Part shown: piece by piece, positions 1-45,593 of the stretch | Layout of the letters: each line of letters starts with the position of its first letter | Numbering within the stretch: the first letter of the stretch is position 1 | NCBI GenBank assembly: GCA_944340685.1 | Contig: CALVLR010000155.1 | Coordinates: 1-45,593 of the forward strand | Origin: an uncultured Clostridia bacterium | GTDB lineage: Bacteria > Bacillota > Clostridia > Christensenellales > Borkfalkiaceae | DNA length: 45,593 nucleotides | Direction: 5' to 3' | Notes under the pieces: generated by a model | What the model was told of the DNA's origin: nothing | Databases searched by the model: none | The model's input: only the letters and a program-made list of their open reading frames with translations | Made by a program: the position numbers and the translations under genes

Positions 1-524
1 TGATCTCGCTGCCCATGAATACTGCCGTCACGGCGTCCACGCAGTGGTTCGAACGCACGCTCGACGATTCGGCGAACCGCCGCATCGTACTCGCGCAGGC
101 GTTTTTAACGGTAGATGCGATCCTGAACATCTACCTCAACGTTGCGGAAAATCTTGTCGTCTATGAGAAGGTCATTGCAAAACACATCGCGGCGGAACTG
201 CCTTTCATGGCGACGGAAAACATCATGATGGAGTGCGTGAAGGCAGGCGGCAACCGCCAGGAGCTCCATGAGCGTATCCGCGTGCTCTCTATGGAGGCGG
301 GGCGCAACGTGAAGGTCGAGGGCGGCGAAAACGATCTTCTTGACCGCATTAAAAAGGACGGGATGTTCCGTCCCGTTTGGGATCGCCTCGACGATATTCT
401 CGACGCGAAGAAGTTCGTCGGGCGCGCGCCGCAGCAGACTGTAGAGTTCATTGAGACGGAGATCGATCCGATCCTCGCACGGCACAAAGCTGAATTGGGC
501 GAGCAGGGCGAGGTCCGCGTATAA
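1..524 (+). CDS. purB: adenylosuccinate lyase, C-terminal part (5' end lies outside the window)
   Basis: The frame of ORF 15..524 stays open to the window edge. The translation ([24 protein letters not shown]...FVGRAPQQ) matches the conserved C-terminal region of PurB-type lyases. Stop is TAA at 522-524. Confidence 0.85.
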
Positions 525-540
525 TTTAACGGAGACAGAT

Positions 541-1551
541 ATGAAAGTTTTGGTAACGGGCGGCGCCGGATTTATCGGTTCGCACACGGTGGTCGAGCTG
601 CTCAATGCGGGGTTTGATGTCGTCGTGGTCGATAATCTGAGCAATTCCAACGAAGAGAGCATGCGTCGCGTCAAGGAGATCGCGGGCAGGGATTTTGCAT
701 TTTATTCCTACGATGTGCGCGACCGCGAAAAGCTGGAGAACATCTTTGTGGCGCACGCAATCGACTGGGTCATTCACTTCGCGGGGCTGAAAGCTGTGGG
801 GGAGAGCGTGCAAAAGCCAATTCTCTATTACGATAACAACCTTGTTTCCACGCTGGTACTGTTGGAGACGATGGAAAAATTCGGTGTGCGGAATTTCGTG
901 TTTTCGTCGTCGGCAACGGTGTACGGCGAACCCGAGCGCCTTCCGCTCGACGAGGAATGCCGTCTTTCGACGACGAATCCGTATGGCGCGACAAAACTCA
1001 TGCAGGAGCAGATGCTCCGGGATCTCTACAAGGCGGACAACCGCTGGAACATCGCACTTTTGCGCTATTTCAATCCCGTCGGTGCACACCCGAGCGGGCG
1101 CATCGGCGAGGATCCAAAGGGGATCCCCAACAATCTGATGCCCTATGTGGCGCAGGTCGCAAGCGGAAAACTCAAAGAGATCGGCGTATTCGGAAACGAT
1201 TATCCCACGCCGGACGGAACGGGCGTCCGCGACTATATTCACGTCGTCGATCTTGCGAAGGGGCATGTCGCAGCGATCGAAAAGCTCAAAGAGCCGGGCG
1301 TGCATATCTATAACCTCGGCACCGGAAACGGCTACAGCGTGCTGGATATGATCCATGCCTTTGAAAAAGCTTGCGGCAAAAAACTTCCGTATTCGATCAA
1401 GCCTCGCCGCGCAGGAGACGTTCCTGCATGCTACGCTTCCAGCAAAAAGGCGGAAGAGGAGCTTGGCTGGAGGGCGCAGTACGATCTGGAGGATATGTGC
1501 CGCGACCAGTGGAATTGGCAGAAGAACAATCCCAACGGCTACGAAAACTAA
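541..1551 (+). CDS. galE: UDP-glucose 4-epimerase
   Basis: The N-terminus [15 protein letters not shown] is a Rossmann motif and PYGATK is the YxxxK catalytic motif. Similarity to GalE runs the full length. ATG at 541 is preceded by a GGAGA SD, so the upstream in-frame extension from 451 is rejected. Confidence 0.93.
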
Positions 1552-1563
1552 ATTTTATGAATT

Positions 1564-1598
1564 AAAAGCAGTACTATGTCTGACACAGTACTGCTTTT
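1564..1598 (+). terminator. intrinsic terminator after galE
   Basis: AAAAGCAGTACT / AGTACTGCTTTT forms a 12-bp stem with an 11-nt loop and ends in a T-run. Confidence 0.7.
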
Positions 1599-1796
1599 GA
1601 CTATGTTCTTGCTGCGTTATTTGTCTTTATGCCATGATTTTTGAAGAGATTGGATTAATTTGATTTGCTGTCTTTTTAAAATCTGATTTTGTTGGATCCA
1701 TCAGAGTCATTTAGCTGAGAAAAGTGTTTTTTCGTGATGTCGGAACATGCTGCGTCGAAAAAGTAAGATTTTTTGCCCGATTGCCGCTGTAAAAAC

Positions 1797-1825
1797 TTGA
1801 CGAAATATTTTTTATCGTATATAAT
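1797..1825 (+). promoter_or_regulatory. sigma-A type promoter for tRNA-Trp
   Basis: TTGACG (1797-1802), a 17-nt spacer, then TATAAT (1820-1825). The tRNA 5' end is 12 nt downstream. Confidence 0.65.
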
Positions 1826-1836
1826 ACAATGCGCAC

Positions 1837-1911
1837 AGGGGAGTGGCTCAACGGTAGAGTAGCGGTCTCCAAAACCGTCGGTTGCGTGTTCGAATCGCGT
1901 CTCCCCTGCCA
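1837..1911 (+). tRNA. trnW: tRNA-Trp (anticodon CCA), CCA end encoded
   Basis: I folded the cloverleaf by hand. The acceptor AGGGGAG/CTCCCCT has 7 bp, the D stem is GCTC/GAGT, the anticodon loop is CTCCAAA and the T-loop is TTCGAAT. Discriminator is G, followed by CCA. Confidence 0.9.
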
Positions 1912-1916
1912 AACGG

Positions 1917-1979
1917 AAGGATGTCGGAAATCGGGCGGTGCGAAGCGCACCGGAAGGGATTCGGCGTCCTTTATTTTTT
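1917..1979 (+). terminator. structured terminator after tRNA-Trp
   Basis: The outer stem AAGGATGTCGGAA / TTCGGCGTCCTT (with G-U pairs) encloses the hairpin GGTGCG-AAG-CGCACC. It is followed by TTTATTTTTT. Confidence 0.5.
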
Positions 1980-2037
1980 AAAATGCGAGTGCCGCATGGA
2001 AATGTTTATTGTATGCGGTCGCTCAGGGAGGCATATT

Positions 2038-2835
2038 ATGCAGAAAAAGGTAAAACTCGGCGTGATCGGCGGAGGCTTTATGGCGCAGGCGATCGTAAAC
2101 GGGGCTGTCAGAAAAAAGTTTCTGGCTGCGGATCAGGTGATCGTCAGCGAGCCGGATGAGGCGAGGCGCATGGTTTTTGCGGAGCTTGGTGCAAAACTTG
2201 CTGCAAATAACCGAGACGCCGCCGCTTCATGTGAGTTTTTGCTGATCGCCGTAAAGCCGCAGGCCTTTGCTTCCGTTGCGGAGGAACTTCGCGGAGAACC
2301 TCTGCCCGTGCTCATCAGTATCATGGCGGGCAAGACAAAGGCGTCCGTCAAGCGTGCGACGGGCGCAGAGAAGGTGGCGCGTATCATGCCAAATCTTCCG
2401 TGCGCCGTCGGCGCGGGAATGGCAGGGACGGACTGCTCCGATCTGCTGCCCGAGGAAAGGGCGTTCGTGCACGGTCTGTTTTGTTCTGTGGGCGAAGCGG
2501 CGGAGGTCAGGGAAGATCTGCTCGATGCCGTTACGGGAGTATCCGGAAGCGGACCTGCATATGTATATCTTTTCCTGCAATCCCTGATCCTCGCGGGCGT
2601 GGAGCAGGGCATGACGGAGGCGCAGGCCAAGCAATTTGCGATTCAGACGGTTTCGGGCGGCGTGGAAATGGCGAAGACTTCCGATAAATCGCTTGAAGAA
2701 CTGATCGCCGCGGTATCTTCCAAGGGAGGGACGACGCTCGCGGCGCTGGACAGCTTCAGAAGAGATGATTTTACGGGCTGCGTCAGGCGCGCGGTGGACG
2801 CTGCGGTCAGGCGTGCAAAGGAGCTTTCCGAATGA
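2038..2835 (+). CDS. proC: pyrroline-5-carboxylate reductase
   Basis: Contains VIGGGFMAQAI (NADP-binding), GSGPAYVY and KGGTT motifs. ATG at 2038 follows an AGGGAGG SD. Confidence 0.9.
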   Translation: MQKKVKLGVIGGGFMAQAIVNGAVRKKFLAADQVIVSEPDEARRMVFAELGAKLAANNRDAAASCEFLLIAVKPQAFASVAEELRGEPLPVLISIMAGKTKASVKRATGAEKVARIMPNLPCAVGAGMAGTDCSDLLPEERAFVHGLFCSVGEAAEVREDLLDAVTGVSGSGPAYVYLFLQSLILAGVEQGMTEAQAKQFAIQTVSGGVEMAKTSDKSLEELIAAVSSKGGTTLAALDSFRRDDFTGCVRRAVDAAVRRAKELSE

Positions 2836-3269
2836 AGCGCGTGACGCTGTATACGGACGGCGCGTGCTCGGGAAACCCAGGTCCCGGCGGCTGGGGCGCT
2901 GTGCTGATATACGGCGAACATCGCAGGGAGCTTTGCGGCGGAGAACGGGAAACGACGAATAACCGTATGGAGATCACGGCGGTGATCGAGGGATTGAAAG
3001 CTTTGAAAGAGCCGTGCGAAGTGGAAATTTACAGCGACTCGGCATATACCGTAAATGCATTTGCGGAAGGATGGGTGAATGGCTGGGAGCGCTCCGAGTG
3101 GAAAAAAGCGGATAAAAAACCTGTCCTGAACGCAGATTTGTGGCGGGAGCTGCTTTCTCTGACGCGTCGGCACCGTGTTTCTTTTCATAAGGTGAAGGGG
3201 CATGCGGACGATCCGCTCAACAATCGCTGCGATGAACTTGCGCGCGGGGCGATCCCCGAGAGAGACTAA
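2832..3269 (+). CDS. rnhA: ribonuclease HI
   Basis: Contains TDGACSGNPGPGGWG, TNNRMEI and KVKGHADDPLNNRCDELA, which are RNase H catalytic motifs. Its ATG overlaps the proC stop as ATGA. Confidence 0.9.
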   Translation: MKRVTLYTDGACSGNPGPGGWGAVLIYGEHRRELCGGERETTNNRMEITAVIEGLKALKEPCEVEIYSDSAYTVNAFAEGWVNGWERSEWKKADKKPVLNADLWRELLSLTRRHRVSFHKVKGHADDPLNNRCDELARGAIPERD

Positions 3270-3301
3270 ACTCTTCTGCGGATGGATATAATAGATAGAG
3301 A

Positions 3302-4360
3302 ATGAGCAGAACGGATTCCATGAAAAAACAGACGCCGTCCCGCGGGAGGGCTGTTCTGCATATCCTTTGCCTTGCGCTCCTTGCGGCGGCGTTTGAATGT
3401 TTTTATGTGCTTTCGTTCGGATATTTCCGGAATGGGCTGGAAGCGCATTGGTATTGGCTTGCCATAGCCGGCGGGACCTTCCTCAACGCCGCCGTTCTGA
3501 CGGTCGATTACATTTTTTACTTTTTGCGTAAGCAGTTCGTTTACAGAAGCTGCCTGATCGCATATGTTCTGCTGATTTTTATTGCAGTTGTTGCATTCGT
3601 GCTTTTGCAGACCGGATTTGCAGAGGTGATTCGCGATGAAGAAAAGTTTCAGGAATACCTCAGACAGGCGGGGAGCTGGATGACGGCGCTGTTCATCACG
3701 CTTCAGTTTTTGCAGGTCGTCCTTCTGCCCATTCCGAGCACGGTCACGGTCGTGGCGGGCAGCGCATTGTTCGGACCGTTTTACGGGAGTCTTTACAGCC
3801 TCCTTGGAATATTCCTCGGATCGGTTGTTGCGTTTCTGATCGGCAGATATGCCGGATTTCGCGTTGTAGCGTGGATCGTGGGCGAGGATACTCTGACAAA
3901 GTGGCTGGAAAAGATCAAGGGGAAAGACAAACTTTTTCTCTCGGCGATGTTTCTTCTTCCCGTATTTCCCGATGATGTGCTCTGTTTTGTTGCAGGGATC
4001 TCTACCATGTCGCTTCCGTTTTTCATCGTCATTATTCTCATTTCGCGCGTGTTTGCCATTTTTACGACGAGTTACTCGATCACGCTCATCCCGTTCGACA
4101 CATGGTGGGGGATCCTCATCTGGGCGTTGCTGTTTGCGCTCGTGGTCGCTTTGTTTGTATTCCTTTATAAGAAGTCGGACGCGATCCTTGCCTGGTGCGA
4201 TAAGGTCTTCCGCCGCGAAACGCGGATAGAACGCAAAGTCAAAAAAGACGAATTTTCTGTGGAGATCGTCGACGCGGACGGCGCCATCGTCAAAAAGGGC
4301 GTCAAGAAGGAGGGCGACGCGCAGTCGCCGCCCGACCGGACGGATGAGGAGACAAAATAG
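3302..4360 (+). CDS. TVP38/TMEM64 (DedA-related, SNARE-associated) family membrane protein
   Basis: A multi-TM protein with a core segment LLPIPSTVTVVAGSALFGP...FLIGRYAG...LLPVFPDDVLCFVAGIS typical of this family. A charged C-terminal tail follows. Confidence 0.75.
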   Translation: MSRTDSMKKQTPSRGRAVLHILCLALLAAAFECFYVLSFGYFRNGLEAHWYWLAIAGGTFLNAAVLTVDYIFYFLRKQFVYRSCLIAYVLLIFIAVVAFVLLQTGFAEVIRDEEKFQEYLRQAGSWMTALFITLQFLQVVLLPIPSTVTVVAGSALFGPFYGSLYSLLGIFLGSVVAFLIGRYAGFRVVAWIVGEDTLTKWLEKIKGKDKLFLSAMFLLPVFPDDVLCFVAGISTMSLPFFIVIILISRVFAIFTTSYSITLIPFDTWWGILIWALLFALVVALFVFLYKKSDAILAWCDKVFRRETRIERKVKKDEFSVEIVDADGAIVKKGVKKEGDAQSPPDRTDEETK

Positions 4361-4471
4361 TTTGTCCGTCGTGAAAGACGTCGGGAGGGAGAGAAGCGGC
4401 ATATTCTTTCCGATTTTTGACGAAAAAAATCCATCTGTCGGACGATTTCTGCAAATTATCCCCCGAGGTTC

Positions 4472-4500
4472 TTGCAATTTCGTAAAGATTCGGATATAAT
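4472..4500 (+). promoter_or_regulatory. sigma-A type promoter of the leader upstream of the HI0933-family gene
   Basis: TTGCAA (4472-4477), a 17-nt spacer, then TATAAT (4495-4500). Confidence 0.55.
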
Positions 4501-4527
4501 CATATCGAACGGGTCGGAAAAGAATGC

Positions 4528-4586
4528 TTTTCAGAGGAAAACAGTCGAAAACGAGGGCGCGTCGCCCTCGTTTTTTCAGAGGAAAA
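4528..4586 (+). repeat. 14-nt direct repeat TTTTCAGAGGAAAA (two copies) flanking the leader terminator
   Basis: The copies lie at 4528-4541 and 4573-4586. Only the second is followed by an ATG at SD spacing, the gene start at 4589. Confidence 0.8.
4551..4577 (+). terminator. intrinsic terminator inside the 5' leader of the HI0933-family gene (possible attenuator)
   Basis: ACGAGGGCG-CGT-CGCCCTCGT forms a 9-bp GC-rich stem followed by TTTTTT. The T-run ends 4 nt before the SD GAGGA of the next gene. Confidence 0.75.
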
Positions 4587-4588
4587 AT

Positions 4589-5806
4589 ATGCAATCGGTT
4601 GTAGTGATCGGCGGAGGCGCTGCCGGACTGATGGCGGCATATACTGCTGCGAGCCGCGGGAGGAAGGTCCTGCTCCTCGAAAAAAACGAAAAGTTGGGAA
4701 AAAAGATCTATATCACGGGGAAAGGGCGGTGCAACGTGACCAACGACTGTCCGCCGGAAGATTTTCTGGCGAATGTGGTAAACGGAAGCCGCTTTCTCAC
4801 GCGTGCAGCATATGCCTTTCCCGCCGCAAGTGCAATGGAATTTTTTGAGGAGCATGGGCTTGCGCTCAAAGTGGAACGCGGAAATCGCGTGTTTCCCGTT
4901 TCCGACCATGCGAGCGACGTCACAAAAGCGCTTGAATGCGCCTGCCGCGATGCGGGCGTGGAGATCCGATTGAACGAAGCGGTAACGGGAATCGGGCAGC
5001 GCGACGGCGCTGTTTGCGCCGTGTATAGCGAGAAGTCTGTTTATGAATGCGAAAGCGCGGTGATCGCAACAGGCGGATGCTCCTATCCTTCGACGGGATC
5101 GACGGGAGACGGCTATCGGTTTGCCGAGCAGCTTGGGCATGCGTGCGAAGCGCGCACGCCGTCGCTCGTAGGGATCGAGCTGCGGGAGGACGTCTCTGCT
5201 GCGCAGGGCGTTTCGCTCAAAAATGTAACGCTTACGGCAAAACGCGGGCAAAAAACCATCTTTTCCGAGATGGGGGAACTACTTTTCACGCATTACGGAA
5301 TGAGCGGACCGCTTGTTCTTACGCTCTCTGCGTTGATCAACAGGCTGCCGCTCTCGGAGATCTCGGTGTGGCTGGACTTAAAACCTGCGCTCGATGAAAA
5401 AAAACTTGACGAGCGGCTTTTGCGCGACTTTGCGGAGCGCAGGAACGAAACGATGAAAAACGTTATGCGCGGTCTTCTGCCTGCGGGAGTCGTGCAGATC
5501 GTACTTCGCGCCGCCGGAATATCGCCGGAAAAACAGGCAAATGCCGTAACACGGGAGGAACGGCGATCGCTTCTTTCGGCACTCAAAAAATTGCCGTTCT
5601 CGCCGAAGGCCCTGCGCGGCTTCCATGAGGCGGTCGTGACCGCCGGAGGGGTTGCGCTGCGCGGGATCGATCCCGCTACCATGCAGAGCAGGCTCGTGAG
5701 AGGGCTGTATTTTTGTGGCGAAGTGCTCGACTGCGACGCTTTTACGGGCGGGTTCAATCTGCAAATCGCGTGGAGTACCGGTTATTTGGCAGGGAAAAAC
5801 GCATAA
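4589..5806 (+). CDS. HI0933/YhiN (BaiN-like) family NAD(P)/FAD-dependent oxidoreductase
   Basis: The N-terminus MQSVVVIGGGAAGLMAA...LEKNEKLGKKIYITGKGRCNVTN and the C-terminal GEVLDCDAFTGGFNLQIAWSTG are family hallmarks. ATG at 4589 follows a GAGGA SD. Confidence 0.85.
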   Translation: MQSVVVIGGGAAGLMAAYTAASRGRKVLLLEKNEKLGKKIYITGKGRCNVTNDCPPEDFLANVVNGSRFLTRAAYAFPAASAMEFFEEHGLALKVERGNRVFPVSDHASDVTKALECACRDAGVEIRLNEAVTGIGQRDGAVCAVYSEKSVYECESAVIATGGCSYPSTGSTGDGYRFAEQLGHACEARTPSLVGIELREDVSAAQGVSLKNVTLTAKRGQKTIFSEMGELLFTHYGMSGPLVLTLSALINRLPLSEISVWLDLKPALDEKKLDERLLRDFAERRNETMKNVMRGLLPAGVVQIVLRAAGISPEKQANAVTREERRSLLSALKKLPFSPKALRGFHEAVVTAGGVALRGIDPATMQSRLVRGLYFCGEVLDCDAFTGGFNLQIAWSTGYLAGKNA

Positions 5807-5872
5807 AATATAGTTTTGCATAGTAATATGCGTGACATAATATATAAGTTTTTGAAAGATTATGTCGTTTAT

Positions 5873-5901
5873 TTGACATTTTATACGAAATGGCGTATGA
5901 T
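5873..5901 (+). promoter_or_regulatory. sigma-A type promoter for the aroH-cmk / plsC / ispH-rpsA operon
   Basis: TTGACA (5873-5878), a 17-nt spacer, then TATGAT (5896-5901). Confidence 0.6.
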
Positions 5902-5918
5902 AAATGAGGAGGCAGTAA

Positions 5919-6926
5919 ATGACGGTAATACGAGGGGCAACCACGATCGCAGAAGATACTCCCGAGGAGATCCGTGCGGCGGTAAAAGAACTTCTGGAAC
6001 AGATCGAGAGCAGAAATGCGCTCAAGCGCGACGAGGTGGTGAGCATTGTTTTTTCAAGTACCTCGGACATCCATTCCTTCTATCCCGCGAAGGCTGCGCG
6101 GGAGGCGGGGTTTGAGAGCTGTTCGCTTTTCTCGGCGCAGGAACCCGATATTGACGGAGGGCTTCGGCTCTGTATCCGCGCAATGCTCTTTATTGAGAAA
6201 AACGATACGCCGCACCATGTGTATTTGCACGGCGCGAGGGCGCTCCGCAAGGATGTGGCGCAAAAATTCAACGTTGCCATCGACGGTCCCGCCGGAAGCG
6301 GCAAATCTACGATCGCCAGAATGCTGGCGCGCGACTATCATATTTTATATCTGGATACGGGCGCGATGTACCGCGCCTGTGCGCTCGCTGCTTTGCGCGC
6401 GGGAGTCGATATTGCCGACGAAAAGCAGGTGTGCGATCTGATGCGCGGCGTGTCGCTGAACGTCGTCTACCGCGACGGCGAACAGCATACGATGCTTGGC
6501 GGCGAGGATGTCTCGGATCTGATCAGAACGCCCGAGGTCTCTATGGCTGCGTCCGCCATTTCCAAACACATCAGCGTGCGGATGAAAATGGTTGAGAAAC
6601 AGCGGGAGATCGCGGGGAAAATGTCTTGCGTGCTTGACGGAAGGGATATCGGTACGTTTGTGCTTCCGGATGCCGATTTCAAATTTTTCCTGACGGCGAC
6701 GCCGGAAGTGCGCGCCAAACGACGTGCCGACGAGATGACCGCGAAGGGATATACGGTGGACTTCGAGGCATTGAAAAGAGAGATCGCCGAGCGCGACCGG
6801 CAGGATTCTACGAGGGAGATCGCGCCCTTGAAGCAGGCGGATGACGCCGTGCTCATCGATACTTCGGAGATGTCGGTCGAAGAAGTTCTGCGTACGATCA
6901 AAAGTAAAATGCAGGAGAAGATCTGA
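5919..6926 (+). CDS. cmk: fusion protein: AroH-type chorismate mutase (N-terminal, about 115 aa) plus cytidylate kinase (C-terminal)
   Basis: Residues 1-115 (VIRGATT, FYPAKAARE, GGLRLCIRAM, HHVYL) align with the B. subtilis AroH catalytic motifs. From NVAIDGPAGSGKST onward (LDTGAMYRA, DGRDIGT, RDxxD) the protein is Cmk. It is one uninterrupted ORF preceded by a GAGGAGG SD. Confidence 0.85.
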   Translation: MTVIRGATTIAEDTPEEIRAAVKELLEQIESRNALKRDEVVSIVFSSTSDIHSFYPAKAAREAGFESCSLFSAQEPDIDGGLRLCIRAMLFIEKNDTPHHVYLHGARALRKDVAQKFNVAIDGPAGSGKSTIARMLARDYHILYLDTGAMYRACALAALRAGVDIADEKQVCDLMRGVSLNVVYRDGEQHTMLGGEDVSDLIRTPEVSMAASAISKHISVRMKMVEKQREIAGKMSCVLDGRDIGTFVLPDADFKFFLTATPEVRAKRRADEMTAKGYTVDFEALKREIAERDRQDSTREIAPLKQADDAVLIDTSEMSVEEVLRTIKSKMQEKI

Positions 6927-7705
6927 TGGACCGGACCTCTGAAAAAGAAGCGCGGAAGGCGGAGAAAGCAGCAAAGAAACAACAAAAAAAGCTTGAAAAA
7001 GCGCAGAAAAAACAGAAAAAACAGGAAAAACAGCGCAGGCTGCTCTTTCCTGCAAATAAAAAAGGAAAGCATATCATTCCGTTGATGAACGTGCTCCGCG
7101 TCATCTTATATCCGATCCATGCGCTTCTTTTTCCGTTCAAACTGCATGGGCACAAAAAAGTCGGCACGGGCGCATATATCTATATCTGCAATCATTACAG
7201 TCTGCTCGATGTGTTTTTTCCTGCGCATACGACTTGGGAGGGGGTGCATTTTCTCGCCAAAGACGAGGTCATGCATACGCCGGTTTTGGGGTATGTCGCG
7301 CGCCGCGTCGGAGTGATCGGGGCGATGCGGGACGGATCCGACGTCCGCAGCATCATGGATTCTCTCAAGGTGCTGAAAAACGGCGAAAAAATTGTCATTT
7401 TTCCCGAAGGAACGCGCAACAAACGGTCTGACGACATGTTTCTTCCGTTTCACGGAGGCGCCGCGGTGCTTGCGATCAAATCAAAGACGCCTGTGATCCC
7501 GATCGTCATCTGCAACCGGCCGAAGTTGTTCCGCAGAACGCATGTGGTGATCGGCGAGCCGATGGAGCTCTCCGAATATTACGGACGGAAACTTGCGCCC
7601 GAGGAGTATGAATCGGCAGACAAACTGCTTGAAGAAAAGCTCTATGCGCTGCGCGAGACGTTTCGGGAATCAAGAAGCAAAAAGAAGGGAGCGAATAAAG
7701 CGTGA
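6926..7705 (+). CDS. plsC: 1-acyl-sn-glycerol-3-phosphate acyltransferase with a Lys/Gln/Glu-rich N-terminal extension
   Basis: Contains the NHYSLLD (HX4D) and FPEGTR motifs. ATG at 6926 overlaps the cmk stop and follows an AGGAG SD, which supports the long form. Confidence 0.85.
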   Translation: MDRTSEKEARKAEKAAKKQQKKLEKAQKKQKKQEKQRRLLFPANKKGKHIIPLMNVLRVILYPIHALLFPFKLHGHKKVGTGAYIYICNHYSLLDVFFPAHTTWEGVHFLAKDEVMHTPVLGYVARRVGVIGAMRDGSDVRSIMDSLKVLKNGEKIVIFPEGTRNKRSDDMFLPFHGGAAVLAIKSKTPVIPIVICNRPKLFRRTHVVIGEPMELSEYYGRKLAPEEYESADKLLEEKLYALRETFRESRSKKKGANKA

Positions 7706-9924
7706 AGGTTCTTGTCGCCGAGCATTGCGGCTTTTGTGCAGGCGTGAAAAAGGCCGTGGATACCGCGCTCTCCGTTCCGGTCGAAAACACGTTTATACTC
7801 GGCGAACTTATTCATAACGTGGATGTTATCGCGCGTATACGCGCGCGCGGACTGATTGTAGTGGATGGGCTGGAAGAGGTCCCCGACGGCGCCACGCTGC
7901 TCATCCGTTCGCACGGCGTGGGGAAAGAGATTTATGCGGTCTGCGCCGCGCGTTCGATCAGCGTTGTCGACTGCACCTGTTCTTTCGTCCGCCGTACGCA
8001 GAAGATCGTGGAGGAGGCTTCGGCAGCGGGAAAAACCGTCGTGATCGCGGGGCATCGGGAGCATCCGGAAGTTAAGGGGCTTGTCGGGTGGTGTTCGGGG
8101 GAAGTCTTTGTATTTGATTCCGCCGACGATGATTTTTCGCCGCTGTGCGGAAAAGACGTGGTTTTGGTCTCTCAAACGACCTTTTCCGTGCAAAGATTTT
8201 CGAAAATTGCGGAAAATCTTCAAAAAGTACGTCCAAAAACAGTTGAGATTTTCCAAACAATTTGCTATACTACTATCTGCAGGCAGAGAGAGGCCGCAGA
8301 GATCGCAAAGCAGGCAGACGCAGTGCTCGTGATCGGCGGGCTCAACAGCAGCAATACCAACAAATTGGGCGAAATTGCGTCCATGTACTGCAAACGGGTG
8401 ATCCGTTTGAGGAACGCGGACGATTTCGAATATGAAAAAATCAAAAATTTTAAGAGGGTCGGTGTGATTGCGGGAGCGAGCACTCCCGATTGGCTGACCT
8501 CGGAGGTTCTCAGCAAAATGGCAGAAAACAACGCGGAAGTACAGAACGAGACGGTCGCTCAGGCTCAGGCGCCCGTCGCAGAGGAAACGGTAAACGCACC
8601 CGTCGCAGAAGAAGTCGTAGCTCAGGCGGCTCCCGAAGCAGAGGCGGCAGATGAAAAGCCCACGATGGCAAAGGTCATCGAGAACATCGATCGCGAAACG
8701 CCCTATAAGCGCGGACAGCTTCTCACCGTGAAAATCGTCTCTGCGAAGGAAGAAGGCGTCTACGTTTCCGTTTCGGGCAAGGGAGAGATCCTTGTGGAGA
8801 AGTCCGAACTCGACTGCGAGGAGTACGACCGTGCGGCATATGCGGAAAAGGTCGGCGAGAGCATCGACGTTATGGTCATCGATACAAAGCCCGTCAAACT
8901 TTCCGAAAAGGCAGTAAAGAAGGTCAAGGAAGAGGAAGCTCTCCTGAAAGACGTGGAAGAGGGCAAAGAGTTCTCCGTCGTCTGCACGGGCTTCAACAAG
9001 GGCGGTCTTACGGCAGAGCTCGGCACCTACGCGGTGTTTGTTCCTGCACGCGAGATCCGCGCGGGCTATGTGAAAGAGCTCGATAAAATGGTCGGCAAAA
9101 AGCTTCGCCTGAAAATGCTCGAGATCCGCAAGGAGCGCAGAAAAGAGATCATTGCCTCCCAGCGCGTGATTCTCGAAGCGGAGAAGGCTGCAAGAGAAGC
9201 TGCGAAGGCGGAAAAGGAAGCTGCGTTCTTCGATTCCATCAATGTCGGCGACGTGGTGGAAGGCAAGGTCGAAAGAGTTACTTCGTTCGGTGCATTTGTC
9301 TCCGTGAAAGGATTCGATTGCCTTGCGCACATCTCCGACCTCTCCTGGACGGGCGTCAAAGAAGTGACGGACGTTTTGGAGATCGGCAAGACGTATCAGT
9401 TCAAGGTCCTTAAAATCGACCGCGAGAATAAGAAAGTTTCGATCGGCTACAAGCAGCTGCAGCCCCGTCCTTGGGATACTGCCGCCGAGCGCTATGCCGA
9501 GGGCGACATCGTTCACGGCAAAGTTGTGCGCATCGTTCCGTTCGGTGCGTTCGTGGAACTTGAAAAGGGGATCGACGGCCTTGTACACGTCTCCCAGATC
9601 ACGCACGAATGGCTGGAAAATCCCACTTCCGCGCTGACGATCGGCGAAGAGGTGGATGCAAAGGTGCTTGCGTTTGATCCCGAGGCGCACAAGATCACGC
9701 TCTCCATCAAAGCATTGCAGCCTCGCCCCTGGCAGGAATCCCGCGATCGCGGCGACCGCGACGAGCAGCCCCGCGAAGGCGGCGAGAGAAGACGTTCCCG
9801 CAAGCAGAACCGCCGTACCGCGAGCGATTATGCCGATGAAGAAGAATACAGAGAGTGGAGCGACGGCGCATTCAGCGGCGCTTCCATTGCAGATCTTCTC
9901 GGCGGCAACGACGATAACAAGTAA
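7702..9924 (+). CDS. ispH: bifunctional 4-hydroxy-3-methylbut-2-enyl diphosphate reductase / ribosomal protein S1-domain protein
   Basis: The N-terminal ~280 aa are IspH/LytB (CGFCAGVKKAV, SHGV, VSQTT, NSSNT). These are followed by four S1 repeats (FGAFV...GxxHxS). GTG start at 7702 overlaps the plsC stop. Confidence 0.9.
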   Translation: MKVLVAEHCGFCAGVKKAVDTALSVPVENTFILGELIHNVDVIARIRARGLIVVDGLEEVPDGATLLIRSHGVGKEIYAVCAARSISVVDCTCSFVRRTQKIVEEASAAGKTVVIAGHREHPEVKGLVGWCSGEVFVFDSADDDFSPLCGKDVVLVSQTTFSVQRFSKIAENLQKVRPKTVEIFQTICYTTICRQREAAEIAKQADAVLVIGGLNSSNTNKLGEIASMYCKRVIRLRNADDFEYEKIKNFKRVGVIAGASTPDWLTSEVLSKMAENNAEVQNETVAQAQAPVAEETVNAPVAEEVVAQAAPEAEAADEKPTMAKVIENIDRETPYKRGQLLTVKIVSAKEEGVYVSVSGKGEILVEKSELDCEEYDRAAYAEKVGESIDVMVIDTKPVKLSEKAVKKVKEEEALLKDVEEGKEFSVVCTGFNKGGLTAELGTYAVFVPAREIRAGYVKELDKMVGKKLRLKMLEIRKERRKEIIASQRVILEAEKAAREAAKAEKEAAFFDSINVGDVVEGKVERVTSFGAFVSVKGFDCLAHISDLSWTGVKEVTDVLEIGKTYQFKVLKIDRENKKVSIGYKQLQPRPWDTAAERYAEGDIVHGKVVRIVPFGAFVELEKGIDGLVHVSQITHEWLENPTSALTIGEEVDAKVLAFDPEAHKITLSIKALQPRPWQESRDRGDRDEQPREGGERRRSRKQNRRTASDYADEEEYREWSDGAFSGASIADLLGGNDDNK

Positions 9925-9940
9925 ATTTCCGGAAAATATA

Positions 9941-9968
9941 AAAAATCCGCTTTTGAGCGGATTTTTTT
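9941..9968 (+). terminator. intrinsic terminator after ispH-rpsA
   Basis: AAAAATCCGC-TTTTGA-GCGGATTTTT followed by extra Ts. Confidence 0.85.
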
Positions 9969-10029
9969 GTTTATATTCGAAGTTTCGCGGTTATATATGA
10001 TAGGAACGTAATTATAAGGAGCGTACAAA

Positions 10030-11847
10030 ATGGAAAAACAGGGCAACATCCGCATTGCAAGCGAAAATATGATGCCGATCATCAAAAAATGGCTGTATTC
10101 GGAGAAGGATATCTTCCTTCGCGAGATCGTGGCGAATGCACAGGACGCGATCACAAAGCATAAGAAGCTTGTTGATCTCGGCGAAGCGGCTGCGGAGGAG
10201 CACTACCGCGTCACCGTGACCACCGATCCCAAGGCGGGAACGCTGACGGTGGAAGACAACGGCATCGGCATGACGGAGGAAGAGGTCGAAAAGTATATCA
10301 CGCAGATCGCATTTTCCGGAGCGGCGGATTTCGTCGACAAGTACGAAAAAGCGGGCGGAGACGGCATTATCGGTCATTTCGGCCTTGGTTTCTATTCTGC
10401 CTATATGGTCTCGGAAAATATCGAGATCTTTACGAGATCCTATCGCGAGGGTGCGGCGGGCGTGCATTGGGAGTCGGACGGCAACGCGACCTATACGATC
10501 GGCGACTGCGAAAAAGAGACGCGCGGGACAAAGATCGTGATGCACCTTGCCAAAGAGGAAAAAGAATTCCTCAAAGAGAACGTCATCCGCGATCTTCTCC
10601 GCAAATACTGTTCGTTCATGCCCTATGAGATCTATCTGAACCCCAAGGGAAAGGATGACGAAAAACCCGTCAACGACACGCATCCGCTCTATCTCAAACA
10701 GCCTAAAGAGTGCACCGAAGAAGAGTACAAGTCCTTCTATCGCGATACCTTCATGGACTTCAACGAGCCGCTCTTCTGGATCCATCTGAACATGGAGTAT
10801 CCGTTCCGTCTGAAGGGGATCCTCTATTTCCCTAAGGTCAAAAAGCAGGTGGAATTGGAGCGCGGGAAGGTCAAGCTGTACTGCAATCAGGTGTATATTG
10901 CCGACAACATCAAGGAAGTCATTCCTGAATTTCTTATGCTCCTGAACGGCGTGATCGACTGCCCCGATATTCCGCTCAACGTTTCCCGTTCCTTCCTGCA
11001 GAACGACAAGCAGGTGCAGAAGATCGCAAAGCATATAACGAAAAAGGTTGCCGACAAGCTGATCGAGTTGTATAAAAACGACCGCGAGAAGTATGAGAAG
11101 TGCTGGCCGGATATTGCGACGTTCGTCAAGTTCGGATGCATCAAAGATGAGGATTTCTACAAGAAGGTAGAGGAGATCATCATCTACAAAAACCTTGCGG
11201 GCGAGTACCGCCCCGTGAGTTCGTTCTATGGGGAGGAGATCTCCGAGGAAGACGCCAAAAACGGCAAAGAGCCGCAGGCCGTCTATTATGTCTCCGATGA
11301 AAACAAGCAGGCGCAGTATATCAAAATGTTCAAAGATGCAGGTCTTGACGCCATTTACTGCGATACCTATATCGATCCGCACTTCCTGAGCTATCTGGAG
11401 TATAAAAACCCTGCGCGCGTGCGGTTTCTCCGCATCGATGCGGACGTTGCGGGCGCGCTCAAAGAGGAAGGCGGCGAAGACGACGACCTGAAAAAGCTCT
11501 TTGAAAAGGCACTCGAAGGCAAACATGTAACGGTGAGGACGGAAAAACTCAAAGATACCACCGTGCCTGCCGTTGTCAATGTTTCGGAATTTGCGCGCAG
11601 AATGAGCGAAATGCACAGCTTTTACGGTATGGGCGAATCTCCCGCCGACGTAACGCTTATCGTCAATGCGGGCAATCCCGCCGTGCAGGCGCTTAAGGCG
11701 GCAGCCGAAGAGGAACAGGGCAAAGCCGCGGAACAGATCTATTATCTGGCGCTCATGAATTATCGTCAGCTTACGCCAGAGGAACTGACGGCGTTTGTTT
11801 CGACAAGCACGCTGTTGCTCGAGAAATATTTAAAAAATGACCGATAA
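10030..11847 (+). CDS. htpG: molecular chaperone HtpG (Hsp90)
   Basis: Contains the Hsp90 ATPase motifs [20 protein letters not shown] and [10 protein letters not shown]. Length is 605 aa and an AAGGAG SD precedes the start. Confidence 0.93.
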
Positions 11848-11862
11848 TTTCAAAAATGGGTC

Positions 11863-11891
11863 TTGACAACGGCTTTTTGGGCGCGTATAAT
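11863..11891 (+). promoter_or_regulatory. consensus sigma-A promoter for the cold-shock gene, followed by a ~75-nt structured 5'UTR
   Basis: TTGACA (11863-11868), a 17-nt spacer, then TATAAT (11886-11891). The UTR contains the hairpin CGTGGCGCA-TCGG-TGCGCACG. Confidence 0.7.
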
Positions 11892-11969
11892 AAAAAAGGC
11901 GTGAAAAAGCATGACTCGTGGCGCATCGGTGCGCACGTTTTACGACTGCGCGCCGAGGAGGACTCTATT

Positions 11970-12182
11970 ATGAACGGGACTGTAAAATGGTTCAATGACG
12001 GAAAGGGCTATGGGTTCATCGCAAACGACGAAGGGGGAGACGATGTATTCGTTCACTTCTCCGCGATCCAGACGGAGGGATTCCGTACGCTGAAGGAAGG
12101 GCAGAAGGTCTCTTTCGAGACGGAACCCGACCCCAAGGATACGGGAAAACTCCGTGCGGTAAATGTCGTACCGCTTTCCTGA
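11970..12182 (+). CDS. csp: cold-shock protein (CspA family)
   Basis: [17 protein letters not shown] carries RNP1 and VFVHFS carries RNP2. Length is 70 aa and a GAGGAGG SD precedes the start. Confidence 0.93.
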
Positions 12183-12196
12183 AGAAAAGTCAACAC

Positions 12197-12230
12197 AAAA
12201 AAAGCGCAAGAATGATCTTGCGCTTTTTTT
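12197..12230. terminator. bidirectional intrinsic terminator between csp (+) and spoVG (-)
   Basis: The stem GCGCAAGA-ATGA-TCTTGCGC is flanked by an A-run and a T-run. Confidence 0.85.
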
Positions 12231-12240
12231 GTGGAACAAA

Positions 12241-12510
12241 TTATTCTTTTTCCGCAAGCATACGGCGATATTCCGTAAGGATCACGTCCTGCAACTGTTC
12301 CCGCGTCTCCGTGTTGAGCGGGTGAGCGATGTCTTTATATTTGCCGTCCGAGGTCTTTCTGCTGGGCATCGCGATCGCAAAACTTTCTTCCCGTTCGAAT
12401 ATCTTGATGTCATGCACGACGAAGCAATCGTCAATGGTGACGGAAGCCACCGCCTTGAGTTTGCCGTCGGTGTTGCGGACCTCGCGGATCCGAACGTCTC
12501 CGATTTTCAT
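12241..12510 (-). CDS. spoVG: septation/sporulation regulator SpoVG
   Basis: MKIGDVRIR...GKLKAVASVTIDDCFVVHDIKI...FAIAMPSRK is the canonical SpoVG sequence. A GGAGGG SD precedes the start. Confidence 0.93.
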   Translation of the reverse strand: MKIGDVRIREVRNTDGKLKAVASVTIDDCFVVHDIKIFEREESFAIAMPSRKTSDGKYKDIAHPLNTETREQLQDVILTEYRRMLAEKE

Positions 12511-12543
12511 AATGTTTGCCCTCCTGCTCCCTTCTTACTCACT

Positions 12544-12572
12544 ATATTATCATATTTTTCGGATAAATTCAA
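12544..12572 (-). promoter_or_regulatory. sigma-A type promoter for spoVG
   Basis: Read on the minus strand: TTGAAT, a 17-nt spacer, then TAATAT. Confidence 0.5.
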
Positions 12573-12656
12573 TAATTTTGCCAAAAAAATTCTCTCTTTT
12601 TGTAACTGTTCTTGGAAATATGTCACAAAAAATATGTCTGCGGCATAAAATGCGAT

Positions 12657-14012
12657 ATGTCTTTCGATCGTTTTTTGCTCGGAAAGAGCTGTTACTTTGT
12701 GGGGATCGGCGGCGTGAGCATGAGCGCTCTGGCGCTTTTGCTGCACGATCGCGGGTTTCATGTGCGCGGCTGCGATGCGCGCGCGAACGCGTTTACGCAG
12801 AAACTGCAGGCGCGCGGCGTGCCCGTGACGATCGGGGAGGAATCGATCGAGGAGGATGTTGTCGTATACACGGAGGCGGTCGATCTTCATGCCGCCTGCC
12901 TCGAAGCGGCGCGGAGGGCGGGGAAACGTCTTTTCAGCCGCGCGGAACTGCTGGGACGCATCGCGGAGGAATATCCGCACGTCCTGGCGGTCGCGGGGTG
13001 CCATGGAAAGACCTCCACGACAGCCATGCTTGCACATATTTTCCGACATGCAGACGTACCCTTTACCTGTCATATCGGCGGAGAGGACAGGGATATGGGA
13101 AACTATTACAGCACGGGGGAGGAATATTTTCTGACCGAGGCCTGTGAGTTCCGCCGCAGTTTTTTAAAACTCAGAAGCGAGATCGCAGTCGTGCTCAATA
13201 CCGATCTCGACCACACCGATTGCTATCACGACAGCGGTGAACTGTTGGAGGCATACCGCGCTTTTGCGGCGGGCGGACAGAAGGCGGTCGTCAATGCAGA
13301 CGATGAAGGCGCGCGCGATCTGGACCATGCGCTCTCCTTCGGGTTATACGCGGGGGATATCCGTGCAAAAAACCTGTTTGAGGAGCGTGAAGAGTACGCA
13401 TTTACTGTGTTTGAGGCGGATGTTCCCGTCGTCAGGATACGCCTGCATGTTCCGGGGAAAGTGCAGGTAAGCAACGCGCTCGCAGCATATGCCGCGGCGC
13501 GTCTTGCGGGCTTTTCTCCGGAAGCGATCAGGATCGGGCTGGAGAGTTTCCGCGGCGTGAAACGTCGGTTTGAGCAGATCGGTTTGATAGGTGGCGCTCC
13601 CGTTATCTGTGATTATGCCCATCATCCACGCGAAATATCCGCGGCGTTTGACGCGGCGGAGGGGATCTGTGCGGGCACCGTACGGCTCGTGTTTCAGCCG
13701 CACACTTATACGCGCACGCGCGATCTGATGAAGGATTTTGTCGCAGTCCTCAAAAGGGCGGAAAATCCCATCGTATATCGGACGTATGCGGCGCGGGAAG
13801 CGTTTTCCATGGACGGGAGCGCCGTTGCGCTGGTGAGCCGCGTTCCGGAGGCGATCTATGTGCAGTCTCCGGAAAATCTGAAAAAACGTCTCCTCGAACA
13901 GATCGTGGAGACGGATGTCGTACTTGTATTGGGCGCGGGAGATATTTATGACATTGTACGGGAGATCGTTGATCAAACGATGATCTCCGCACCTTTCTGC
14001 TCGCAGGAATAA
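12657..14012 (+). CDS. murC: UDP-N-acetylmuramate--L-alanine ligase
   Basis: Contains YFVGIGGVSMSALA and AVAGCHGKTSTTAM and has the Mur ligase architecture. The start is set at ATG 12657, 10 aa before the GIGG motif. No SD is visible and a TAAAAT -10-like hexamer lies 5 nt upstream. Confidence 0.88.
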   Translation: MSFDRFLLGKSCYFVGIGGVSMSALALLLHDRGFHVRGCDARANAFTQKLQARGVPVTIGEESIEEDVVVYTEAVDLHAACLEAARRAGKRLFSRAELLGRIAEEYPHVLAVAGCHGKTSTTAMLAHIFRHADVPFTCHIGGEDRDMGNYYSTGEEYFLTEACEFRRSFLKLRSEIAVVLNTDLDHTDCYHDSGELLEAYRAFAAGGQKAVVNADDEGARDLDHALSFGLYAGDIRAKNLFEEREEYAFTVFEADVPVVRIRLHVPGKVQVSNALAAYAAARLAGFSPEAIRIGLESFRGVKRRFEQIGLIGGAPVICDYAHHPREISAAFDAAEGICAGTVRLVFQPHTYTRTRDLMKDFVAVLKRAENPIVYRTYAAREAFSMDGSAVALVSRVPEAIYVQSPENLKKRLLEQIVETDVVLVLGAGDIYDIVREIVDQTMISAPFCSQE

Positions 14013-15118
14013 ACATAATCTGCAAACTGGCGGGCGCGGCGGGGCGACCTGCCTCCGCGGACAAGCGCCCACCGTTCTGCAAGCGCTTCCAGCGTCTCGG
14101 CAGGCGTTTTGAGTTTCATATCGGCGGCGACCGCACGGACGATGGCGAGATAGTCCTGTTTGTTCGTTCCGGCAAAGAGCACGGTAATGCCGAAACGGTC
14201 GGAAAGCGAGAGAAGCTCTTCTTCGCTGTCGCCCATATGCACGCTGTTCATGCGGGAAGAGAAATTTTCTTCCACGATATGTCTGCGGTTGCTGGTCGCC
14301 ACGATCATGACGTTCCCGACATGGCCTTCCATGCTGCCCTGCAGGGCGGCTTTTAATGTGGAAACGCGGTCGTCGCTCTCTTGTAACGAAAAATCATCGA
14401 TAAAGACAACAAACTTCATGGGTTCGCCGGCAAGCCTCGTTTTGAGCTCCGGAAGAGAGAGCACATTTTCCTTTGCGATCTCCACAAGGCGCAGCTTCTG
14501 ATCTGAAAAGAGATTGACCATTGCATGAACGGTGGAGGATTTTCCCGTGCCGCGGTCGCCGTAGAGAAGCATATCCGCGTAAGGAAGCCCATTGACAAAA
14601 TTTTCGAAATTATCGCGCACTTCCGCTTTTTCGCGCTCATAGCCTTTCAGGTCTGTGAGCGTGACTTCGGAAGGGGCGAGAACAGGGGTCAGTTCTCCGT
14701 TTTGGTAACGGAAAGCGTTGTGCAGAAGATAGCGGCCGTATCCGTACTTTTTATAGACGGAAGTCAGCCGCCGCACGGTTGTTTCGTCCCAATTCCCGAT
14801 TGGAGAGGGCGCTTTCCCCATGCGGAAACCGTCTTCCTCGCAGCCGGCGATGCATTCGCCGATCAGCGTGATGTCGGCAAGAAAAGCGTTCCGCACAAAA
14901 GGGGAGGCGTGTCCGCGGGCGGCGCAGGCGCGTGAAAATGCGTTTTCGTCCGTCAGAACGGCGTCTGCGAGATATGCCGCAAAACAGGTCTCTGCGCCGC
15001 GCTCATACAGCCTGCGCAGGAACTGCGTTCTATGTTTTTTGCCGTCCGCTTCCGCAAACGCGGAAATAAGCGGATCGTTCAGGATACCCGCCAGTACGGT
15101 AAGATGATCGAGCTTCAT
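13973..15118 (-). CDS. DUF815-family P-loop ATPase of unknown function
   Basis: Walker A is GDRGTGKSS and Walker B is VVFIDDF, followed by ATSNRRH. A GGAGA SD precedes the start. The 3' end overlaps the murC 3' end by 40 nt in convergent orientation. Confidence 0.7.
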   Translation of the reverse strand: MKLDHLTVLAGILNDPLISAFAEADGKKHRTQFLRRLYERGAETCFAAYLADAVLTDENAFSRACAARGHASPFVRNAFLADITLIGECIAGCEEDGFRMGKAPSPIGNWDETTVRRLTSVYKKYGYGRYLLHNAFRYQNGELTPVLAPSEVTLTDLKGYEREKAEVRDNFENFVNGLPYADMLLYGDRGTGKSSTVHAMVNLFSDQKLRLVEIAKENVLSLPELKTRLAGEPMKFVVFIDDFSLQESDDRVSTLKAALQGSMEGHVGNVMIVATSNRRHIVEENFSSRMNSVHMGDSEEELLSLSDRFGITVLFAGTNKQDYLAIVRAVAADMKLKTPAETLEALAERWALVRGGRSPRRARQFADYVYSCEQKGAEIIV

Positions 15119-15139
15119 AAATTCTCCGATTTTTGCTCT

Positions 15140-15168
15140 ATTATACCGCGTTTATGCAGAAATTGCAA
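15140..15168 (-). promoter_or_regulatory. sigma-A type promoter for the DUF815 gene
   Basis: Read on the minus strand: TTGCAA, a 17-nt spacer, then TATAAT, about 21 nt upstream of the ATG. Confidence 0.6.
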
Positions 15169-15206
15169 CCGTATGCAAAAATAATTAAAAAAATCCCGTT
15201 CATTGC

Positions 15207-15235
15207 TTGACGGGAAACGCGCAGGGGGGTATAAT
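15207..15235 (+). promoter_or_regulatory. sigma-A type promoter for ilvC
   Basis: TTGACG (15207-15212), a 17-nt spacer, then TATAAT (15230-15235). Confidence 0.65.
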
Positions 15236-15267
15236 ATTTGGGAACAGAAAAACGGAGGAATAACAAT

Positions 15268-16317
15268 ATGGCTCATAAAATTTATGATCCTGAAACGCAG
15301 GAAGCGCGCATCTTCCACGAGGCGGACTGCGATCTCAAGCGTCTCAACGGCAAAACCGTCGCCGTGATCGGCTTCGGCAGCCAGGGACACGCGCACGCGC
15401 TGAATCTCAAAGACAGCGGTGTGAACGTCATTATCGGTCTCAACAAGGGCGGCAGGACGTGGCCCATCGCAGAAAAAGCGGGCTTCAAAGTCTATCCCGT
15501 GAAAGAGGCTGCCGAGAAGGCTGACATCATTATGATGCTCACCCCCGACGAGAAGATGGCAGACATCTACAAAGAGAATGTTGCGCCTGTGCTTACAGAG
15601 GGCAAATATCTTGCGTTCGCGCACGGATTCAACATTCATTTCAAGCAGATCGTGCCTCCGGCAGATGTCAACGTATTCATGATCGCACCCAAAGGCCACG
15701 GTCACACGGTGCGCAGCGAGTATGTGGAGGGGCACGGCGTTCCCGACCTCGTGGCGGTCTATCAGGATCCCTCCGGCGATACGATGGATATTGCGCTTGC
15801 GTATGCGCTCGGCATCGGCGGCGCGCGCGCGGGCGTTCTGGAAACGACGTTCAAGTGCGAGACCGAGACGGATCTGTTCGGCGAACAGGCAGTCCTCTGC
15901 GGCGGCGTCACGGCGCTCATGAAAGCAGGGTTTGAGACGCTTGTCGAGGCAGGGTACGATCCTCGTAACGCATATTTTGAATGCATTCACGAGATGAAGC
16001 TCATCGTTGACCTTATCTATAACGGCGGCTTCAAGAAAATGCGCTATTCCATTTCCGATACGGCGGAATTCGGCGACTATGAGACGGGCAAGCGGCTGAT
16101 CACCGAAGACACCAAGAAGGAAATGAAGAAGGTGCTCACTGAGATCCAGGACGGCACGTTCGCTTCCAAGTGGATCTCCGAGAACAAGAGCGGCGGAAGG
16201 GCGCATTTCAATGCCTGCCGCGAGAGAGAAGCTGCGCATATGCTCGAAAAAGTGGGCGAGGAGCTTCGCGAGCTGTATTCCTGGAACAAGGAAGATAAAT
16301 ACAGCGAAACCAAATAA
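15268..16317 (+). CDS. ilvC: ketol-acid reductoisomerase
   Basis: [23 protein letters not shown] and the following class I KARI motifs are present. ATG at 15268 follows a GGAGG SD. Confidence 0.95.
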
Positions 16318-16324
16318 AATCGTT

Positions 16325-16359
16325 TTCCCCTCCGGACTGACCCGAAGGGGAAATTTTTT
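16325..16359 (+). terminator. intrinsic terminator after ilvC
   Basis: TTCCCCTCCGG...CCGAAGGGGAA stem (one mismatch) followed by TTTTTT. Confidence 0.75.
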
Positions 16360-16423
16360 ACTGAGAAGCCGCTTCTTTCCGGAAAATTTTTTCAAAAAAA
16401 GAGAAAAAAAAGTAAATTGGGTA

Positions 16424-16452
16424 TTGAAACCGAGCGCAAAATATAGTATAAT
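16424..16452 (+). promoter_or_regulatory. sigma-A type promoter for the glg operon
   Basis: TTGAAA (16424-16429), a 17-nt spacer, then TATAAT (16447-16452). Confidence 0.6.
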
Positions 16453-16520
16453 ATAACCGATACGCAGCGGATATATCGTTGACGTATCAAATGCAAGGGG
16501 GATCGAGGTCCAAAGGAGAC

Positions 16521-18512
16521 ATGATGCAGAAGAAAACGACGAATGAGACGACGGGCAGCATGACTGATTTTCCGCTCTATCTTTATCACCACGGGAAAAA
16601 CGACCGTATTTATGAAATTTTCGGTGCGCATAAAGAGACCCGCGGCGAGGAAGAGGGGTATGTCTTCCGTGTCTGGGCGCCGCACGCAAGAAGCGTTTCC
16701 GTCGTGGGGGATTTCAACGACTGGAACGTGAATGCCAACGTTATGAACCGTATGGTCGACGGTGAGACGTTCGAACTTTTCATTCCCGGTCTCAAACAGT
16801 ACGATACTTACAAATATTGTATCACGGCAGCGGACGGCAGACAGCTCATGAAGGCGGATCCCGTCGGCTTCCATACCGAAACGCCGCCCGCGACTGCGTC
16901 CAAGCTGTACGATCTGGACGGATACGAGTGGCATGACGGCGCATATTTCGAGCAGATCCGCGCAAAGAATATCTTTGCCTCGCCGATGAATATCTACGAG
17001 GTCAATCTGCTTTCCTGGAAGCGCCATGATGACGGGAACTATTATTCCTATCTCGATCTTGCGCGCGAGCTGGTACCCTATGTCAAGGAAATGGGGTACA
17101 CGCACGTCGAGTTCATGCCCGTTACGGAATTCCCGTTCGAAGGTTCCTGGGGGTATCAGGTGACGGGGTATTATGCGGTGACTTCCCGTATGGGGACGCC
17201 GAAAGATTTCATGTATCTGGTCGATGAATTTCATCGCGCCGGCATCGGCGTTATCCTCGACTGGGTGCCCGCGCACTTCCCCAAAGACGCGCCCGGTCTC
17301 TACGAATTTGACGGACAGCCGCTCTATGAGAGCAGCCAGTGGGACAGAATGGAGCATAAGAGCTGGGGAACGCGCCGTTTTGATTACGGCAGGAACGAAG
17401 TGCTTTCCTTCCTGATCTCCGACGCCTGCTTCTTCTTTGATAAATATCACGTCGACGGGCTCCGCGTGGACGCGGTGGCATCCATGCTCTATCTCGACTA
17501 CGATAAGCGGGACGGAGAATGGGTCCCCAATATTTACGGCGAAAATAAAAACCTCGAAGCGATCGCGTTTTTACGGAAACTCAACGAGGCAGTATTCCTG
17601 CGCTTCCCGTATGCGCTCATGATCGCAGAGGAGTCCACGGCGTGGGGGTTGGTCACCAAACCCGGTTCCGTCGGCGGATTGGGCTTTAATTTCAAATGGA
17701 ATATGGGTTGGATGAACGATATGCTTTCGTATCTTTGTCTGAATCCGTATTTCCGCATGTATAATCACAGCAAACTTACGTTCTCCATGATGTACGCGTT
17801 CTCCGAGAACTATGTTCTGCCCATCTCGCACGACGAGGTCGTGCACGGGAAGTGTTCGCTGATCAATAAAATGCCGGGCACCTATGAGGAGAAATTTGCC
17901 GGCGTGCGTTCATTCCTCGGATATATGATGTCTCACCCCGGCAAAAAGCTGAATTTCATGGGGTACGAATTCGGGCAGTTCAAAGAGTGGGATTATCACG
18001 AAGGTCTGGAATTTTTCCTGCGCGATACCTATGAGCTGCACGGGAAACTCTCCCAAATGGTGAAGGACCTGAATGAGTTCTATCTGAAAACGCCGGCGCT
18101 CTATGAGATCGAGGATTCCTGGGACGGGTTCGAATGGCTTGCGCCCGACGATGCAGACCGCAACATGGTTTCCTTCCTGCGCCGCGACAAGACGGGGAAC
18201 GAGGTGATCGTGCTCGTATGTTTCTCGGGGGTGGATGTTCCGGATTACCGCCTTGGCGTTCCGCGCCGCGGGAAATACAAGATCGTTTTCGATACGGACG
18301 ACAAAAAATACGGCGGCGACGGCAAGATCACGAAAAAGACGATCTCGGCAGTCAAAAAACCCAGCCATGGGAAACAGTACTCCATTCCGATCGCCATGCC
18401 GAAAATGACCTGCGTTTATCTGGTACGGGAGCCTGATCCGCCCAAGGCGCCGAAGACGGCTTCTGCCAAAAAACCGGCAGCCAGGAAAAGCACTGCGAAA
18501 AAATCTGTCTGA
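16521..18512 (+). CDS. glgB: 1,4-alpha-glucan branching enzyme
   Basis: Has a GH13 branching-enzyme architecture (VWAPHARSVSVVGDFNDWN, GVILDWVPAHF, DGLRVDAV, AEESTAW). ATG at 16521 follows an AAGGAG SD. The C-terminal 27 aa form a Pro/Ala/Lys-rich tail. Confidence 0.93.
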   Translation: MMQKKTTNETTGSMTDFPLYLYHHGKNDRIYEIFGAHKETRGEEEGYVFRVWAPHARSVSVVGDFNDWNVNANVMNRMVDGETFELFIPGLKQYDTYKYCITAADGRQLMKADPVGFHTETPPATASKLYDLDGYEWHDGAYFEQIRAKNIFASPMNIYEVNLLSWKRHDDGNYYSYLDLARELVPYVKEMGYTHVEFMPVTEFPFEGSWGYQVTGYYAVTSRMGTPKDFMYLVDEFHRAGIGVILDWVPAHFPKDAPGLYEFDGQPLYESSQWDRMEHKSWGTRRFDYGRNEVLSFLISDACFFFDKYHVDGLRVDAVASMLYLDYDKRDGEWVPNIYGENKNLEAIAFLRKLNEAVFLRFPYALMIAEESTAWGLVTKPGSVGGLGFNFKWNMGWMNDMLSYLCLNPYFRMYNHSKLTFSMMYAFSENYVLPISHDEVVHGKCSLINKMPGTYEEKFAGVRSFLGYMMSHPGKKLNFMGYEFGQFKEWDYHEGLEFFLRDTYELHGKLSQMVKDLNEFYLKTPALYEIEDSWDGFEWLAPDDADRNMVSFLRRDKTGNEVIVLVCFSGVDVPDYRLGVPRRGKYKIVFDTDDKKYGGDGKITKKTISAVKKPSHGKQYSIPIAMPKMTCVYLVREPDPPKAPKTASAKKPAARKSTAKKSV

Positions 18513-18599
18513 GCATCATCAGTAAAAGAAGGTATCATGGACTCAGCGGCAATTTCAGCCGTAAAAATAATCAAGGAGTTTTACAGGGGGTTCTGTAGT

Positions 18600-19796
18600 A
18601 TGCAAAGAAAGAAGGAATGTGTGGCAATGTTGCTTGCGGGCGGACAGGGGAGCCGTCTGTATGCGCTCACCAACAACATTGCAAAGCCCGCGGTTGCGTT
18701 CGGCGGAAAGTATCGTATCATCGACTTTCCTTTGAGCAACTGCATCAATTCAGGGATCGATACGGTCGGCGTGTTGACGCAGTATGAGCCGCTCGAGCTG
18801 AACGAATACATCGGAAACGGTCAGCCGTGGGATCTCGACCGTTCATTCGGCGGGGTACATATCCTGTCGCCCTATCAGGCGAAGAAAAAGTCGTCTTGGT
18901 TCGAAGGTACGGCAAACGCGATCTACCAGAACCTCGCATTCATGCAGAAGTATAATCCGGAGTATGTGCTCATTCTTTCGGGAGACCACATTTACAAAAT
19001 GGATTATGCGGCGATGCTCAAAGCGCACAAAGCGACGGGCGCCGATTGCACGATCGCAGCGATCGAAGTTCCCATGAAGGAAGCTTCGCGTTTCGGGATC
19101 CTCAATACCAACGAAGACGGATCCATTTACCAGTTCGAAGAGAAGCCCAAACAGCCCAAGAGCAACCTTGCTTCGATGGGGATCTATATCTTCACGGCAA
19201 GCAAACTCTTTAAATATCTGATCGACGACGAGGCGAATCCCAATTCGAGCAAGGACTTCGGCAAAGACGTTCTGCCCGCCATGCTGAACGCAGGAGAGAA
19301 GATGTTCTCTTATCGTTTCAGCGGCTATTGGAAGGATGTCGGTACCATTTCTTCGCTTTGGGAATCGAACATGGATCTTTTGGGCGACGAGCCTGCATTC
19401 GACGTCGGCGATCCCGATTGGAAGATCCATTCGCGCAATCCGCTTGCGCCGCCCGAATATCTCGGCGATTCCGCCGTTGTCAACAATTCGCTGATCTCTC
19501 TCGGCTGCGAGATCGAGGGAACGGTAAAGCATTCCGTTCTTTCCAGCAACGTCATCGTGGAAGAAGGGGCGGAAGTCATCGACAGCGTTCTGATGGCAGG
19601 CAGCGTTATTAAGAAGGGCGCGAAGGTCGTCTATTCCATTATCGATGAAAATACGGTCGTGGAAGAAGGCGCAGTCGTAGGCGAAGACAAAGAGAAAAAT
19701 GCGGGCATTGCCGTACTCGGCAGAAATATTACGATCGGCGCGGGCGCGAAGGTCGCCGGCGGTCAGATCCTCGATAAGGATTACAAGGGGGAGTAA
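18600..19796 (+). CDS. glgC: glucose-1-phosphate adenylyltransferase
   Basis: Begins with [38 protein letters not shown], the canonical GlgC N-terminus. Confidence 0.93.
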
Positions 19797-19800
19797 CAAG

Positions 19801-20919
19801 ATGGCAAATTCGGCAGTAGGAGTTATTTTTTCCAACGTTCACGACGAGAATATTCCCGAGCTCTCCCGCCACAGGACGATGGCTTCCATCCCTTACGGCG
19901 GAAGGTATCGTCTCATCGATTTTACGCTCTCCAACTTTGTGAATTCCGGAATCACGACCGTCGGGATCGTCACGAAGTTCAATTATCAGTCGCTGATGGA
20001 TCATCTCGGGAGCGGCAAGGATTGGGATCTCGCCCGAAAAGACGGCGGCATTATCCTGCTTCCTCCGTACTCCGACGAGACGGACGCGCCTTATTCCAAC
20101 CGTCTGGAAGCCCTCAAAGGCATCACGGGATTTCTGAATCACCGCAATGAAGAGTACGTCGTCATTTCTGACTGCGACGGGATCGCCCGCGTCGACATTG
20201 CGGACGTCATCCGTTATCATGAGGAGAAGGGTGCGGATATCACGATGGTCTATCATGAAGAGGACCTTCCCACCGATTCCAATTACTTCATGACGCTGGC
20301 TCCCGATGAGGACGGCAGGGTGAAGGGGATCAAGATCAATCCCCGCTCCAAAAATAAGACGAAGAGCAAGGTCTACGTCAACATTATGGTCCTGAACCGC
20401 GAGTTCCTCATCAATATCATTCAGGACGCAGTAACGAGAGGGCTTTCGAGCTTCGGGCGCGATATTCTTACAAAGAACGTCGATACATTGAAGATCTACG
20501 GCTATGCATTCAAGGGCTACTATGCCGGTATCGAGTCGCTGCAGACGTATTACGCCCACAGCATGGAACTTCTGGATAAGAATGTCCGCGATGAATTGTT
20601 TGGTTCGCGCGACATTTATACCAAAGTCCGCGATTCTGCGCCCAGCAAATATGACGACAGCGCAGTTGTGAAGAATTCGCTCATATCCGACGGATGCGTG
20701 ATCGAGGGAACGGTGGAGAATTGTATCCTGTTCCGCGGCGTCAAGATCGGAAAGGGGAGCGTCGTGAAAAACTCCATCATCATGCAGGACAGCGTTGTCG
20801 GTTCCGGCGTGCAGCTCGATTGCGTGATCACGGATAAGAATGTCGTCGTGCGCGACAGGAGACACCTTGCAGGCTGTGCGGAACTTCCGTACTTTATTGC
20901 CAAGGGAAGAATGGTATAA
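19801..20919 (+). CDS. glgD: glucose-1-phosphate adenylyltransferase regulatory subunit GlgD
   Basis: A GlgC paralogue that lacks the GGxGxR motif (VIFSNVHDENIPELSRHRTMASIPYGGRYRLIDFTLSN). It occupies the position between glgC and glgA, as in the Bacillus glgBCDAP operon. Confidence 0.88.
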   Translation: MANSAVGVIFSNVHDENIPELSRHRTMASIPYGGRYRLIDFTLSNFVNSGITTVGIVTKFNYQSLMDHLGSGKDWDLARKDGGIILLPPYSDETDAPYSNRLEALKGITGFLNHRNEEYVVISDCDGIARVDIADVIRYHEEKGADITMVYHEEDLPTDSNYFMTLAPDEDGRVKGIKINPRSKNKTKSKVYVNIMVLNREFLINIIQDAVTRGLSSFGRDILTKNVDTLKIYGYAFKGYYAGIESLQTYYAHSMELLDKNVRDELFGSRDIYTKVRDSAPSKYDDSAVVKNSLISDGCVIEGTVENCILFRGVKIGKGSVVKNSIIMQDSVVGSGVQLDCVITDKNVVVRDRRHLAGCAELPYFIAKGRMV

Positions 20920-21011
20920 AGCAGGCTGACCGGTGCGCGGCGGTGGCATTCGTACACCGCCGCCGTACAGGTTTGTTTGCCTCAAAATCGGGGAATGATA
21001 AGGAGGAAGAC

Positions 21012-22634
21012 ATGAGCACAGCGAAAACGACCAAAAAGACAACAAAAAAGACGGTGAAGCCTGCACCCGCGGAAGAAGTCGTAAAGACTGAAGCGCCTGC
21101 CGAAATCGCAGAGACGCCTGAGGCAGCGGTGGTCAATGTGCCGGCGGTAGAGGTCGTCGCGCAGCAGGAAGAAATCGCGGAGACGCCGGCGCCGGAAATC
21201 ACAGTCGTACCGAAGAAGAAGATCTTGTTCGTCGCTTCGGAGGCTGCGCCGTTCATTGCGACGGGAGGACTTGCAGAAGTGATCGGTTCGCTCTCCAAAG
21301 CACTTGCGAAGAGCGATGCCTATGACGTCCGCGTGATCATCCCGCTCTATCAGGACATCAAAAAGGAGTACCGCAAGGACTTCAAATTTATCGGCAATAT
21401 CTTCGTGCCGCTCTCCTGGAGAAATCAGTATTGCGGAATTTTCGAATACGAAGCGAACAACGTTAAATTTTATTTTGTAGATAACGAATATTATTTCAAA
21501 CGCCCCGGCTGTTACGGGTATTATGATGACGGCGAGCGGTTTGCATTTTTCTGCCGCGGCGTCATGGAGATCCTGTCTTTTATCGGGTTCTATCCCGACA
21601 TTCTGCATTGCCACGATTGGCAGGCGGCGCTGGCGGCGCTCTATCTCAAAACGATCTATTGTTTCCGTCCGGAGTATCAGTTCATCCGCGCAGTGTTCAC
21701 CATCCATAATATCGAGTATCAGGGGAAGTATTCGCTCGATATTCTGGAAGACCTGTTCGGGATCTCCAATCGGTTCCGTTATCTGGTGGAGTATGACCGC
21801 TGCATCAATCTGATGAAGGGCGCGATCGAGTGCTGCGAGCGCTTCTCTACGGTCAGCCCGACGTATGCGGGGGAGATCAAAGATCCGTACTATTCGCACG
21901 GTCTCGATCCCATCATCCGCCGCAATGAATTCAAACTGTGCGGGATCCTCAACGGCATCGATCCCGATTACTACAATCCCGCAACGGATAAATCGTTGTT
22001 CGCGAACTACGACGCAGAAAATATCGCTCCCAAGGCGATCTGCAAAGAAGAATTGCAGCGCATGCTCAATCTTCCCGTGAAGCCCGATACGCCTGTGATC
22101 GCAATGATCACGCGTCTTGTTGCGCATAAGGGCCTTGATCTCGTGAAGGAGGTCATCGAGCAGGTGCTTCGCCAGGACGTCCAGTTTGTCCTTCTCGGAA
22201 CAGGTGATTCCGCTTATGAGAATTATTTCAGCGACCTTGCCCGCCGTTACCAAGGGAAAGTCGTTTCCATCATCTCGTTCAATTCCGATCTTTCGCGCAA
22301 GATCTACGCGGGGGCGGATCTGTTCCTGATGCCGAGCAAGAGCGAGCCGTGCGGCCTTTCGCAGATGATCGCTTCCCGCTACGGGACGGTCGCCATCGTC
22401 CGAGAGACGGGCGGGCTTCGCGACAGCATCACACCGTACGGCGCGGGCGGAAACGGATTCACCTTCCATGACTACAATGCATACGATATGCTGTATGTCA
22501 TCAACGAAGCGATCGGAGTTTATCACAACAAAGAAGAGTGGGCTGCACTTCGGAAAAAGGCGATGCAAACAGATTTCTCCTGGGCAAAGTCTGCGACCTA
22601 TTACGAGGGGCTGTATCTCGGAATGCTCAAGTAA
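21012..22634 (+). CDS. glgA: glycogen synthase with a ~70-aa low-complexity N-terminal extension
   Basis: The canonical start motif KILFVASEAAPFIATGGLAEV appears only at residue 71. An AGGAGG SD precedes ATG 21012. The remainder is full-length GT5 GlgA. Confidence 0.9.
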   Translation: MSTAKTTKKTTKKTVKPAPAEEVVKTEAPAEIAETPEAAVVNVPAVEVVAQQEEIAETPAPEITVVPKKKILFVASEAAPFIATGGLAEVIGSLSKALAKSDAYDVRVIIPLYQDIKKEYRKDFKFIGNIFVPLSWRNQYCGIFEYEANNVKFYFVDNEYYFKRPGCYGYYDDGERFAFFCRGVMEILSFIGFYPDILHCHDWQAALAALYLKTIYCFRPEYQFIRAVFTIHNIEYQGKYSLDILEDLFGISNRFRYLVEYDRCINLMKGAIECCERFSTVSPTYAGEIKDPYYSHGLDPIIRRNEFKLCGILNGIDPDYYNPATDKSLFANYDAENIAPKAICKEELQRMLNLPVKPDTPVIAMITRLVAHKGLDLVKEVIEQVLRQDVQFVLLGTGDSAYENYFSDLARRYQGKVVSIISFNSDLSRKIYAGADLFLMPSKSEPCGLSQMIASRYGTVAIVRETGGLRDSITPYGAGGNGFTFHDYNAYDMLYVINEAIGVYHNKEEWAALRKKAMQTDFSWAKSATYYEGLYLGMLK

Positions 22635-22651
22635 TTGAGGATAATTTCAGC

Positions 22652-22708
22652 AAAAAGATCGGGAGAGGAGCAAAACGCTGTCTGTCGTCTTTGCTCCTCC
22701 ATCTTTTT
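22652..22708 (+). terminator. hairpin / partial terminator between glgA and glgP
   Basis: GAGGAGCAAA (22665-22674) pairs with TTTGCTCCTC (22690-22699). The stem is extended by AAAAAGAT/ATCTTTTT pairing, and a T-run follows. Confidence 0.6.
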
Positions 22709-22766
22709 GTGTTCTTACAGTTGGTAAAAATTTTAGCAATATTCATGCAGGAGACCATATAATTTC

Positions 22767-25190
22767 ATGAGTAACATGACCGAACAGGAGGCGCAGCGCC
22801 TCATTTCCGGAAAGCTGTCGCGTTATTTCGGCGTTTCGCCGCAAGAGGCGACGCGGGAACAGATCTATCGTGCCGTCGTTATGAGCGTACGCGATATTAT
22901 GGCGGAAAAGCATCAGAAATTTCATCTGAAAACAAAGAACGCCCGAGCGAAGCGGGTGTATTATCTTTGCATGGAATTTCTGATGGGACGTTCGCTGAAA
23001 AACAGCGTATATAATCTCGGGATCGGAGAAGCGCTCTCCGCCGCTCTGAAATCATATAAGCTGACGCTCGAAGATCTTTATGAAGAAGAGCCCGACGCAG
23101 GACTTGGGAATGGGGGACTTGGACGCCTTGCGGCATGTTTTTTGGACGGACTCGCGACGCAGAATTATCCTGCAATGGGATTTTCGATCTGCTACCAGTA
23201 CGGTCTTTTCAAACAGAAGATCATCGACGGTTGGCAGATCGAGCTTCCGGACGTCTGGCTGCCGGGAGGGGACGCGTGGCTGATCCAGCGTACCGACAAG
23301 CGGTTTATTGTCCGGTTTGACGGTACTCTGGAAGAGAAGTGGACGGATCACGGCATGGAGACCGTATACCACAACGCGAAAGAGGTAGAAGCGATCGCAT
23401 ATGATATGATGGTCTCGGGAAAGGATTCCGAATCTGTCAGCACGCTTCGTCTGTGGCGTTCGCGCGCCGTACAGAAGTTCGATATGCAGCTCTTTTCGCA
23501 GGGGAATTATGCGGAAGTTATGCGCGACGATACCGACGCGCAGCTGATCTCCAAGGTACTTTATCCGTCCGACAATCATTACGAAGGGAAATCGCTGCGG
23601 CTGAAACAGCAGTATTTCCTTGTTTCCGCGTCTCTGCAATGTATTGTCTCCGATCATAAGCGCCGCTATGGTTCGCTTGCTTTGCTTCCGCAGATGGCTG
23701 CGATCCACATCAACGATACGCATCCTGCGCTTGCGATCCCCGAACTTATGCGTATTCTCGTCGATGAGAACTATTTCAATTGGGACGTCGCATGGAATAT
23801 TACGACTGCGACGTGCGCATATACCAATCATACCGTGCTGGCGGAAGCACTGGAAACTTGGGCGGAAGACCTGATCGCGCGGAGACTTCCGCGGATCTAC
23901 GGCATTCTCAAAGAGATCAACCGCCGTTTCTGCGACGATCTTTGGAGCCATTTCCCGGGTGAGTGGGAAAAGATCTCGCGGATGTCGATTTTGTCTCACA
24001 ATACCGTACGGATGGCGAATCTCTGCGTCATGGGGTCTCATTGCGTCAACGGCGTTTCAAAGCTGCACAGTGAGATCATCAAGGAGAGTATTTTCCGCGA
24101 CTTTTACGAATATACGCCTCAGAAATTCCAGAATGTCACCAATGGGATCGCGCACCGCCGCTGGCTGAATCAGTCGAATCCCGAACTATGCGCGCTGATC
24201 ACGGAATGTATCGGAGACGGGTACGATCTGCATCCGGAAAAGCTCACCGAACTGAGAAAATTTGCAGACGATGAAAGCGTTCTCGGGCGCATGCAGGAAA
24301 TCAAAGCAATCAAAAAACAGCAGTTTGCCGCGTATGCAAAAAAGCAGCAGGGGATCGTGATCGATCCGTCTACTTTGTTCGATGTACAGGCAAAGCGTAT
24401 GCACGAATATAAGCGGCAGCTGTTGAATGTTTTGCACATTATTGCGGATTACAATGCATTGCGCGAAAATCCCGATCTGGATATTCAACCCAAAACCTAT
24501 ATTTTCGGGGCGAAGGCGGCAGCCGGCTACGATATGGCGAAACAGATCATCAAACTCATCTGTTTCCTTGCCGAAGATATCCGTAAGAATCCCAAAATCA
24601 ACGAAAAACTCAACGTCGTCTATATGGAGAACTATAATGTGACGATGTCTGAGGCGCTCATGCCGGCAAGTGAGATCTCGGAACAGATCTCTTTGGCGGG
24701 GAAGGAGGCGAGCGGTACCGGGAATATGAAGTTTATGATCAACGGTGCGCTGACGATCGGTACGCTCGACGGCGCGAATGTTGAAATGGCGGAACAGGCA
24801 GGAGAAGAAAACTTGTTCATCTTCGGACTGACTTCCGATGAAGTGAATGAGATCTGGTCCCGCGGATATAATTCGAGCGCATATTATAATCAGGATCTCG
24901 GCATGCGCAAGATCATTGAGTCGCTGATCGTCGGATTCAACGGCACATCGTTCGCGGAAATTGCGAATTATCTGCTCCGGAATGCGCCTGTTGCCGATCC
25001 TTATATGTGTCTTGCAGACTATGAATCTTATTCCAAAACGCAAAACGCAATGAGTATGCTGTACAGGAACGATAAACTCACCTGGAACAGAAAGGCGCTG
25101 ATGAACGTGGCGGCCGCAGGTTACTTTTCGGCAGACCGCAGTATTCGCGAATATGCAAGGAATATTTGGAATCTGAAGCCGGTCAAATAA
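22767..25190 (+). CDS. glgP: glycogen/maltodextrin phosphorylase
   Basis: An 807-aa GT35 phosphorylase. EASGTGNMKFMINGALTIGTLDGANVE contains the PLP lysine. Confidence 0.93.
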   Translation: MSNMTEQEAQRLISGKLSRYFGVSPQEATREQIYRAVVMSVRDIMAEKHQKFHLKTKNARAKRVYYLCMEFLMGRSLKNSVYNLGIGEALSAALKSYKLTLEDLYEEEPDAGLGNGGLGRLAACFLDGLATQNYPAMGFSICYQYGLFKQKIIDGWQIELPDVWLPGGDAWLIQRTDKRFIVRFDGTLEEKWTDHGMETVYHNAKEVEAIAYDMMVSGKDSESVSTLRLWRSRAVQKFDMQLFSQGNYAEVMRDDTDAQLISKVLYPSDNHYEGKSLRLKQQYFLVSASLQCIVSDHKRRYGSLALLPQMAAIHINDTHPALAIPELMRILVDENYFNWDVAWNITTATCAYTNHTVLAEALETWAEDLIARRLPRIYGILKEINRRFCDDLWSHFPGEWEKISRMSILSHNTVRMANLCVMGSHCVNGVSKLHSEIIKESIFRDFYEYTPQKFQNVTNGIAHRRWLNQSNPELCALITECIGDGYDLHPEKLTELRKFADDESVLGRMQEIKAIKKQQFAAYAKKQQGIVIDPSTLFDVQAKRMHEYKRQLLNVLHIIADYNALRENPDLDIQPKTYIFGAKAAAGYDMAKQIIKLICFLAEDIRKNPKINEKLNVVYMENYNVTMSEALMPASEISEQISLAGKEASGTGNMKFMINGALTIGTLDGANVEMAEQAGEENLFIFGLTSDEVNEIWSRGYNSSAYYNQDLGMRKIIESLIVGFNGTSFAEIANYLLRNAPVADPYMCLADYESYSKTQNAMSMLYRNDKLTWNRKALMNVAAAGYFSADRSIREYARNIWNLKPVK

Positions 25191-25243
25191 AAAGTATCAG
25201 TTAGACGAAGATATTTGGAGCAGTGCTCCGAGAGAGATTGTAC

Positions 25244-27073
25244 ATGCGTTTTTACTTTAATCCATTGAACAAAGCCTGCAAGTCCCATACGGGAGCTTTT
25301 CCGCGCGGTTCCGTCGTCACATTCCGGATCTACTGGGATGAGGACGGGGAAATGCCGCATGACATCGATGCAAGTTTTGTCTTTTTTCAGGATGGAAAAG
25401 AGAGGACGGCTCTCTCCATGCAGCGCATGGAGAGAGGGTTCTTTGTTTCTTTGCGCTTTCATCAGGTCGGACTATACTTCTATTATTTCCGCATCGGGGA
25501 TGATTTTTTCGGGTGCGGAAGATACCGTGACGGCGTGATCACCTCAAACAAAGCCAATCTGAGAACATGGCAGATCACCGTCTTCGGAGAACATTACACA
25601 ACGCCCGACTGGATGAAAGGCGGCGTGATGTATCAGATTTTTCCCGATCGTTTTCACAAGGTCGGCGAGCTTCCGATCGCAGCGTGGAAAGTCCGCCGCA
25701 GTGATTGGGGCGGCATGCCGACGTACAAGCCGAACGAATACGGAAAAGTTTTAAATAACGATTTCTTTGGCGGCAATCTCAACGGCATTACTGAGAAACT
25801 CGATTATCTGAAGGAACTCGGCGTAACCGTCATCTATCTGAATCCGATTTTTGAGGCATATTCCAATCACCGGTACGATACGGGCGATTATCTGAAAATC
25901 GATCAGCAGCTCGGAACGGAGGAAGATCTGGACCGACTTGTTTCGGAGGCAAAAAAACGCGGGATCCGGATCATTCTGGACGCAGTTCTCAATCATACAG
26001 GATCGGACAGCCGCTATTTTAACCGATACGGCCACTACGACAGTGTCGGTGCGTTTCAATCTCAGCAGTCTCCTTATTACGAGTGGTACCGTTTCCGCAG
26101 TTATCCGGAGTCATATGAGAGCTGGTGGGGAATCGACACACTTCCCAACGTGAACGAGCAGTCTCCTTCTTATCAGAATTTCGTTTTCGGGGAGAACGGC
26201 GTATTAAAAACGTGGCTGCGCCACGGTGTCAGCGGGTATCGTCTGGACGTTGCAGATGAGCTGCCTGACTTTTTCCTTCAAAAGCTCCGTACGGCAGTCA
26301 AAGAAGAGACGCCTGACGCGGTTGTGATCGGCGAAGTCTGGGAGGACGCATCCAACAAAATTGCATACAGCGAACGCAGGCAGTATTTACAGGGCTACGA
26401 GCTGGACAGCGTGATGAATTATCCCTTGAAGGACGCGATCATCAGCTATGTGCAGTCGGGCAATACGTCTCAGCTCCGCGAGACGCTGTACATGCTGATC
26501 GATAACTATCCGAAGCAGACGCTCGACTGTCTGATGAACATTCTTGGAACGCATGACACGCCGCGCATCCTCACTGTATTGGGCGGAAAAACGTGCGCCA
26601 ATAAAGATGAGATGGCAGTTACTTCCATGGATGAGAAGGAAGTTTCCGCTGCAAGAAAAAAGCTGAAGATGGCTGCCGTTTTGCAATTCACGCTTCCCGG
26701 AGTTCCCTGCATTTATTACGGAGATGAAAATGCGATGCAGGGGTATCAGGATCCGTTCTGCCGCGGCTGTTTTGATTGGGTGAATACCGATGAAGAACTG
26801 CTTGCATTTTACCGTAAATTGGGCGCTTTGAGAAAAGAATTTCTTCCGTTCCGGGAAGGCGATTACGACGAATTGTTTTCAGACAGCGGATGCATTGTCT
26901 ATGAGCGCCGCACAGGCGACCAGGTGGTTTACATTTACGTCAATAACTCCAACGGCGTTTATACGATCCATTTTGACGGCGAATACCTGGAACATCTTAC
27001 GCAGACAAAATTTTCCGGAAGACTTACTTGCGATCCATATTCCTACGGGATTTTTACGAAAATTTCCAAATAG
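25244..27073 (+). CDS. GH13 alpha-amylase-family enzyme (neopullulanase / cyclomaltodextrinase-like)
   Basis: Contains the conserved GH13 regions DAVLNH, GYRLDVADE, GEVWED and GTHDTPR, plus an N-terminal Ig-like domain. Substrate specificity cannot be resolved from sequence alone. Confidence 0.85.
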   Translation: MRFYFNPLNKACKSHTGAFPRGSVVTFRIYWDEDGEMPHDIDASFVFFQDGKERTALSMQRMERGFFVSLRFHQVGLYFYYFRIGDDFFGCGRYRDGVITSNKANLRTWQITVFGEHYTTPDWMKGGVMYQIFPDRFHKVGELPIAAWKVRRSDWGGMPTYKPNEYGKVLNNDFFGGNLNGITEKLDYLKELGVTVIYLNPIFEAYSNHRYDTGDYLKIDQQLGTEEDLDRLVSEAKKRGIRIILDAVLNHTGSDSRYFNRYGHYDSVGAFQSQQSPYYEWYRFRSYPESYESWWGIDTLPNVNEQSPSYQNFVFGENGVLKTWLRHGVSGYRLDVADELPDFFLQKLRTAVKEETPDAVVIGEVWEDASNKIAYSERRQYLQGYELDSVMNYPLKDAIISYVQSGNTSQLRETLYMLIDNYPKQTLDCLMNILGTHDTPRILTVLGGKTCANKDEMAVTSMDEKEVSAARKKLKMAAVLQFTLPGVPCIYYGDENAMQGYQDPFCRGCFDWVNTDEELLAFYRKLGALRKEFLPFREGDYDELFSDSGCIVYERRTGDQVVYIYVNNSNGVYTIHFDGEYLEHLTQTKFSGRLTCDPYSYGIFTKISK

Positions 27074-27100
27074 TATGTCAGACATAATACTGATGTATCT

Positions 27101-27130
27101 ACGGCGGATTTTATCCGCCGTTCTGTTTTC
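27101..27130 (+). terminator. intrinsic terminator at the end of the glycogen cluster
   Basis: ACGGCGGAT-TTTA-TCCGCCGT followed by TCTGTTTTC. Confidence 0.7.
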
Positions 27131-27313
27131 GTATCAGGGAAAAATATGCTTTTTTCCTTATTGCGTGTGTCCAAGAACGACACAGACGGATTACCGATCC
27201 TGAAAAAACGTATGTCAATGTGCCGTGAGCGCGTCCGGTTTGTGATCGATCTGATTTTATGAAGAATCTGGTGATTTTCCTGAAAAATATGGCATTTCAG
27301 GTGTATTTTTCCC

Positions 27314-27351
27314 ATAACTATTCGTAAAAGCTGTGTTTTACGAATAGTTAT
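27314..27351. repeat. perfect 16-6-16 palindrome ATAACTATTCGTAAAA GCTGTG TTTTACGAATAGTTAT (candidate recombinase core site)
   Basis: Read directly from the sequence. Both 16-nt arms are exact reverse complements and the central 6 nt are asymmetric. Confidence 0.95.
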
Positions 27352-27456
27352 ATTTGTTTCCCCATCACCCAAAAAAGCAGTCGGCTCTTTTTTAAGCGCG
27401 CTGTTTTGATACATCGTTCTCATGCACGCCTGATGAAACTGAAAAACTTTCTCCCC

Positions 27457-27471
27457 TAACTATTCGTAAAA
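27457..27471 (+). repeat. third copy of the palindrome arm (TAACTATTCGTAAAA), abutting the recombinase promoter -35
   Basis: It is identical to 27315-27329. With the preceding CCC the direct repeat is 19 nt with 1 mismatch (27311-27329 versus 27453-27471). Confidence 0.9.
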
Positions 27472-27500
27472 TTGACTCAGACCCTTTTTTGTGCTATAAT
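27472..27500 (+). promoter_or_regulatory. sigma-A promoter (extended -10) of the XerS-like recombinase gene; the predicted TSS coincides with the ATG
   Basis: TTGACT (27472-27477), a 17-nt spacer ending in TGC, then TATAAT (27495-27500). ATG at 27507 lies 6 nt downstream and no SD is present. Confidence 0.6.
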
Positions 27501-27506
27501 GTTTGT

Positions 27507-28577
27507 ATGGCAAATCTGACGATGGACGGCTCCGATTATTATCGCGAGCGCAATCTCAAAAATCTTGATAAGATCGATGTACTTCTCGAGGAACTTCCCT
27601 ATTTCTGCGAGGATTTTCTGCGCGGCGTGGAAACGCGCACAAGTACTTTGACGCGCCTCAATTATGTATACGATCTTCGGATCTTTTTTGATTTCCTCTC
27701 TAAAAAGAAGTTCCGCGGCAAAAATGTCCGTGAGATCACTTTGGAAGATCTTGAAGCTGTGACGGATACCGATATTGAGATTTTCCTCAGTTACCTTTCC
27801 AATTACCGCTTTCATGAGAAGCGCCTCTCCTGCGACGAGCGAGCAAAGGCGCGCAAGCTTTCTGCCGTGCGGTCGATGTACAAGTATTTTTTTCATAAAG
27901 GTCTGATCGAAACGAACAACGTCTCCAAGGTCGCTACGCCGAAACTTCATGAAAAGGAGATCATCCGTCTGGAAGGCGCCGAAGTCCCCTCTCTTTTAAA
28001 AACTGCGGAATACGGCGACGGGCTTTCCAAACACGCGGCCGGCTATCATGAAAAGACGAAGATCCGCGATACGGCGATCCTTACCCTCTTTTTGGGGACG
28101 GGGATCCGTATCTCCGAACTCGTAGGCCTGAACGATGAAAGCATCGATTTTTCGAACAACTCTTTTGTCGTTACGCGCAAAGGCGGGAATAAAGCCATTC
28201 TCTATTTTTCAGAGGAGGTCGGCGATGCGCTTGCGGCTTATCTTGCGCAGAAAGAAGAAGATCCAAATGTCCCCGCTGACGAGCATGCCCTCTTTCTCTC
28301 CATGCAATACAGGCGTATCACCGTTCGGGCGGTTGAAAATTTAGTCAAAAAATATGCCAAGATCGTGACGCCGCTCAAAAAAATCACGCCGCATAAACTG
28401 CGCTCAACCTACGGTACGGCGCTTTATCGCGAGACGGGCGACATTTACATCGTCGCGGATGTTCTCGGTCACCGCGACGTCAATACGACGAGAAAACACT
28501 ATGCCGCGATCACGGAAGATCACAGAAAATCGGTTGCAGGCGCCGTCAAACTGCATGATGATCGGGAGGACGACTGA
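27507..28577 (+). CDS. XerS-like tyrosine site-specific recombinase
   Basis: Catalytic signature is present: GTGIRISEL (Arg), TPHKLRST (HxxR) and GHRDVNTTRKHY (His/Tyr). Its 356-aa length, the VTRKGGN segment and the N-terminal LPYF...YVYDLRIFFDFL resemble streptococcal XerS as I remember it. The alternative start is ATG 27522. Confidence 0.85.
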   Translation: MANLTMDGSDYYRERNLKNLDKIDVLLEELPYFCEDFLRGVETRTSTLTRLNYVYDLRIFFDFLSKKKFRGKNVREITLEDLEAVTDTDIEIFLSYLSNYRFHEKRLSCDERAKARKLSAVRSMYKYFFHKGLIETNNVSKVATPKLHEKEIIRLEGAEVPSLLKTAEYGDGLSKHAAGYHEKTKIRDTAILTLFLGTGIRISELVGLNDESIDFSNNSFVVTRKGGNKAILYFSEEVGDALAAYLAQKEEDPNVPADEHALFLSMQYRRITVRAVENLVKKYAKIVTPLKKITPHKLRSTYGTALYRETGDIYIVADVLGHRDVNTTRKHYAAITEDHRKSVAGAVKLHDDREDD

Positions 28578-28579
28578 AT

Positions 28580-29800
28580 TTGGAGAACGTTTATATTTTG
28601 CAGCCCGTGATTTCCGACCGTTCCGAGGCGCTGCACGATGAAGCCGTGGCGCTCATCGAGAGCGCGGGCGCGGCATATGCCGGCACGATGTACGCTCGGA
28701 TCCGCGAGGTCAATCCCGCTACCTATATCGGAGAAGGAAAACTCGCGGAGCTTTGCGAGCGCCTGCGCGGGCTTGACGTGACGGTGCTGTTCAACGGCGA
28801 GCTGTCCCCTTCTCAGACGGTCAATCTTTCCGAGGGATTGGAAGGAAAAAAGGTCATCGACCGCACGACGCTGATCCTCGATATTTTTGCGCTGCGTGCA
28901 GAGAGCAGCGAAGGGAAATTGCAGGTCGAGCTTGCGCAGCTTCGCTATCTCTATCCGCGCCTGAAGGGAAAAGGCAGCGCGCTGTCCCGTCTCGGCGGCG
29001 GGATCGGTACGCGCGGCCCCGGGGAGACGCAGTTGGAAACCGACCGCCGTCATATCCGGTCGCGCATCCGTTCCTTGGAGGAAAAGCTCGGCAAGACCGA
29101 GAAACGGCGCAGTCTGCAAACACAGCGCCGTCAAAAGGACGGCGTGCGCACGGTCGCGCTCGTAGGTTATACGAATACAGGGAAATCTACCCTTCTCAAT
29201 GCGCTTACCGGCGCCGACGTATTTGTAAAGGACGCTCTTTTTGCGACCCTCGACCCTACATCGAGACGCTTGGAAATTCAAGGCATGCAATTTTTGCTCG
29301 TTGATACGGTCGGTTTTTTGCAGGATCTGCCGCATCACCTCATCGAGGCATTCCGTTCCACACTGGAAAGCGCGCTCCACTGCGATCTGTCGCTCATCGT
29401 ATGCGACGCAAGCGCCGACTACGAGACGCAGTTTCGAACGACCATGGATACGCTCACAGACCTTGGGTTTGCCGCGCCGTACCTGCTTGTAATGAACAAA
29501 TGCGACAAGGCTGCTGCGGCAGGACAGATGGCTGCCCTTCCGCATGACGCCGTTTGCATTTCGGCAAAGACGGGAATGGGACTCGACCGGCTGAAAGCCG
29601 ACATCTTTTCCAGACTGCGCGACCGCTTTGTCTGCGTTGAGCTGTTTGTTCCGTACGCGCACTCCGCACAATACGGAGCGATCCGTTCCCTGCTCTCCGA
29701 ACGGGAGATCGAATATACCGAAGAAGGCATGAAGGTGCAGGCGGTGATCCCGATCGAACATGCCGAAAAGTTCCGCAGCTTTTCGCAAACGGCGCGATGA
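28580..29800 (+). CDS. hflX: GTPase HflX
   Basis: Contains the HflX N-domain (IDRTTLILDIFALRAESSEGKLQVELAQLRY), GTRGPGETQLETDRR, G1 GYTNTGKSTLLN and G3 DTVGF. TTG start at 28580 lies 10 nt after GGGAGG. Confidence 0.88.
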   Translation: MENVYILQPVISDRSEALHDEAVALIESAGAAYAGTMYARIREVNPATYIGEGKLAELCERLRGLDVTVLFNGELSPSQTVNLSEGLEGKKVIDRTTLILDIFALRAESSEGKLQVELAQLRYLYPRLKGKGSALSRLGGGIGTRGPGETQLETDRRHIRSRIRSLEEKLGKTEKRRSLQTQRRQKDGVRTVALVGYTNTGKSTLLNALTGADVFVKDALFATLDPTSRRLEIQGMQFLLVDTVGFLQDLPHHLIEAFRSTLESALHCDLSLIVCDASADYETQFRTTMDTLTDLGFAAPYLLVMNKCDKAAAAGQMAALPHDAVCISAKTGMGLDRLKADIFSRLRDRFVCVELFVPYAHSAQYGAIRSLLSEREIEYTEEGMKVQAVIPIEHAEKFRSFSQTAR

Positions 29801-29822
29801 TCGATATGCAGCAGAGAAACGG

Positions 29823-29847
29823 AAAGACGGGCTTTTTGCCCGTCTTT
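29823..29847. terminator. bidirectional terminator between hflX (+) and the Cys-rich gene (-)
   Basis: AAAGACGGGC-TTTTT-GCCCGTCTTT, a 10-bp stem flanked by A and T residues. Confidence 0.8.
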
Positions 29848-30041
29848 TACTTCTTGTTTTCGCGTTCGTATTCTTTCGGATCGGTATAGATTTTATCGAT
29901 CTTGATCGCGGCATACTCTCGGATATTGAGGCATTTGCCGCAGTTATCGCAGATCTTGTTTGGATCGAGGTCGCAGATCTCGCATTCCATACAGCCGTCG
30001 CATTCCTTCTCGTCGTCGAGGACGCACATTTTCCGTTCCAT
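29847..30041 (-). CDS. small (64 aa) 8-cysteine protein of unknown function, divergent from lexA
   Basis: The sequence is MERKMCVLDDEKECDGCMECEICDLDPNKICDNCGKCLNIREYAAIKIDKIYTDPKEYERENKK. Its cysteine pattern is C-x7-CxxCxxCxxC-x7-CxxCxxC. It has its own -10 element and terminator. I chose the ATG at 30041 because the TTG at 30089 lies at or before the predicted TSS. Confidence 0.6.
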   Translation of the reverse strand: MERKMCVLDDEKECDGCMECEICDLDPNKICDNCGKCLNIREYAAIKIDKIYTDPKEYERENKK

Positions 30042-30094
30042 AGTGATAAGTATACCCTCTTCTTCCGGAAAAGGCAAGAAATTTTGCAAAAAAA

Positions 30095-30124
30095 ATTATA
30101 TTTTTTTAGAACAAATGTTTGCAA
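30095..30124 (-). promoter_or_regulatory. sigma-A type promoter for the Cys-rich gene, sharing its -35 with the lexA promoter
   Basis: Read on the minus strand: TTGCAA (30124-30119, a palindromic hexamer), an 18-nt spacer, then TATAAT (30100-30095). Confidence 0.5.
30108..30121. promoter_or_regulatory. LexA operator (Cheo / SOS box)
   Basis: AGAACAAATGTTTG matches the Gram-positive consensus CGAAC-N4-GTTYG (GAAC-N4-GTTT). It overlaps the -35 of lexA and lies between the two divergent -10 elements. Confidence 0.8.
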
Positions 30125-30147
30125 TTTCGGCGCTCTTATGCTATAAT
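30119..30147 (+). promoter_or_regulatory. sigma-A promoter (extended -10) of lexA
   Basis: TTGCAA (30119-30124), a 17-nt spacer ending in TGC, then TATAAT (30142-30147). Confidence 0.65.
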
Positions 30148-30168
30148 CATTTTAAGGAGGATCCTCCC

Positions 30169-30774
30169 ATGCTGAATCAGAGAAAATTAGACGAAGTTCT
30201 GGCGTTTATCAACCGTTATACAGATGAAAACGGCTTTCCCCCTACAGTACGCGATATGTGCAGGGAGCTGGGTATCAAATCGACGGCGACCGCCTACGAT
30301 TACATCAATCGTCTCAAGGAACAAGGGCATCTCGAAAAGGCAGCGGGCAAAAAGCGCGCGGTCTCGTTAAAAAGCACGGGCGGCACGGTGCGTATCCCGT
30401 TGGTGGGAACGGTTACCGCAGGTACTCCCATTCTTGCGACGGAAAATTATGACGGATACTATGTCCTCCCCTCTGCAGAGTTTGCGGGAGACGGACTCTT
30501 TCTGCTGACCGTTCGGGGCGACAGCATGATCAAAGCAGGCATTTTTAACGGGGATAAGATCGTCGTACGCAAGCAGGAGACGGCGGAGAACAACGATATT
30601 GTCGTCGCGATGTTTGACGACGGCATCTCCGAGGGCGCAACGGTCAAACGGTTTTTCCGCCGCGGCGGAAAAATCGTGCTTCATCCTGAGAATGACGCGC
30701 TGTCTGACTATGAGCTTGATGAAGTTACCATTCTCGGGAAAGTGATCGGACTTATCCGTTCCAACATCGAATGA
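30169..30774 (+). CDS. lexA: SOS repressor LexA
   Basis: Has an N-terminal winged HTH, the VTAG cleavage site, the GDSM Ser nucleophile and the VVRK Lys of the S24 peptidase. An AAGGAGG SD precedes the start. Confidence 0.95.
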   Translation: MLNQRKLDEVLAFINRYTDENGFPPTVRDMCRELGIKSTATAYDYINRLKEQGHLEKAAGKKRAVSLKSTGGTVRIPLVGTVTAGTPILATENYDGYYVLPSAEFAGDGLFLLTVRGDSMIKAGIFNGDKIVVRKQETAENNDIVVAMFDDGISEGATVKRFFRRGGKIVLHPENDALSDYELDEVTILGKVIGLIRSNIE

Positions 30775-30786
30775 TCCAATTGTATG

Positions 30787-30817
30787 GAAAAAGCGCAGCG
30801 AATCGCTGCGCTTTTTG
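30787..30817. terminator. bidirectional terminator at the convergence of lexA (+) and rluB (-)
   Basis: AGCGCAGCG-AAT-CGCTGCGCT flanked by AAAAA and TTTTT. Confidence 0.85.
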
Positions 30818-30819
30818 TA

Positions 30820-31524
30820 TTACAGATTTTTCAGATAGAAAACTTCGTCCTGCGAGAGTTTTCGTACCTTGCCGCGGTCGAGTCCCGTCAGCGTCAGATC
30901 GCCGATCCGGATGCGTTTGAGAAAATCAACATTTTTTCCGATCACCTCGAACATACGGCGGATCTCGCGGTTCTTGCCTTCGGTGAGCACTACATGGAGC
31001 TTCGTATATTTTTTATTTGTTTCCATGACCGTCACTTTGCACTTTTTTGTGACGACTCCCCTTTCGATCTCGACGCCTGCTCTGAGCCGATTCAGCTGGA
31101 TATCGGTAATCGTGCCTTCAATGCGCACGAGATATGTTTTTGCGATCTCGCTTTGCGGGGCGGTGAGACGATATGCAAGTTCTCCGTCATTGGTCAGGAT
31201 GAGCATCCCCTCCGTATCGTAGTCAAGCCTGCCGACGGGAAATACGCGTCCTGTTCCTGCGGGAAGAAGGTCCATCACCGTCTTTCTGCCTTTGTCGTCG
31301 GAGACGGTACAGACGTACCCTTTCGGCTTGTTGAGAAGATAGTACTCATATCTGACTTTGTGAGAGAGCGTTTTTCCGTCGAGCATGACGGTGTCGGAAG
31401 CGGAGACGTCGTCGCCCGCTTTTGCGATTTTTCCGTTGATGGTAACGCGGCCGTCCGCTACGATCTCGTCGCATCCGCGTCGGGAGGCTACGCCCTGTTC
31501 GGCAAGAAATTTATTGATTCGCAT
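30820..31524 (-). CDS. rluB: RsuA/RluB-family 23S/16S rRNA pseudouridine synthase
   Basis: Has an S4 domain (MRINKFLAEQGVASRR), the catalytic motif GRLDYDTEGMLILTNDG and KTY...REIRRM. Confidence 0.88.
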   Translation of the reverse strand: MRINKFLAEQGVASRRGCDEIVADGRVTINGKIAKAGDDVSASDTVMLDGKTLSHKVRYEYYLLNKPKGYVCTVSDDKGRKTVMDLLPAGTGRVFPVGRLDYDTEGMLILTNDGELAYRLTAPQSEIAKTYLVRIEGTITDIQLNRLRAGVEIERGVVTKKCKVTVMETNKKYTKLHVVLTEGKNREIRRMFEVIGKNVDFLKRIRIGDLTLTGLDRGKVRKLSQDEVFYLKNL

Positions 31525-31539
31525 GGTGATTCCCAAACT

Positions 31540-32553
31540 TTATTCATTCGTTTGTTCCATGATATATAAATTTTGCGAAAAAAGCAAGCGATTCTCCAGG
31601 AGAATTTGCATTTGCCCCGCGATTTCTCCCGCCGTTTCGGGGCGCGGTTCAATGAAAGTGAGCCGGCGTTCGACCTGCGCCTGTTCCCGATCGGTGAGCG
31701 GATAAGAAAAATGATAGCGGATCTTGCATCCATCGACAGTTTCGTCCTGCGAGCAGAGCTGCGTAAGCGAATACGCTTCAAATGCATGATCGAGCAGCGC
31801 TGCGGAACGCTCGTACATGGACGGGCAGTTCAGGACAACGGAAACAACCGTCATACCCTCCCGTTCGGCACCCGTTACAAGGCATCTCCCCGCTTCCGTC
31901 GTGAACCCTGTTTTAATGCCCGCTGCGCCCTCATACTGCGCCAGCATCTTGTTTTTATTCGCCCAGTTCCGCGGGGAATAATATTTGGTGGAGACGATGG
32001 TGCGGAAGGTATCGTTTTCCATTGCGTGCGCGGCAATCAGCGCCAGATCGCGCGCCGTTGTGCGGTGATCTTCGGCGGGCAAGCCGTGCGGATTGGCGAA
32101 GGCGCTGTCCGTTGCGCCGTAAAAAACTGCCCGTTCGGTCATCTCCTGTGCGAAGGCGCGGATACTTCCGCTGTGGTGCAGGGCAAGTGCGACCGCAGCG
32201 TCGTTGCCGGATCGAAGCATCAGCCCGTACAGCAATTCTTCGATCGTATAGCGTTCGCCTGCGCGCAGGTAGATACTCGAGCCTTCTGTTCCCGCTGCTT
32301 CGGCAGGGATCTCAATCGTCTCGGTCAGATCGCAGTCTTCTATGATGATGATTGCGGTCAGTATTTTTGTCGTGCTTGCTATCGGTAGGCGGCGTTCCGC
32401 ATTTTCTGTGTGCAGGACCCGCCTTGACGAGACCTCCACAACGCACTCGGCGCCGGACAGAGAAGCGCCTTCGGCGCTGACGCGGGCATGAACAGGAATG
32501 ATCGCAAGAAACAGCAGCGCCGCCGCGGCAACGCAGCAAACCGGTTTATTCAT
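31540..32553 (-). CDS. serine-type D-Ala-D-Ala carboxypeptidase (peptidase S11, DacB-like)
   Basis: Has a signal peptide plus the SxxK (ASTTK), SxN (SGND) and KTG (KTGFT) motifs. It lies downstream of scpAB, as dacB does in Bacillus. Confidence 0.85.
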   Translation of the reverse strand: MNKPVCCVAAAALLFLAIIPVHARVSAEGASLSGAECVVEVSSRRVLHTENAERRLPIASTTKILTAIIIIEDCDLTETIEIPAEAAGTEGSSIYLRAGERYTIEELLYGLMLRSGNDAAVALALHHSGSIRAFAQEMTERAVFYGATDSAFANPHGLPAEDHRTTARDLALIAAHAMENDTFRTIVSTKYYSPRNWANKNKMLAQYEGAAGIKTGFTTEAGRCLVTGAEREGMTVVSVVLNCPSMYERSAALLDHAFEAYSLTQLCSQDETVDGCKIRYHFSYPLTDREQAQVERRLTFIEPRPETAGEIAGQMQILLENRLLFSQNLYIMEQTNE

Positions 32554-32914
32554 CGCCGCGTTTGATCATCCTCCCGAGGAGGTCGCCCGCCTTCTCAATG
32601 AGCCCGTCAAGCGGATCGTCCGTGACGCGGACGAGACGGCATTCCTTTCCGTCGTCGATGAGAAATCCCGCCGGCTTGACATTGACGACGGTCCCTGCGC
32701 CGCCGGCAAACGGAAGGCATTCGCCGTCTTCGATTTTTTTGACGTCGCCGTATTCTCCTCCGCCCGAGAGATACCCCATCGTCACTTTGGTGAACGGTAT
32801 GACCTGCGCGCCGCTCGCTGTAATGACGGGCTTCCCGATGACGGTGTTCACATCCACAAGTCCGGTCAATTTTTCTGCCGTTTTTTCCATGATTCTGTCG
32901 ATCTTTTTATCCAT
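32546..32914 (-). CDS. ytfJ: GerW/YtfJ-family sporulation protein
   Basis: The core VIGKPVITASGAQVIPFTKVTMGYLSGGGEYG...AGGAGTVVNVKPAGFLI is typical of YtfJ. ATG at 32914 follows a GGAGGG SD. Confidence 0.85.
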   Translation of the reverse strand: MDKKIDRIMEKTAEKLTGLVDVNTVIGKPVITASGAQVIPFTKVTMGYLSGGGEYGDVKKIEDGECLPFAGGAGTVVNVKPAGFLIDDGKECRLVRVTDDPLDGLIEKAGDLLGRMIKRGDE

Positions 32915-33441
32915 TCCATCAAACCCTCCAACATTTTTTTTGTGAGCGCGATCGCGAGCACAAGCCCGTTGAAGACCACGGCTGCGCGGACCGAAATTTT
33001 CAGGCATCGTTCGTTATGCAGGAGAGAGCGGTTTTTCAACGAGAGGAAATTGCGATTTTCCCGCAGGACAGAAAAGACCGCGCCCGCCGCAAGCGTGAGA
33101 AAGGCTGCAATGAGCACGCCTTTTGGCTCATTTGCGCCGTCCGTCTCCACGATCTGATGATAGCGCCAGAGCTGGAACCCCTGCGTGATCTCGAATTGCT
33201 TGCGCGCCGCCGCCATTTCCGAATACTGCAGCAGAATCGCTTTTTTCTTTGTAAGATGAAATACAAATCCTTCCGTCCGTATCTCTGCATATCCGCCGAA
33301 CAATTTGAGCTTGTGGAACAGCGATATGCAAAACCATGCGCGGTTGCCCGAAACATCGGCATATGCATCCACATACAAAAAGACGGGAAATAAAAAAAGG
33401 ATCGTGCCTGCAAAGAACGAATATACAAAAAATTCGCCCAT
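32866..33441 (-). CDS. DUF2953 / YtfI-like membrane protein
   Basis: Has an N-terminal TM helix and sits directly upstream of ytfJ, as in the Bacillus ytfI-ytfJ pair. Its start codon lies inside the 3' arm of the scpB terminator. Confidence 0.55.
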   Translation of the reverse strand: MGEFFVYSFFAGTILFLFPVFLYVDAYADVSGNRAWFCISLFHKLKLFGGYAEIRTEGFVFHLTKKKAILLQYSEMAAARKQFEITQGFQLWRYHQIVETDGANEPKGVLIAAFLTLAAGAVFSVLRENRNFLSLKNRSLLHNERCLKISVRAAVVFNGLVLAIALTKKMLEGLMEWIKRSTESWKKRQKN

Positions 33442-33459
33442 ATCCGTAATATGGGCGAA
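33427..33459 (-). terminator. intrinsic terminator after scpB that overlaps the ytfI-like start codon
   Basis: Read on the minus strand: TTCGCCCATAT-TACGG-ATATGGGCGAA followed by TTTTTT. The stem is 11 bp and starts 20 nt after the scpB stop. Confidence 0.75.
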
Positions 33460-33476
33460 ACGCTGTAAAATTATGT
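33447..33476 (-). promoter_or_regulatory. possible forespore (sigma-F/G type) promoter for ytfI-like/ytfJ
   Basis: Read on the minus strand: ACATA, an 18-nt spacer, then CATATTA. From memory the sigma-G consensus is GHATR-N17/18-CAHWHTA. The -10 ends 5 nt before the ATG. Confidence 0.3.
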
Positions 33477-33479
33477 AAT

Positions 33480-34172
33480 TTAATCGATTTTGACGATGTC
33501 GGCATCGTCCAGCCCTTTGAGGAAATCGGGGATCTCATATCCGCCGCTTTCTTCGTCGGGACTTTTCTTTGTTTGGCTGCCTTCCGCTGCGGCAGTCTCT
33601 TCGGCGGGAAGTTCGTCGCGCGCATAGAGATACGTATCGCGGTCTTCATCGGAGTGGGAGATCGCCGCCATCAGGGCGTCGTAGTCGGGCAGTTCTTCCA
33701 GAGAATGCAGCTTGAACCTCTTCAGAAACTCATCTGTCGTAGCAAACAGGACGGGACGGCCGACGGCGTCCTTTCTGCCGCACGGGTAGATGAGCTTCAG
33801 ATCGAGCAGCGCATTGACGGCATAGTCGCTGTTGAGTCCGCGCAGAAGCTCGATCTCCGTACGCGTGATCGGCTGTTTGTATGCGATGATGGCGACTGTT
33901 TCCAAAATCGTTTTGGTGAGTTCCTTTTCGCGGATGGGATTGAGCACCGCGGAAACGCCCTCTTTGTATTTCGGGTTGGTTCCGAGCTGCGCTTTTTTAT
34001 TAAATTCGAGAAGCTGGATCCCTCCGTCTTCGCCGTATTTTTCGCGAAGCTCTTTGAGCGCTTTTTTGACTTCGCCTTCCGTGACGTTGAGCTTGTCGGC
34101 AATATCCGCAATGGGAACGCCCTTCCCGGAAGCAAACAGGATCGCCTCAATCGTATTCGTCAATATTTCCAA
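33480..34172 (-). CDS. scpB: segregation and condensation protein B
   Basis: Contains IEAILFASGKGVPI and the AYKQPITRTEIELLRG / GRPVLFATT motifs. The start is assigned to TTG 34172, 6 nt after AAGGAGG, overlapping the end of scpA. Confidence 0.85.
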   Translation of the reverse strand: MEILTNTIEAILFASGKGVPIADIADKLNVTEGEVKKALKELREKYGEDGGIQLLEFNKKAQLGTNPKYKEGVSAVLNPIREKELTKTILETVAIIAYKQPITRTEIELLRGLNSDYAVNALLDLKLIYPCGRKDAVGRPVLFATTDEFLKRFKLHSLEELPDYDALMAAISHSDEDRDTYLYARDELPAEETAAAEGSQTKKSPDEESGGYEIPDFLKGLDDADIVKID

Positions 34173-34965
34173 GGTCAGCCTCCTTGTCCCTGTCGGGATT
34201 GAGCGAGATTGTGATCTCGCCGAACGCATGTTCCTGTTTTACGCGCAGGAACTGATATTTGAGAAGTTCGAGAATTGCCTGAAATGTCGTAACGATCTCC
34301 GGCTTTGTATAATCATGCGTGAAAAGCTGTTCAAACTGCACCTGCTGCTTTTCTTCAAGACATTCCAAGACAAATTGGATTTTTTCTTCCACGGTGAACG
34401 AGTCACGCGGGATCTCGCGCACTTCGTCTTCTTTCAGCTCCTCTTCCCGCTTCAGCAGCAGCGCGGAGTAGGCGGAAATGAGTCCGTCCAGCGTGAGGTT
34501 TTCCATGGTGAATATGGTGCGCGTTTCACCGACATCCTTATCCGGTTCCTTGAAATAAAAGCCGATCGTCTCGAGCTCTTTGAGCTTTTTCGTCTCTTCC
34601 TTGATAAGGCGGTATTCTTCGAGCGCGCGGATGAGTTCGGCTTTGTCCTCTTCGATCTCCGCTTCGAGTTCCGGATCTTCCGTCAGATTCGGCACAAGCG
34701 CCTGCGCCTTGATTTTGATGATCGTGGCGGCGATATTCAGATATTCGCTCACTTTGTCTACGTCGAGGTAAGGCAGTCCCTTCATATAGTCGAGGAACTG
34801 TTCGGTGACCTGCGAAACAAATACATCTTTGATCTCGATCTCTTCGCGGTTGATGAGATACAGAAGAAGATCGAGCGGGCCTTCAAAGCCGTCGAGGACA
34901 GTCGTATAGTCGACGTTCGATTCAAATTTTTCGCTGATGGACTTGATGCGATCCTGGTCTACCAT
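34147..34965 (-). CDS. scpA: segregation and condensation protein A
   Basis: FEGPLDLLLYLINREEIEIKDVFVSQVTEQFLDYM is the canonical ScpA N-terminus. Confidence 0.9.
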   Translation of the reverse strand: MVDQDRIKSISEKFESNVDYTTVLDGFEGPLDLLLYLINREEIEIKDVFVSQVTEQFLDYMKGLPYLDVDKVSEYLNIAATIIKIKAQALVPNLTEDPELEAEIEEDKAELIRALEEYRLIKEETKKLKELETIGFYFKEPDKDVGETRTIFTMENLTLDGLISAYSALLLKREEELKEDEVREIPRDSFTVEEKIQFVLECLEEKQQVQFEQLFTHDYTKPEIVTTFQAILELLKYQFLRVKQEHAFGEITISLNPDRDKEADLGNIDEYD

Positions 34966-35645
34966 GGAATCAACCCCCAAAGCGCTGTGATCGGCCAGCC
35001 GAGATAGTCTGTCGCGAACGTCATAAACCAGTTGAGAATATTAAAATTCATCATCTGCACGACGCCGAAGCGCACAAAAAGATTGCAGATAAAACTCTCC
35101 GCAATGAGCGCGAGCAGAATGATCTGACCGTATTTATAGAAGAACTGATAGACTTTCCCCTTTTTTCTGTCGACTGCTTCCCAGATGCGGAACCCGTCCA
35201 GAGGATTGAGCGGAAGCAGGTTGAACACAAAGAAAGAGAGGTTATAGGCGAACAGAAAGTAAGTCAGATCATATAAAAAATCCGTAATAAACGGAACGTC
35301 GGGCATATAGAACAATACGACGAGAAAGAGCGGATACACCAGAAACGCCGCAAGATAATTCATGACGATCCCCGCGCTCGCCGTCAGTCCCAGCCCCAGC
35401 CGATACCTGCGGAAGTTGCTCGGGTTGATCGCAACGGGTTTCGCCCAGCCAAACCCGACGAGCGTGAAGCAGATCAGCCCCACGGGGTCGAAATGGCGCA
35501 GCGGATCCAGCGAGAGCCTGCCGCTCCATTTCGGCGTAGGATCTCCGCAGCGGTATGCCACATATGCGTGCGCAAATTCATGCAGCGTCAAAACGACGAC
35601 GACTGCACAAAACGATGCAAGCAGTTCGATAAGATAATCCAACAT
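34959..35645 (-). CDS. site-2 protease (peptidase M50) family membrane metalloprotease
   Basis: Has HEFAH (HExxH) in TM1 and the LLPLNPLDG (NxxPxxxLDG-like) motif, with a polytopic topology. ATG at 35645 has no SD. Confidence 0.8.
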   Translation of the reverse strand: MLDYLIELLASFCAVVVVLTLHEFAHAYVAYRCGDPTPKWSGRLSLDPLRHFDPVGLICFTLVGFGWAKPVAINPSNFRRYRLGLGLTASAGIVMNYLAAFLVYPLFLVVLFYMPDVPFITDFLYDLTYFLFAYNLSFFVFNLLPLNPLDGFRIWEAVDRKKGKVYQFFYKYGQIILLALIAESFICNLFVRFGVVQMMNFNILNWFMTFATDYLGWPITALWGLIPW

Positions 35646-35652
35646 CGCTACT

Positions 35653-35681
35653 ATTATATAAGATTTTGCCCGAAAAAGCAA
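35653..35681 (-). promoter_or_regulatory. sigma-A promoter for the M50-scpA-scpB operon; the predicted TSS falls at the ATG
   Basis: Read on the minus strand: TTGCTT, a 17-nt spacer, then TATAAT, then 7 nt (AGTAGCG), then ATG 35645. Confidence 0.55.
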
Positions 35682-35757
35682 GAGAATGTTCGCCGCGCGA
35701 CAAAATAATCTGCCCGTAAGGAGATCTTTCTTGCGCAATGCAGATGCTTTCTCCGAT

Positions 35758-37233
35758 TTATCTGCCGAGCGAGATCGTACGGGTGGCGATCCGTTCCGAA
35801 AACGCCCTGTCGTGTTCGACAAAAAGAATGGACGCACCCGAGGCGAGGATCGCTTCTTCGATCTGTTCGCGGGATGCAATATCGAGGTAGTTGAGCGGCT
35901 CGTCCCATACATACAGGTGTGCGCGTTCGCAAAGGCTCCTCGCCAGAGCCGCTTTCTTCTTCTGCCCTTCGCTCATATCTTTGAGATCGCGGCCAAGGTC
36001 GTTCTTCGAAAAACCGAAGCGGGAAAGGATCGCCTTGAAATATGCTTCCCCGATGCCGTACGTCGCAGCATATTCCGCAAGTGTACCCGAGTAGGCGAAT
36101 GTCTGCGGAACATAGGAAATTTTCAGCCGCGGCGAAAGTTCCAGCGTCCCGTCGCCCTGTATCTCTCCGACGATCCGCCTGAGGAGCGTACTTTTTCCCG
36201 TCCCGTTTGCACCGGCGAGGGCGATGCGTTCCCCCTGTCTCATCACAAAGGAGACGGGCTGTAAAATTTTCTTTCCGCCAAGCGAAACGCAACAATCTGA
36301 GGCGATCAGGAGCGTATCGCGAAAAAATTGCTCCGGAAACATACAAAGCGGCAAAATCTCTTCAAAGCCCTTCAAGAGTGCGGCGATCCCCTCTTCGGCG
36401 CGCTCCGTTCTGTCCCGTGCGGCGGTCGCGCGTTTCATGACGCGCGCGGCTTTTGCGCCGAGAAAGCCGCGGTCGGGTCGGAGACCGGAATTGCGCACGC
36501 CGAATTTTTCCCCTTCCGCAGCCGACGACCACTCTGCAATGCGCTGAGCGGACTGTCTGAGCCGCGTGCGCTCTTTTTCAAGTTTTTCCTTCTGCGCGGC
36601 GTCCGCCCGCTCGCGTTTTTCCCGCTCCGTCCGCCAGACGGTATAGTTGCCTTGCGTGACCGCGGCGCCCGTCTTTTCCAGAGATAAGATGTGGTCGCAG
36701 CACGCGTCGAGTACGGCGCGATCGTGGGAAATCAGGAAAAACCCGCGTTTTCCGCTGAGATACCGTGCGAGGACTTCTCTTCCCGCGCGGTCAAGATGGT
36801 CGGTCGGCTCGTCGAGAAGCGGGAAGCGATCTGACGCAAAGAGCACGGCGAGCTGCACCTTGGTCTGTTCTCCGCCGGAAAGCGTTGCAAACGGGCGAAA
36901 GAATACATCCTCATCAAGTCCGAGCAGGTTTGCCTCCCGAAAAACTTTCCAAAGCTCCTCTTCGCGAAGATATTGCTCCGAAAGTTCGTATCCGCTCGAT
37001 TGGCGATCGGCGATTTGAAGCGGAAATTTCAGAAAGCCAAAATCTGCAAGGATACTTCCTTCTCCCTGTAATTCACGCGTCAGAAGTCCGAACAGTGTGC
37101 TCTTCCCCATTCCGTTCCTGCCGATGATCCCGAGTTTCCAATCGGTATCGAGAACAAGGGAAAGATCCTCAAAGACGGGCGCAAGCCCGCTCGGATAGCT
37201 GAATGTAACTTTGCTGAATTGAATATACGACAT
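35758..37233 (-). CDS. Lsa-family ABC-F ribosomal protection ATPase (candidate lincosamide/streptogramin A/pleuromutilin resistance)
   Basis: Two ABC domains with no TM segments and 491 aa in total. DTDWKLGIIGRNGMGKST, LSGGEQTK, GAKAARVMKRA in the linker and YVWDEPLNYLD closely parallel Enterococcus Lsa(A) as I remember it. Confidence 0.85.
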   Translation of the reverse strand: MSYIQFSKVTFSYPSGLAPVFEDLSLVLDTDWKLGIIGRNGMGKSTLFGLLTRELQGEGSILADFGFLKFPLQIADRQSSGYELSEQYLREEELWKVFREANLLGLDEDVFFRPFATLSGGEQTKVQLAVLFASDRFPLLDEPTDHLDRAGREVLARYLSGKRGFFLISHDRAVLDACCDHILSLEKTGAAVTQGNYTVWRTEREKRERADAAQKEKLEKERTRLRQSAQRIAEWSSAAEGEKFGVRNSGLRPDRGFLGAKAARVMKRATAARDRTERAEEGIAALLKGFEEILPLCMFPEQFFRDTLLIASDCCVSLGGKKILQPVSFVMRQGERIALAGANGTGKSTLLRRIVGEIQGDGTLELSPRLKISYVPQTFAYSGTLAEYAATYGIGEAYFKAILSRFGFSKNDLGRDLKDMSEGQKKKAALARSLCERAHLYVWDEPLNYLDIASREQIEEAILASGASILFVEHDRAFSERIATRTISLGR

Positions 37234-37244
37234 GTTTTCCTCCG

Positions 37245-37275
37245 AAAAAAAATTCCGCAGGGAGACCCTGCGGAA
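37245..37275 (-). terminator. intrinsic terminator (lysA terminator and/or ABC-F attenuator)
   Basis: Read on the minus strand: TTCCGCAGGG-TCT-CCCTGCGGAA followed by TTTTTTTT, then immediately CGGAGGAAAAC-ATG of the ABC-F gene. Confidence 0.85.
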
Positions 37276-37372
37276 AACACGAAGGAATCCCGCCTCTGAT
37301 CTCCTGCAAGGTGCGCAAAACCATCCGCCGCGGTCGCGGCGAACGTTTCGTGCGTGTTTCCTTACAAAGAAA

Positions 37373-37384
37373 TCAAAGACGCAA
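37373..37384 (-). other. candidate 3-codon leader uORF (TTG-CGT-CTT-TGA, M-R-L-stop)
   Basis: The TTG lies 9 nt after GGAGG. An alternative ATT-initiated 7-codon frame (IASLISL) starts 1 nt earlier. Neither is confirmed. Confidence 0.3.
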
Positions 37385-37410
37385 TGCAGTATTCCTCCAA
37401 ATCCAGATGA

Positions 37411-38736
37411 TTACTTCAAACGCGCGGGGATCACGTCGTTCCGGACAAGATCTTCATACGTCTGAGGCTTTACGATATACTCCGCCTTGCCGTCCTTGAC
37501 AAGGACTGCGGCGGGAATAAAGTTGCGGTTATAGTTGGACGCCATCGAATAGTTATATGCGCCCGTGGAGAGCACGGCGACGATGTCGCCGAGGTTTGCC
37601 TTTGGAAGGTTGAACTGTGTGCCGATAAGGTCTCCGCTTTCGCAGCATTTTCCTGCAAGTGCAACGATCTCCGTAGGCGCATCACAGGCGCGGTTTGCGA
37701 GTACGGCGGTGTATTTGCTCTGGTAGAGCGCGTAGCGCGGATTGTCGAACATTCCGCCGTCGATGGCAAGGTATTTGCGGATGCCCGGGATCTCTTTGAT
37801 CGCGCCGACGGTATACAGGGTGATCCCCGCCTCTCCGACGATGGAGCGGCCCGGTTCGATGTTTATGAACGGAAGAGAAAGTCCCTGTGCGGCGCAGCCC
37901 GCCCTGACGGCTTCAAGCAATGCCTGCAGATATTCGCGGTAGCCTTCGACGCTGATCTTGGCGTCCTCGTCTGTGTACCAGATCCCGAAGCCGCCTCCCA
38001 TATTGAGGACGCGCGTCTCAAAACCGAGCGATTTTTTCATCTCCGCCATAAAGGCGATGTTTTTCTGCACGGCAAGGACGAACGACTGCTTTTCGAAGAT
38101 CTGAGATCCGATGTGGCAGTGGTATCCCATCAAACGAAGATTGCATTTGCCGAGGACGTACTTTGTAAATTCTGCGGCGGCTCCGCTCTGGGTGGAAAAT
38201 CCGAATTTTGAATCAGGCGTTGCCGTCTGGACATAGGCATGCGTATGCGCTTCGACGCCCGGGTTGACGCGGATGAGAACATTTTGGATCATACCGCGCT
38301 TTCCGGCTTCTGCGTCGAGCAGATCGGCTTCGGAATATTCGTCCAGAACAATGGTGCCGACACCGCAGTCGAGCGCGTACGAGATCTCGCGCGGGAGTTT
38401 GTTATTGCCGTGCATCGTGATCTTTTCGGCGGGGAAGCCTGCCTGCATCGCTGTATAGAGTTCTCCGCCGGAGACAACGTCCACGCCGATCTTTTCCTGT
38501 TTTGCGATCGCGTAGATCGCCTCGCAGGAAAATGCCTTGGAGGCATAGAGCACGAGGCCGTTTCCGCCGTACTCGCGGTCGATCGTATCCTGATAGATAC
38601 GCATCATGCGGCGGATATATGCCTCGTCAAATACATAGAGCGGCGTTCCGAACTGTTTTGCAAGCGTCGTGCAGTCTGCGCCGCCGATCTCCAAATGACC
38701 TTTTTCGTTGATTTTGAGTGTGTCTCGCGTATTCAT
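37411..38736 (-). CDS. lysA: diaminopimelate decarboxylase
   Basis: Contains FGTPLYVFDE, YASKAF (PLP Lys), GGGFG and CESGD motifs. ATG at 38736 has no SD. Confidence 0.93.
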   Translation of the reverse strand: MNTRDTLKINEKGHLEIGGADCTTLAKQFGTPLYVFDEAYIRRMMRIYQDTIDREYGGNGLVLYASKAFSCEAIYAIAKQEKIGVDVVSGGELYTAMQAGFPAEKITMHGNNKLPREISYALDCGVGTIVLDEYSEADLLDAEAGKRGMIQNVLIRVNPGVEAHTHAYVQTATPDSKFGFSTQSGAAAEFTKYVLGKCNLRLMGYHCHIGSQIFEKQSFVLAVQKNIAFMAEMKKSLGFETRVLNMGGGFGIWYTDEDAKISVEGYREYLQALLEAVRAGCAAQGLSLPFINIEPGRSIVGEAGITLYTVGAIKEIPGIRKYLAIDGGMFDNPRYALYQSKYTAVLANRACDAPTEIVALAGKCCESGDLIGTQFNLPKANLGDIVAVLSTGAYNYSMASNYNRNFIPAAVLVKDGKAEYIVKPQTYEDLVRNDVIPARLK

Positions 38737-38742
38737 AAAACT

Positions 38743-38772
38743 ATTATAACATACATATTTCCGCTCGGTCAA
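38743..38772 (-). promoter_or_regulatory. sigma-A promoter (extended -10) of lysA; the predicted TSS falls at the ATG
   Basis: Read on the minus strand: TTGACC, an 18-nt spacer ending in TGT, then TATAAT, then 6 nt (AGTTTT), then ATG 38736. Confidence 0.55.
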
Positions 38773-38773
38773 C

Positions 38774-38814
38774 AAAAAAAGACATAGTGTCTCTTTAAAA
38801 AGAAATACTATGTC
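38774..38814 (-). terminator. intrinsic terminator after the dacF-like gene
   Basis: Read on the minus strand: GACATAGT...ACTATGTC forms the outer stem, with further inner pairs, followed by TTTTTTT. Confidence 0.7.
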
Positions 38815-38849
38815 ACACATATTACTATTCTAAATCCTGTTTTACAGCT

Positions 38850-40007
38850 TTAATTCCAGCTTCGCGCCCCCTCTCGATACGCCTCCCACCAGGTATAGCG
38901 CTCAGCTGATTCATGCGCCAGCAAAGAGATCCTGTCTACTTCCGTTCCGTCGCGGTAGAGAACTGCCTCCCCGATCGCCTCACCCGCCGAGACGGGAGCG
39001 AGGATATCCCGCCACTCGTATGAGACAGTATAGTTTTCCTCTGTTCCGCGTCTTCTCAGATAGGCAAGCGTGCGGTCCGGCACGGCGTGAATGCTTTTTG
39101 TTGCGCTGCCGCGCACCGCAACAGGTTCTTCCAGCGCTTCCCCTGCCCTCAGAAGTACAGTGCTTTCAAAATTGTCGAATGCATAATCAAAGAGAGAGCT
39201 TACGGCGGAGAAGCGCGTTTTCGAATCGCTTGCGCCGATCGCAACGGAGATCACGCGCATATCTCCTTTGTGCGCTGCCGCGGCGAGGCAGAACCCTGCT
39301 TCGTTTGTGAATCCTGTTTTGCCGCCGTCGCAGCCGTCGTAGCTGCGGATGAGTTTATTTGTATTCGTCATCTGCGTCGTCCTGCCGTCCGGATGTGCAA
39401 AATCTTCCAACCAGACATGAGAATATTCATGGTATTTTTCGTGACCGATGAGTGCGCGCAGCATCACGGCTACATCTTTGGCACAGGAATACTGCGGATC
39501 TTTCGGAAGCCCCGTACAATTTGCAAAGAGCGTATTTTCCGCGCCAAGTTCCTTTGCCCGTGTATTCATACGCTCGCAGAAGGCCGCTTCACTTCCCGCA
39601 ACGCGTTCGGCGATCGCCACGCAGGAATCGTTTGCCGAACACACCGCAATACTTTTTAACAGTGCGTCGGCTGTATAGGTGAGCCCTGCGCCGAGAAAGA
39701 CCTGCGATCCCCCCATTCCCGCGGCACGTTCCGAGACGGTGATCTCATCGGTAAAAGAGAGTTCTCCGCGCTCTTCCGCCTCGAATGCCAGGAGCAGCGT
39801 CATGATCTTGCACATACTTGCGATCGGAAGACGCTCCGTTTCGTTTTTCGCATACAGCTGCACGCCGCTCGCTTCGTCCATTAGATACGCCGCTTTGCAG
39901 GCGAAGGAAAGTTCATTTTCATCCGCAGAGGCCGCTGCGGCGCCCGTTCCCAACATTGCCGCAGCAAAAGATACTGCCGCGACGGTACATATCAATCCCC
40001 TTTTCAT
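38850..40007 (-). CDS. serine-type D-Ala-D-Ala carboxypeptidase (peptidase S11, DacF-like) with a C-terminal PBP5 domain
   Basis: Has a signal peptide plus the ASMCK (SxxK), SAND (SxN) and KTGFT motifs. The start is set at ATG 40007. Confidence 0.85.
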   Translation of the reverse strand: MKRGLICTVAAVSFAAAMLGTGAAAASADENELSFACKAAYLMDEASGVQLYAKNETERLPIASMCKIMTLLLAFEAEERGELSFTDEITVSERAAGMGGSQVFLGAGLTYTADALLKSIAVCSANDSCVAIAERVAGSEAAFCERMNTRAKELGAENTLFANCTGLPKDPQYSCAKDVAVMLRALIGHEKYHEYSHVWLEDFAHPDGRTTQMTNTNKLIRSYDGCDGGKTGFTNEAGFCLAAAAHKGDMRVISVAIGASDSKTRFSAVSSLFDYAFDNFESTVLLRAGEALEEPVAVRGSATKSIHAVPDRTLAYLRRRGTEENYTVSYEWRDILAPVSAGEAIGEAVLYRDGTEVDRISLLAHESAERYTWWEAYREGARSWN

Positions 40008-40012
40008 ACTTT

Positions 40013-40041
40013 CAGTTTGTACGGTTTGACGCGACTTATAC
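40013..40041 (-). promoter_or_regulatory. possible forespore (sigma-F/G type) promoter for the dacF-like gene
   Basis: Read on the minus strand: GTATA, a 17-nt spacer, then CAAACTG (6 of 7 against CAHWHTA), ending 5 nt before the ATG. No SD is present. Confidence 0.3.
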
Positions 40042-40641
40042 CTAAATGATATTGCCGATGGGATGAAACAGCGCGGACAGCAGGATCGCTTCCGCAAGGC
40101 AGACGAGAACGGCGAGCGCAAGAAAAACGAGAAGATCGAGAACCAGCAGCCGGACGTCGTCCGCGCAAAACCGGAATCTGCGGGCGCGTCCGCAGGAGAG
40201 CGCCGCGCCGAGAATGAGCAGACAGTCGGTCAGGATATGCACGGGAAGATAGAGCGCAAAAACCACGAGCGCGCCCGTCAGCTTATATACGGAAAAGAAA
40301 ATGACGAGACTGCCGCCGAATGTACAGGAACGGTAAAAAAGAACGACGGTCGGTACGGTGAGACACGCATAGTGCATTCCGCCAAGAAGCACGAGCGCCA
40401 GCAGAAGCGCATTGCCCGCCGTCCGCTCAAAAAATATCACAAAGACACTTCGCTCCGAAAAACAGACGCGGTCTAAAAAACGCTCGCAAAGGCGCAGATG
40501 ATAATCGTATCCGGCGGGAGTTTTTACAAATACAGCGCCAAGTACAACGCATACAAGAAATCCTGCCGCAAAGATCACGAGCGCCCTTTTTCGTTCAAAG
40601 GCACGCGAAAAGACATCCCGAACATGAAAAAACGGGTCCAT
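40042..40641 (-). CDS. polytopic membrane protein, possibly SpoIIM-like (DUF95)
   Basis: Has 5-6 predicted TM helices. There is loose similarity to B. subtilis SpoIIM (VCVVLGAVFV versus GVVFGAVIV; LPVHILTDCLLILGAALS versus LPQNLLIIPAYIIVAV). The function is not secure. Confidence 0.4.
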   Translation of the reverse strand: MDPFFHVRDVFSRAFERKRALVIFAAGFLVCVVLGAVFVKTPAGYDYHLRLCERFLDRVCFSERSVFVIFFERTAGNALLLALVLLGGMHYACLTVPTVVLFYRSCTFGGSLVIFFSVYKLTGALVVFALYLPVHILTDCLLILGAALSCGRARRFRFCADDVRLLVLDLLVFLALAVLVCLAEAILLSALFHPIGNII

Positions 40642-40674
40642 ACCCTATCATATGAACCCGAAAGCATGTACTAT

Positions 40675-41682
40675 TCAGTTTTTCAGCATGTTCTCTATGC
40701 CGATTCCGTAACCGCGCGTCGGATCATTCAAAAAGACGTGTGTCACCGCGCCGACGAGTTTTCCGTTCTGAATGATGGGGCTTCCGCTCATACCCTGTAC
40801 GATCCCGCCCGTTTCCGCGATCAACGCTTCATCCGTAACTTTGATGACGAAATTTTTGTTTTCGCGGCTGTTCGCGGCCACTTTGGCGATGGCGGCCTCG
40901 TACGCTTTCGGCGTAACGCCGTCCACCGTGGAATAGATGACCGCTTTTCCGATCGTCGCTGCGGTAAGCGGAGCCGCCTCAACCGTCTCTGCATTTGAAA
41001 AATCATACCCGCCTGAAAAATTGCCGTAAAGTCCCGTTTCGCACACTTTATCGGCTTCTCCAAGGCGGCTGTCGTTCATGAAGAGCCCCCTCAGTTCCCC
41101 CGCTTTGCCGCGTTCTCCGCGGTTGACGCTGACGATACTGCAAAGATATACGGAGCTGTCTGCAATCGTGAGCGCGGACTTATCTTCGCCGCAGACTGCA
41201 TGCCCGAGCGCGCCGAACCGCAGCGTATCTTTTTGAATATAAGTGACGGTCCCGATGCCGGAAAGCGTATCGCGGATGAGAATGCCGATCTTATATTTGC
41301 CCGTATGCCTGTCTTGTACGGGCGTGATCTCAATTTTCGCCTGTTCGCCGCCTCGTTTGAGCGTAATGGTCACCGGTTTTCCTTTGCTTCTTGCGAAAGC
41401 GGCGTTGAGATCTTCGATGCTCTTTGTGTGGATCCCGTCGACTGCGACGATCACATCTCCCGTCCGCATGCCGGCTTCCGTTGCGGGACAGAAAGCCCCC
41501 TGCTCGGAGGAGACCTCTTTGAAGCCGACGATCTCGACGCCTCCCGCCGAAAGCGAGAAACCCGCCGTCATCCCGCCGATATAATATAATTCCGTCGCAG
41601 CCGAAGCGGGCAGCGCGTTTCCCCCGAGAAAGATACAGCCTGCCGCAAGAACTGCCGTAAAAAGAAATTTCAGCCTACGCAT
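40675..41682 (-). CDS. spoIVB: SpoIVB signalling serine peptidase (S55)
   Basis: Has a PDZ domain (GMRTGDVIVAVDG) plus the S55 motifs GTVTY, GALGH, GMSGSPI and GAVTHVFLNDPTRGYGI. A GGAGG SD precedes the start. Confidence 0.9.
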   Translation of the reverse strand: MRRLKFLFTAVLAAGCIFLGGNALPASAATELYYIGGMTAGFSLSAGGVEIVGFKEVSSEQGAFCPATEAGMRTGDVIVAVDGIHTKSIEDLNAAFARSKGKPVTITLKRGGEQAKIEITPVQDRHTGKYKIGILIRDTLSGIGTVTYIQKDTLRFGALGHAVCGEDKSALTIADSSVYLCSIVSVNRGERGKAGELRGLFMNDSRLGEADKVCETGLYGNFSGGYDFSNAETVEAAPLTAATIGKAVIYSTVDGVTPKAYEAAIAKVAANSRENKNFVIKVTDEALIAETGGIVQGMSGSPIIQNGKLVGAVTHVFLNDPTRGYGIGIENMLKN

Positions 41683-41747
41683 AACACCTCCGTGTACAGA
41701 AGGTAATTTGCGTAAGCCGAAAGCGTTCTATGCGTATTTTTCTTGGA

Positions 41748-43445
41748 CTATGAAAGGGAGTTTTTGTAAGATTCAGCCGAGTTTAACAGCTCCGCCGCAT
41801 GCAGCAGAGCGGTTGGATTCTCTGCGTCTCCGCCGATGAGCCGCGCGATCTCACGGAGGCGCGCCTCCCCTTCCGCTTCGCGGATGCAGGTATGCGTTCT
41901 TCCGCCGCCTTCCTCTTTTTCGATGATAAACTCCTTGTCTGCAAAAGAAGCGATCTGCGCCAAATGCGATACTGCGATGATCTGAATATGTTTTGCGATC
42001 TTGCAGAATTTCTCCGCAACGGTGCGCGCCGTCTTTCCGCCGATCCCCGCGTCGATCTCATCGAAAATATATGTACCGATCGCATTGACCGACGAGAGCT
42101 GCGCCTTGACGGCGAGCATAAAACGGCTCATTTCGCCGCCGCTGATGATCTTTCCGAGCTCTTTCAGCGGCTCTCCCGCGTTGGCTGAGAAAAGGAATCT
42201 GACGCCGCCAAGCCCCTCTGCGGTCGCCTTCGGCGCGTCTTCGCGGACAAAGTCTTCGAATTGTATTTCAAAGCGCGCGGAACGGATATTCAAAGTCTTC
42301 AATTCTTCGACGACACGCGAAGTAAAACCTTCCGCGGCCTCTTTCCGCGCGGCGGAAAGCCTGACGCAGACGCTGAAAATATCGTCCTCAGCCTTCTCCA
42401 GCTGTTTTGTGAGCATCTCGAATTTTGCGCCGCTGTCGGAGAGCAATTCGTATTCTTTTTCTGCATTTTCGAGAAAGGTCAGGATCTCCCGCACGGAAGG
42501 ACCGTATTTTCTCTTCAGGGTTTTGAGTTCATCGAGCCTGTTTTCGACGCGCTCCGCTTCCCGTTCGTCGACGTCGAGTTTCTCTGCGTAGGATTCCGCG
42601 GCGTCGGCAACGTCTTCAAGCTCGGCGGTCGCATTCTCCAATCGTTCGGAAAGCGCCGCATACGCTTCGTCGAATTTCGAGATAGCCGCAAGGCTGCGGG
42701 CGGCGCCGCGCAAAGCGTCGACCGCCCCTCCGTCCGCCGTCATATACTGCCGCGCGGCAGACAGACCGTCTAAGATCTTTTCTGCATTGCGCCAGCGTTC
42801 GCGGAAAGCGAGCAGCTCCTCTTCCTCGCCCTCTTTCAGCTGTGCGGATGCGATCTCCTCGATCTGAAATTTTAAAATATCCAGCCTGCGGGTGCGCTCT
42901 CCTTCGTCTCCGCCCAATTTTTCGCGGTCTGAAAGAATGGAGCGGCGGCGTGCGAGAAGAGATGCAAGCTCCCGTTTGATCGCCGCAACCGGTTCGCCTG
43001 CAACGTCATCCAAAAGACGAAGCTGATTGCTCTCTTTGAGAAGGTAGAAATGTTCGCTCTGTCCGTGAACGTCGACAAGGTACGCCGTCAGCCTCCTGAG
43101 CATAGAAACTGTCACGCTTGCGCCGTTGACTTTTAAAGTCCCCTTTCCGTCCGCCGTGAACCTGCGCGATATGATCAGCTCATCCTCCGCTTCAAGATCA
43201 AACTCTTCAAGGATCGCTTTGATGCGCGCGTCATAGTCTGTAAATTCCGCGCGCACGAGACAGAACGCTTCCCCTGAGCGGATCATCGCTTTGTCGGCTT
43301 TTGCCCCGAGGACAAAGTCAATGGAATCGAGAATGATGGATTTGCCCGCGCCCGTCTCTCCGGAAAGGACGTTGAGTTTTTCCGAAAATTCTATGTCCGC
43401 GCGCTCGATAAGCGCAACGTTTTCGATCAGAAGTCTTTTTAACAT
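41748..43445 (-). CDS. recN: DNA repair protein RecN
   Basis: MLKRLLIENVALIE...LNVLSGETGAGKSIILDSI carries Walker A, followed by coiled coils and the C-terminal signature GGEMSRFMLA...FDEIDAGIGG. Confidence 0.93.
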   Translation of the reverse strand: MLKRLLIENVALIERADIEFSEKLNVLSGETGAGKSIILDSIDFVLGAKADKAMIRSGEAFCLVRAEFTDYDARIKAILEEFDLEAEDELIISRRFTADGKGTLKVNGASVTVSMLRRLTAYLVDVHGQSEHFYLLKESNQLRLLDDVAGEPVAAIKRELASLLARRRSILSDREKLGGDEGERTRRLDILKFQIEEIASAQLKEGEEEELLAFRERWRNAEKILDGLSAARQYMTADGGAVDALRGAARSLAAISKFDEAYAALSERLENATAELEDVADAAESYAEKLDVDEREAERVENRLDELKTLKRKYGPSVREILTFLENAEKEYELLSDSGAKFEMLTKQLEKAEDDIFSVCVRLSAARKEAAEGFTSRVVEELKTLNIRSARFEIQFEDFVREDAPKATAEGLGGVRFLFSANAGEPLKELGKIISGGEMSRFMLAVKAQLSSVNAIGTYIFDEIDAGIGGKTARTVAEKFCKIAKHIQIIAVSHLAQIASFADKEFIIEKEEGGGRTHTCIREAEGEARLREIARLIGGDAENPTALLHAAELLNSAESYKNSLS

Positions 43446-43900
43446 ATCTCCTTGACCAGCGCGGAAAGCCGTTCGGCGACGGTTTTTCCCGCTTCATCCG
43501 TCTCGCAGATCAAAAGAACGGTATCGTCGCCCGCGATCGATCCGACGACTTCCGCATACGCCAATCCGTCGATGACGACGCCTGCATTTGCGCCGCTCCC
43601 GGGAAGCGTTTTTACAACGATCTGATTTCTGACGGGCGTAATTTTAATGACGCACGCCTGAAAAAGTGCGCGCAGTTTTTCGGAGACGCCGCCCTCGTGT
43701 TCCCGCAGGGAAGCGTAGCGGAAGCGTTTCTGCGTGCCTTTAAGTTTAATTAAGTGCAGGTCTTTGATGTCGCGCGAGACGGTCGCCTGCGTCACCTGCA
43801 TGCCCTGCGCCGCAAGTTCGGCGCAAAGCTCCTCCTGCGTTTCGATCTCCTGCGCTCCGATAATTTCCAGAATTTTCGCATGTCTTGCATTACGCGCCAT
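43439..43900 (-). CDS. argR: arginine repressor
   Basis: Has the N-terminal wHTH (RHAKILEII...QEEL...GMQVTQATVSRDIKDL) and the C-terminal GTIAGDDT-like motif (GSIAGDDTVLLI). Confidence 0.92.
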   Translation of the reverse strand: MARNARHAKILEIIGAQEIETQEELCAELAAQGMQVTQATVSRDIKDLHLIKLKGTQKRFRYASLREHEGGVSEKLRALFQACVIKITPVRNQIVVKTLPGSGANAGVVIDGLAYAEVVGSIAGDDTVLLICETDEAGKTVAERLSALVKEIC

Positions 43901-43913
43901 ATGAGTTCTCCGT

Positions 43914-44699
43914 TTAATTGATTTTTTCGGTAAGCCTGCGGAAATATTCGCTCAAACCCCGCGTTAAGAATGCGGCGCTCCGCACGGATTTTCTGATGAT
44001 AAGTTTATCCTCCGATCCCGCCTGACCGAGATAAACGCCGTCTCCATACAGGACAAGCGCTCCCTTGGGGAGAGAAAACCCGAGTTCGCTGCGGTTGGAA
44101 TAGGCGATCGGACGGCTCCGCATGGAAAATGCGCAGACGGGCGTCAGTTGAAATGTCTCGCAATCGGGCGTCATGATGCTTCCCCCCGCCGAGAGCGAGT
44201 ACGCTGTGGAACCTGTCGGCGTGGTCACGATCAATCCGTCCGCGACAAACTCGCCTGCGTGGCTTCCGTCGATCGTAACGTCGATGGTGACGACGCGGTT
44301 ATCTTTCTCCGGCGCGATGGGATGCAGCAGCGCGAGTTCATTCAGGCAGTCGCAGCGGCTGCCGTTCAGCTCCACTTCCAGCATGGCGCGGTTGAGAACG
44401 GCGCAGTTTTCATCGAGCACGAGCGGAACGACCTTTTCCGCCTCTTCCCGCTCAAATTCGGTAAGAAACCCGAGACGGCCGAAATTGACGCCGACCACAG
44501 GAATATTCAGAAGCGAAGCTCTTTTTGCCGCGCGGAGCATGGTTCCGTCGCCGCCGAGAACGACGAGGCGGTCTCCGCACAGCTCAGAAAGATCGTCTAT
44601 GAGAATCGCCGTATGCCCTGCCGCATAGATGCGCGCGGCAAGCTTTTCGGCAACGTACCGTTCCACCTGATCGCGATTGTAATAAATTCCGATATTCAT
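43914..44699 (-). CDS. nadK: NAD kinase
   Basis: Contains VVLGGDGTMLRAA, the GVNFGRLGFLT motifs and TPTGSTAYSLSAGG. ATG at 44699 has no SD. Confidence 0.9.
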   Translation of the reverse strand: MNIGIYYNRDQVERYVAEKLAARIYAAGHTAILIDDLSELCGDRLVVLGGDGTMLRAAKRASLLNIPVVGVNFGRLGFLTEFEREEAEKVVPLVLDENCAVLNRAMLEVELNGSRCDCLNELALLHPIAPEKDNRVVTIDVTIDGSHAGEFVADGLIVTTPTGSTAYSLSAGGSIMTPDCETFQLTPVCAFSMRSRPIAYSNRSELGFSLPKGALVLYGDGVYLGQAGSEDKLIIRKSVRSAAFLTRGLSEYFRRLTEKIN

Positions 44700-44706
44700 T
44701 GCCTGT

Positions 44707-44735
44707 ATTATACACCAAACATTGTATATATGCAA
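44707..44735 (-). promoter_or_regulatory. sigma-A promoter for nadK-argR-recN; the predicted TSS falls at the ATG
   Basis: Read on the minus strand: TTGCAT, a 17-nt spacer, then TATAAT, then 7 nt (ACAGGCA), then ATG 44699. Confidence 0.55.
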
Positions 44736-44764
44736 GAGAATACGCAAAAATTTTATAAATTTAT

Positions 44765-45526
44765 TCAAACAAGCTGCGCCGCGTGTTTTAAAAAATCAGA
44801 CAGGCCCATGGCTTGCCCTTCTTTTTTCAGAAACACGATGTATTCGATATTTTTTCGTTCGCGGATCGGCGCATTGACGATGTTCTGAGGGGCGAGCGCG
44901 TGTTCCGTACAGAACGCGTAGAAATTTTCGAGCAATGATCTATGATACCTGAGAGGCAGAATGCCGCCCTTTCCCAAGCCCTTTCCCCCGCATTCGAACT
45001 GCGGTTTGAAAAGAACAAACGCTCTGCCGCCGCGATCCAAAAGCTGTGCAACAGCGGGAAGCACCAACTGCAGAGAGATAAAACTCAGATCGGAAACGAC
45101 GCCGTCGAGCTGCTGCGGAAAATCTTCCCGTTTGAGATAGCGCGCATTGGTGGAGTCCATGACGACGACGCGCTCGTCGGAGCGGATACGCGCGTCCAGC
45201 TGGCTCTCTCCGACGTCCACCGCGTAGACGCGTTTTACGCCGTTTTGCAGCAGAACATCACAAAATCCGCCCGTACTCGCACCAAGATCGGCAAAGACCT
45301 GCCCTTCGACGCGTTCTTTGAACGTTTCCAACCCGCGCGCCAATTTATATCCGCCGCGCGAGACGTACGCTTCCTCTTCCTCTGCAAACGTGAAAACATC
45401 GCCGTCGCAGACGTCGTCGGACGGCGCAAGCAGCTTGCCGTTCCGCTGTATCTGTCCGCGCAGCAGCGCTTCCTTGGCGCGCGTCCGCGACCCGTATTTT
45501 TTTGCAAAATAACTATCTGCGCGCAT
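44765..45526 (-). CDS. tlyA: TlyA-family rRNA (cytidine-2'-O)-methyltransferase
   Basis: Has an S4-like N-terminus and a SAM-binding DLGASTGGF motif in an FtsJ fold. It sits upstream of nadK-argR-recN, as in Bacillus. Start is ATG 45526, with GTG 45538 as an alternative. Confidence 0.85.
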   Translation of the reverse strand: MRADSYFAKKYGSRTRAKEALLRGQIQRNGKLLAPSDDVCDGDVFTFAEEEEAYVSRGGYKLARGLETFKERVEGQVFADLGASTGGFCDVLLQNGVKRVYAVDVGESQLDARIRSDERVVVMDSTNARYLKREDFPQQLDGVVSDLSFISLQLVLPAVAQLLDRGGRAFVLFKPQFECGGKGLGKGGILPLRYHRSLLENFYAFCTEHALAPQNIVNAPIRERKNIEYIVFLKKEGQAMGLSDFLKHAAQLV

Positions 45527-45593
45527 TGCAATTTCCACTCCTTAAAACAATAGTATTCCAGAGATATTACTATGTAAAAATAGGAAAAATGAG

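Follow-up and report, generated by a model that had tools for sequence, protein, structure and literature searches.

The window studied here, i.e. the whole stretch of DNA analysed (45,593 nucleotides), contains a non-coding gap of 433 bp between the stop codon of an alpha-amylase-family gene (27073) and the ATG of a gene encoding a tyrosine recombinase of 356 aa. This gap, first described as AT-rich and about 430 bp long, displays a GC content of 39% vs. 52.7% for the window. It carries the 38-bp 16-6-16 palindrome reported in the preliminary description, ATAACTATTCGTAAAA-GCTGTG-TTTTACGAATAGTTAT (27314-27351), whose sequence and coordinates were confirmed: the two 16-nt arms are perfect inverted repeats on either side of an asymmetric 6-nt spacer, and the end of the palindrome is about 155 nt from the ATG of the recombinase gene. 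In this window, the number of perfect 16-nt inverted repeats expected by chance is 1.1e-5 for a fixed 6-nt spacing and 9e-5 for spacings of 3-10. We also considered two other readings of this region. A 126-aa open reading frame crosses the palindrome on the reverse strand (27043-27423), but it was called as a gene in none of the five assemblies of the species. As lexA is two genes downstream, a LexA operator was envisaged as well, but the arms do not resemble GAAC-N4-GTTC, and the sole motif of this type in the window (at 34222) is at chance level. The features of the locus are listed in Table 1.

Table 1. Coordinates of the features around the palindrome, numbered from the first nucleotide of the window
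Feature	Position	Strand	Basis or remark
Terminator-like hairpin and T-tail of the upstream amylase-family gene	27101-27131 (hairpin 27101-27121)	+	Consensus scan
24-nt direct repeat, copy 1 (10 nt of left flank plus left arm)	27306-27329	+	Copy 2 at 27448-27471, 92% identical
Palindrome, 16-6-16	27314-27351		Perfect arms
Left arm of the core site, AACTATTCGTAAAA; proposed site for one recombinase monomer	27316-27329	+	55-species alignment
Central region GCTGTG, asymmetric, 6 bp; proposed strand-exchange region	27330-27335		55-site alignment
Right arm of the core site, TTTTACGAATAGTT; proposed site for the second monomer	27336-27349	+	55-species alignment
Solitary third arm copy, exact, AACTATTCGTAAAA, abutting the -35 box; proposed autoregulatory site	27458-27471	+	Arm copy search (27457-27471 = TAACTATTCGTAAAA)
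Recombinase promoter, TTGACT-17-TGcTATAAT	27472-27500	+	Consensus scan, 11/12 matches plus TG extension
Tyrosine recombinase, 356 aa, XerS-like; R201, K225, H296, R299, H322, Y332	27507-28577	+	Profile, family alignment, structure model
Skew transition zone: positive skew over 1-27 kb, passage through zero, negative skew past 34 kb	27000-33000		GC skew

The catalytic set of the recombinase is complete. Of 49 family members, all have R201, H296 and R299, and each of K225, H322 and Y332 is kept by at least 90%. The protein had been likened to XerS, and this label is valid only loosely. XerS is its best curated family (NCBIfam NF003462, an equivalog), matched over model positions 5-352 of 360, and the protein has the length of a XerS and is collinear with it, including an N-terminal region absent from XerC and XerD. 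However, its score of 203.4 bits is below the cut-off of this equivalog (267 bits), as is the case for its relatives P0121, P0279, P0293 and P0304 (179-209 bits), whereas a control XerS sequence obtained 558.5 bits. A BLASTP search against the same control sequence aligned residues 20-342 with residues 7-351 at only 27% identity (E = 3e-26). The AlphaFold model (mean pLDDT of 93.8) has XerA and XerH as best structural matches and predicts a Xer-type clamp. A search for a second tyrosine recombinase, covering the 45-kb window and 1.29 Mb of terminus regions from relatives, found none. Allowing up to 8 mismatches, the window also contains no canonical Bacillus subtilis or E. coli dif. The arms had been described earlier as unlike the canonical Firmicute dif.

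We then compared the locus with 55 related species of Christensenellales-like gut Clostridia, whose recombinases are 55-94% identical. A site was found upstream of the orthologous recombinase, one each, in 62 of the loci examined, including 55 from distinct species, while about 15-20 of the 80 related loci display no clear site within the sequence span compared. Across the 55 species, palindromy covers exactly 14 positions per arm and then stops sharply. The conserved unit is a 34-bp core (27316-27349), AACTATTCGTAAAA-N6-TTTTACGAATAGTT, and the palindromy of the 2 outermost bp of each arm is accidental in this genome. Three elements never vary, namely AAA/TTT beside the spacer (positions 1-3), C7:G and T9:A, and 53 of the 55 species have G:C at position 6. 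Positions 5, 8, 10, 11 and 13 co-vary between the arms. At position 8, 40 species have T:A and the other 15 have G:C, so that all 55 are paired; at position 5, 35 species have T:A, 11 have C:G, and the intermediates T:G (5 species) and C:A (4 species) are also found. Because both intermediates are present, neither strand is favoured, which fits double-stranded DNA bound by identical subunits and not an RNA hairpin. The spacer is 6 nt long in all 55 aligned sites and self-complementary in none. The spacers GCTGTG, GCTGCA and GCCGTG recur among related species, and in other lineages one spacer is found in both orientations (CTTGTC and GACAAG). Such a 14-6-14 organization, with invariant and co-varying positions kept in 55 species, is the core architecture expected of a tyrosine-recombinase site, where inverted arms of about 11-14 bp surround a centre of 6-8 bp.

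The full site is present once in the 45-kb window and once per related locus of about 21 kb, except where an element has inserted, which argues against a REP-like repeat. In the close relatives from metagenomes (L237 and L240), the site with the spacer of the window was found at the orthologous locus only. The site is always upstream of the recombinase gene in the relatives, at a distance ranging from 36 to 6807 bp (median of a few hundred bp), and serS and another host gene are located in between in some lineages. Given this range, the full site cannot be regarded as a promoter element of fixed position. Further away, a chromosomal relative with 48% identity presents GCGTCGCAAAA-TGTCAA-TTTTACGACGC at -61, at a skew switch. 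No convincing site of the 14-6-14 type was found upstream of the xerS of a Bacillus thuringiensis megaplasmid (31% identity).

Since the palindrome separates the amylase-family gene from the recombinase gene, it might be an RNA or DNA hairpin, i.e. an intrinsic terminator or an attenuator. It was classified as terminator-like by the consensus scan, with ATTTGTTT after its 16-bp stem, and its predicted RNA fold is stable (-18 kcal/mol, z = -6.1). Nevertheless, the upstream gene has its own G+C-rich terminator (27101-27121), so that the palindrome is not needed for this function, and the strongest promoter of the recombinase is downstream of the palindrome. With 3 G-C pairs out of 16, the stem falls short of an intrinsic terminator, and a T-run follows only 7 of the 55 sites. 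Many positions are moreover invariant in sequence, beyond what mere pairing requires; the T:G and C:A intermediates and the solitary arms unable to pair do not fit either, and no Rfam family was matched. We consequently rejected a terminator or RNA element, which appears very improbable.

The recombinase promoter is directly preceded by a third copy of the arm, and the ATG is only 6 nt past the -10 box; the mRNA of the recombinase is therefore probably leaderless. This promoter architecture is kept in relatives. A solitary arm is likewise found at the promoter in L010-L013, L015, L016, L032, L033 and others, and it is retained even when the full site is 1.2-3.9 kb away. In 40 species, the full site is over 110 bp away from the start of the gene, and 18 of these species have a solitary arm at most 110 bp from the ATG, for a background rate of 0.002 per 110 bp. 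Each species displays its own variant of the arm at the promoter (e.g. CGTTAAA in L074, GCGCAAAA in L053 and L058). As the promoter arm tracks the arms of each species in this way, the protein binding them would most simply be the recombinase. In addition, the 92% identity between the two copies of the 24-nt direct repeat suggests that the promoter-proximal arm was born by local duplication.

These observations raise the possibility that the palindrome is a regulatory operator only: a dimer of the recombinase, as a repressor, or of another regulator would control transcription by binding the palindrome and the promoter arm, with no recombination. The solitary arm abutting the -35 box is consistent with such an operator, and the full site itself is at most 110 bp from the start codon in 15 of the 55 species. 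Furthermore, site variants with a 9-bp spacer, which might bind the protein without recombining, are found near the promoter in L027 and L041. Yet as much as 6.8 kb, including host genes, can separate the full site from the gene, and all the catalytic residues are retained across the recombinase family. The position of the site in the chromosome and its occurrence in mobile elements also bear on this point.

In the window, the GC skew is positive up to 27 kb, about zero up to 33 kb and negative after, with a cumulative maximum at about 32.4 kb, and the genes switch from the forward to the reverse strand after lexA (about 30.8 kb). This strand switch, 3.5 kb from the palindrome, had been noted as fitting a terminus location, and the change of sign of the skew at the locus agrees with it. 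In the related loci, which are not independent for this purpose because most of them are syntenic, the skew is positive in the left flank (37 out of 41) and negative in the right flank (38 out of 41), and it is higher to the left of the site than to the right in 40 out of 41. The cumulative-skew maximum is at most 4 kb from the site in 25 of 33 loci, and often 2-5 kb away. The site is thus located at the shift point of the GC skew, and it follows this switch and not the promoter, which argues against an operator.

A palindrome located at the terminus and adjacent to a gene whose promoter bears a related site might also be a Ter-like replication-termination site bound by a fork-arrest protein. 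In Bacillus subtilis, Ter sites adjoin the autoregulated rtp gene. However, the adjacent gene encodes here a catalytically complete tyrosine recombinase that is neither RTP- nor Tus-like. Ter sites come as several oriented copies, whereas a single symmetric site is present here, and sites flanking a provirus or carried by plasmids and phages (see below) do not fit this function. A Ter-like site is accordingly extremely improbable.

We then looked at the viruses and plasmids associated with the site. In one relative (L104, recombinase 57% identical to that of the window), a microvirus provirus of 4.9 kb, encoding scaffold, capsid F, pilot and Rep proteins, lies between two sites, with the recombinase gene and lexA just past it. 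Its phage-side flanks, TATAACTTCC and GGAAGTTATA, are the reverse complements of each other, as expected if a crossover inside a palindromic phage site had split that site; this suggests a crossover position inside the site. The two flanking sites have unrelated spacers (AAGGGC and GCATAG), and a simple crossover between matching centres therefore fails as an explanation. An exact-pattern scan found no free microvirus with the reconstructed attP of L104, the site is absent from related free microviruses (42-48% capsid identity), and no close relative with an empty site pairs with L104 (best flank match of 64%). Microvirus DNA was also found beside the recombinase gene in L105 and L113, and in L027 two sites enclose a 6.5-kb insert encoding a rolling-circle Rep. 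Inovirus-like elements are found beside the site too. Small viruses appear to insert themselves via the site.

Larger elements carry the site as well. Exact arms are present in contigs of tailed phages, just 5' of the terminase and portal genes, and they adjoin a Rep3 plasmid initiator gene in L188. In the Butyrivibrio hungatei plasmid pNP144, TATTGCGTTAAA-N6-TTTAGCGCAATA is upstream of a homologue with 38% identity. Proviruses between two sites with an apparent junction inside the site, as well as phages and plasmids carrying it outside a promoter context, are difficult to reconcile with an operator only, and we consider this explanation quite unlikely.

Another possibility is a recombination module with a different main role: the att site and integrase of an old mobile element that became fixed, or an inversion system for phase variation, dimers being resolved by XerCD elsewhere. 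Distant relatives of the recombinase are carried by plasmid-like and phage-like contigs, L211 displays two sites in inverted orientation 130 bp apart, and XerCD may exist outside the 45-kb window. A canonical XerCD/dif pair may indeed be present elsewhere in the genome and perform dimer resolution. On the other hand, among the species examined, those closest to that of the window, whose recombinases are at least 86% identical, have the order glycogen genes / site / recombinase-hflX-lexA / scpAB side; in metagenome relatives with about 70% identity, the site is still surrounded by amylase- and hflX-like genes. No mobile-element gene was found near the site in the window. With a single site per locus at a constant position relative to the skew switch, there is nothing to invert or excise. 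A different main role is therefore unlikely.

We thus consider it likely that the 34-bp core is the recombination site of the neighbouring recombinase, the two forming a one-recombinase dif-type module at the replication terminus. This reading of comparative sequence data agrees with the proposal of a xerS/dif-like dimer-resolution module made in the preliminary description, which gains support from the conserved site, the co-variation of the arms, the skew switch, the provirus between two sites and the promoter arm. We infer that dimer resolution is the main role, and likewise the cleavage positions, the direction of autoregulation and any control by FtsK. One recombinase monomer would clamp each of the identical arms. 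A chromosome dimer would bring two copies of the site together, and four monomers would synapse them. Strands would then be exchanged across the central 6 bp via a Holliday junction, yielding two monomeric chromosomes, and the asymmetric centre would set the relative orientation of the two sites. The solitary arm beside the -35 box would let the recombinase sense its own concentration. On plasmids, the module made of the site and the gene may resolve multimers, while small viruses and some tailed phages may carry or use the site to integrate or circularise.

More broadly, and with a confidence slightly short of even, we propose that the Christensenellales, and probably other Clostridia and their large plasmids, possess an unrecognised single-recombinase Xer system replacing XerCD. 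It would combine a symmetric lox-like 'dif' of 34 bp (14-6-14) with a distantly XerS-like recombinase, made from a leaderless mRNA and self-regulated via its promoter arm, and in gut Clostridia it would be the common entry and resolution point for microviruses, inovirus-like elements, some tailed phages and plasmids. If true, this would be the third bacterial single-recombinase system for dimer resolution, in an order of gut Clostridia that is abundant and largely uncultured. As the site is fully symmetric, with identical arms, one may ask what determines the order of strand exchange and any control by FtsK. The site would be a sequence marker of the replication terminus in metagenome-assembled genomes, and sharing it would link tailed phages and plasmids to their hosts. 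It would also explain the lysogeny of integrase-less microviruses in Clostridia, a host group that is not listed among those of microvirus prophages (only Bacteroidales, Hyphomicrobiales and Enterobacteriaceae; PMC9753089). Finally, a 34-bp site with one recombinase is a compact candidate tool for genome engineering in Clostridia.

Several known systems resemble this module. To our knowledge, XerS (Streptococcaceae) and XerH (Campylobacterota) are the only bacterial recombinases known to resolve chromosome dimers alone. In the literature outside subscription journals, we came across no report of a XerS-like/dif system in Clostridia or Christensenellales. The closest system is XerS/difSL of Streptococcus and Lactococcus (Le Bourgeois et al. 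2007, PMC1914069; Nolivos et al. 2010, PMC2965235). Each is a module in which the site is followed by the gene of a recombinase, apparently the only one in the present case, and each is located at the GC-skew switch. Both recombinases have about 356 aa and an N-terminal extension that XerC and XerD lack; the proteins are collinear end to end, and the inverted arms end with ...CG(N)AAAA towards the centre (left arm of difSL: TTTCCGAAAA). However, beyond the low identity and the score below the equivalog cut-off, difSL is a 31-bp site with unequal arms (TTTCCGAAAA and TTTTCTTGAAA) and a centre reported to be up to 11 bp long, whereas the present site is symmetric (14-6-14, 34 bp), and no difSL-like sequence was detected in the window with up to 8 mismatches. 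The host is here a spore-forming lineage of Clostridia and not a member of the Streptococcaceae. FtsK dependence is established for XerS, and no solitary promoter arm was found described for XerS in the literature.

XerH/difH of Helicobacter and Campylobacter (Debowski et al. 2012, PMC3325230; Bebel et al. 2016, as cited in PMC5357621) also relies on a lone recombinase (354-362 aa) with a site near its gene. The arms of difH end with GAAAA beside a 6-bp centre (AGTTATGAAAA), and XerH-DNA complexes are among the best structural matches of our recombinase (TM 0.58-0.63). The identity in the structural alignment is nevertheless only 16-19% (E = 8e-7 by sequence), the arms of difH are imperfect and unequal (11 and 10 bp), and the host belongs to another phylum.

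The organization of the site itself recalls that of Cre/loxP, which comes from the plasmid prophage P1. One recombinase acts there on a 34-bp site made of two identical arms and a short asymmetric spacer that sets its orientation, and loxP is near pac, while the 14-6-14 site of tailed phages is near their packaging genes. The two systems differ by the sequence of the recombinases (12-15% identity), by the layout of the site (13-8-13 vs. 14-6-14) and by its location (plasmid prophage vs. chromosome terminus).

As for the XerCD/dif system, it acts on an asymmetric site with XerC and XerD halves, whereas at our locus one recombinase gene lies beside a site with symmetric arms and no similarity to the canonical 28-bp dif. 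XerCD/dif is exploited by integrative mobile elements (IMEX) such as the CTX, VGJ and TLC phages, and gokushovirus prophages are found at dif in Enterobacteria (PMC7062461); Microviridae proviruses have also been described in Bacteroidetes (PMC3091885). The microvirus provirus located between two sites in L104 is similar in this respect, as small integrase-less single-stranded DNA phages would here too hijack the dimer-resolution site of the terminus.

The palindrome reported upstream of a tyrosine recombinase gene is exact, with two perfect 16-nt arms around an asymmetric 6-nt spacer (ATAACTATTCGTAAAA-GCTGTG-TTTTACGAATAGTTAT). From the base composition of the window, 1.1e-5 such palindromes would be expected by chance at this spacing. 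The surrounding gap is as AT-rich as had been claimed (433 bp, 39% GC vs. 52.7% for the window) and is followed by the 356-aa recombinase gene. In an assembly of the same species (L004, contig ERZ16268270 scaffold_5806), the contig ends inside the palindrome and keeps only its right arm (position 1-30), probably because assembly broke off at the inverted repeat.

Coordinates of the features in the window and in the compared loci
Feature	Sequence	Position	Strand	Remark
Alpha-amylase-family gene	window	stop at 27073	+	bounds the gap on the upstream side
Terminator, G+C-rich	window	27101-27121		belongs to the gene upstream of the gap
Palindrome, 16-6-16	window	27314-27351		14-6-14 core at 27316-27349
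Arm, third exact copy	window	27457-27471		abuts the promoter-like site directly
Promoter-like site, strong	window	27472-27500		TTGACT, 17 nt, TGcTATAAT
Tyrosine recombinase gene	window	27507-28577	+	356 aa
Small ORF, 60-76 aa	window	~29850-30100	-	L001 (compared locus) 12338-12568
rluB-like gene, dacB, ytfJ, scpB, scpA	window	30800-34300	-
Site, tailed-phage contig	L101 (IMG/VR)	8133-8166
Site, tailed-phage contig	L102 (IMG/VR)	11015-11048
Site, tailed-phage contig	L103 (IMG/VR)	2294-2327
Inverted pair of exact sites	L211	636-669/800-833
Inverted pair of exact sites	L189	2544-2577/2706-2739
Palindrome, plasmid pNP144	L275	3870-3905
Second tyrosine recombinase gene, pNP144	L275	5122-6021		299 aa

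We then examined the conservation of the site among relatives. Searching contigs from one genome per species with a profile of the recombinase family yielded 80 loci (protein identity 55-94%), all 80 from Christensenellales-kind Clostridia MAGs of gut or rumen; among named genomes, a Candidatus Gallimonas MAG is nearest (recombinase 94% identical). Site comparisons were based on 55 non-redundant loci. The alignment of orthologous intergenic regions, proposed in the preliminary description, revealed one like site upstream of the recombinase gene in all 55, with the consensus AACTATTCGTAAAA-N6-TTTTACGAATAGTT. The arms are complementary over exactly 14 positions and random further out; the outer two pairs of the window palindrome are therefore incidental. 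Numbering outward from the spacer, the three A:T pairs beside it, C:G at position 7 and T:A at position 9 never vary, and 53 of the 55 sites have G:C at position 6. At position 8, 40 species have T:A, 15 have G:C and none is unpaired; at position 5, T:A (35 species) and C:G (11) are joined by the intermediates T:G (5) and C:A (4). Transversion pairs, in which both arms are altered together, occur at positions 10, 11 and 13. The spacer is 6 nt long in every aligned site and self-complementary in none; it is kept within sub-lineages (GCTGTG, GCTGCA, GCCGTG) and its orientation differs among lineages (CTTGTC/GACAAG; CACAAG/CTTGTG). Because of this invariance, the equal mismatch types and the fixed spacing, the pattern is what would be predicted for DNA bound by two identical protein subunits, unlike an RNA hairpin.

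Among relatives, site and start codon are 36 to 6807 bp apart, and several lineages have serS and another host gene between the two. The full site is thus not a fixed promoter element. Where the full site is over 110 bp away (40 species), a solitary arm is found at most 110 bp from the start in 18, against a background rate of 0.002 per 110 bp. This arm is the species' own variant (CGTTAAA in locus L074; GCGCAAAA in L053 and L058) and is still at the promoter in loci with a full site as distant as 1.2-3.9 kb (L033, L059, L068, L073). The window and at least eight relatives (L010-L013, L015, L032, L033, L073) have in common the order arm, TTGAC, ~17 nt, TGnTATAAT and an ATG 6-7 nt on; in the window (27472-27509), the recombinase ATG follows the extended -10 box TGcTATAAT after 6 nt, and no Shine-Dalgarno sequence precedes it. 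The recombinase mRNA therefore appears to be leaderless. As arm specificity, judged from these sequences, is tied to the recombinase gene's own promoter, the simplest reading is that the recombinase would be the arm-binding protein and its own regulator.

The recombinase has an integrase catalytic domain and a SAM-like N-terminal domain (Pfam). Its claimed likeness to XerS held only loosely: XerS is its best NCBI curated model over the whole length, but the score (203 bits) is below the 267-bit cut-off. The XerC (165 bits), XerA (156) and XerD (145) models score lower still. A XerS control sequence reached 558 bits on the XerS model and is thus valid; it aligns end to end with the window recombinase at 27% identity. 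The family comprises 752 clusters at 50% identity (E < 1e-30), with a length of ~340-360 aa for most of the best 150 clusters, and the catalytic residues R201, K225, H296, R299, H322 and Y332 are conserved across 49 diverse members. AlphaFold models the protein with confidence (mean pLDDT 93.8); among solved structures, the folds nearest to this model are those of XerA, XerH, the integron integrase, Tn1549 Int, the lambda Int core and Cre.

On the + strand, the glycogen genes glgB, C, D and A, a glycogen phosphorylase gene and an amylase-family gene precede the palindrome, and the recombinase gene, hflX and lexA follow it. Beyond lexA, genes lie on the - strand (pseudouridine synthase, dacB, YtfJ spore protein, scpB, scpA), the strand switch described earlier. 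The terminus location suggested with it agrees with the GC skew, which is positive over the first 27 kb, near zero up to 33 kb and negative from there on: the locus is thus at a cumulative-skew peak, a signature of a replication terminus. Among 41 related loci, which are not independent tests since gene order is apparently common to many, the skew of the 8 kb left of the site is positive in 37, that of the 8 kb right of it negative in 38, and left exceeds right in 40. The cumulative-skew maximum is at most 4 kb from the site in 25 out of 33 loci. The association between site and skew switch is kept in loci with other genes between the site and the recombinase gene. A small ORF between hflX and lexA, divergent from lexA, is placed like SOS-controlled division inhibitors such as YneA; a GAAC-N4-GTTC box was searched for near it and none was found. 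The order of the rluB-like to scpA genes recalls the Bacillus scpA-scpB-dacB-rluB region. Since xerD is reported as a neighbour of scpAB in Bacilli (PMC8136486), the window recombinase may stand in place of an ancestral xerD.

We also looked for the site in mobile elements and metagenomes. Six IMG/VR contigs carry the exact 14-bp arms with other spacers; in three, the site lies 100-650 bp upstream of large terminase and portal genes, with small unknown ORFs on the opposite side in the one contig examined. Three further tailed-phage contigs (L202, L213, L249) have an exact 14-6-14 site in the same place relative to these two genes. No recombinase homologue was found on the examined stretches of these tailed-phage contigs, where the site could be an attachment site or a lox-like site served by the host enzyme. 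The site is present in 72 metagenome stretches, about half of which adjoin a recombinase homologue; one is at the end of a Rep3 plasmid initiator gene. Two stretches bear inverted pairs ~130 bp apart (spacers GAATTG, CAATTC), candidate invertible DNA segments; the outer flanks of L189 are themselves inverted repeats, and this arrangement may be an assembly fold-back.

When viral contigs were searched with the recombinase-family profile, ~20 short proviral contigs were obtained that end at a recombinase homologue (45-57% identical). The clearest case, L104, is a 4.9-kb microvirus (Chlamydia-phage-type scaffold protein, capsid F, DNA pilot protein, Rep) between AACTATTTGCAAAA-AAGGGC-TTTTGCGGATAGGG and ATCTATTCGCAAAA-GCATAG-TTTTGCGAATAAAG, beyond which lie the recombinase gene and then lexA. 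Its inner flanks are mutually reverse-complementary (TATAACTTCC vs. GGAAGTTATA), as would be expected if a longer phage palindrome had been split by crossover within the site; the two spacers are unrelated, a weak point for this reading. A free phage and an empty site were sought as counterparts of L104, and neither was found. Related microvirus DNA adjoins the recombinase gene in L105 and L113, in L027 a rolling-circle Rep is part of a 6.5-kb insert bounded by a full site on one side and a variant with a 9-bp spacer on the other, and several provirus calls in isolate genomes have inovirus-like genes (weak Zot-like match, G2P-type Rep) beside CCAACTATTCGCGAAA-GTCTAG-TTTAACGAATAGTTGG. Integrase-less elements known to exploit dif (PMC7062461, PMC3091885) behave in the same way as these elements. 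In the literature consulted, microvirus prophages are listed only for Bacteroidales, Hyphomicrobiales and Enterobacteriaceae (PMC9753089). Free microviruses related to L104 (L264-L274, IMG/VR) do not have the site; several have another palindrome in common, GCCAAGTACCT-N6-AGGTACTTGGC, perhaps the equivalent site for another host.

Homologues on named plasmids are 31-38% identical. Butyrivibrio hungatei pNP144 carries TATTGCGTTAAA-CATATC-TTTAGCGCAATA just upstream of its homologue, and a second, convergent tyrosine recombinase gene lies immediately downstream. Clostridium botulinum p12/29 (L277) has TTACTATAAA-N6-TTTATAGTAA twice, at positions -719 and -63 relative to the start of the recombinase gene; the distal spacer is asymmetric (GTAACA) and the promoter-near one symmetric (TTATAA), a pair that parallels the distal site and promoter-proximal element of the window. 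In an Agathobacter MAG contig (L090, L091), a 38% identical homologue is beside genes for a Rep3 initiator, an actin-like partition protein, a topoisomerase and a LexA-like repressor, a plasmid-like context. A chromosomal relative at 48% identity carries GCGTCGCAAAA-TGTCAA-TTTTACGACGC at -61, where convergent genes meet and the skew switches. As the module of site and gene seems to be in use by both chromosomes and large plasmids, a role in replicon dimer resolution would fit.

Taken together, these comparative data make it very probable that the site is the recombination site of the adjacent recombinase, and we consider it likely that this target serves mainly for chromosome dimer resolution. 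XerS/difSL and XerH/difH likewise consist of one long recombinase with a site beside its gene at the terminus (PMC1914069, PMC2965235, PMC5357621), an arrangement that the window module appears to reproduce. In the literature consulted, XerS is confined to Streptococcaceae, with one Lactobacillus genome as the exception (PMC3025954), and we found no such system described for Clostridia or Christensenellales in the open-access literature searched. Because its score is below the curated cut-off and its site differs, the window recombinase is not XerS as curated. On these grounds and given the literature, we rate the Clostridia form with its symmetric site as a putative new variant of the known lone-recombinase/dif kind. 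While difSL has unequal arms, a longer centre and another sequence, the window site is a symmetric 14-6-14; in geometry it is closest to loxP, with 34 bp, identical arms and an asymmetric spacer.

Follow-up and report, generated by a model that had tools for sequence, protein, structure and literature searches.

We present evidence that a small gene lying head-to-head with lexA in a 45,593-nucleotide stretch of DNA from an uncultured Clostridia bacterium (hereafter, the window) belongs to a protein family defined by eight conserved cysteines (the 8-Cys family), and that this family travels with the SOS checkpoint locus without being a simple substitute for YneA. The overall explanation that we favour, with moderate confidence, is that the product of this gene is a mini-metalloprotein that serves as an accessory of the lexA/yneA SOS locus, and that in the window LexA mainly controls lexA itself.

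The small gene and its protein

The original prediction quoted a 64-residue protein with eight cysteines and no transmembrane (TM) segment, and both descriptions proved accurate: the minus-strand open reading frame from 30041 to 29847 translates exactly as quoted, and the sequence has no hydrophobic stretch. When 75 distinct genes were compared with the window gene, the differences at codon positions 1, 2 and 3 numbered 487, 261 and 1458, respectively, a pattern that identifies the small ORF as a translated gene. The gene is real, it evolves under purifying selection, and all eight cysteines are kept. The two-way intrinsic terminator that it shares with the convergent hflX gene (Table 1) implies that it is monocistronic. 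An Rfam search of the region yielded no match, and in four metatranscriptomes, represented by contigs only, the lexA gene of related strains was present and the small gene was not detectably covered.

The cysteines, at residues 6, 14, 17, 20, 23, 31, 34 and 37, form two tandem C-x7-C-x2-C-x2-C modules of 17 residues each, followed on the C-terminal side by a conserved tail, AxIKIDKIYTDPxEY. An internal duplication is apparent (CVLxxxKxCxxCGEC against CDLDPxKICDNCGKC, with 7 of 15 positions identical), and the net charge of the protein is negative. Homologues of the small protein make up 379 clusters of 56-104 aa, and a profile search recovered 543 representatives of 50% identity clusters at E<=1e-3; the members that bear a name in their source are all "hypothetical", apart from stray labels. 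Invariant or nearly so in the family are the eight cysteines, L8, E19, D24-L25-D26, K29, D32-N33, G35, I46, I48 and D49, and the window protein fits the family definition in its doubled C-x7-C-x2-C-x2-C array, its conserved residues and its I-x-I-D tail.

The expectation that this would be a soluble, cysteine-rich protein of no recognised family was borne out, and the family is genuine and conserved. The profile and structure searches that had been suggested for the 64-residue protein returned homologues across Clostridia but no Pfam, NCBIfam or PDB relative: neither short nor long forms matched a family in Pfam or NCBIfam, and a search of the PDB by sequence profile gave only a chance match, to the Cys-rich domain of Fn14. 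A literature search did not find a description of the 8-Cys family. Given 93 diverse sequences, AlphaFold2 produced a metal-free model with a pLDDT of 89 (65 with 45 close homologues), in which a unit of bridge, bridge and short helix is repeated at a 17-residue offset and followed by a C-terminal helix; a Foldseek search of the model with the higher pLDDT against the PDB gave no match, ferredoxins included. With regard to zinc-ribbon or rubredoxin-like Cys4 modules, in which paired CxxC knuckles form a tetrahedral site, the model thus offers two repeated modules, and the PDB offers no structural counterpart.

His/Cys/Asp-rich extensions at the N or C terminus occur in several independent members (e.g. 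...HDHEHEHHHHHHHDCDCC) and point to metal binding, and the long forms found in Clostridium species have an added acidic linker and end with the conserved ...IDDIxGL...EEFPGLIxxK. We infer two metal centres, one per Cys4 module, of the Zn(Cys)4 or the [4Fe-4S] type. Eight cysteines, CxxCxxC triplets and two-fold repetition within about 60 residues are also features of the group formed by the clostridial 2x[4Fe-4S] ferredoxins and the 16-residue ferredoxin 'maquette' peptides. The ferredoxin motif, however, is CxxCxxCxxxCP, whereas the small protein has C-x7-C-x2-C-x2-C modules only 17 residues apart, and an assignment to the 2x[4Fe-4S] ferredoxins was rejected on this difference in spacing and on the Pfam Fer4 score (7.7 bits against a cut-off of 21.1; E 4.5). 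Two other candidates were also discarded, namely a SCIFF/ranthipeptide or other Cys-rich RiPP precursor (no NCBIfam match, and no maturase among neighbours such as lexA, hflX and a YneA-like gene) and, judged by its domains, an inhibitor of the YneA/ChiZ type (no hydrophobic stretch and no LysM match).

Promoters and operator between lexA and the small gene

The lexA product is identified by a TIGR00498 match of 174.7 bits (cut-off 110.95; E 1.7e-51) and by matches to PF01726 and PF00717. The 127 bp between lexA and the small gene hold back-to-back promoters and a predicted LexA operator (Table 1). The box overlapping TTGCAA, and the lexA promoter that uses this hexamer as its -35, are present as first described, with a 17-nt spacer in the promoter. 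A second promoter proposed at that time, TTGCAA-18-TATAAT directed towards the small gene, likewise exists in the window as a sequence, but its TATAAT does not hold up as the -10 of the small gene, because a comparable distal promoter was found at only 2 of 23 genus loci (L001 and, weakly, L011).

Table 1. Features of the window in the region of lexA and the small gene
Feature	Position	Strand	Remarks
hflX GTPase gene	28580..29800	+	convergent with the small gene; within the conserved xerC-like/hflX ... lexA synteny
Two-way intrinsic terminator	29822..29848	both	common to hflX and the small gene
8-Cys protein CDS, stop codon included	29847..30041	-	64 aa; ORF translation and homologues
Small gene, conserved promoter -10, TATACT	30049..30054	-	3' end 7 nt before ATG
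Small gene, conserved promoter -35, TTGCCT	30072..30077	-	17-nt spacer
A/T-rich tract separating the back-to-back promoters	30078..30107		possibly UP-element-like
Distal TATAAT, originally predicted as the small-gene -10	30095..30100	-	TTGCAA 30124-30119 as -35, 18-nt spacer; present, not conserved
LexA (Cheo-type) operator, predicted, AGAACAAATGTTTG	30108..30121		overlaps the lexA -35; conserved at all genus loci
lexA -35 hexamer, TTGCAA	30119..30124	+	promoter TTGCAA-17-TGcTATAAT
lexA extended -10, TGcTATAAT	30139..30147	+	TATAAT 30142-30147
lexA	30169..30774	+	LexA_DNA_bind and Peptidase_S24 domains; Pfam and NCBIfam

The window belongs to Candidatus Gallimonas, and the genus set comprises MAGs of this genus from chicken and rabbit gut. 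The small gene is present in 23 of 24 genus-mates and head-to-head with lexA in all 23 carriers, and the linkage is kept in many other families of Clostridia, so that the conservation of synteny suggested as a check is evident. In all 23 short intergenic regions of the genus, a proximal promoter of the form TTGnnn-17-TATAaT lies beside the start codon of the small gene, and its spacer is always 17 nt. The -10 ends only 6-7 nt before the ATG at 14 of the 23 loci, which indicates that the mRNA is probably leaderless; at the other nine the interval is 16-33 nt, and the leaders that were read contain a Shine-Dalgarno sequence.

Relative to the lexA -35, the position of the LexA box is invariant in the genus. 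Its centre lies 35-39 nt upstream of the small-gene -35 (27 nt in two of the 23 loci) and about 73 nt upstream of the small-gene start (about 63 in two of the 23); in the window, where the former distance is 37 nt and the latter about 73, the conserved small-gene promoter lies 31 nt past the box, and no LexA box occurs within or downstream of this promoter. By count alone the box is unremarkable, given that the loose box pattern occurs three times in the window against 0.78 expected; its significance comes from its presence at the same place in 23 of 23 genus loci and from the occurrence of the same motif, in the window's own genome, across the -35 of two repair genes, a TIGR03916 radical SAM gene and a RecD2-like helicase. 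Autoregulation of lexA through the operator on its -35 is thus well founded. A distance of about 73 or 63 nt places the box outside the region in which LexA normally occludes RNA polymerase, and a direct repression of the small gene has therefore no firm basis here; from a single operator so situated, LexA would at most modulate the small gene.

This geometry bears directly on the view from which the analysis started, that lexA and the small gene are both repressed from a single LexA operator on a palindromic -35 that they share, TTGCAA, and that the small gene encodes an SOS effector in the niche of YneA and SosA. Such an arrangement has a precedent in E. coli, where a single LexA box serves the divergent genes uvrA and ssb, and within the window the distal promoter scores better than the proximal one (10/12 against 9/12). 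The view also gains from the absence of YneA-like genes in Gallimonas (0 of 25 genomes) and from the fact that no other gene is divergent from lexA; an HMM built from YneA-like proteins likewise had no match in the window's own genome. Nevertheless, the distal -10 is missing in 21 of the 23 genus loci, whereas the proximal promoter is found in all of them; many lineages possess both the family and YneA-like genes; and the small protein has neither a TM segment nor a LysM domain. We therefore regard this explanation as unlikely, and control of both genes by one Cheo box on a shared -35 gives way to a different, proximal promoter for the small gene. Assignment to the YneA/SosA type by operator position was rejected on similar grounds, since the box lies upstream of the small-gene promoter and neither overlaps nor follows it, although the small gene is divergent from lexA as expected of this type.

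Among 89 distinct tight loci (L001-L121 and L163), compared with kinship ignored, the distance from the centre of the LexA box to the -35 of the Cys gene changes in steps of about 10 bp, with 8 loci at 16-18 nt, 10 at 26-28 nt, 64 at 33-39 nt and one each at 47 and 56 nt. The A/T-rich tract between the two promoters also varies in length among relatives in steps of about 10 bp. These steps could stem from a helix-face constraint between the two promoters or LexA; equally, they could stem from the gain and loss of 10-bp A-tract units.

Some further features of the genus and of the window's own genome were recorded. The "AAACAnnTGTTTG-on-the-35" design is found at C17:4098 and C114:3795, the sites of the radical SAM DNA-repair gene and the RecD2-like helicase. 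The promoter of the helicase, with a -10 that ends 7 nt before the ATG, is again leaderless, so mRNAs without a leader may be common in this organism. The Shine-Dalgarno sequence of lexA is located inside a perfect palindrome, GGAGGATCCTCC (window positions 30156-30167). Outside the window (contig C156:14596-14703 of the same genome), mraZ is preceded by two AAACAAATGTTC boxes, at distances of about 110 and 205 bp, and has its own TTGACA-17-TATAAT nearer the gene; the boxes may link SOS to the division gene cluster. In another Gallimonas genome (G023; L004 604-1479), a gene for an M48 (HtpX-like) peptidase has been inserted into the space that separates lexA from the Cys gene, and ends 21 nt before the latter.

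YneA-like companions and other LexA-linked architectures

Clustering of neighbouring ORFs revealed that, at 17 loci in eight families, the Cys gene is immediately preceded, on the same strand, by a gene for a protein of 90-120 aa. A single TM segment and a Pfam LysM domain mark this protein as YneA-like. At 14 of 14 loci, in six families, the promoter of the companion is TTGACA-17-TATAAT with two Cheo boxes, one in the spacer and one just past the -10; eight of these loci are unlinked to lexA. The gap between the two genes measures 36-176 nt (14 loci, six families), and none of the gaps at the 14 loci contains a terminator-like hairpin followed by a T run; the long ones do fold (L161 and L162, 166-176 nt; L135, 172 nt). 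In most loci the gap has a further TTGnnn-17-TATAAT ahead of the Cys gene. The lack of a hairpin with a T run, combined with this separate promoter, suggests that in these lineages basal transcription of the Cys gene is supplemented by SOS-inducible read-through.

Two other arrangements also place the Cys gene next to transcription units predicted to be LexA-regulated. In G073 it starts 19 nt after lexA, with only a ribosome-binding site between the genes and a box on the lexA -35. In G032 (L026 3796-3972), a gene for a 58-aa protein with a single TM segment (MTTTKHTYIIRSKGRFISFVLTLLLAASAITGY...), whose promoter contains two Cheo boxes, lies between lexA and the Cys gene; the protein is a candidate SosA-like division inhibitor without LysM. 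With a gene of this type upstream, the Cys gene appears to be a companion of the inhibitor and not its equivalent.

Class-wide, YneA-like genes were found in 213 of 401 Clostridia genomes, usually divergent from lexA, in line with published work on C. thermocellum (PMC8457756). Their co-occurrence with the 8-Cys family is neutral, at 57 of 97 genomes (59%) with the family and 156 of 304 (51%) without it. A complementary distribution of the two was accordingly rejected, the more so as order-mates that lack the Cys gene have no gene at all divergent from lexA. The suggestion that the small protein occupies the niche of YneA fares differently from lineage to lineage: as a simple replacement it fails, because the Cys gene follows a YneA-like gene in eight families, where the two thus coexist, and because LexA-less lineages also have the family; in the YneA-less Gallimonas and f60 it is conceivable. 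In short, the structure of the operons makes a good case for SOS input to the Cys gene in other lineages, but no such case can be made for the window.

Distribution of the family and its linkage to lexA

The 8-Cys family was detected, as a single-copy gene, in 97 of the 401 sampled Clostridia genomes, representing 50 genera. Among the 73 family-bearing genomes that have LexA, 46 carry the gene within 3 kb of lexA, far above chance. A tally of the 96 family-bearing genomes other than that of the window showed the gene divergent from lexA with a gap of <350 bp in 19 genomes, 0.5-1 kb in 17 and 1-3 kb in 9, and directly downstream of lexA on the same strand in one; it was 6-25 kb from lexA in 9 genomes and on a contig other than that of lexA in 18, and the remaining 23 genomes are without canonical LexA. 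In other families of the same order, the pairing with lexA persists even though LexA identity drops to 41-46%, and the Borkfalkia-type locus retains the pair with both outer flanks different (ClpB, hydrogenase).

This distribution has to be weighed against the possibility that the protein is a housekeeping Zn/Fe-S carrier, store or redox protein, and that its adjacency to lexA is a meaningless inherited order (xerC-like/hflX ... lexA). The constitutive-looking promoter that the gene has everywhere would suit such a protein, as would the His-rich tails of some members and the loci beside NifS-like (Pfam) or rubrerythrin/thioredoxin-like (judged by eye) genes. Cheo boxes (<=1 mismatch) within 250 nt upstream of the Cys gene were found at none of 20 lexA-unlinked loci, except for one poor match, compared with a background of 0.12 per 250 nt. 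Furthermore, the LexA-less lineages f36, f54 and f96 retain the family, downstream of a ynbB-like (Met_gamma_lyase) gene. Persistence without LexA, together with the lack of co-occurrence with YneA-like genes, implies that some of the linkage could indeed be inherited gene order. However, the frequency of close linkage, the retention of the lexA pairing through changes of flanking genes, the yneA-like-Cys pair that stays joined where it has moved away from lexA, and the three different architectures that would each bring LexA-dependent transcription all argue against a purely inherited order. We also counted in favour of a tie to SOS the Y-family polymerase gene (divergent) or RarA gene that adjoins the Cys gene at some unlinked loci. 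On balance, the housekeeping explanation seems to us improbable.

The neighbourhoods in question are diverse. Among the loci unlinked to lexA, L139 (G248) has a Y-family DNA polymerase gene divergent from the Cys gene, and in L124 (G221) and L141 (G323) the Cys gene lies upstream of RarA/MgsA and of a NifS-like aminotransferase, respectively. Upstream of the Cys gene in family f36, which lacks canonical LexA, a GAGCnTTTGTTC motif is conserved at a distance of 150-190 nt (L142, L144, L145 and L146). In a Borkfalkia-type locus (L030 4171-4314), a 47-aa ORF that overlaps the Cys gene at its stop codon encodes a protein with a hydrophobic C-terminal anchor, a possible small membrane partner.

Discussion

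YneA of B. subtilis, ChiZ/Rv2719c and the clostridial YneA-like proteins (e.g. Clo1313_1450) resemble the small protein described here in that they are small products encoded head-to-head with lexA in an SOS checkpoint locus. In contrast to these proteins, which combine a TM segment with an extracellular LysM domain and are expressed from promoters that contain Cheo boxes, the small protein is soluble, Cys-rich and not homologous, its gene has no box in its promoter here, and many Clostridia encode it beside a YneA-like gene. YneA acts on FtsW (PMC13396833), and SosA of S. aureus is another small product of a gene that adjoins lexA (PMC6851548). SosA and DivS are small SOS-induced membrane division inhibitors, whereas the small protein has no membrane anchor and its control by LexA is putative. 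A closer positional parallel is offered by yneB and ynzC, the genes downstream of yneA in B. subtilis, which also follow a division inhibitor in an operon divergent from lexA. They show no sequence relation to the 8-Cys family: YnzC is helical and without cysteines, and YneB is resolvase-like. The E. coli proteins DinI and SulA, cytoplasmic SOS effectors without a Cys array whose genes have LexA boxes in their promoters, share with the small protein small size, solubility (and, in the case of DinI, acidity) and a tie to SOS, but not homology.

Taken together, these comparisons can be cast as a simple model. Under this model, the small ORF would encode a soluble, acidic mini-metalloprotein with two Cys4 metal centres and a conserved C-terminal tail that probably contacts a partner, and the family would be an unnamed, Clostridia-wide accessory gene of the lexA/yneA DNA-damage (SOS) locus. 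A sigma-A-type promoter of its own, seen at every copy that was read, would provide the Cys gene with basal expression, and coupling to SOS in vivo would presumably be achieved by one of three routes, according to the lineage: read-through from an upstream YneA-like gene, the promoter of which has two Cheo boxes; co-transcription with lexA; or, in tight divergent pairs, a LexA operator whose centre precedes the start by about 52 nt. In the window, the small gene would be transcribed from TTGCCT-17-TATACT into a leaderless or near-leaderless monocistronic mRNA. The protein itself may act as a cytoplasmic, metal- or redox-dependent modulator of the damage checkpoint and not as a membrane division inhibitor of the YneA type.

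The lineages without YneA might differ in this respect. In Gallimonas, the absence of a YneA-like gene leaves room for a division-inhibitor role, and it is conceivable, if doubtful, that in Gallimonas and in the Clostridium-type lineage f60, whose long forms are encoded close beside lexA, the mini-protein is itself a cytoplasmic checkpoint effector, dependent on Zn or Fe-S and controlled by LexA from a phased site about 52, 63 or 73 nt upstream. Such an effector would be SulA-like or DinI-like in role and homologous to neither. We give still less credence to a role in which the protein, being small and acidic, would attach to RecA or LexA and thereby adjust the cleavage of LexA, in the manner of DinI or gp7 of phage GIL01: lexA itself is the gene with the closest linkage (divergent in f1, f60 and f88, in an operon in G073), the net charge is negative and the linkers of the long forms are very acidic, and the 10-bp classes of box-to-promoter distance hint at coupled control of both promoters, but homology to DinI or gp7 is lacking and the family survives in LexA-less lineages, where RecA would nonetheless be a possible target.

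The model of an accessory to the SOS locus has several implications. One is that a gene divergent from lexA cannot be equated with a LexA-repressed gene unless its promoter has been mapped. Another concerns the family, which is new in the sense that it has no name, domain model or structure, and for which the 64-aa protein offers a cheap and concrete target, being of about 60 residues, expressible and purifiable. To our knowledge, the damage checkpoints described so far in Gram-positive bacteria all involve small membrane proteins (YneA, SosA, ChiZ and DivS). Study of a soluble, predicted metal-binding family that is present in about a quarter of the sampled Clostridia, and that has stayed within the lexA/yneA locus or next to it despite many rearrangements, could reveal that the clostridial SOS checkpoint has a cytoplasmic branch, or that metal or redox status is tied to the damage response.
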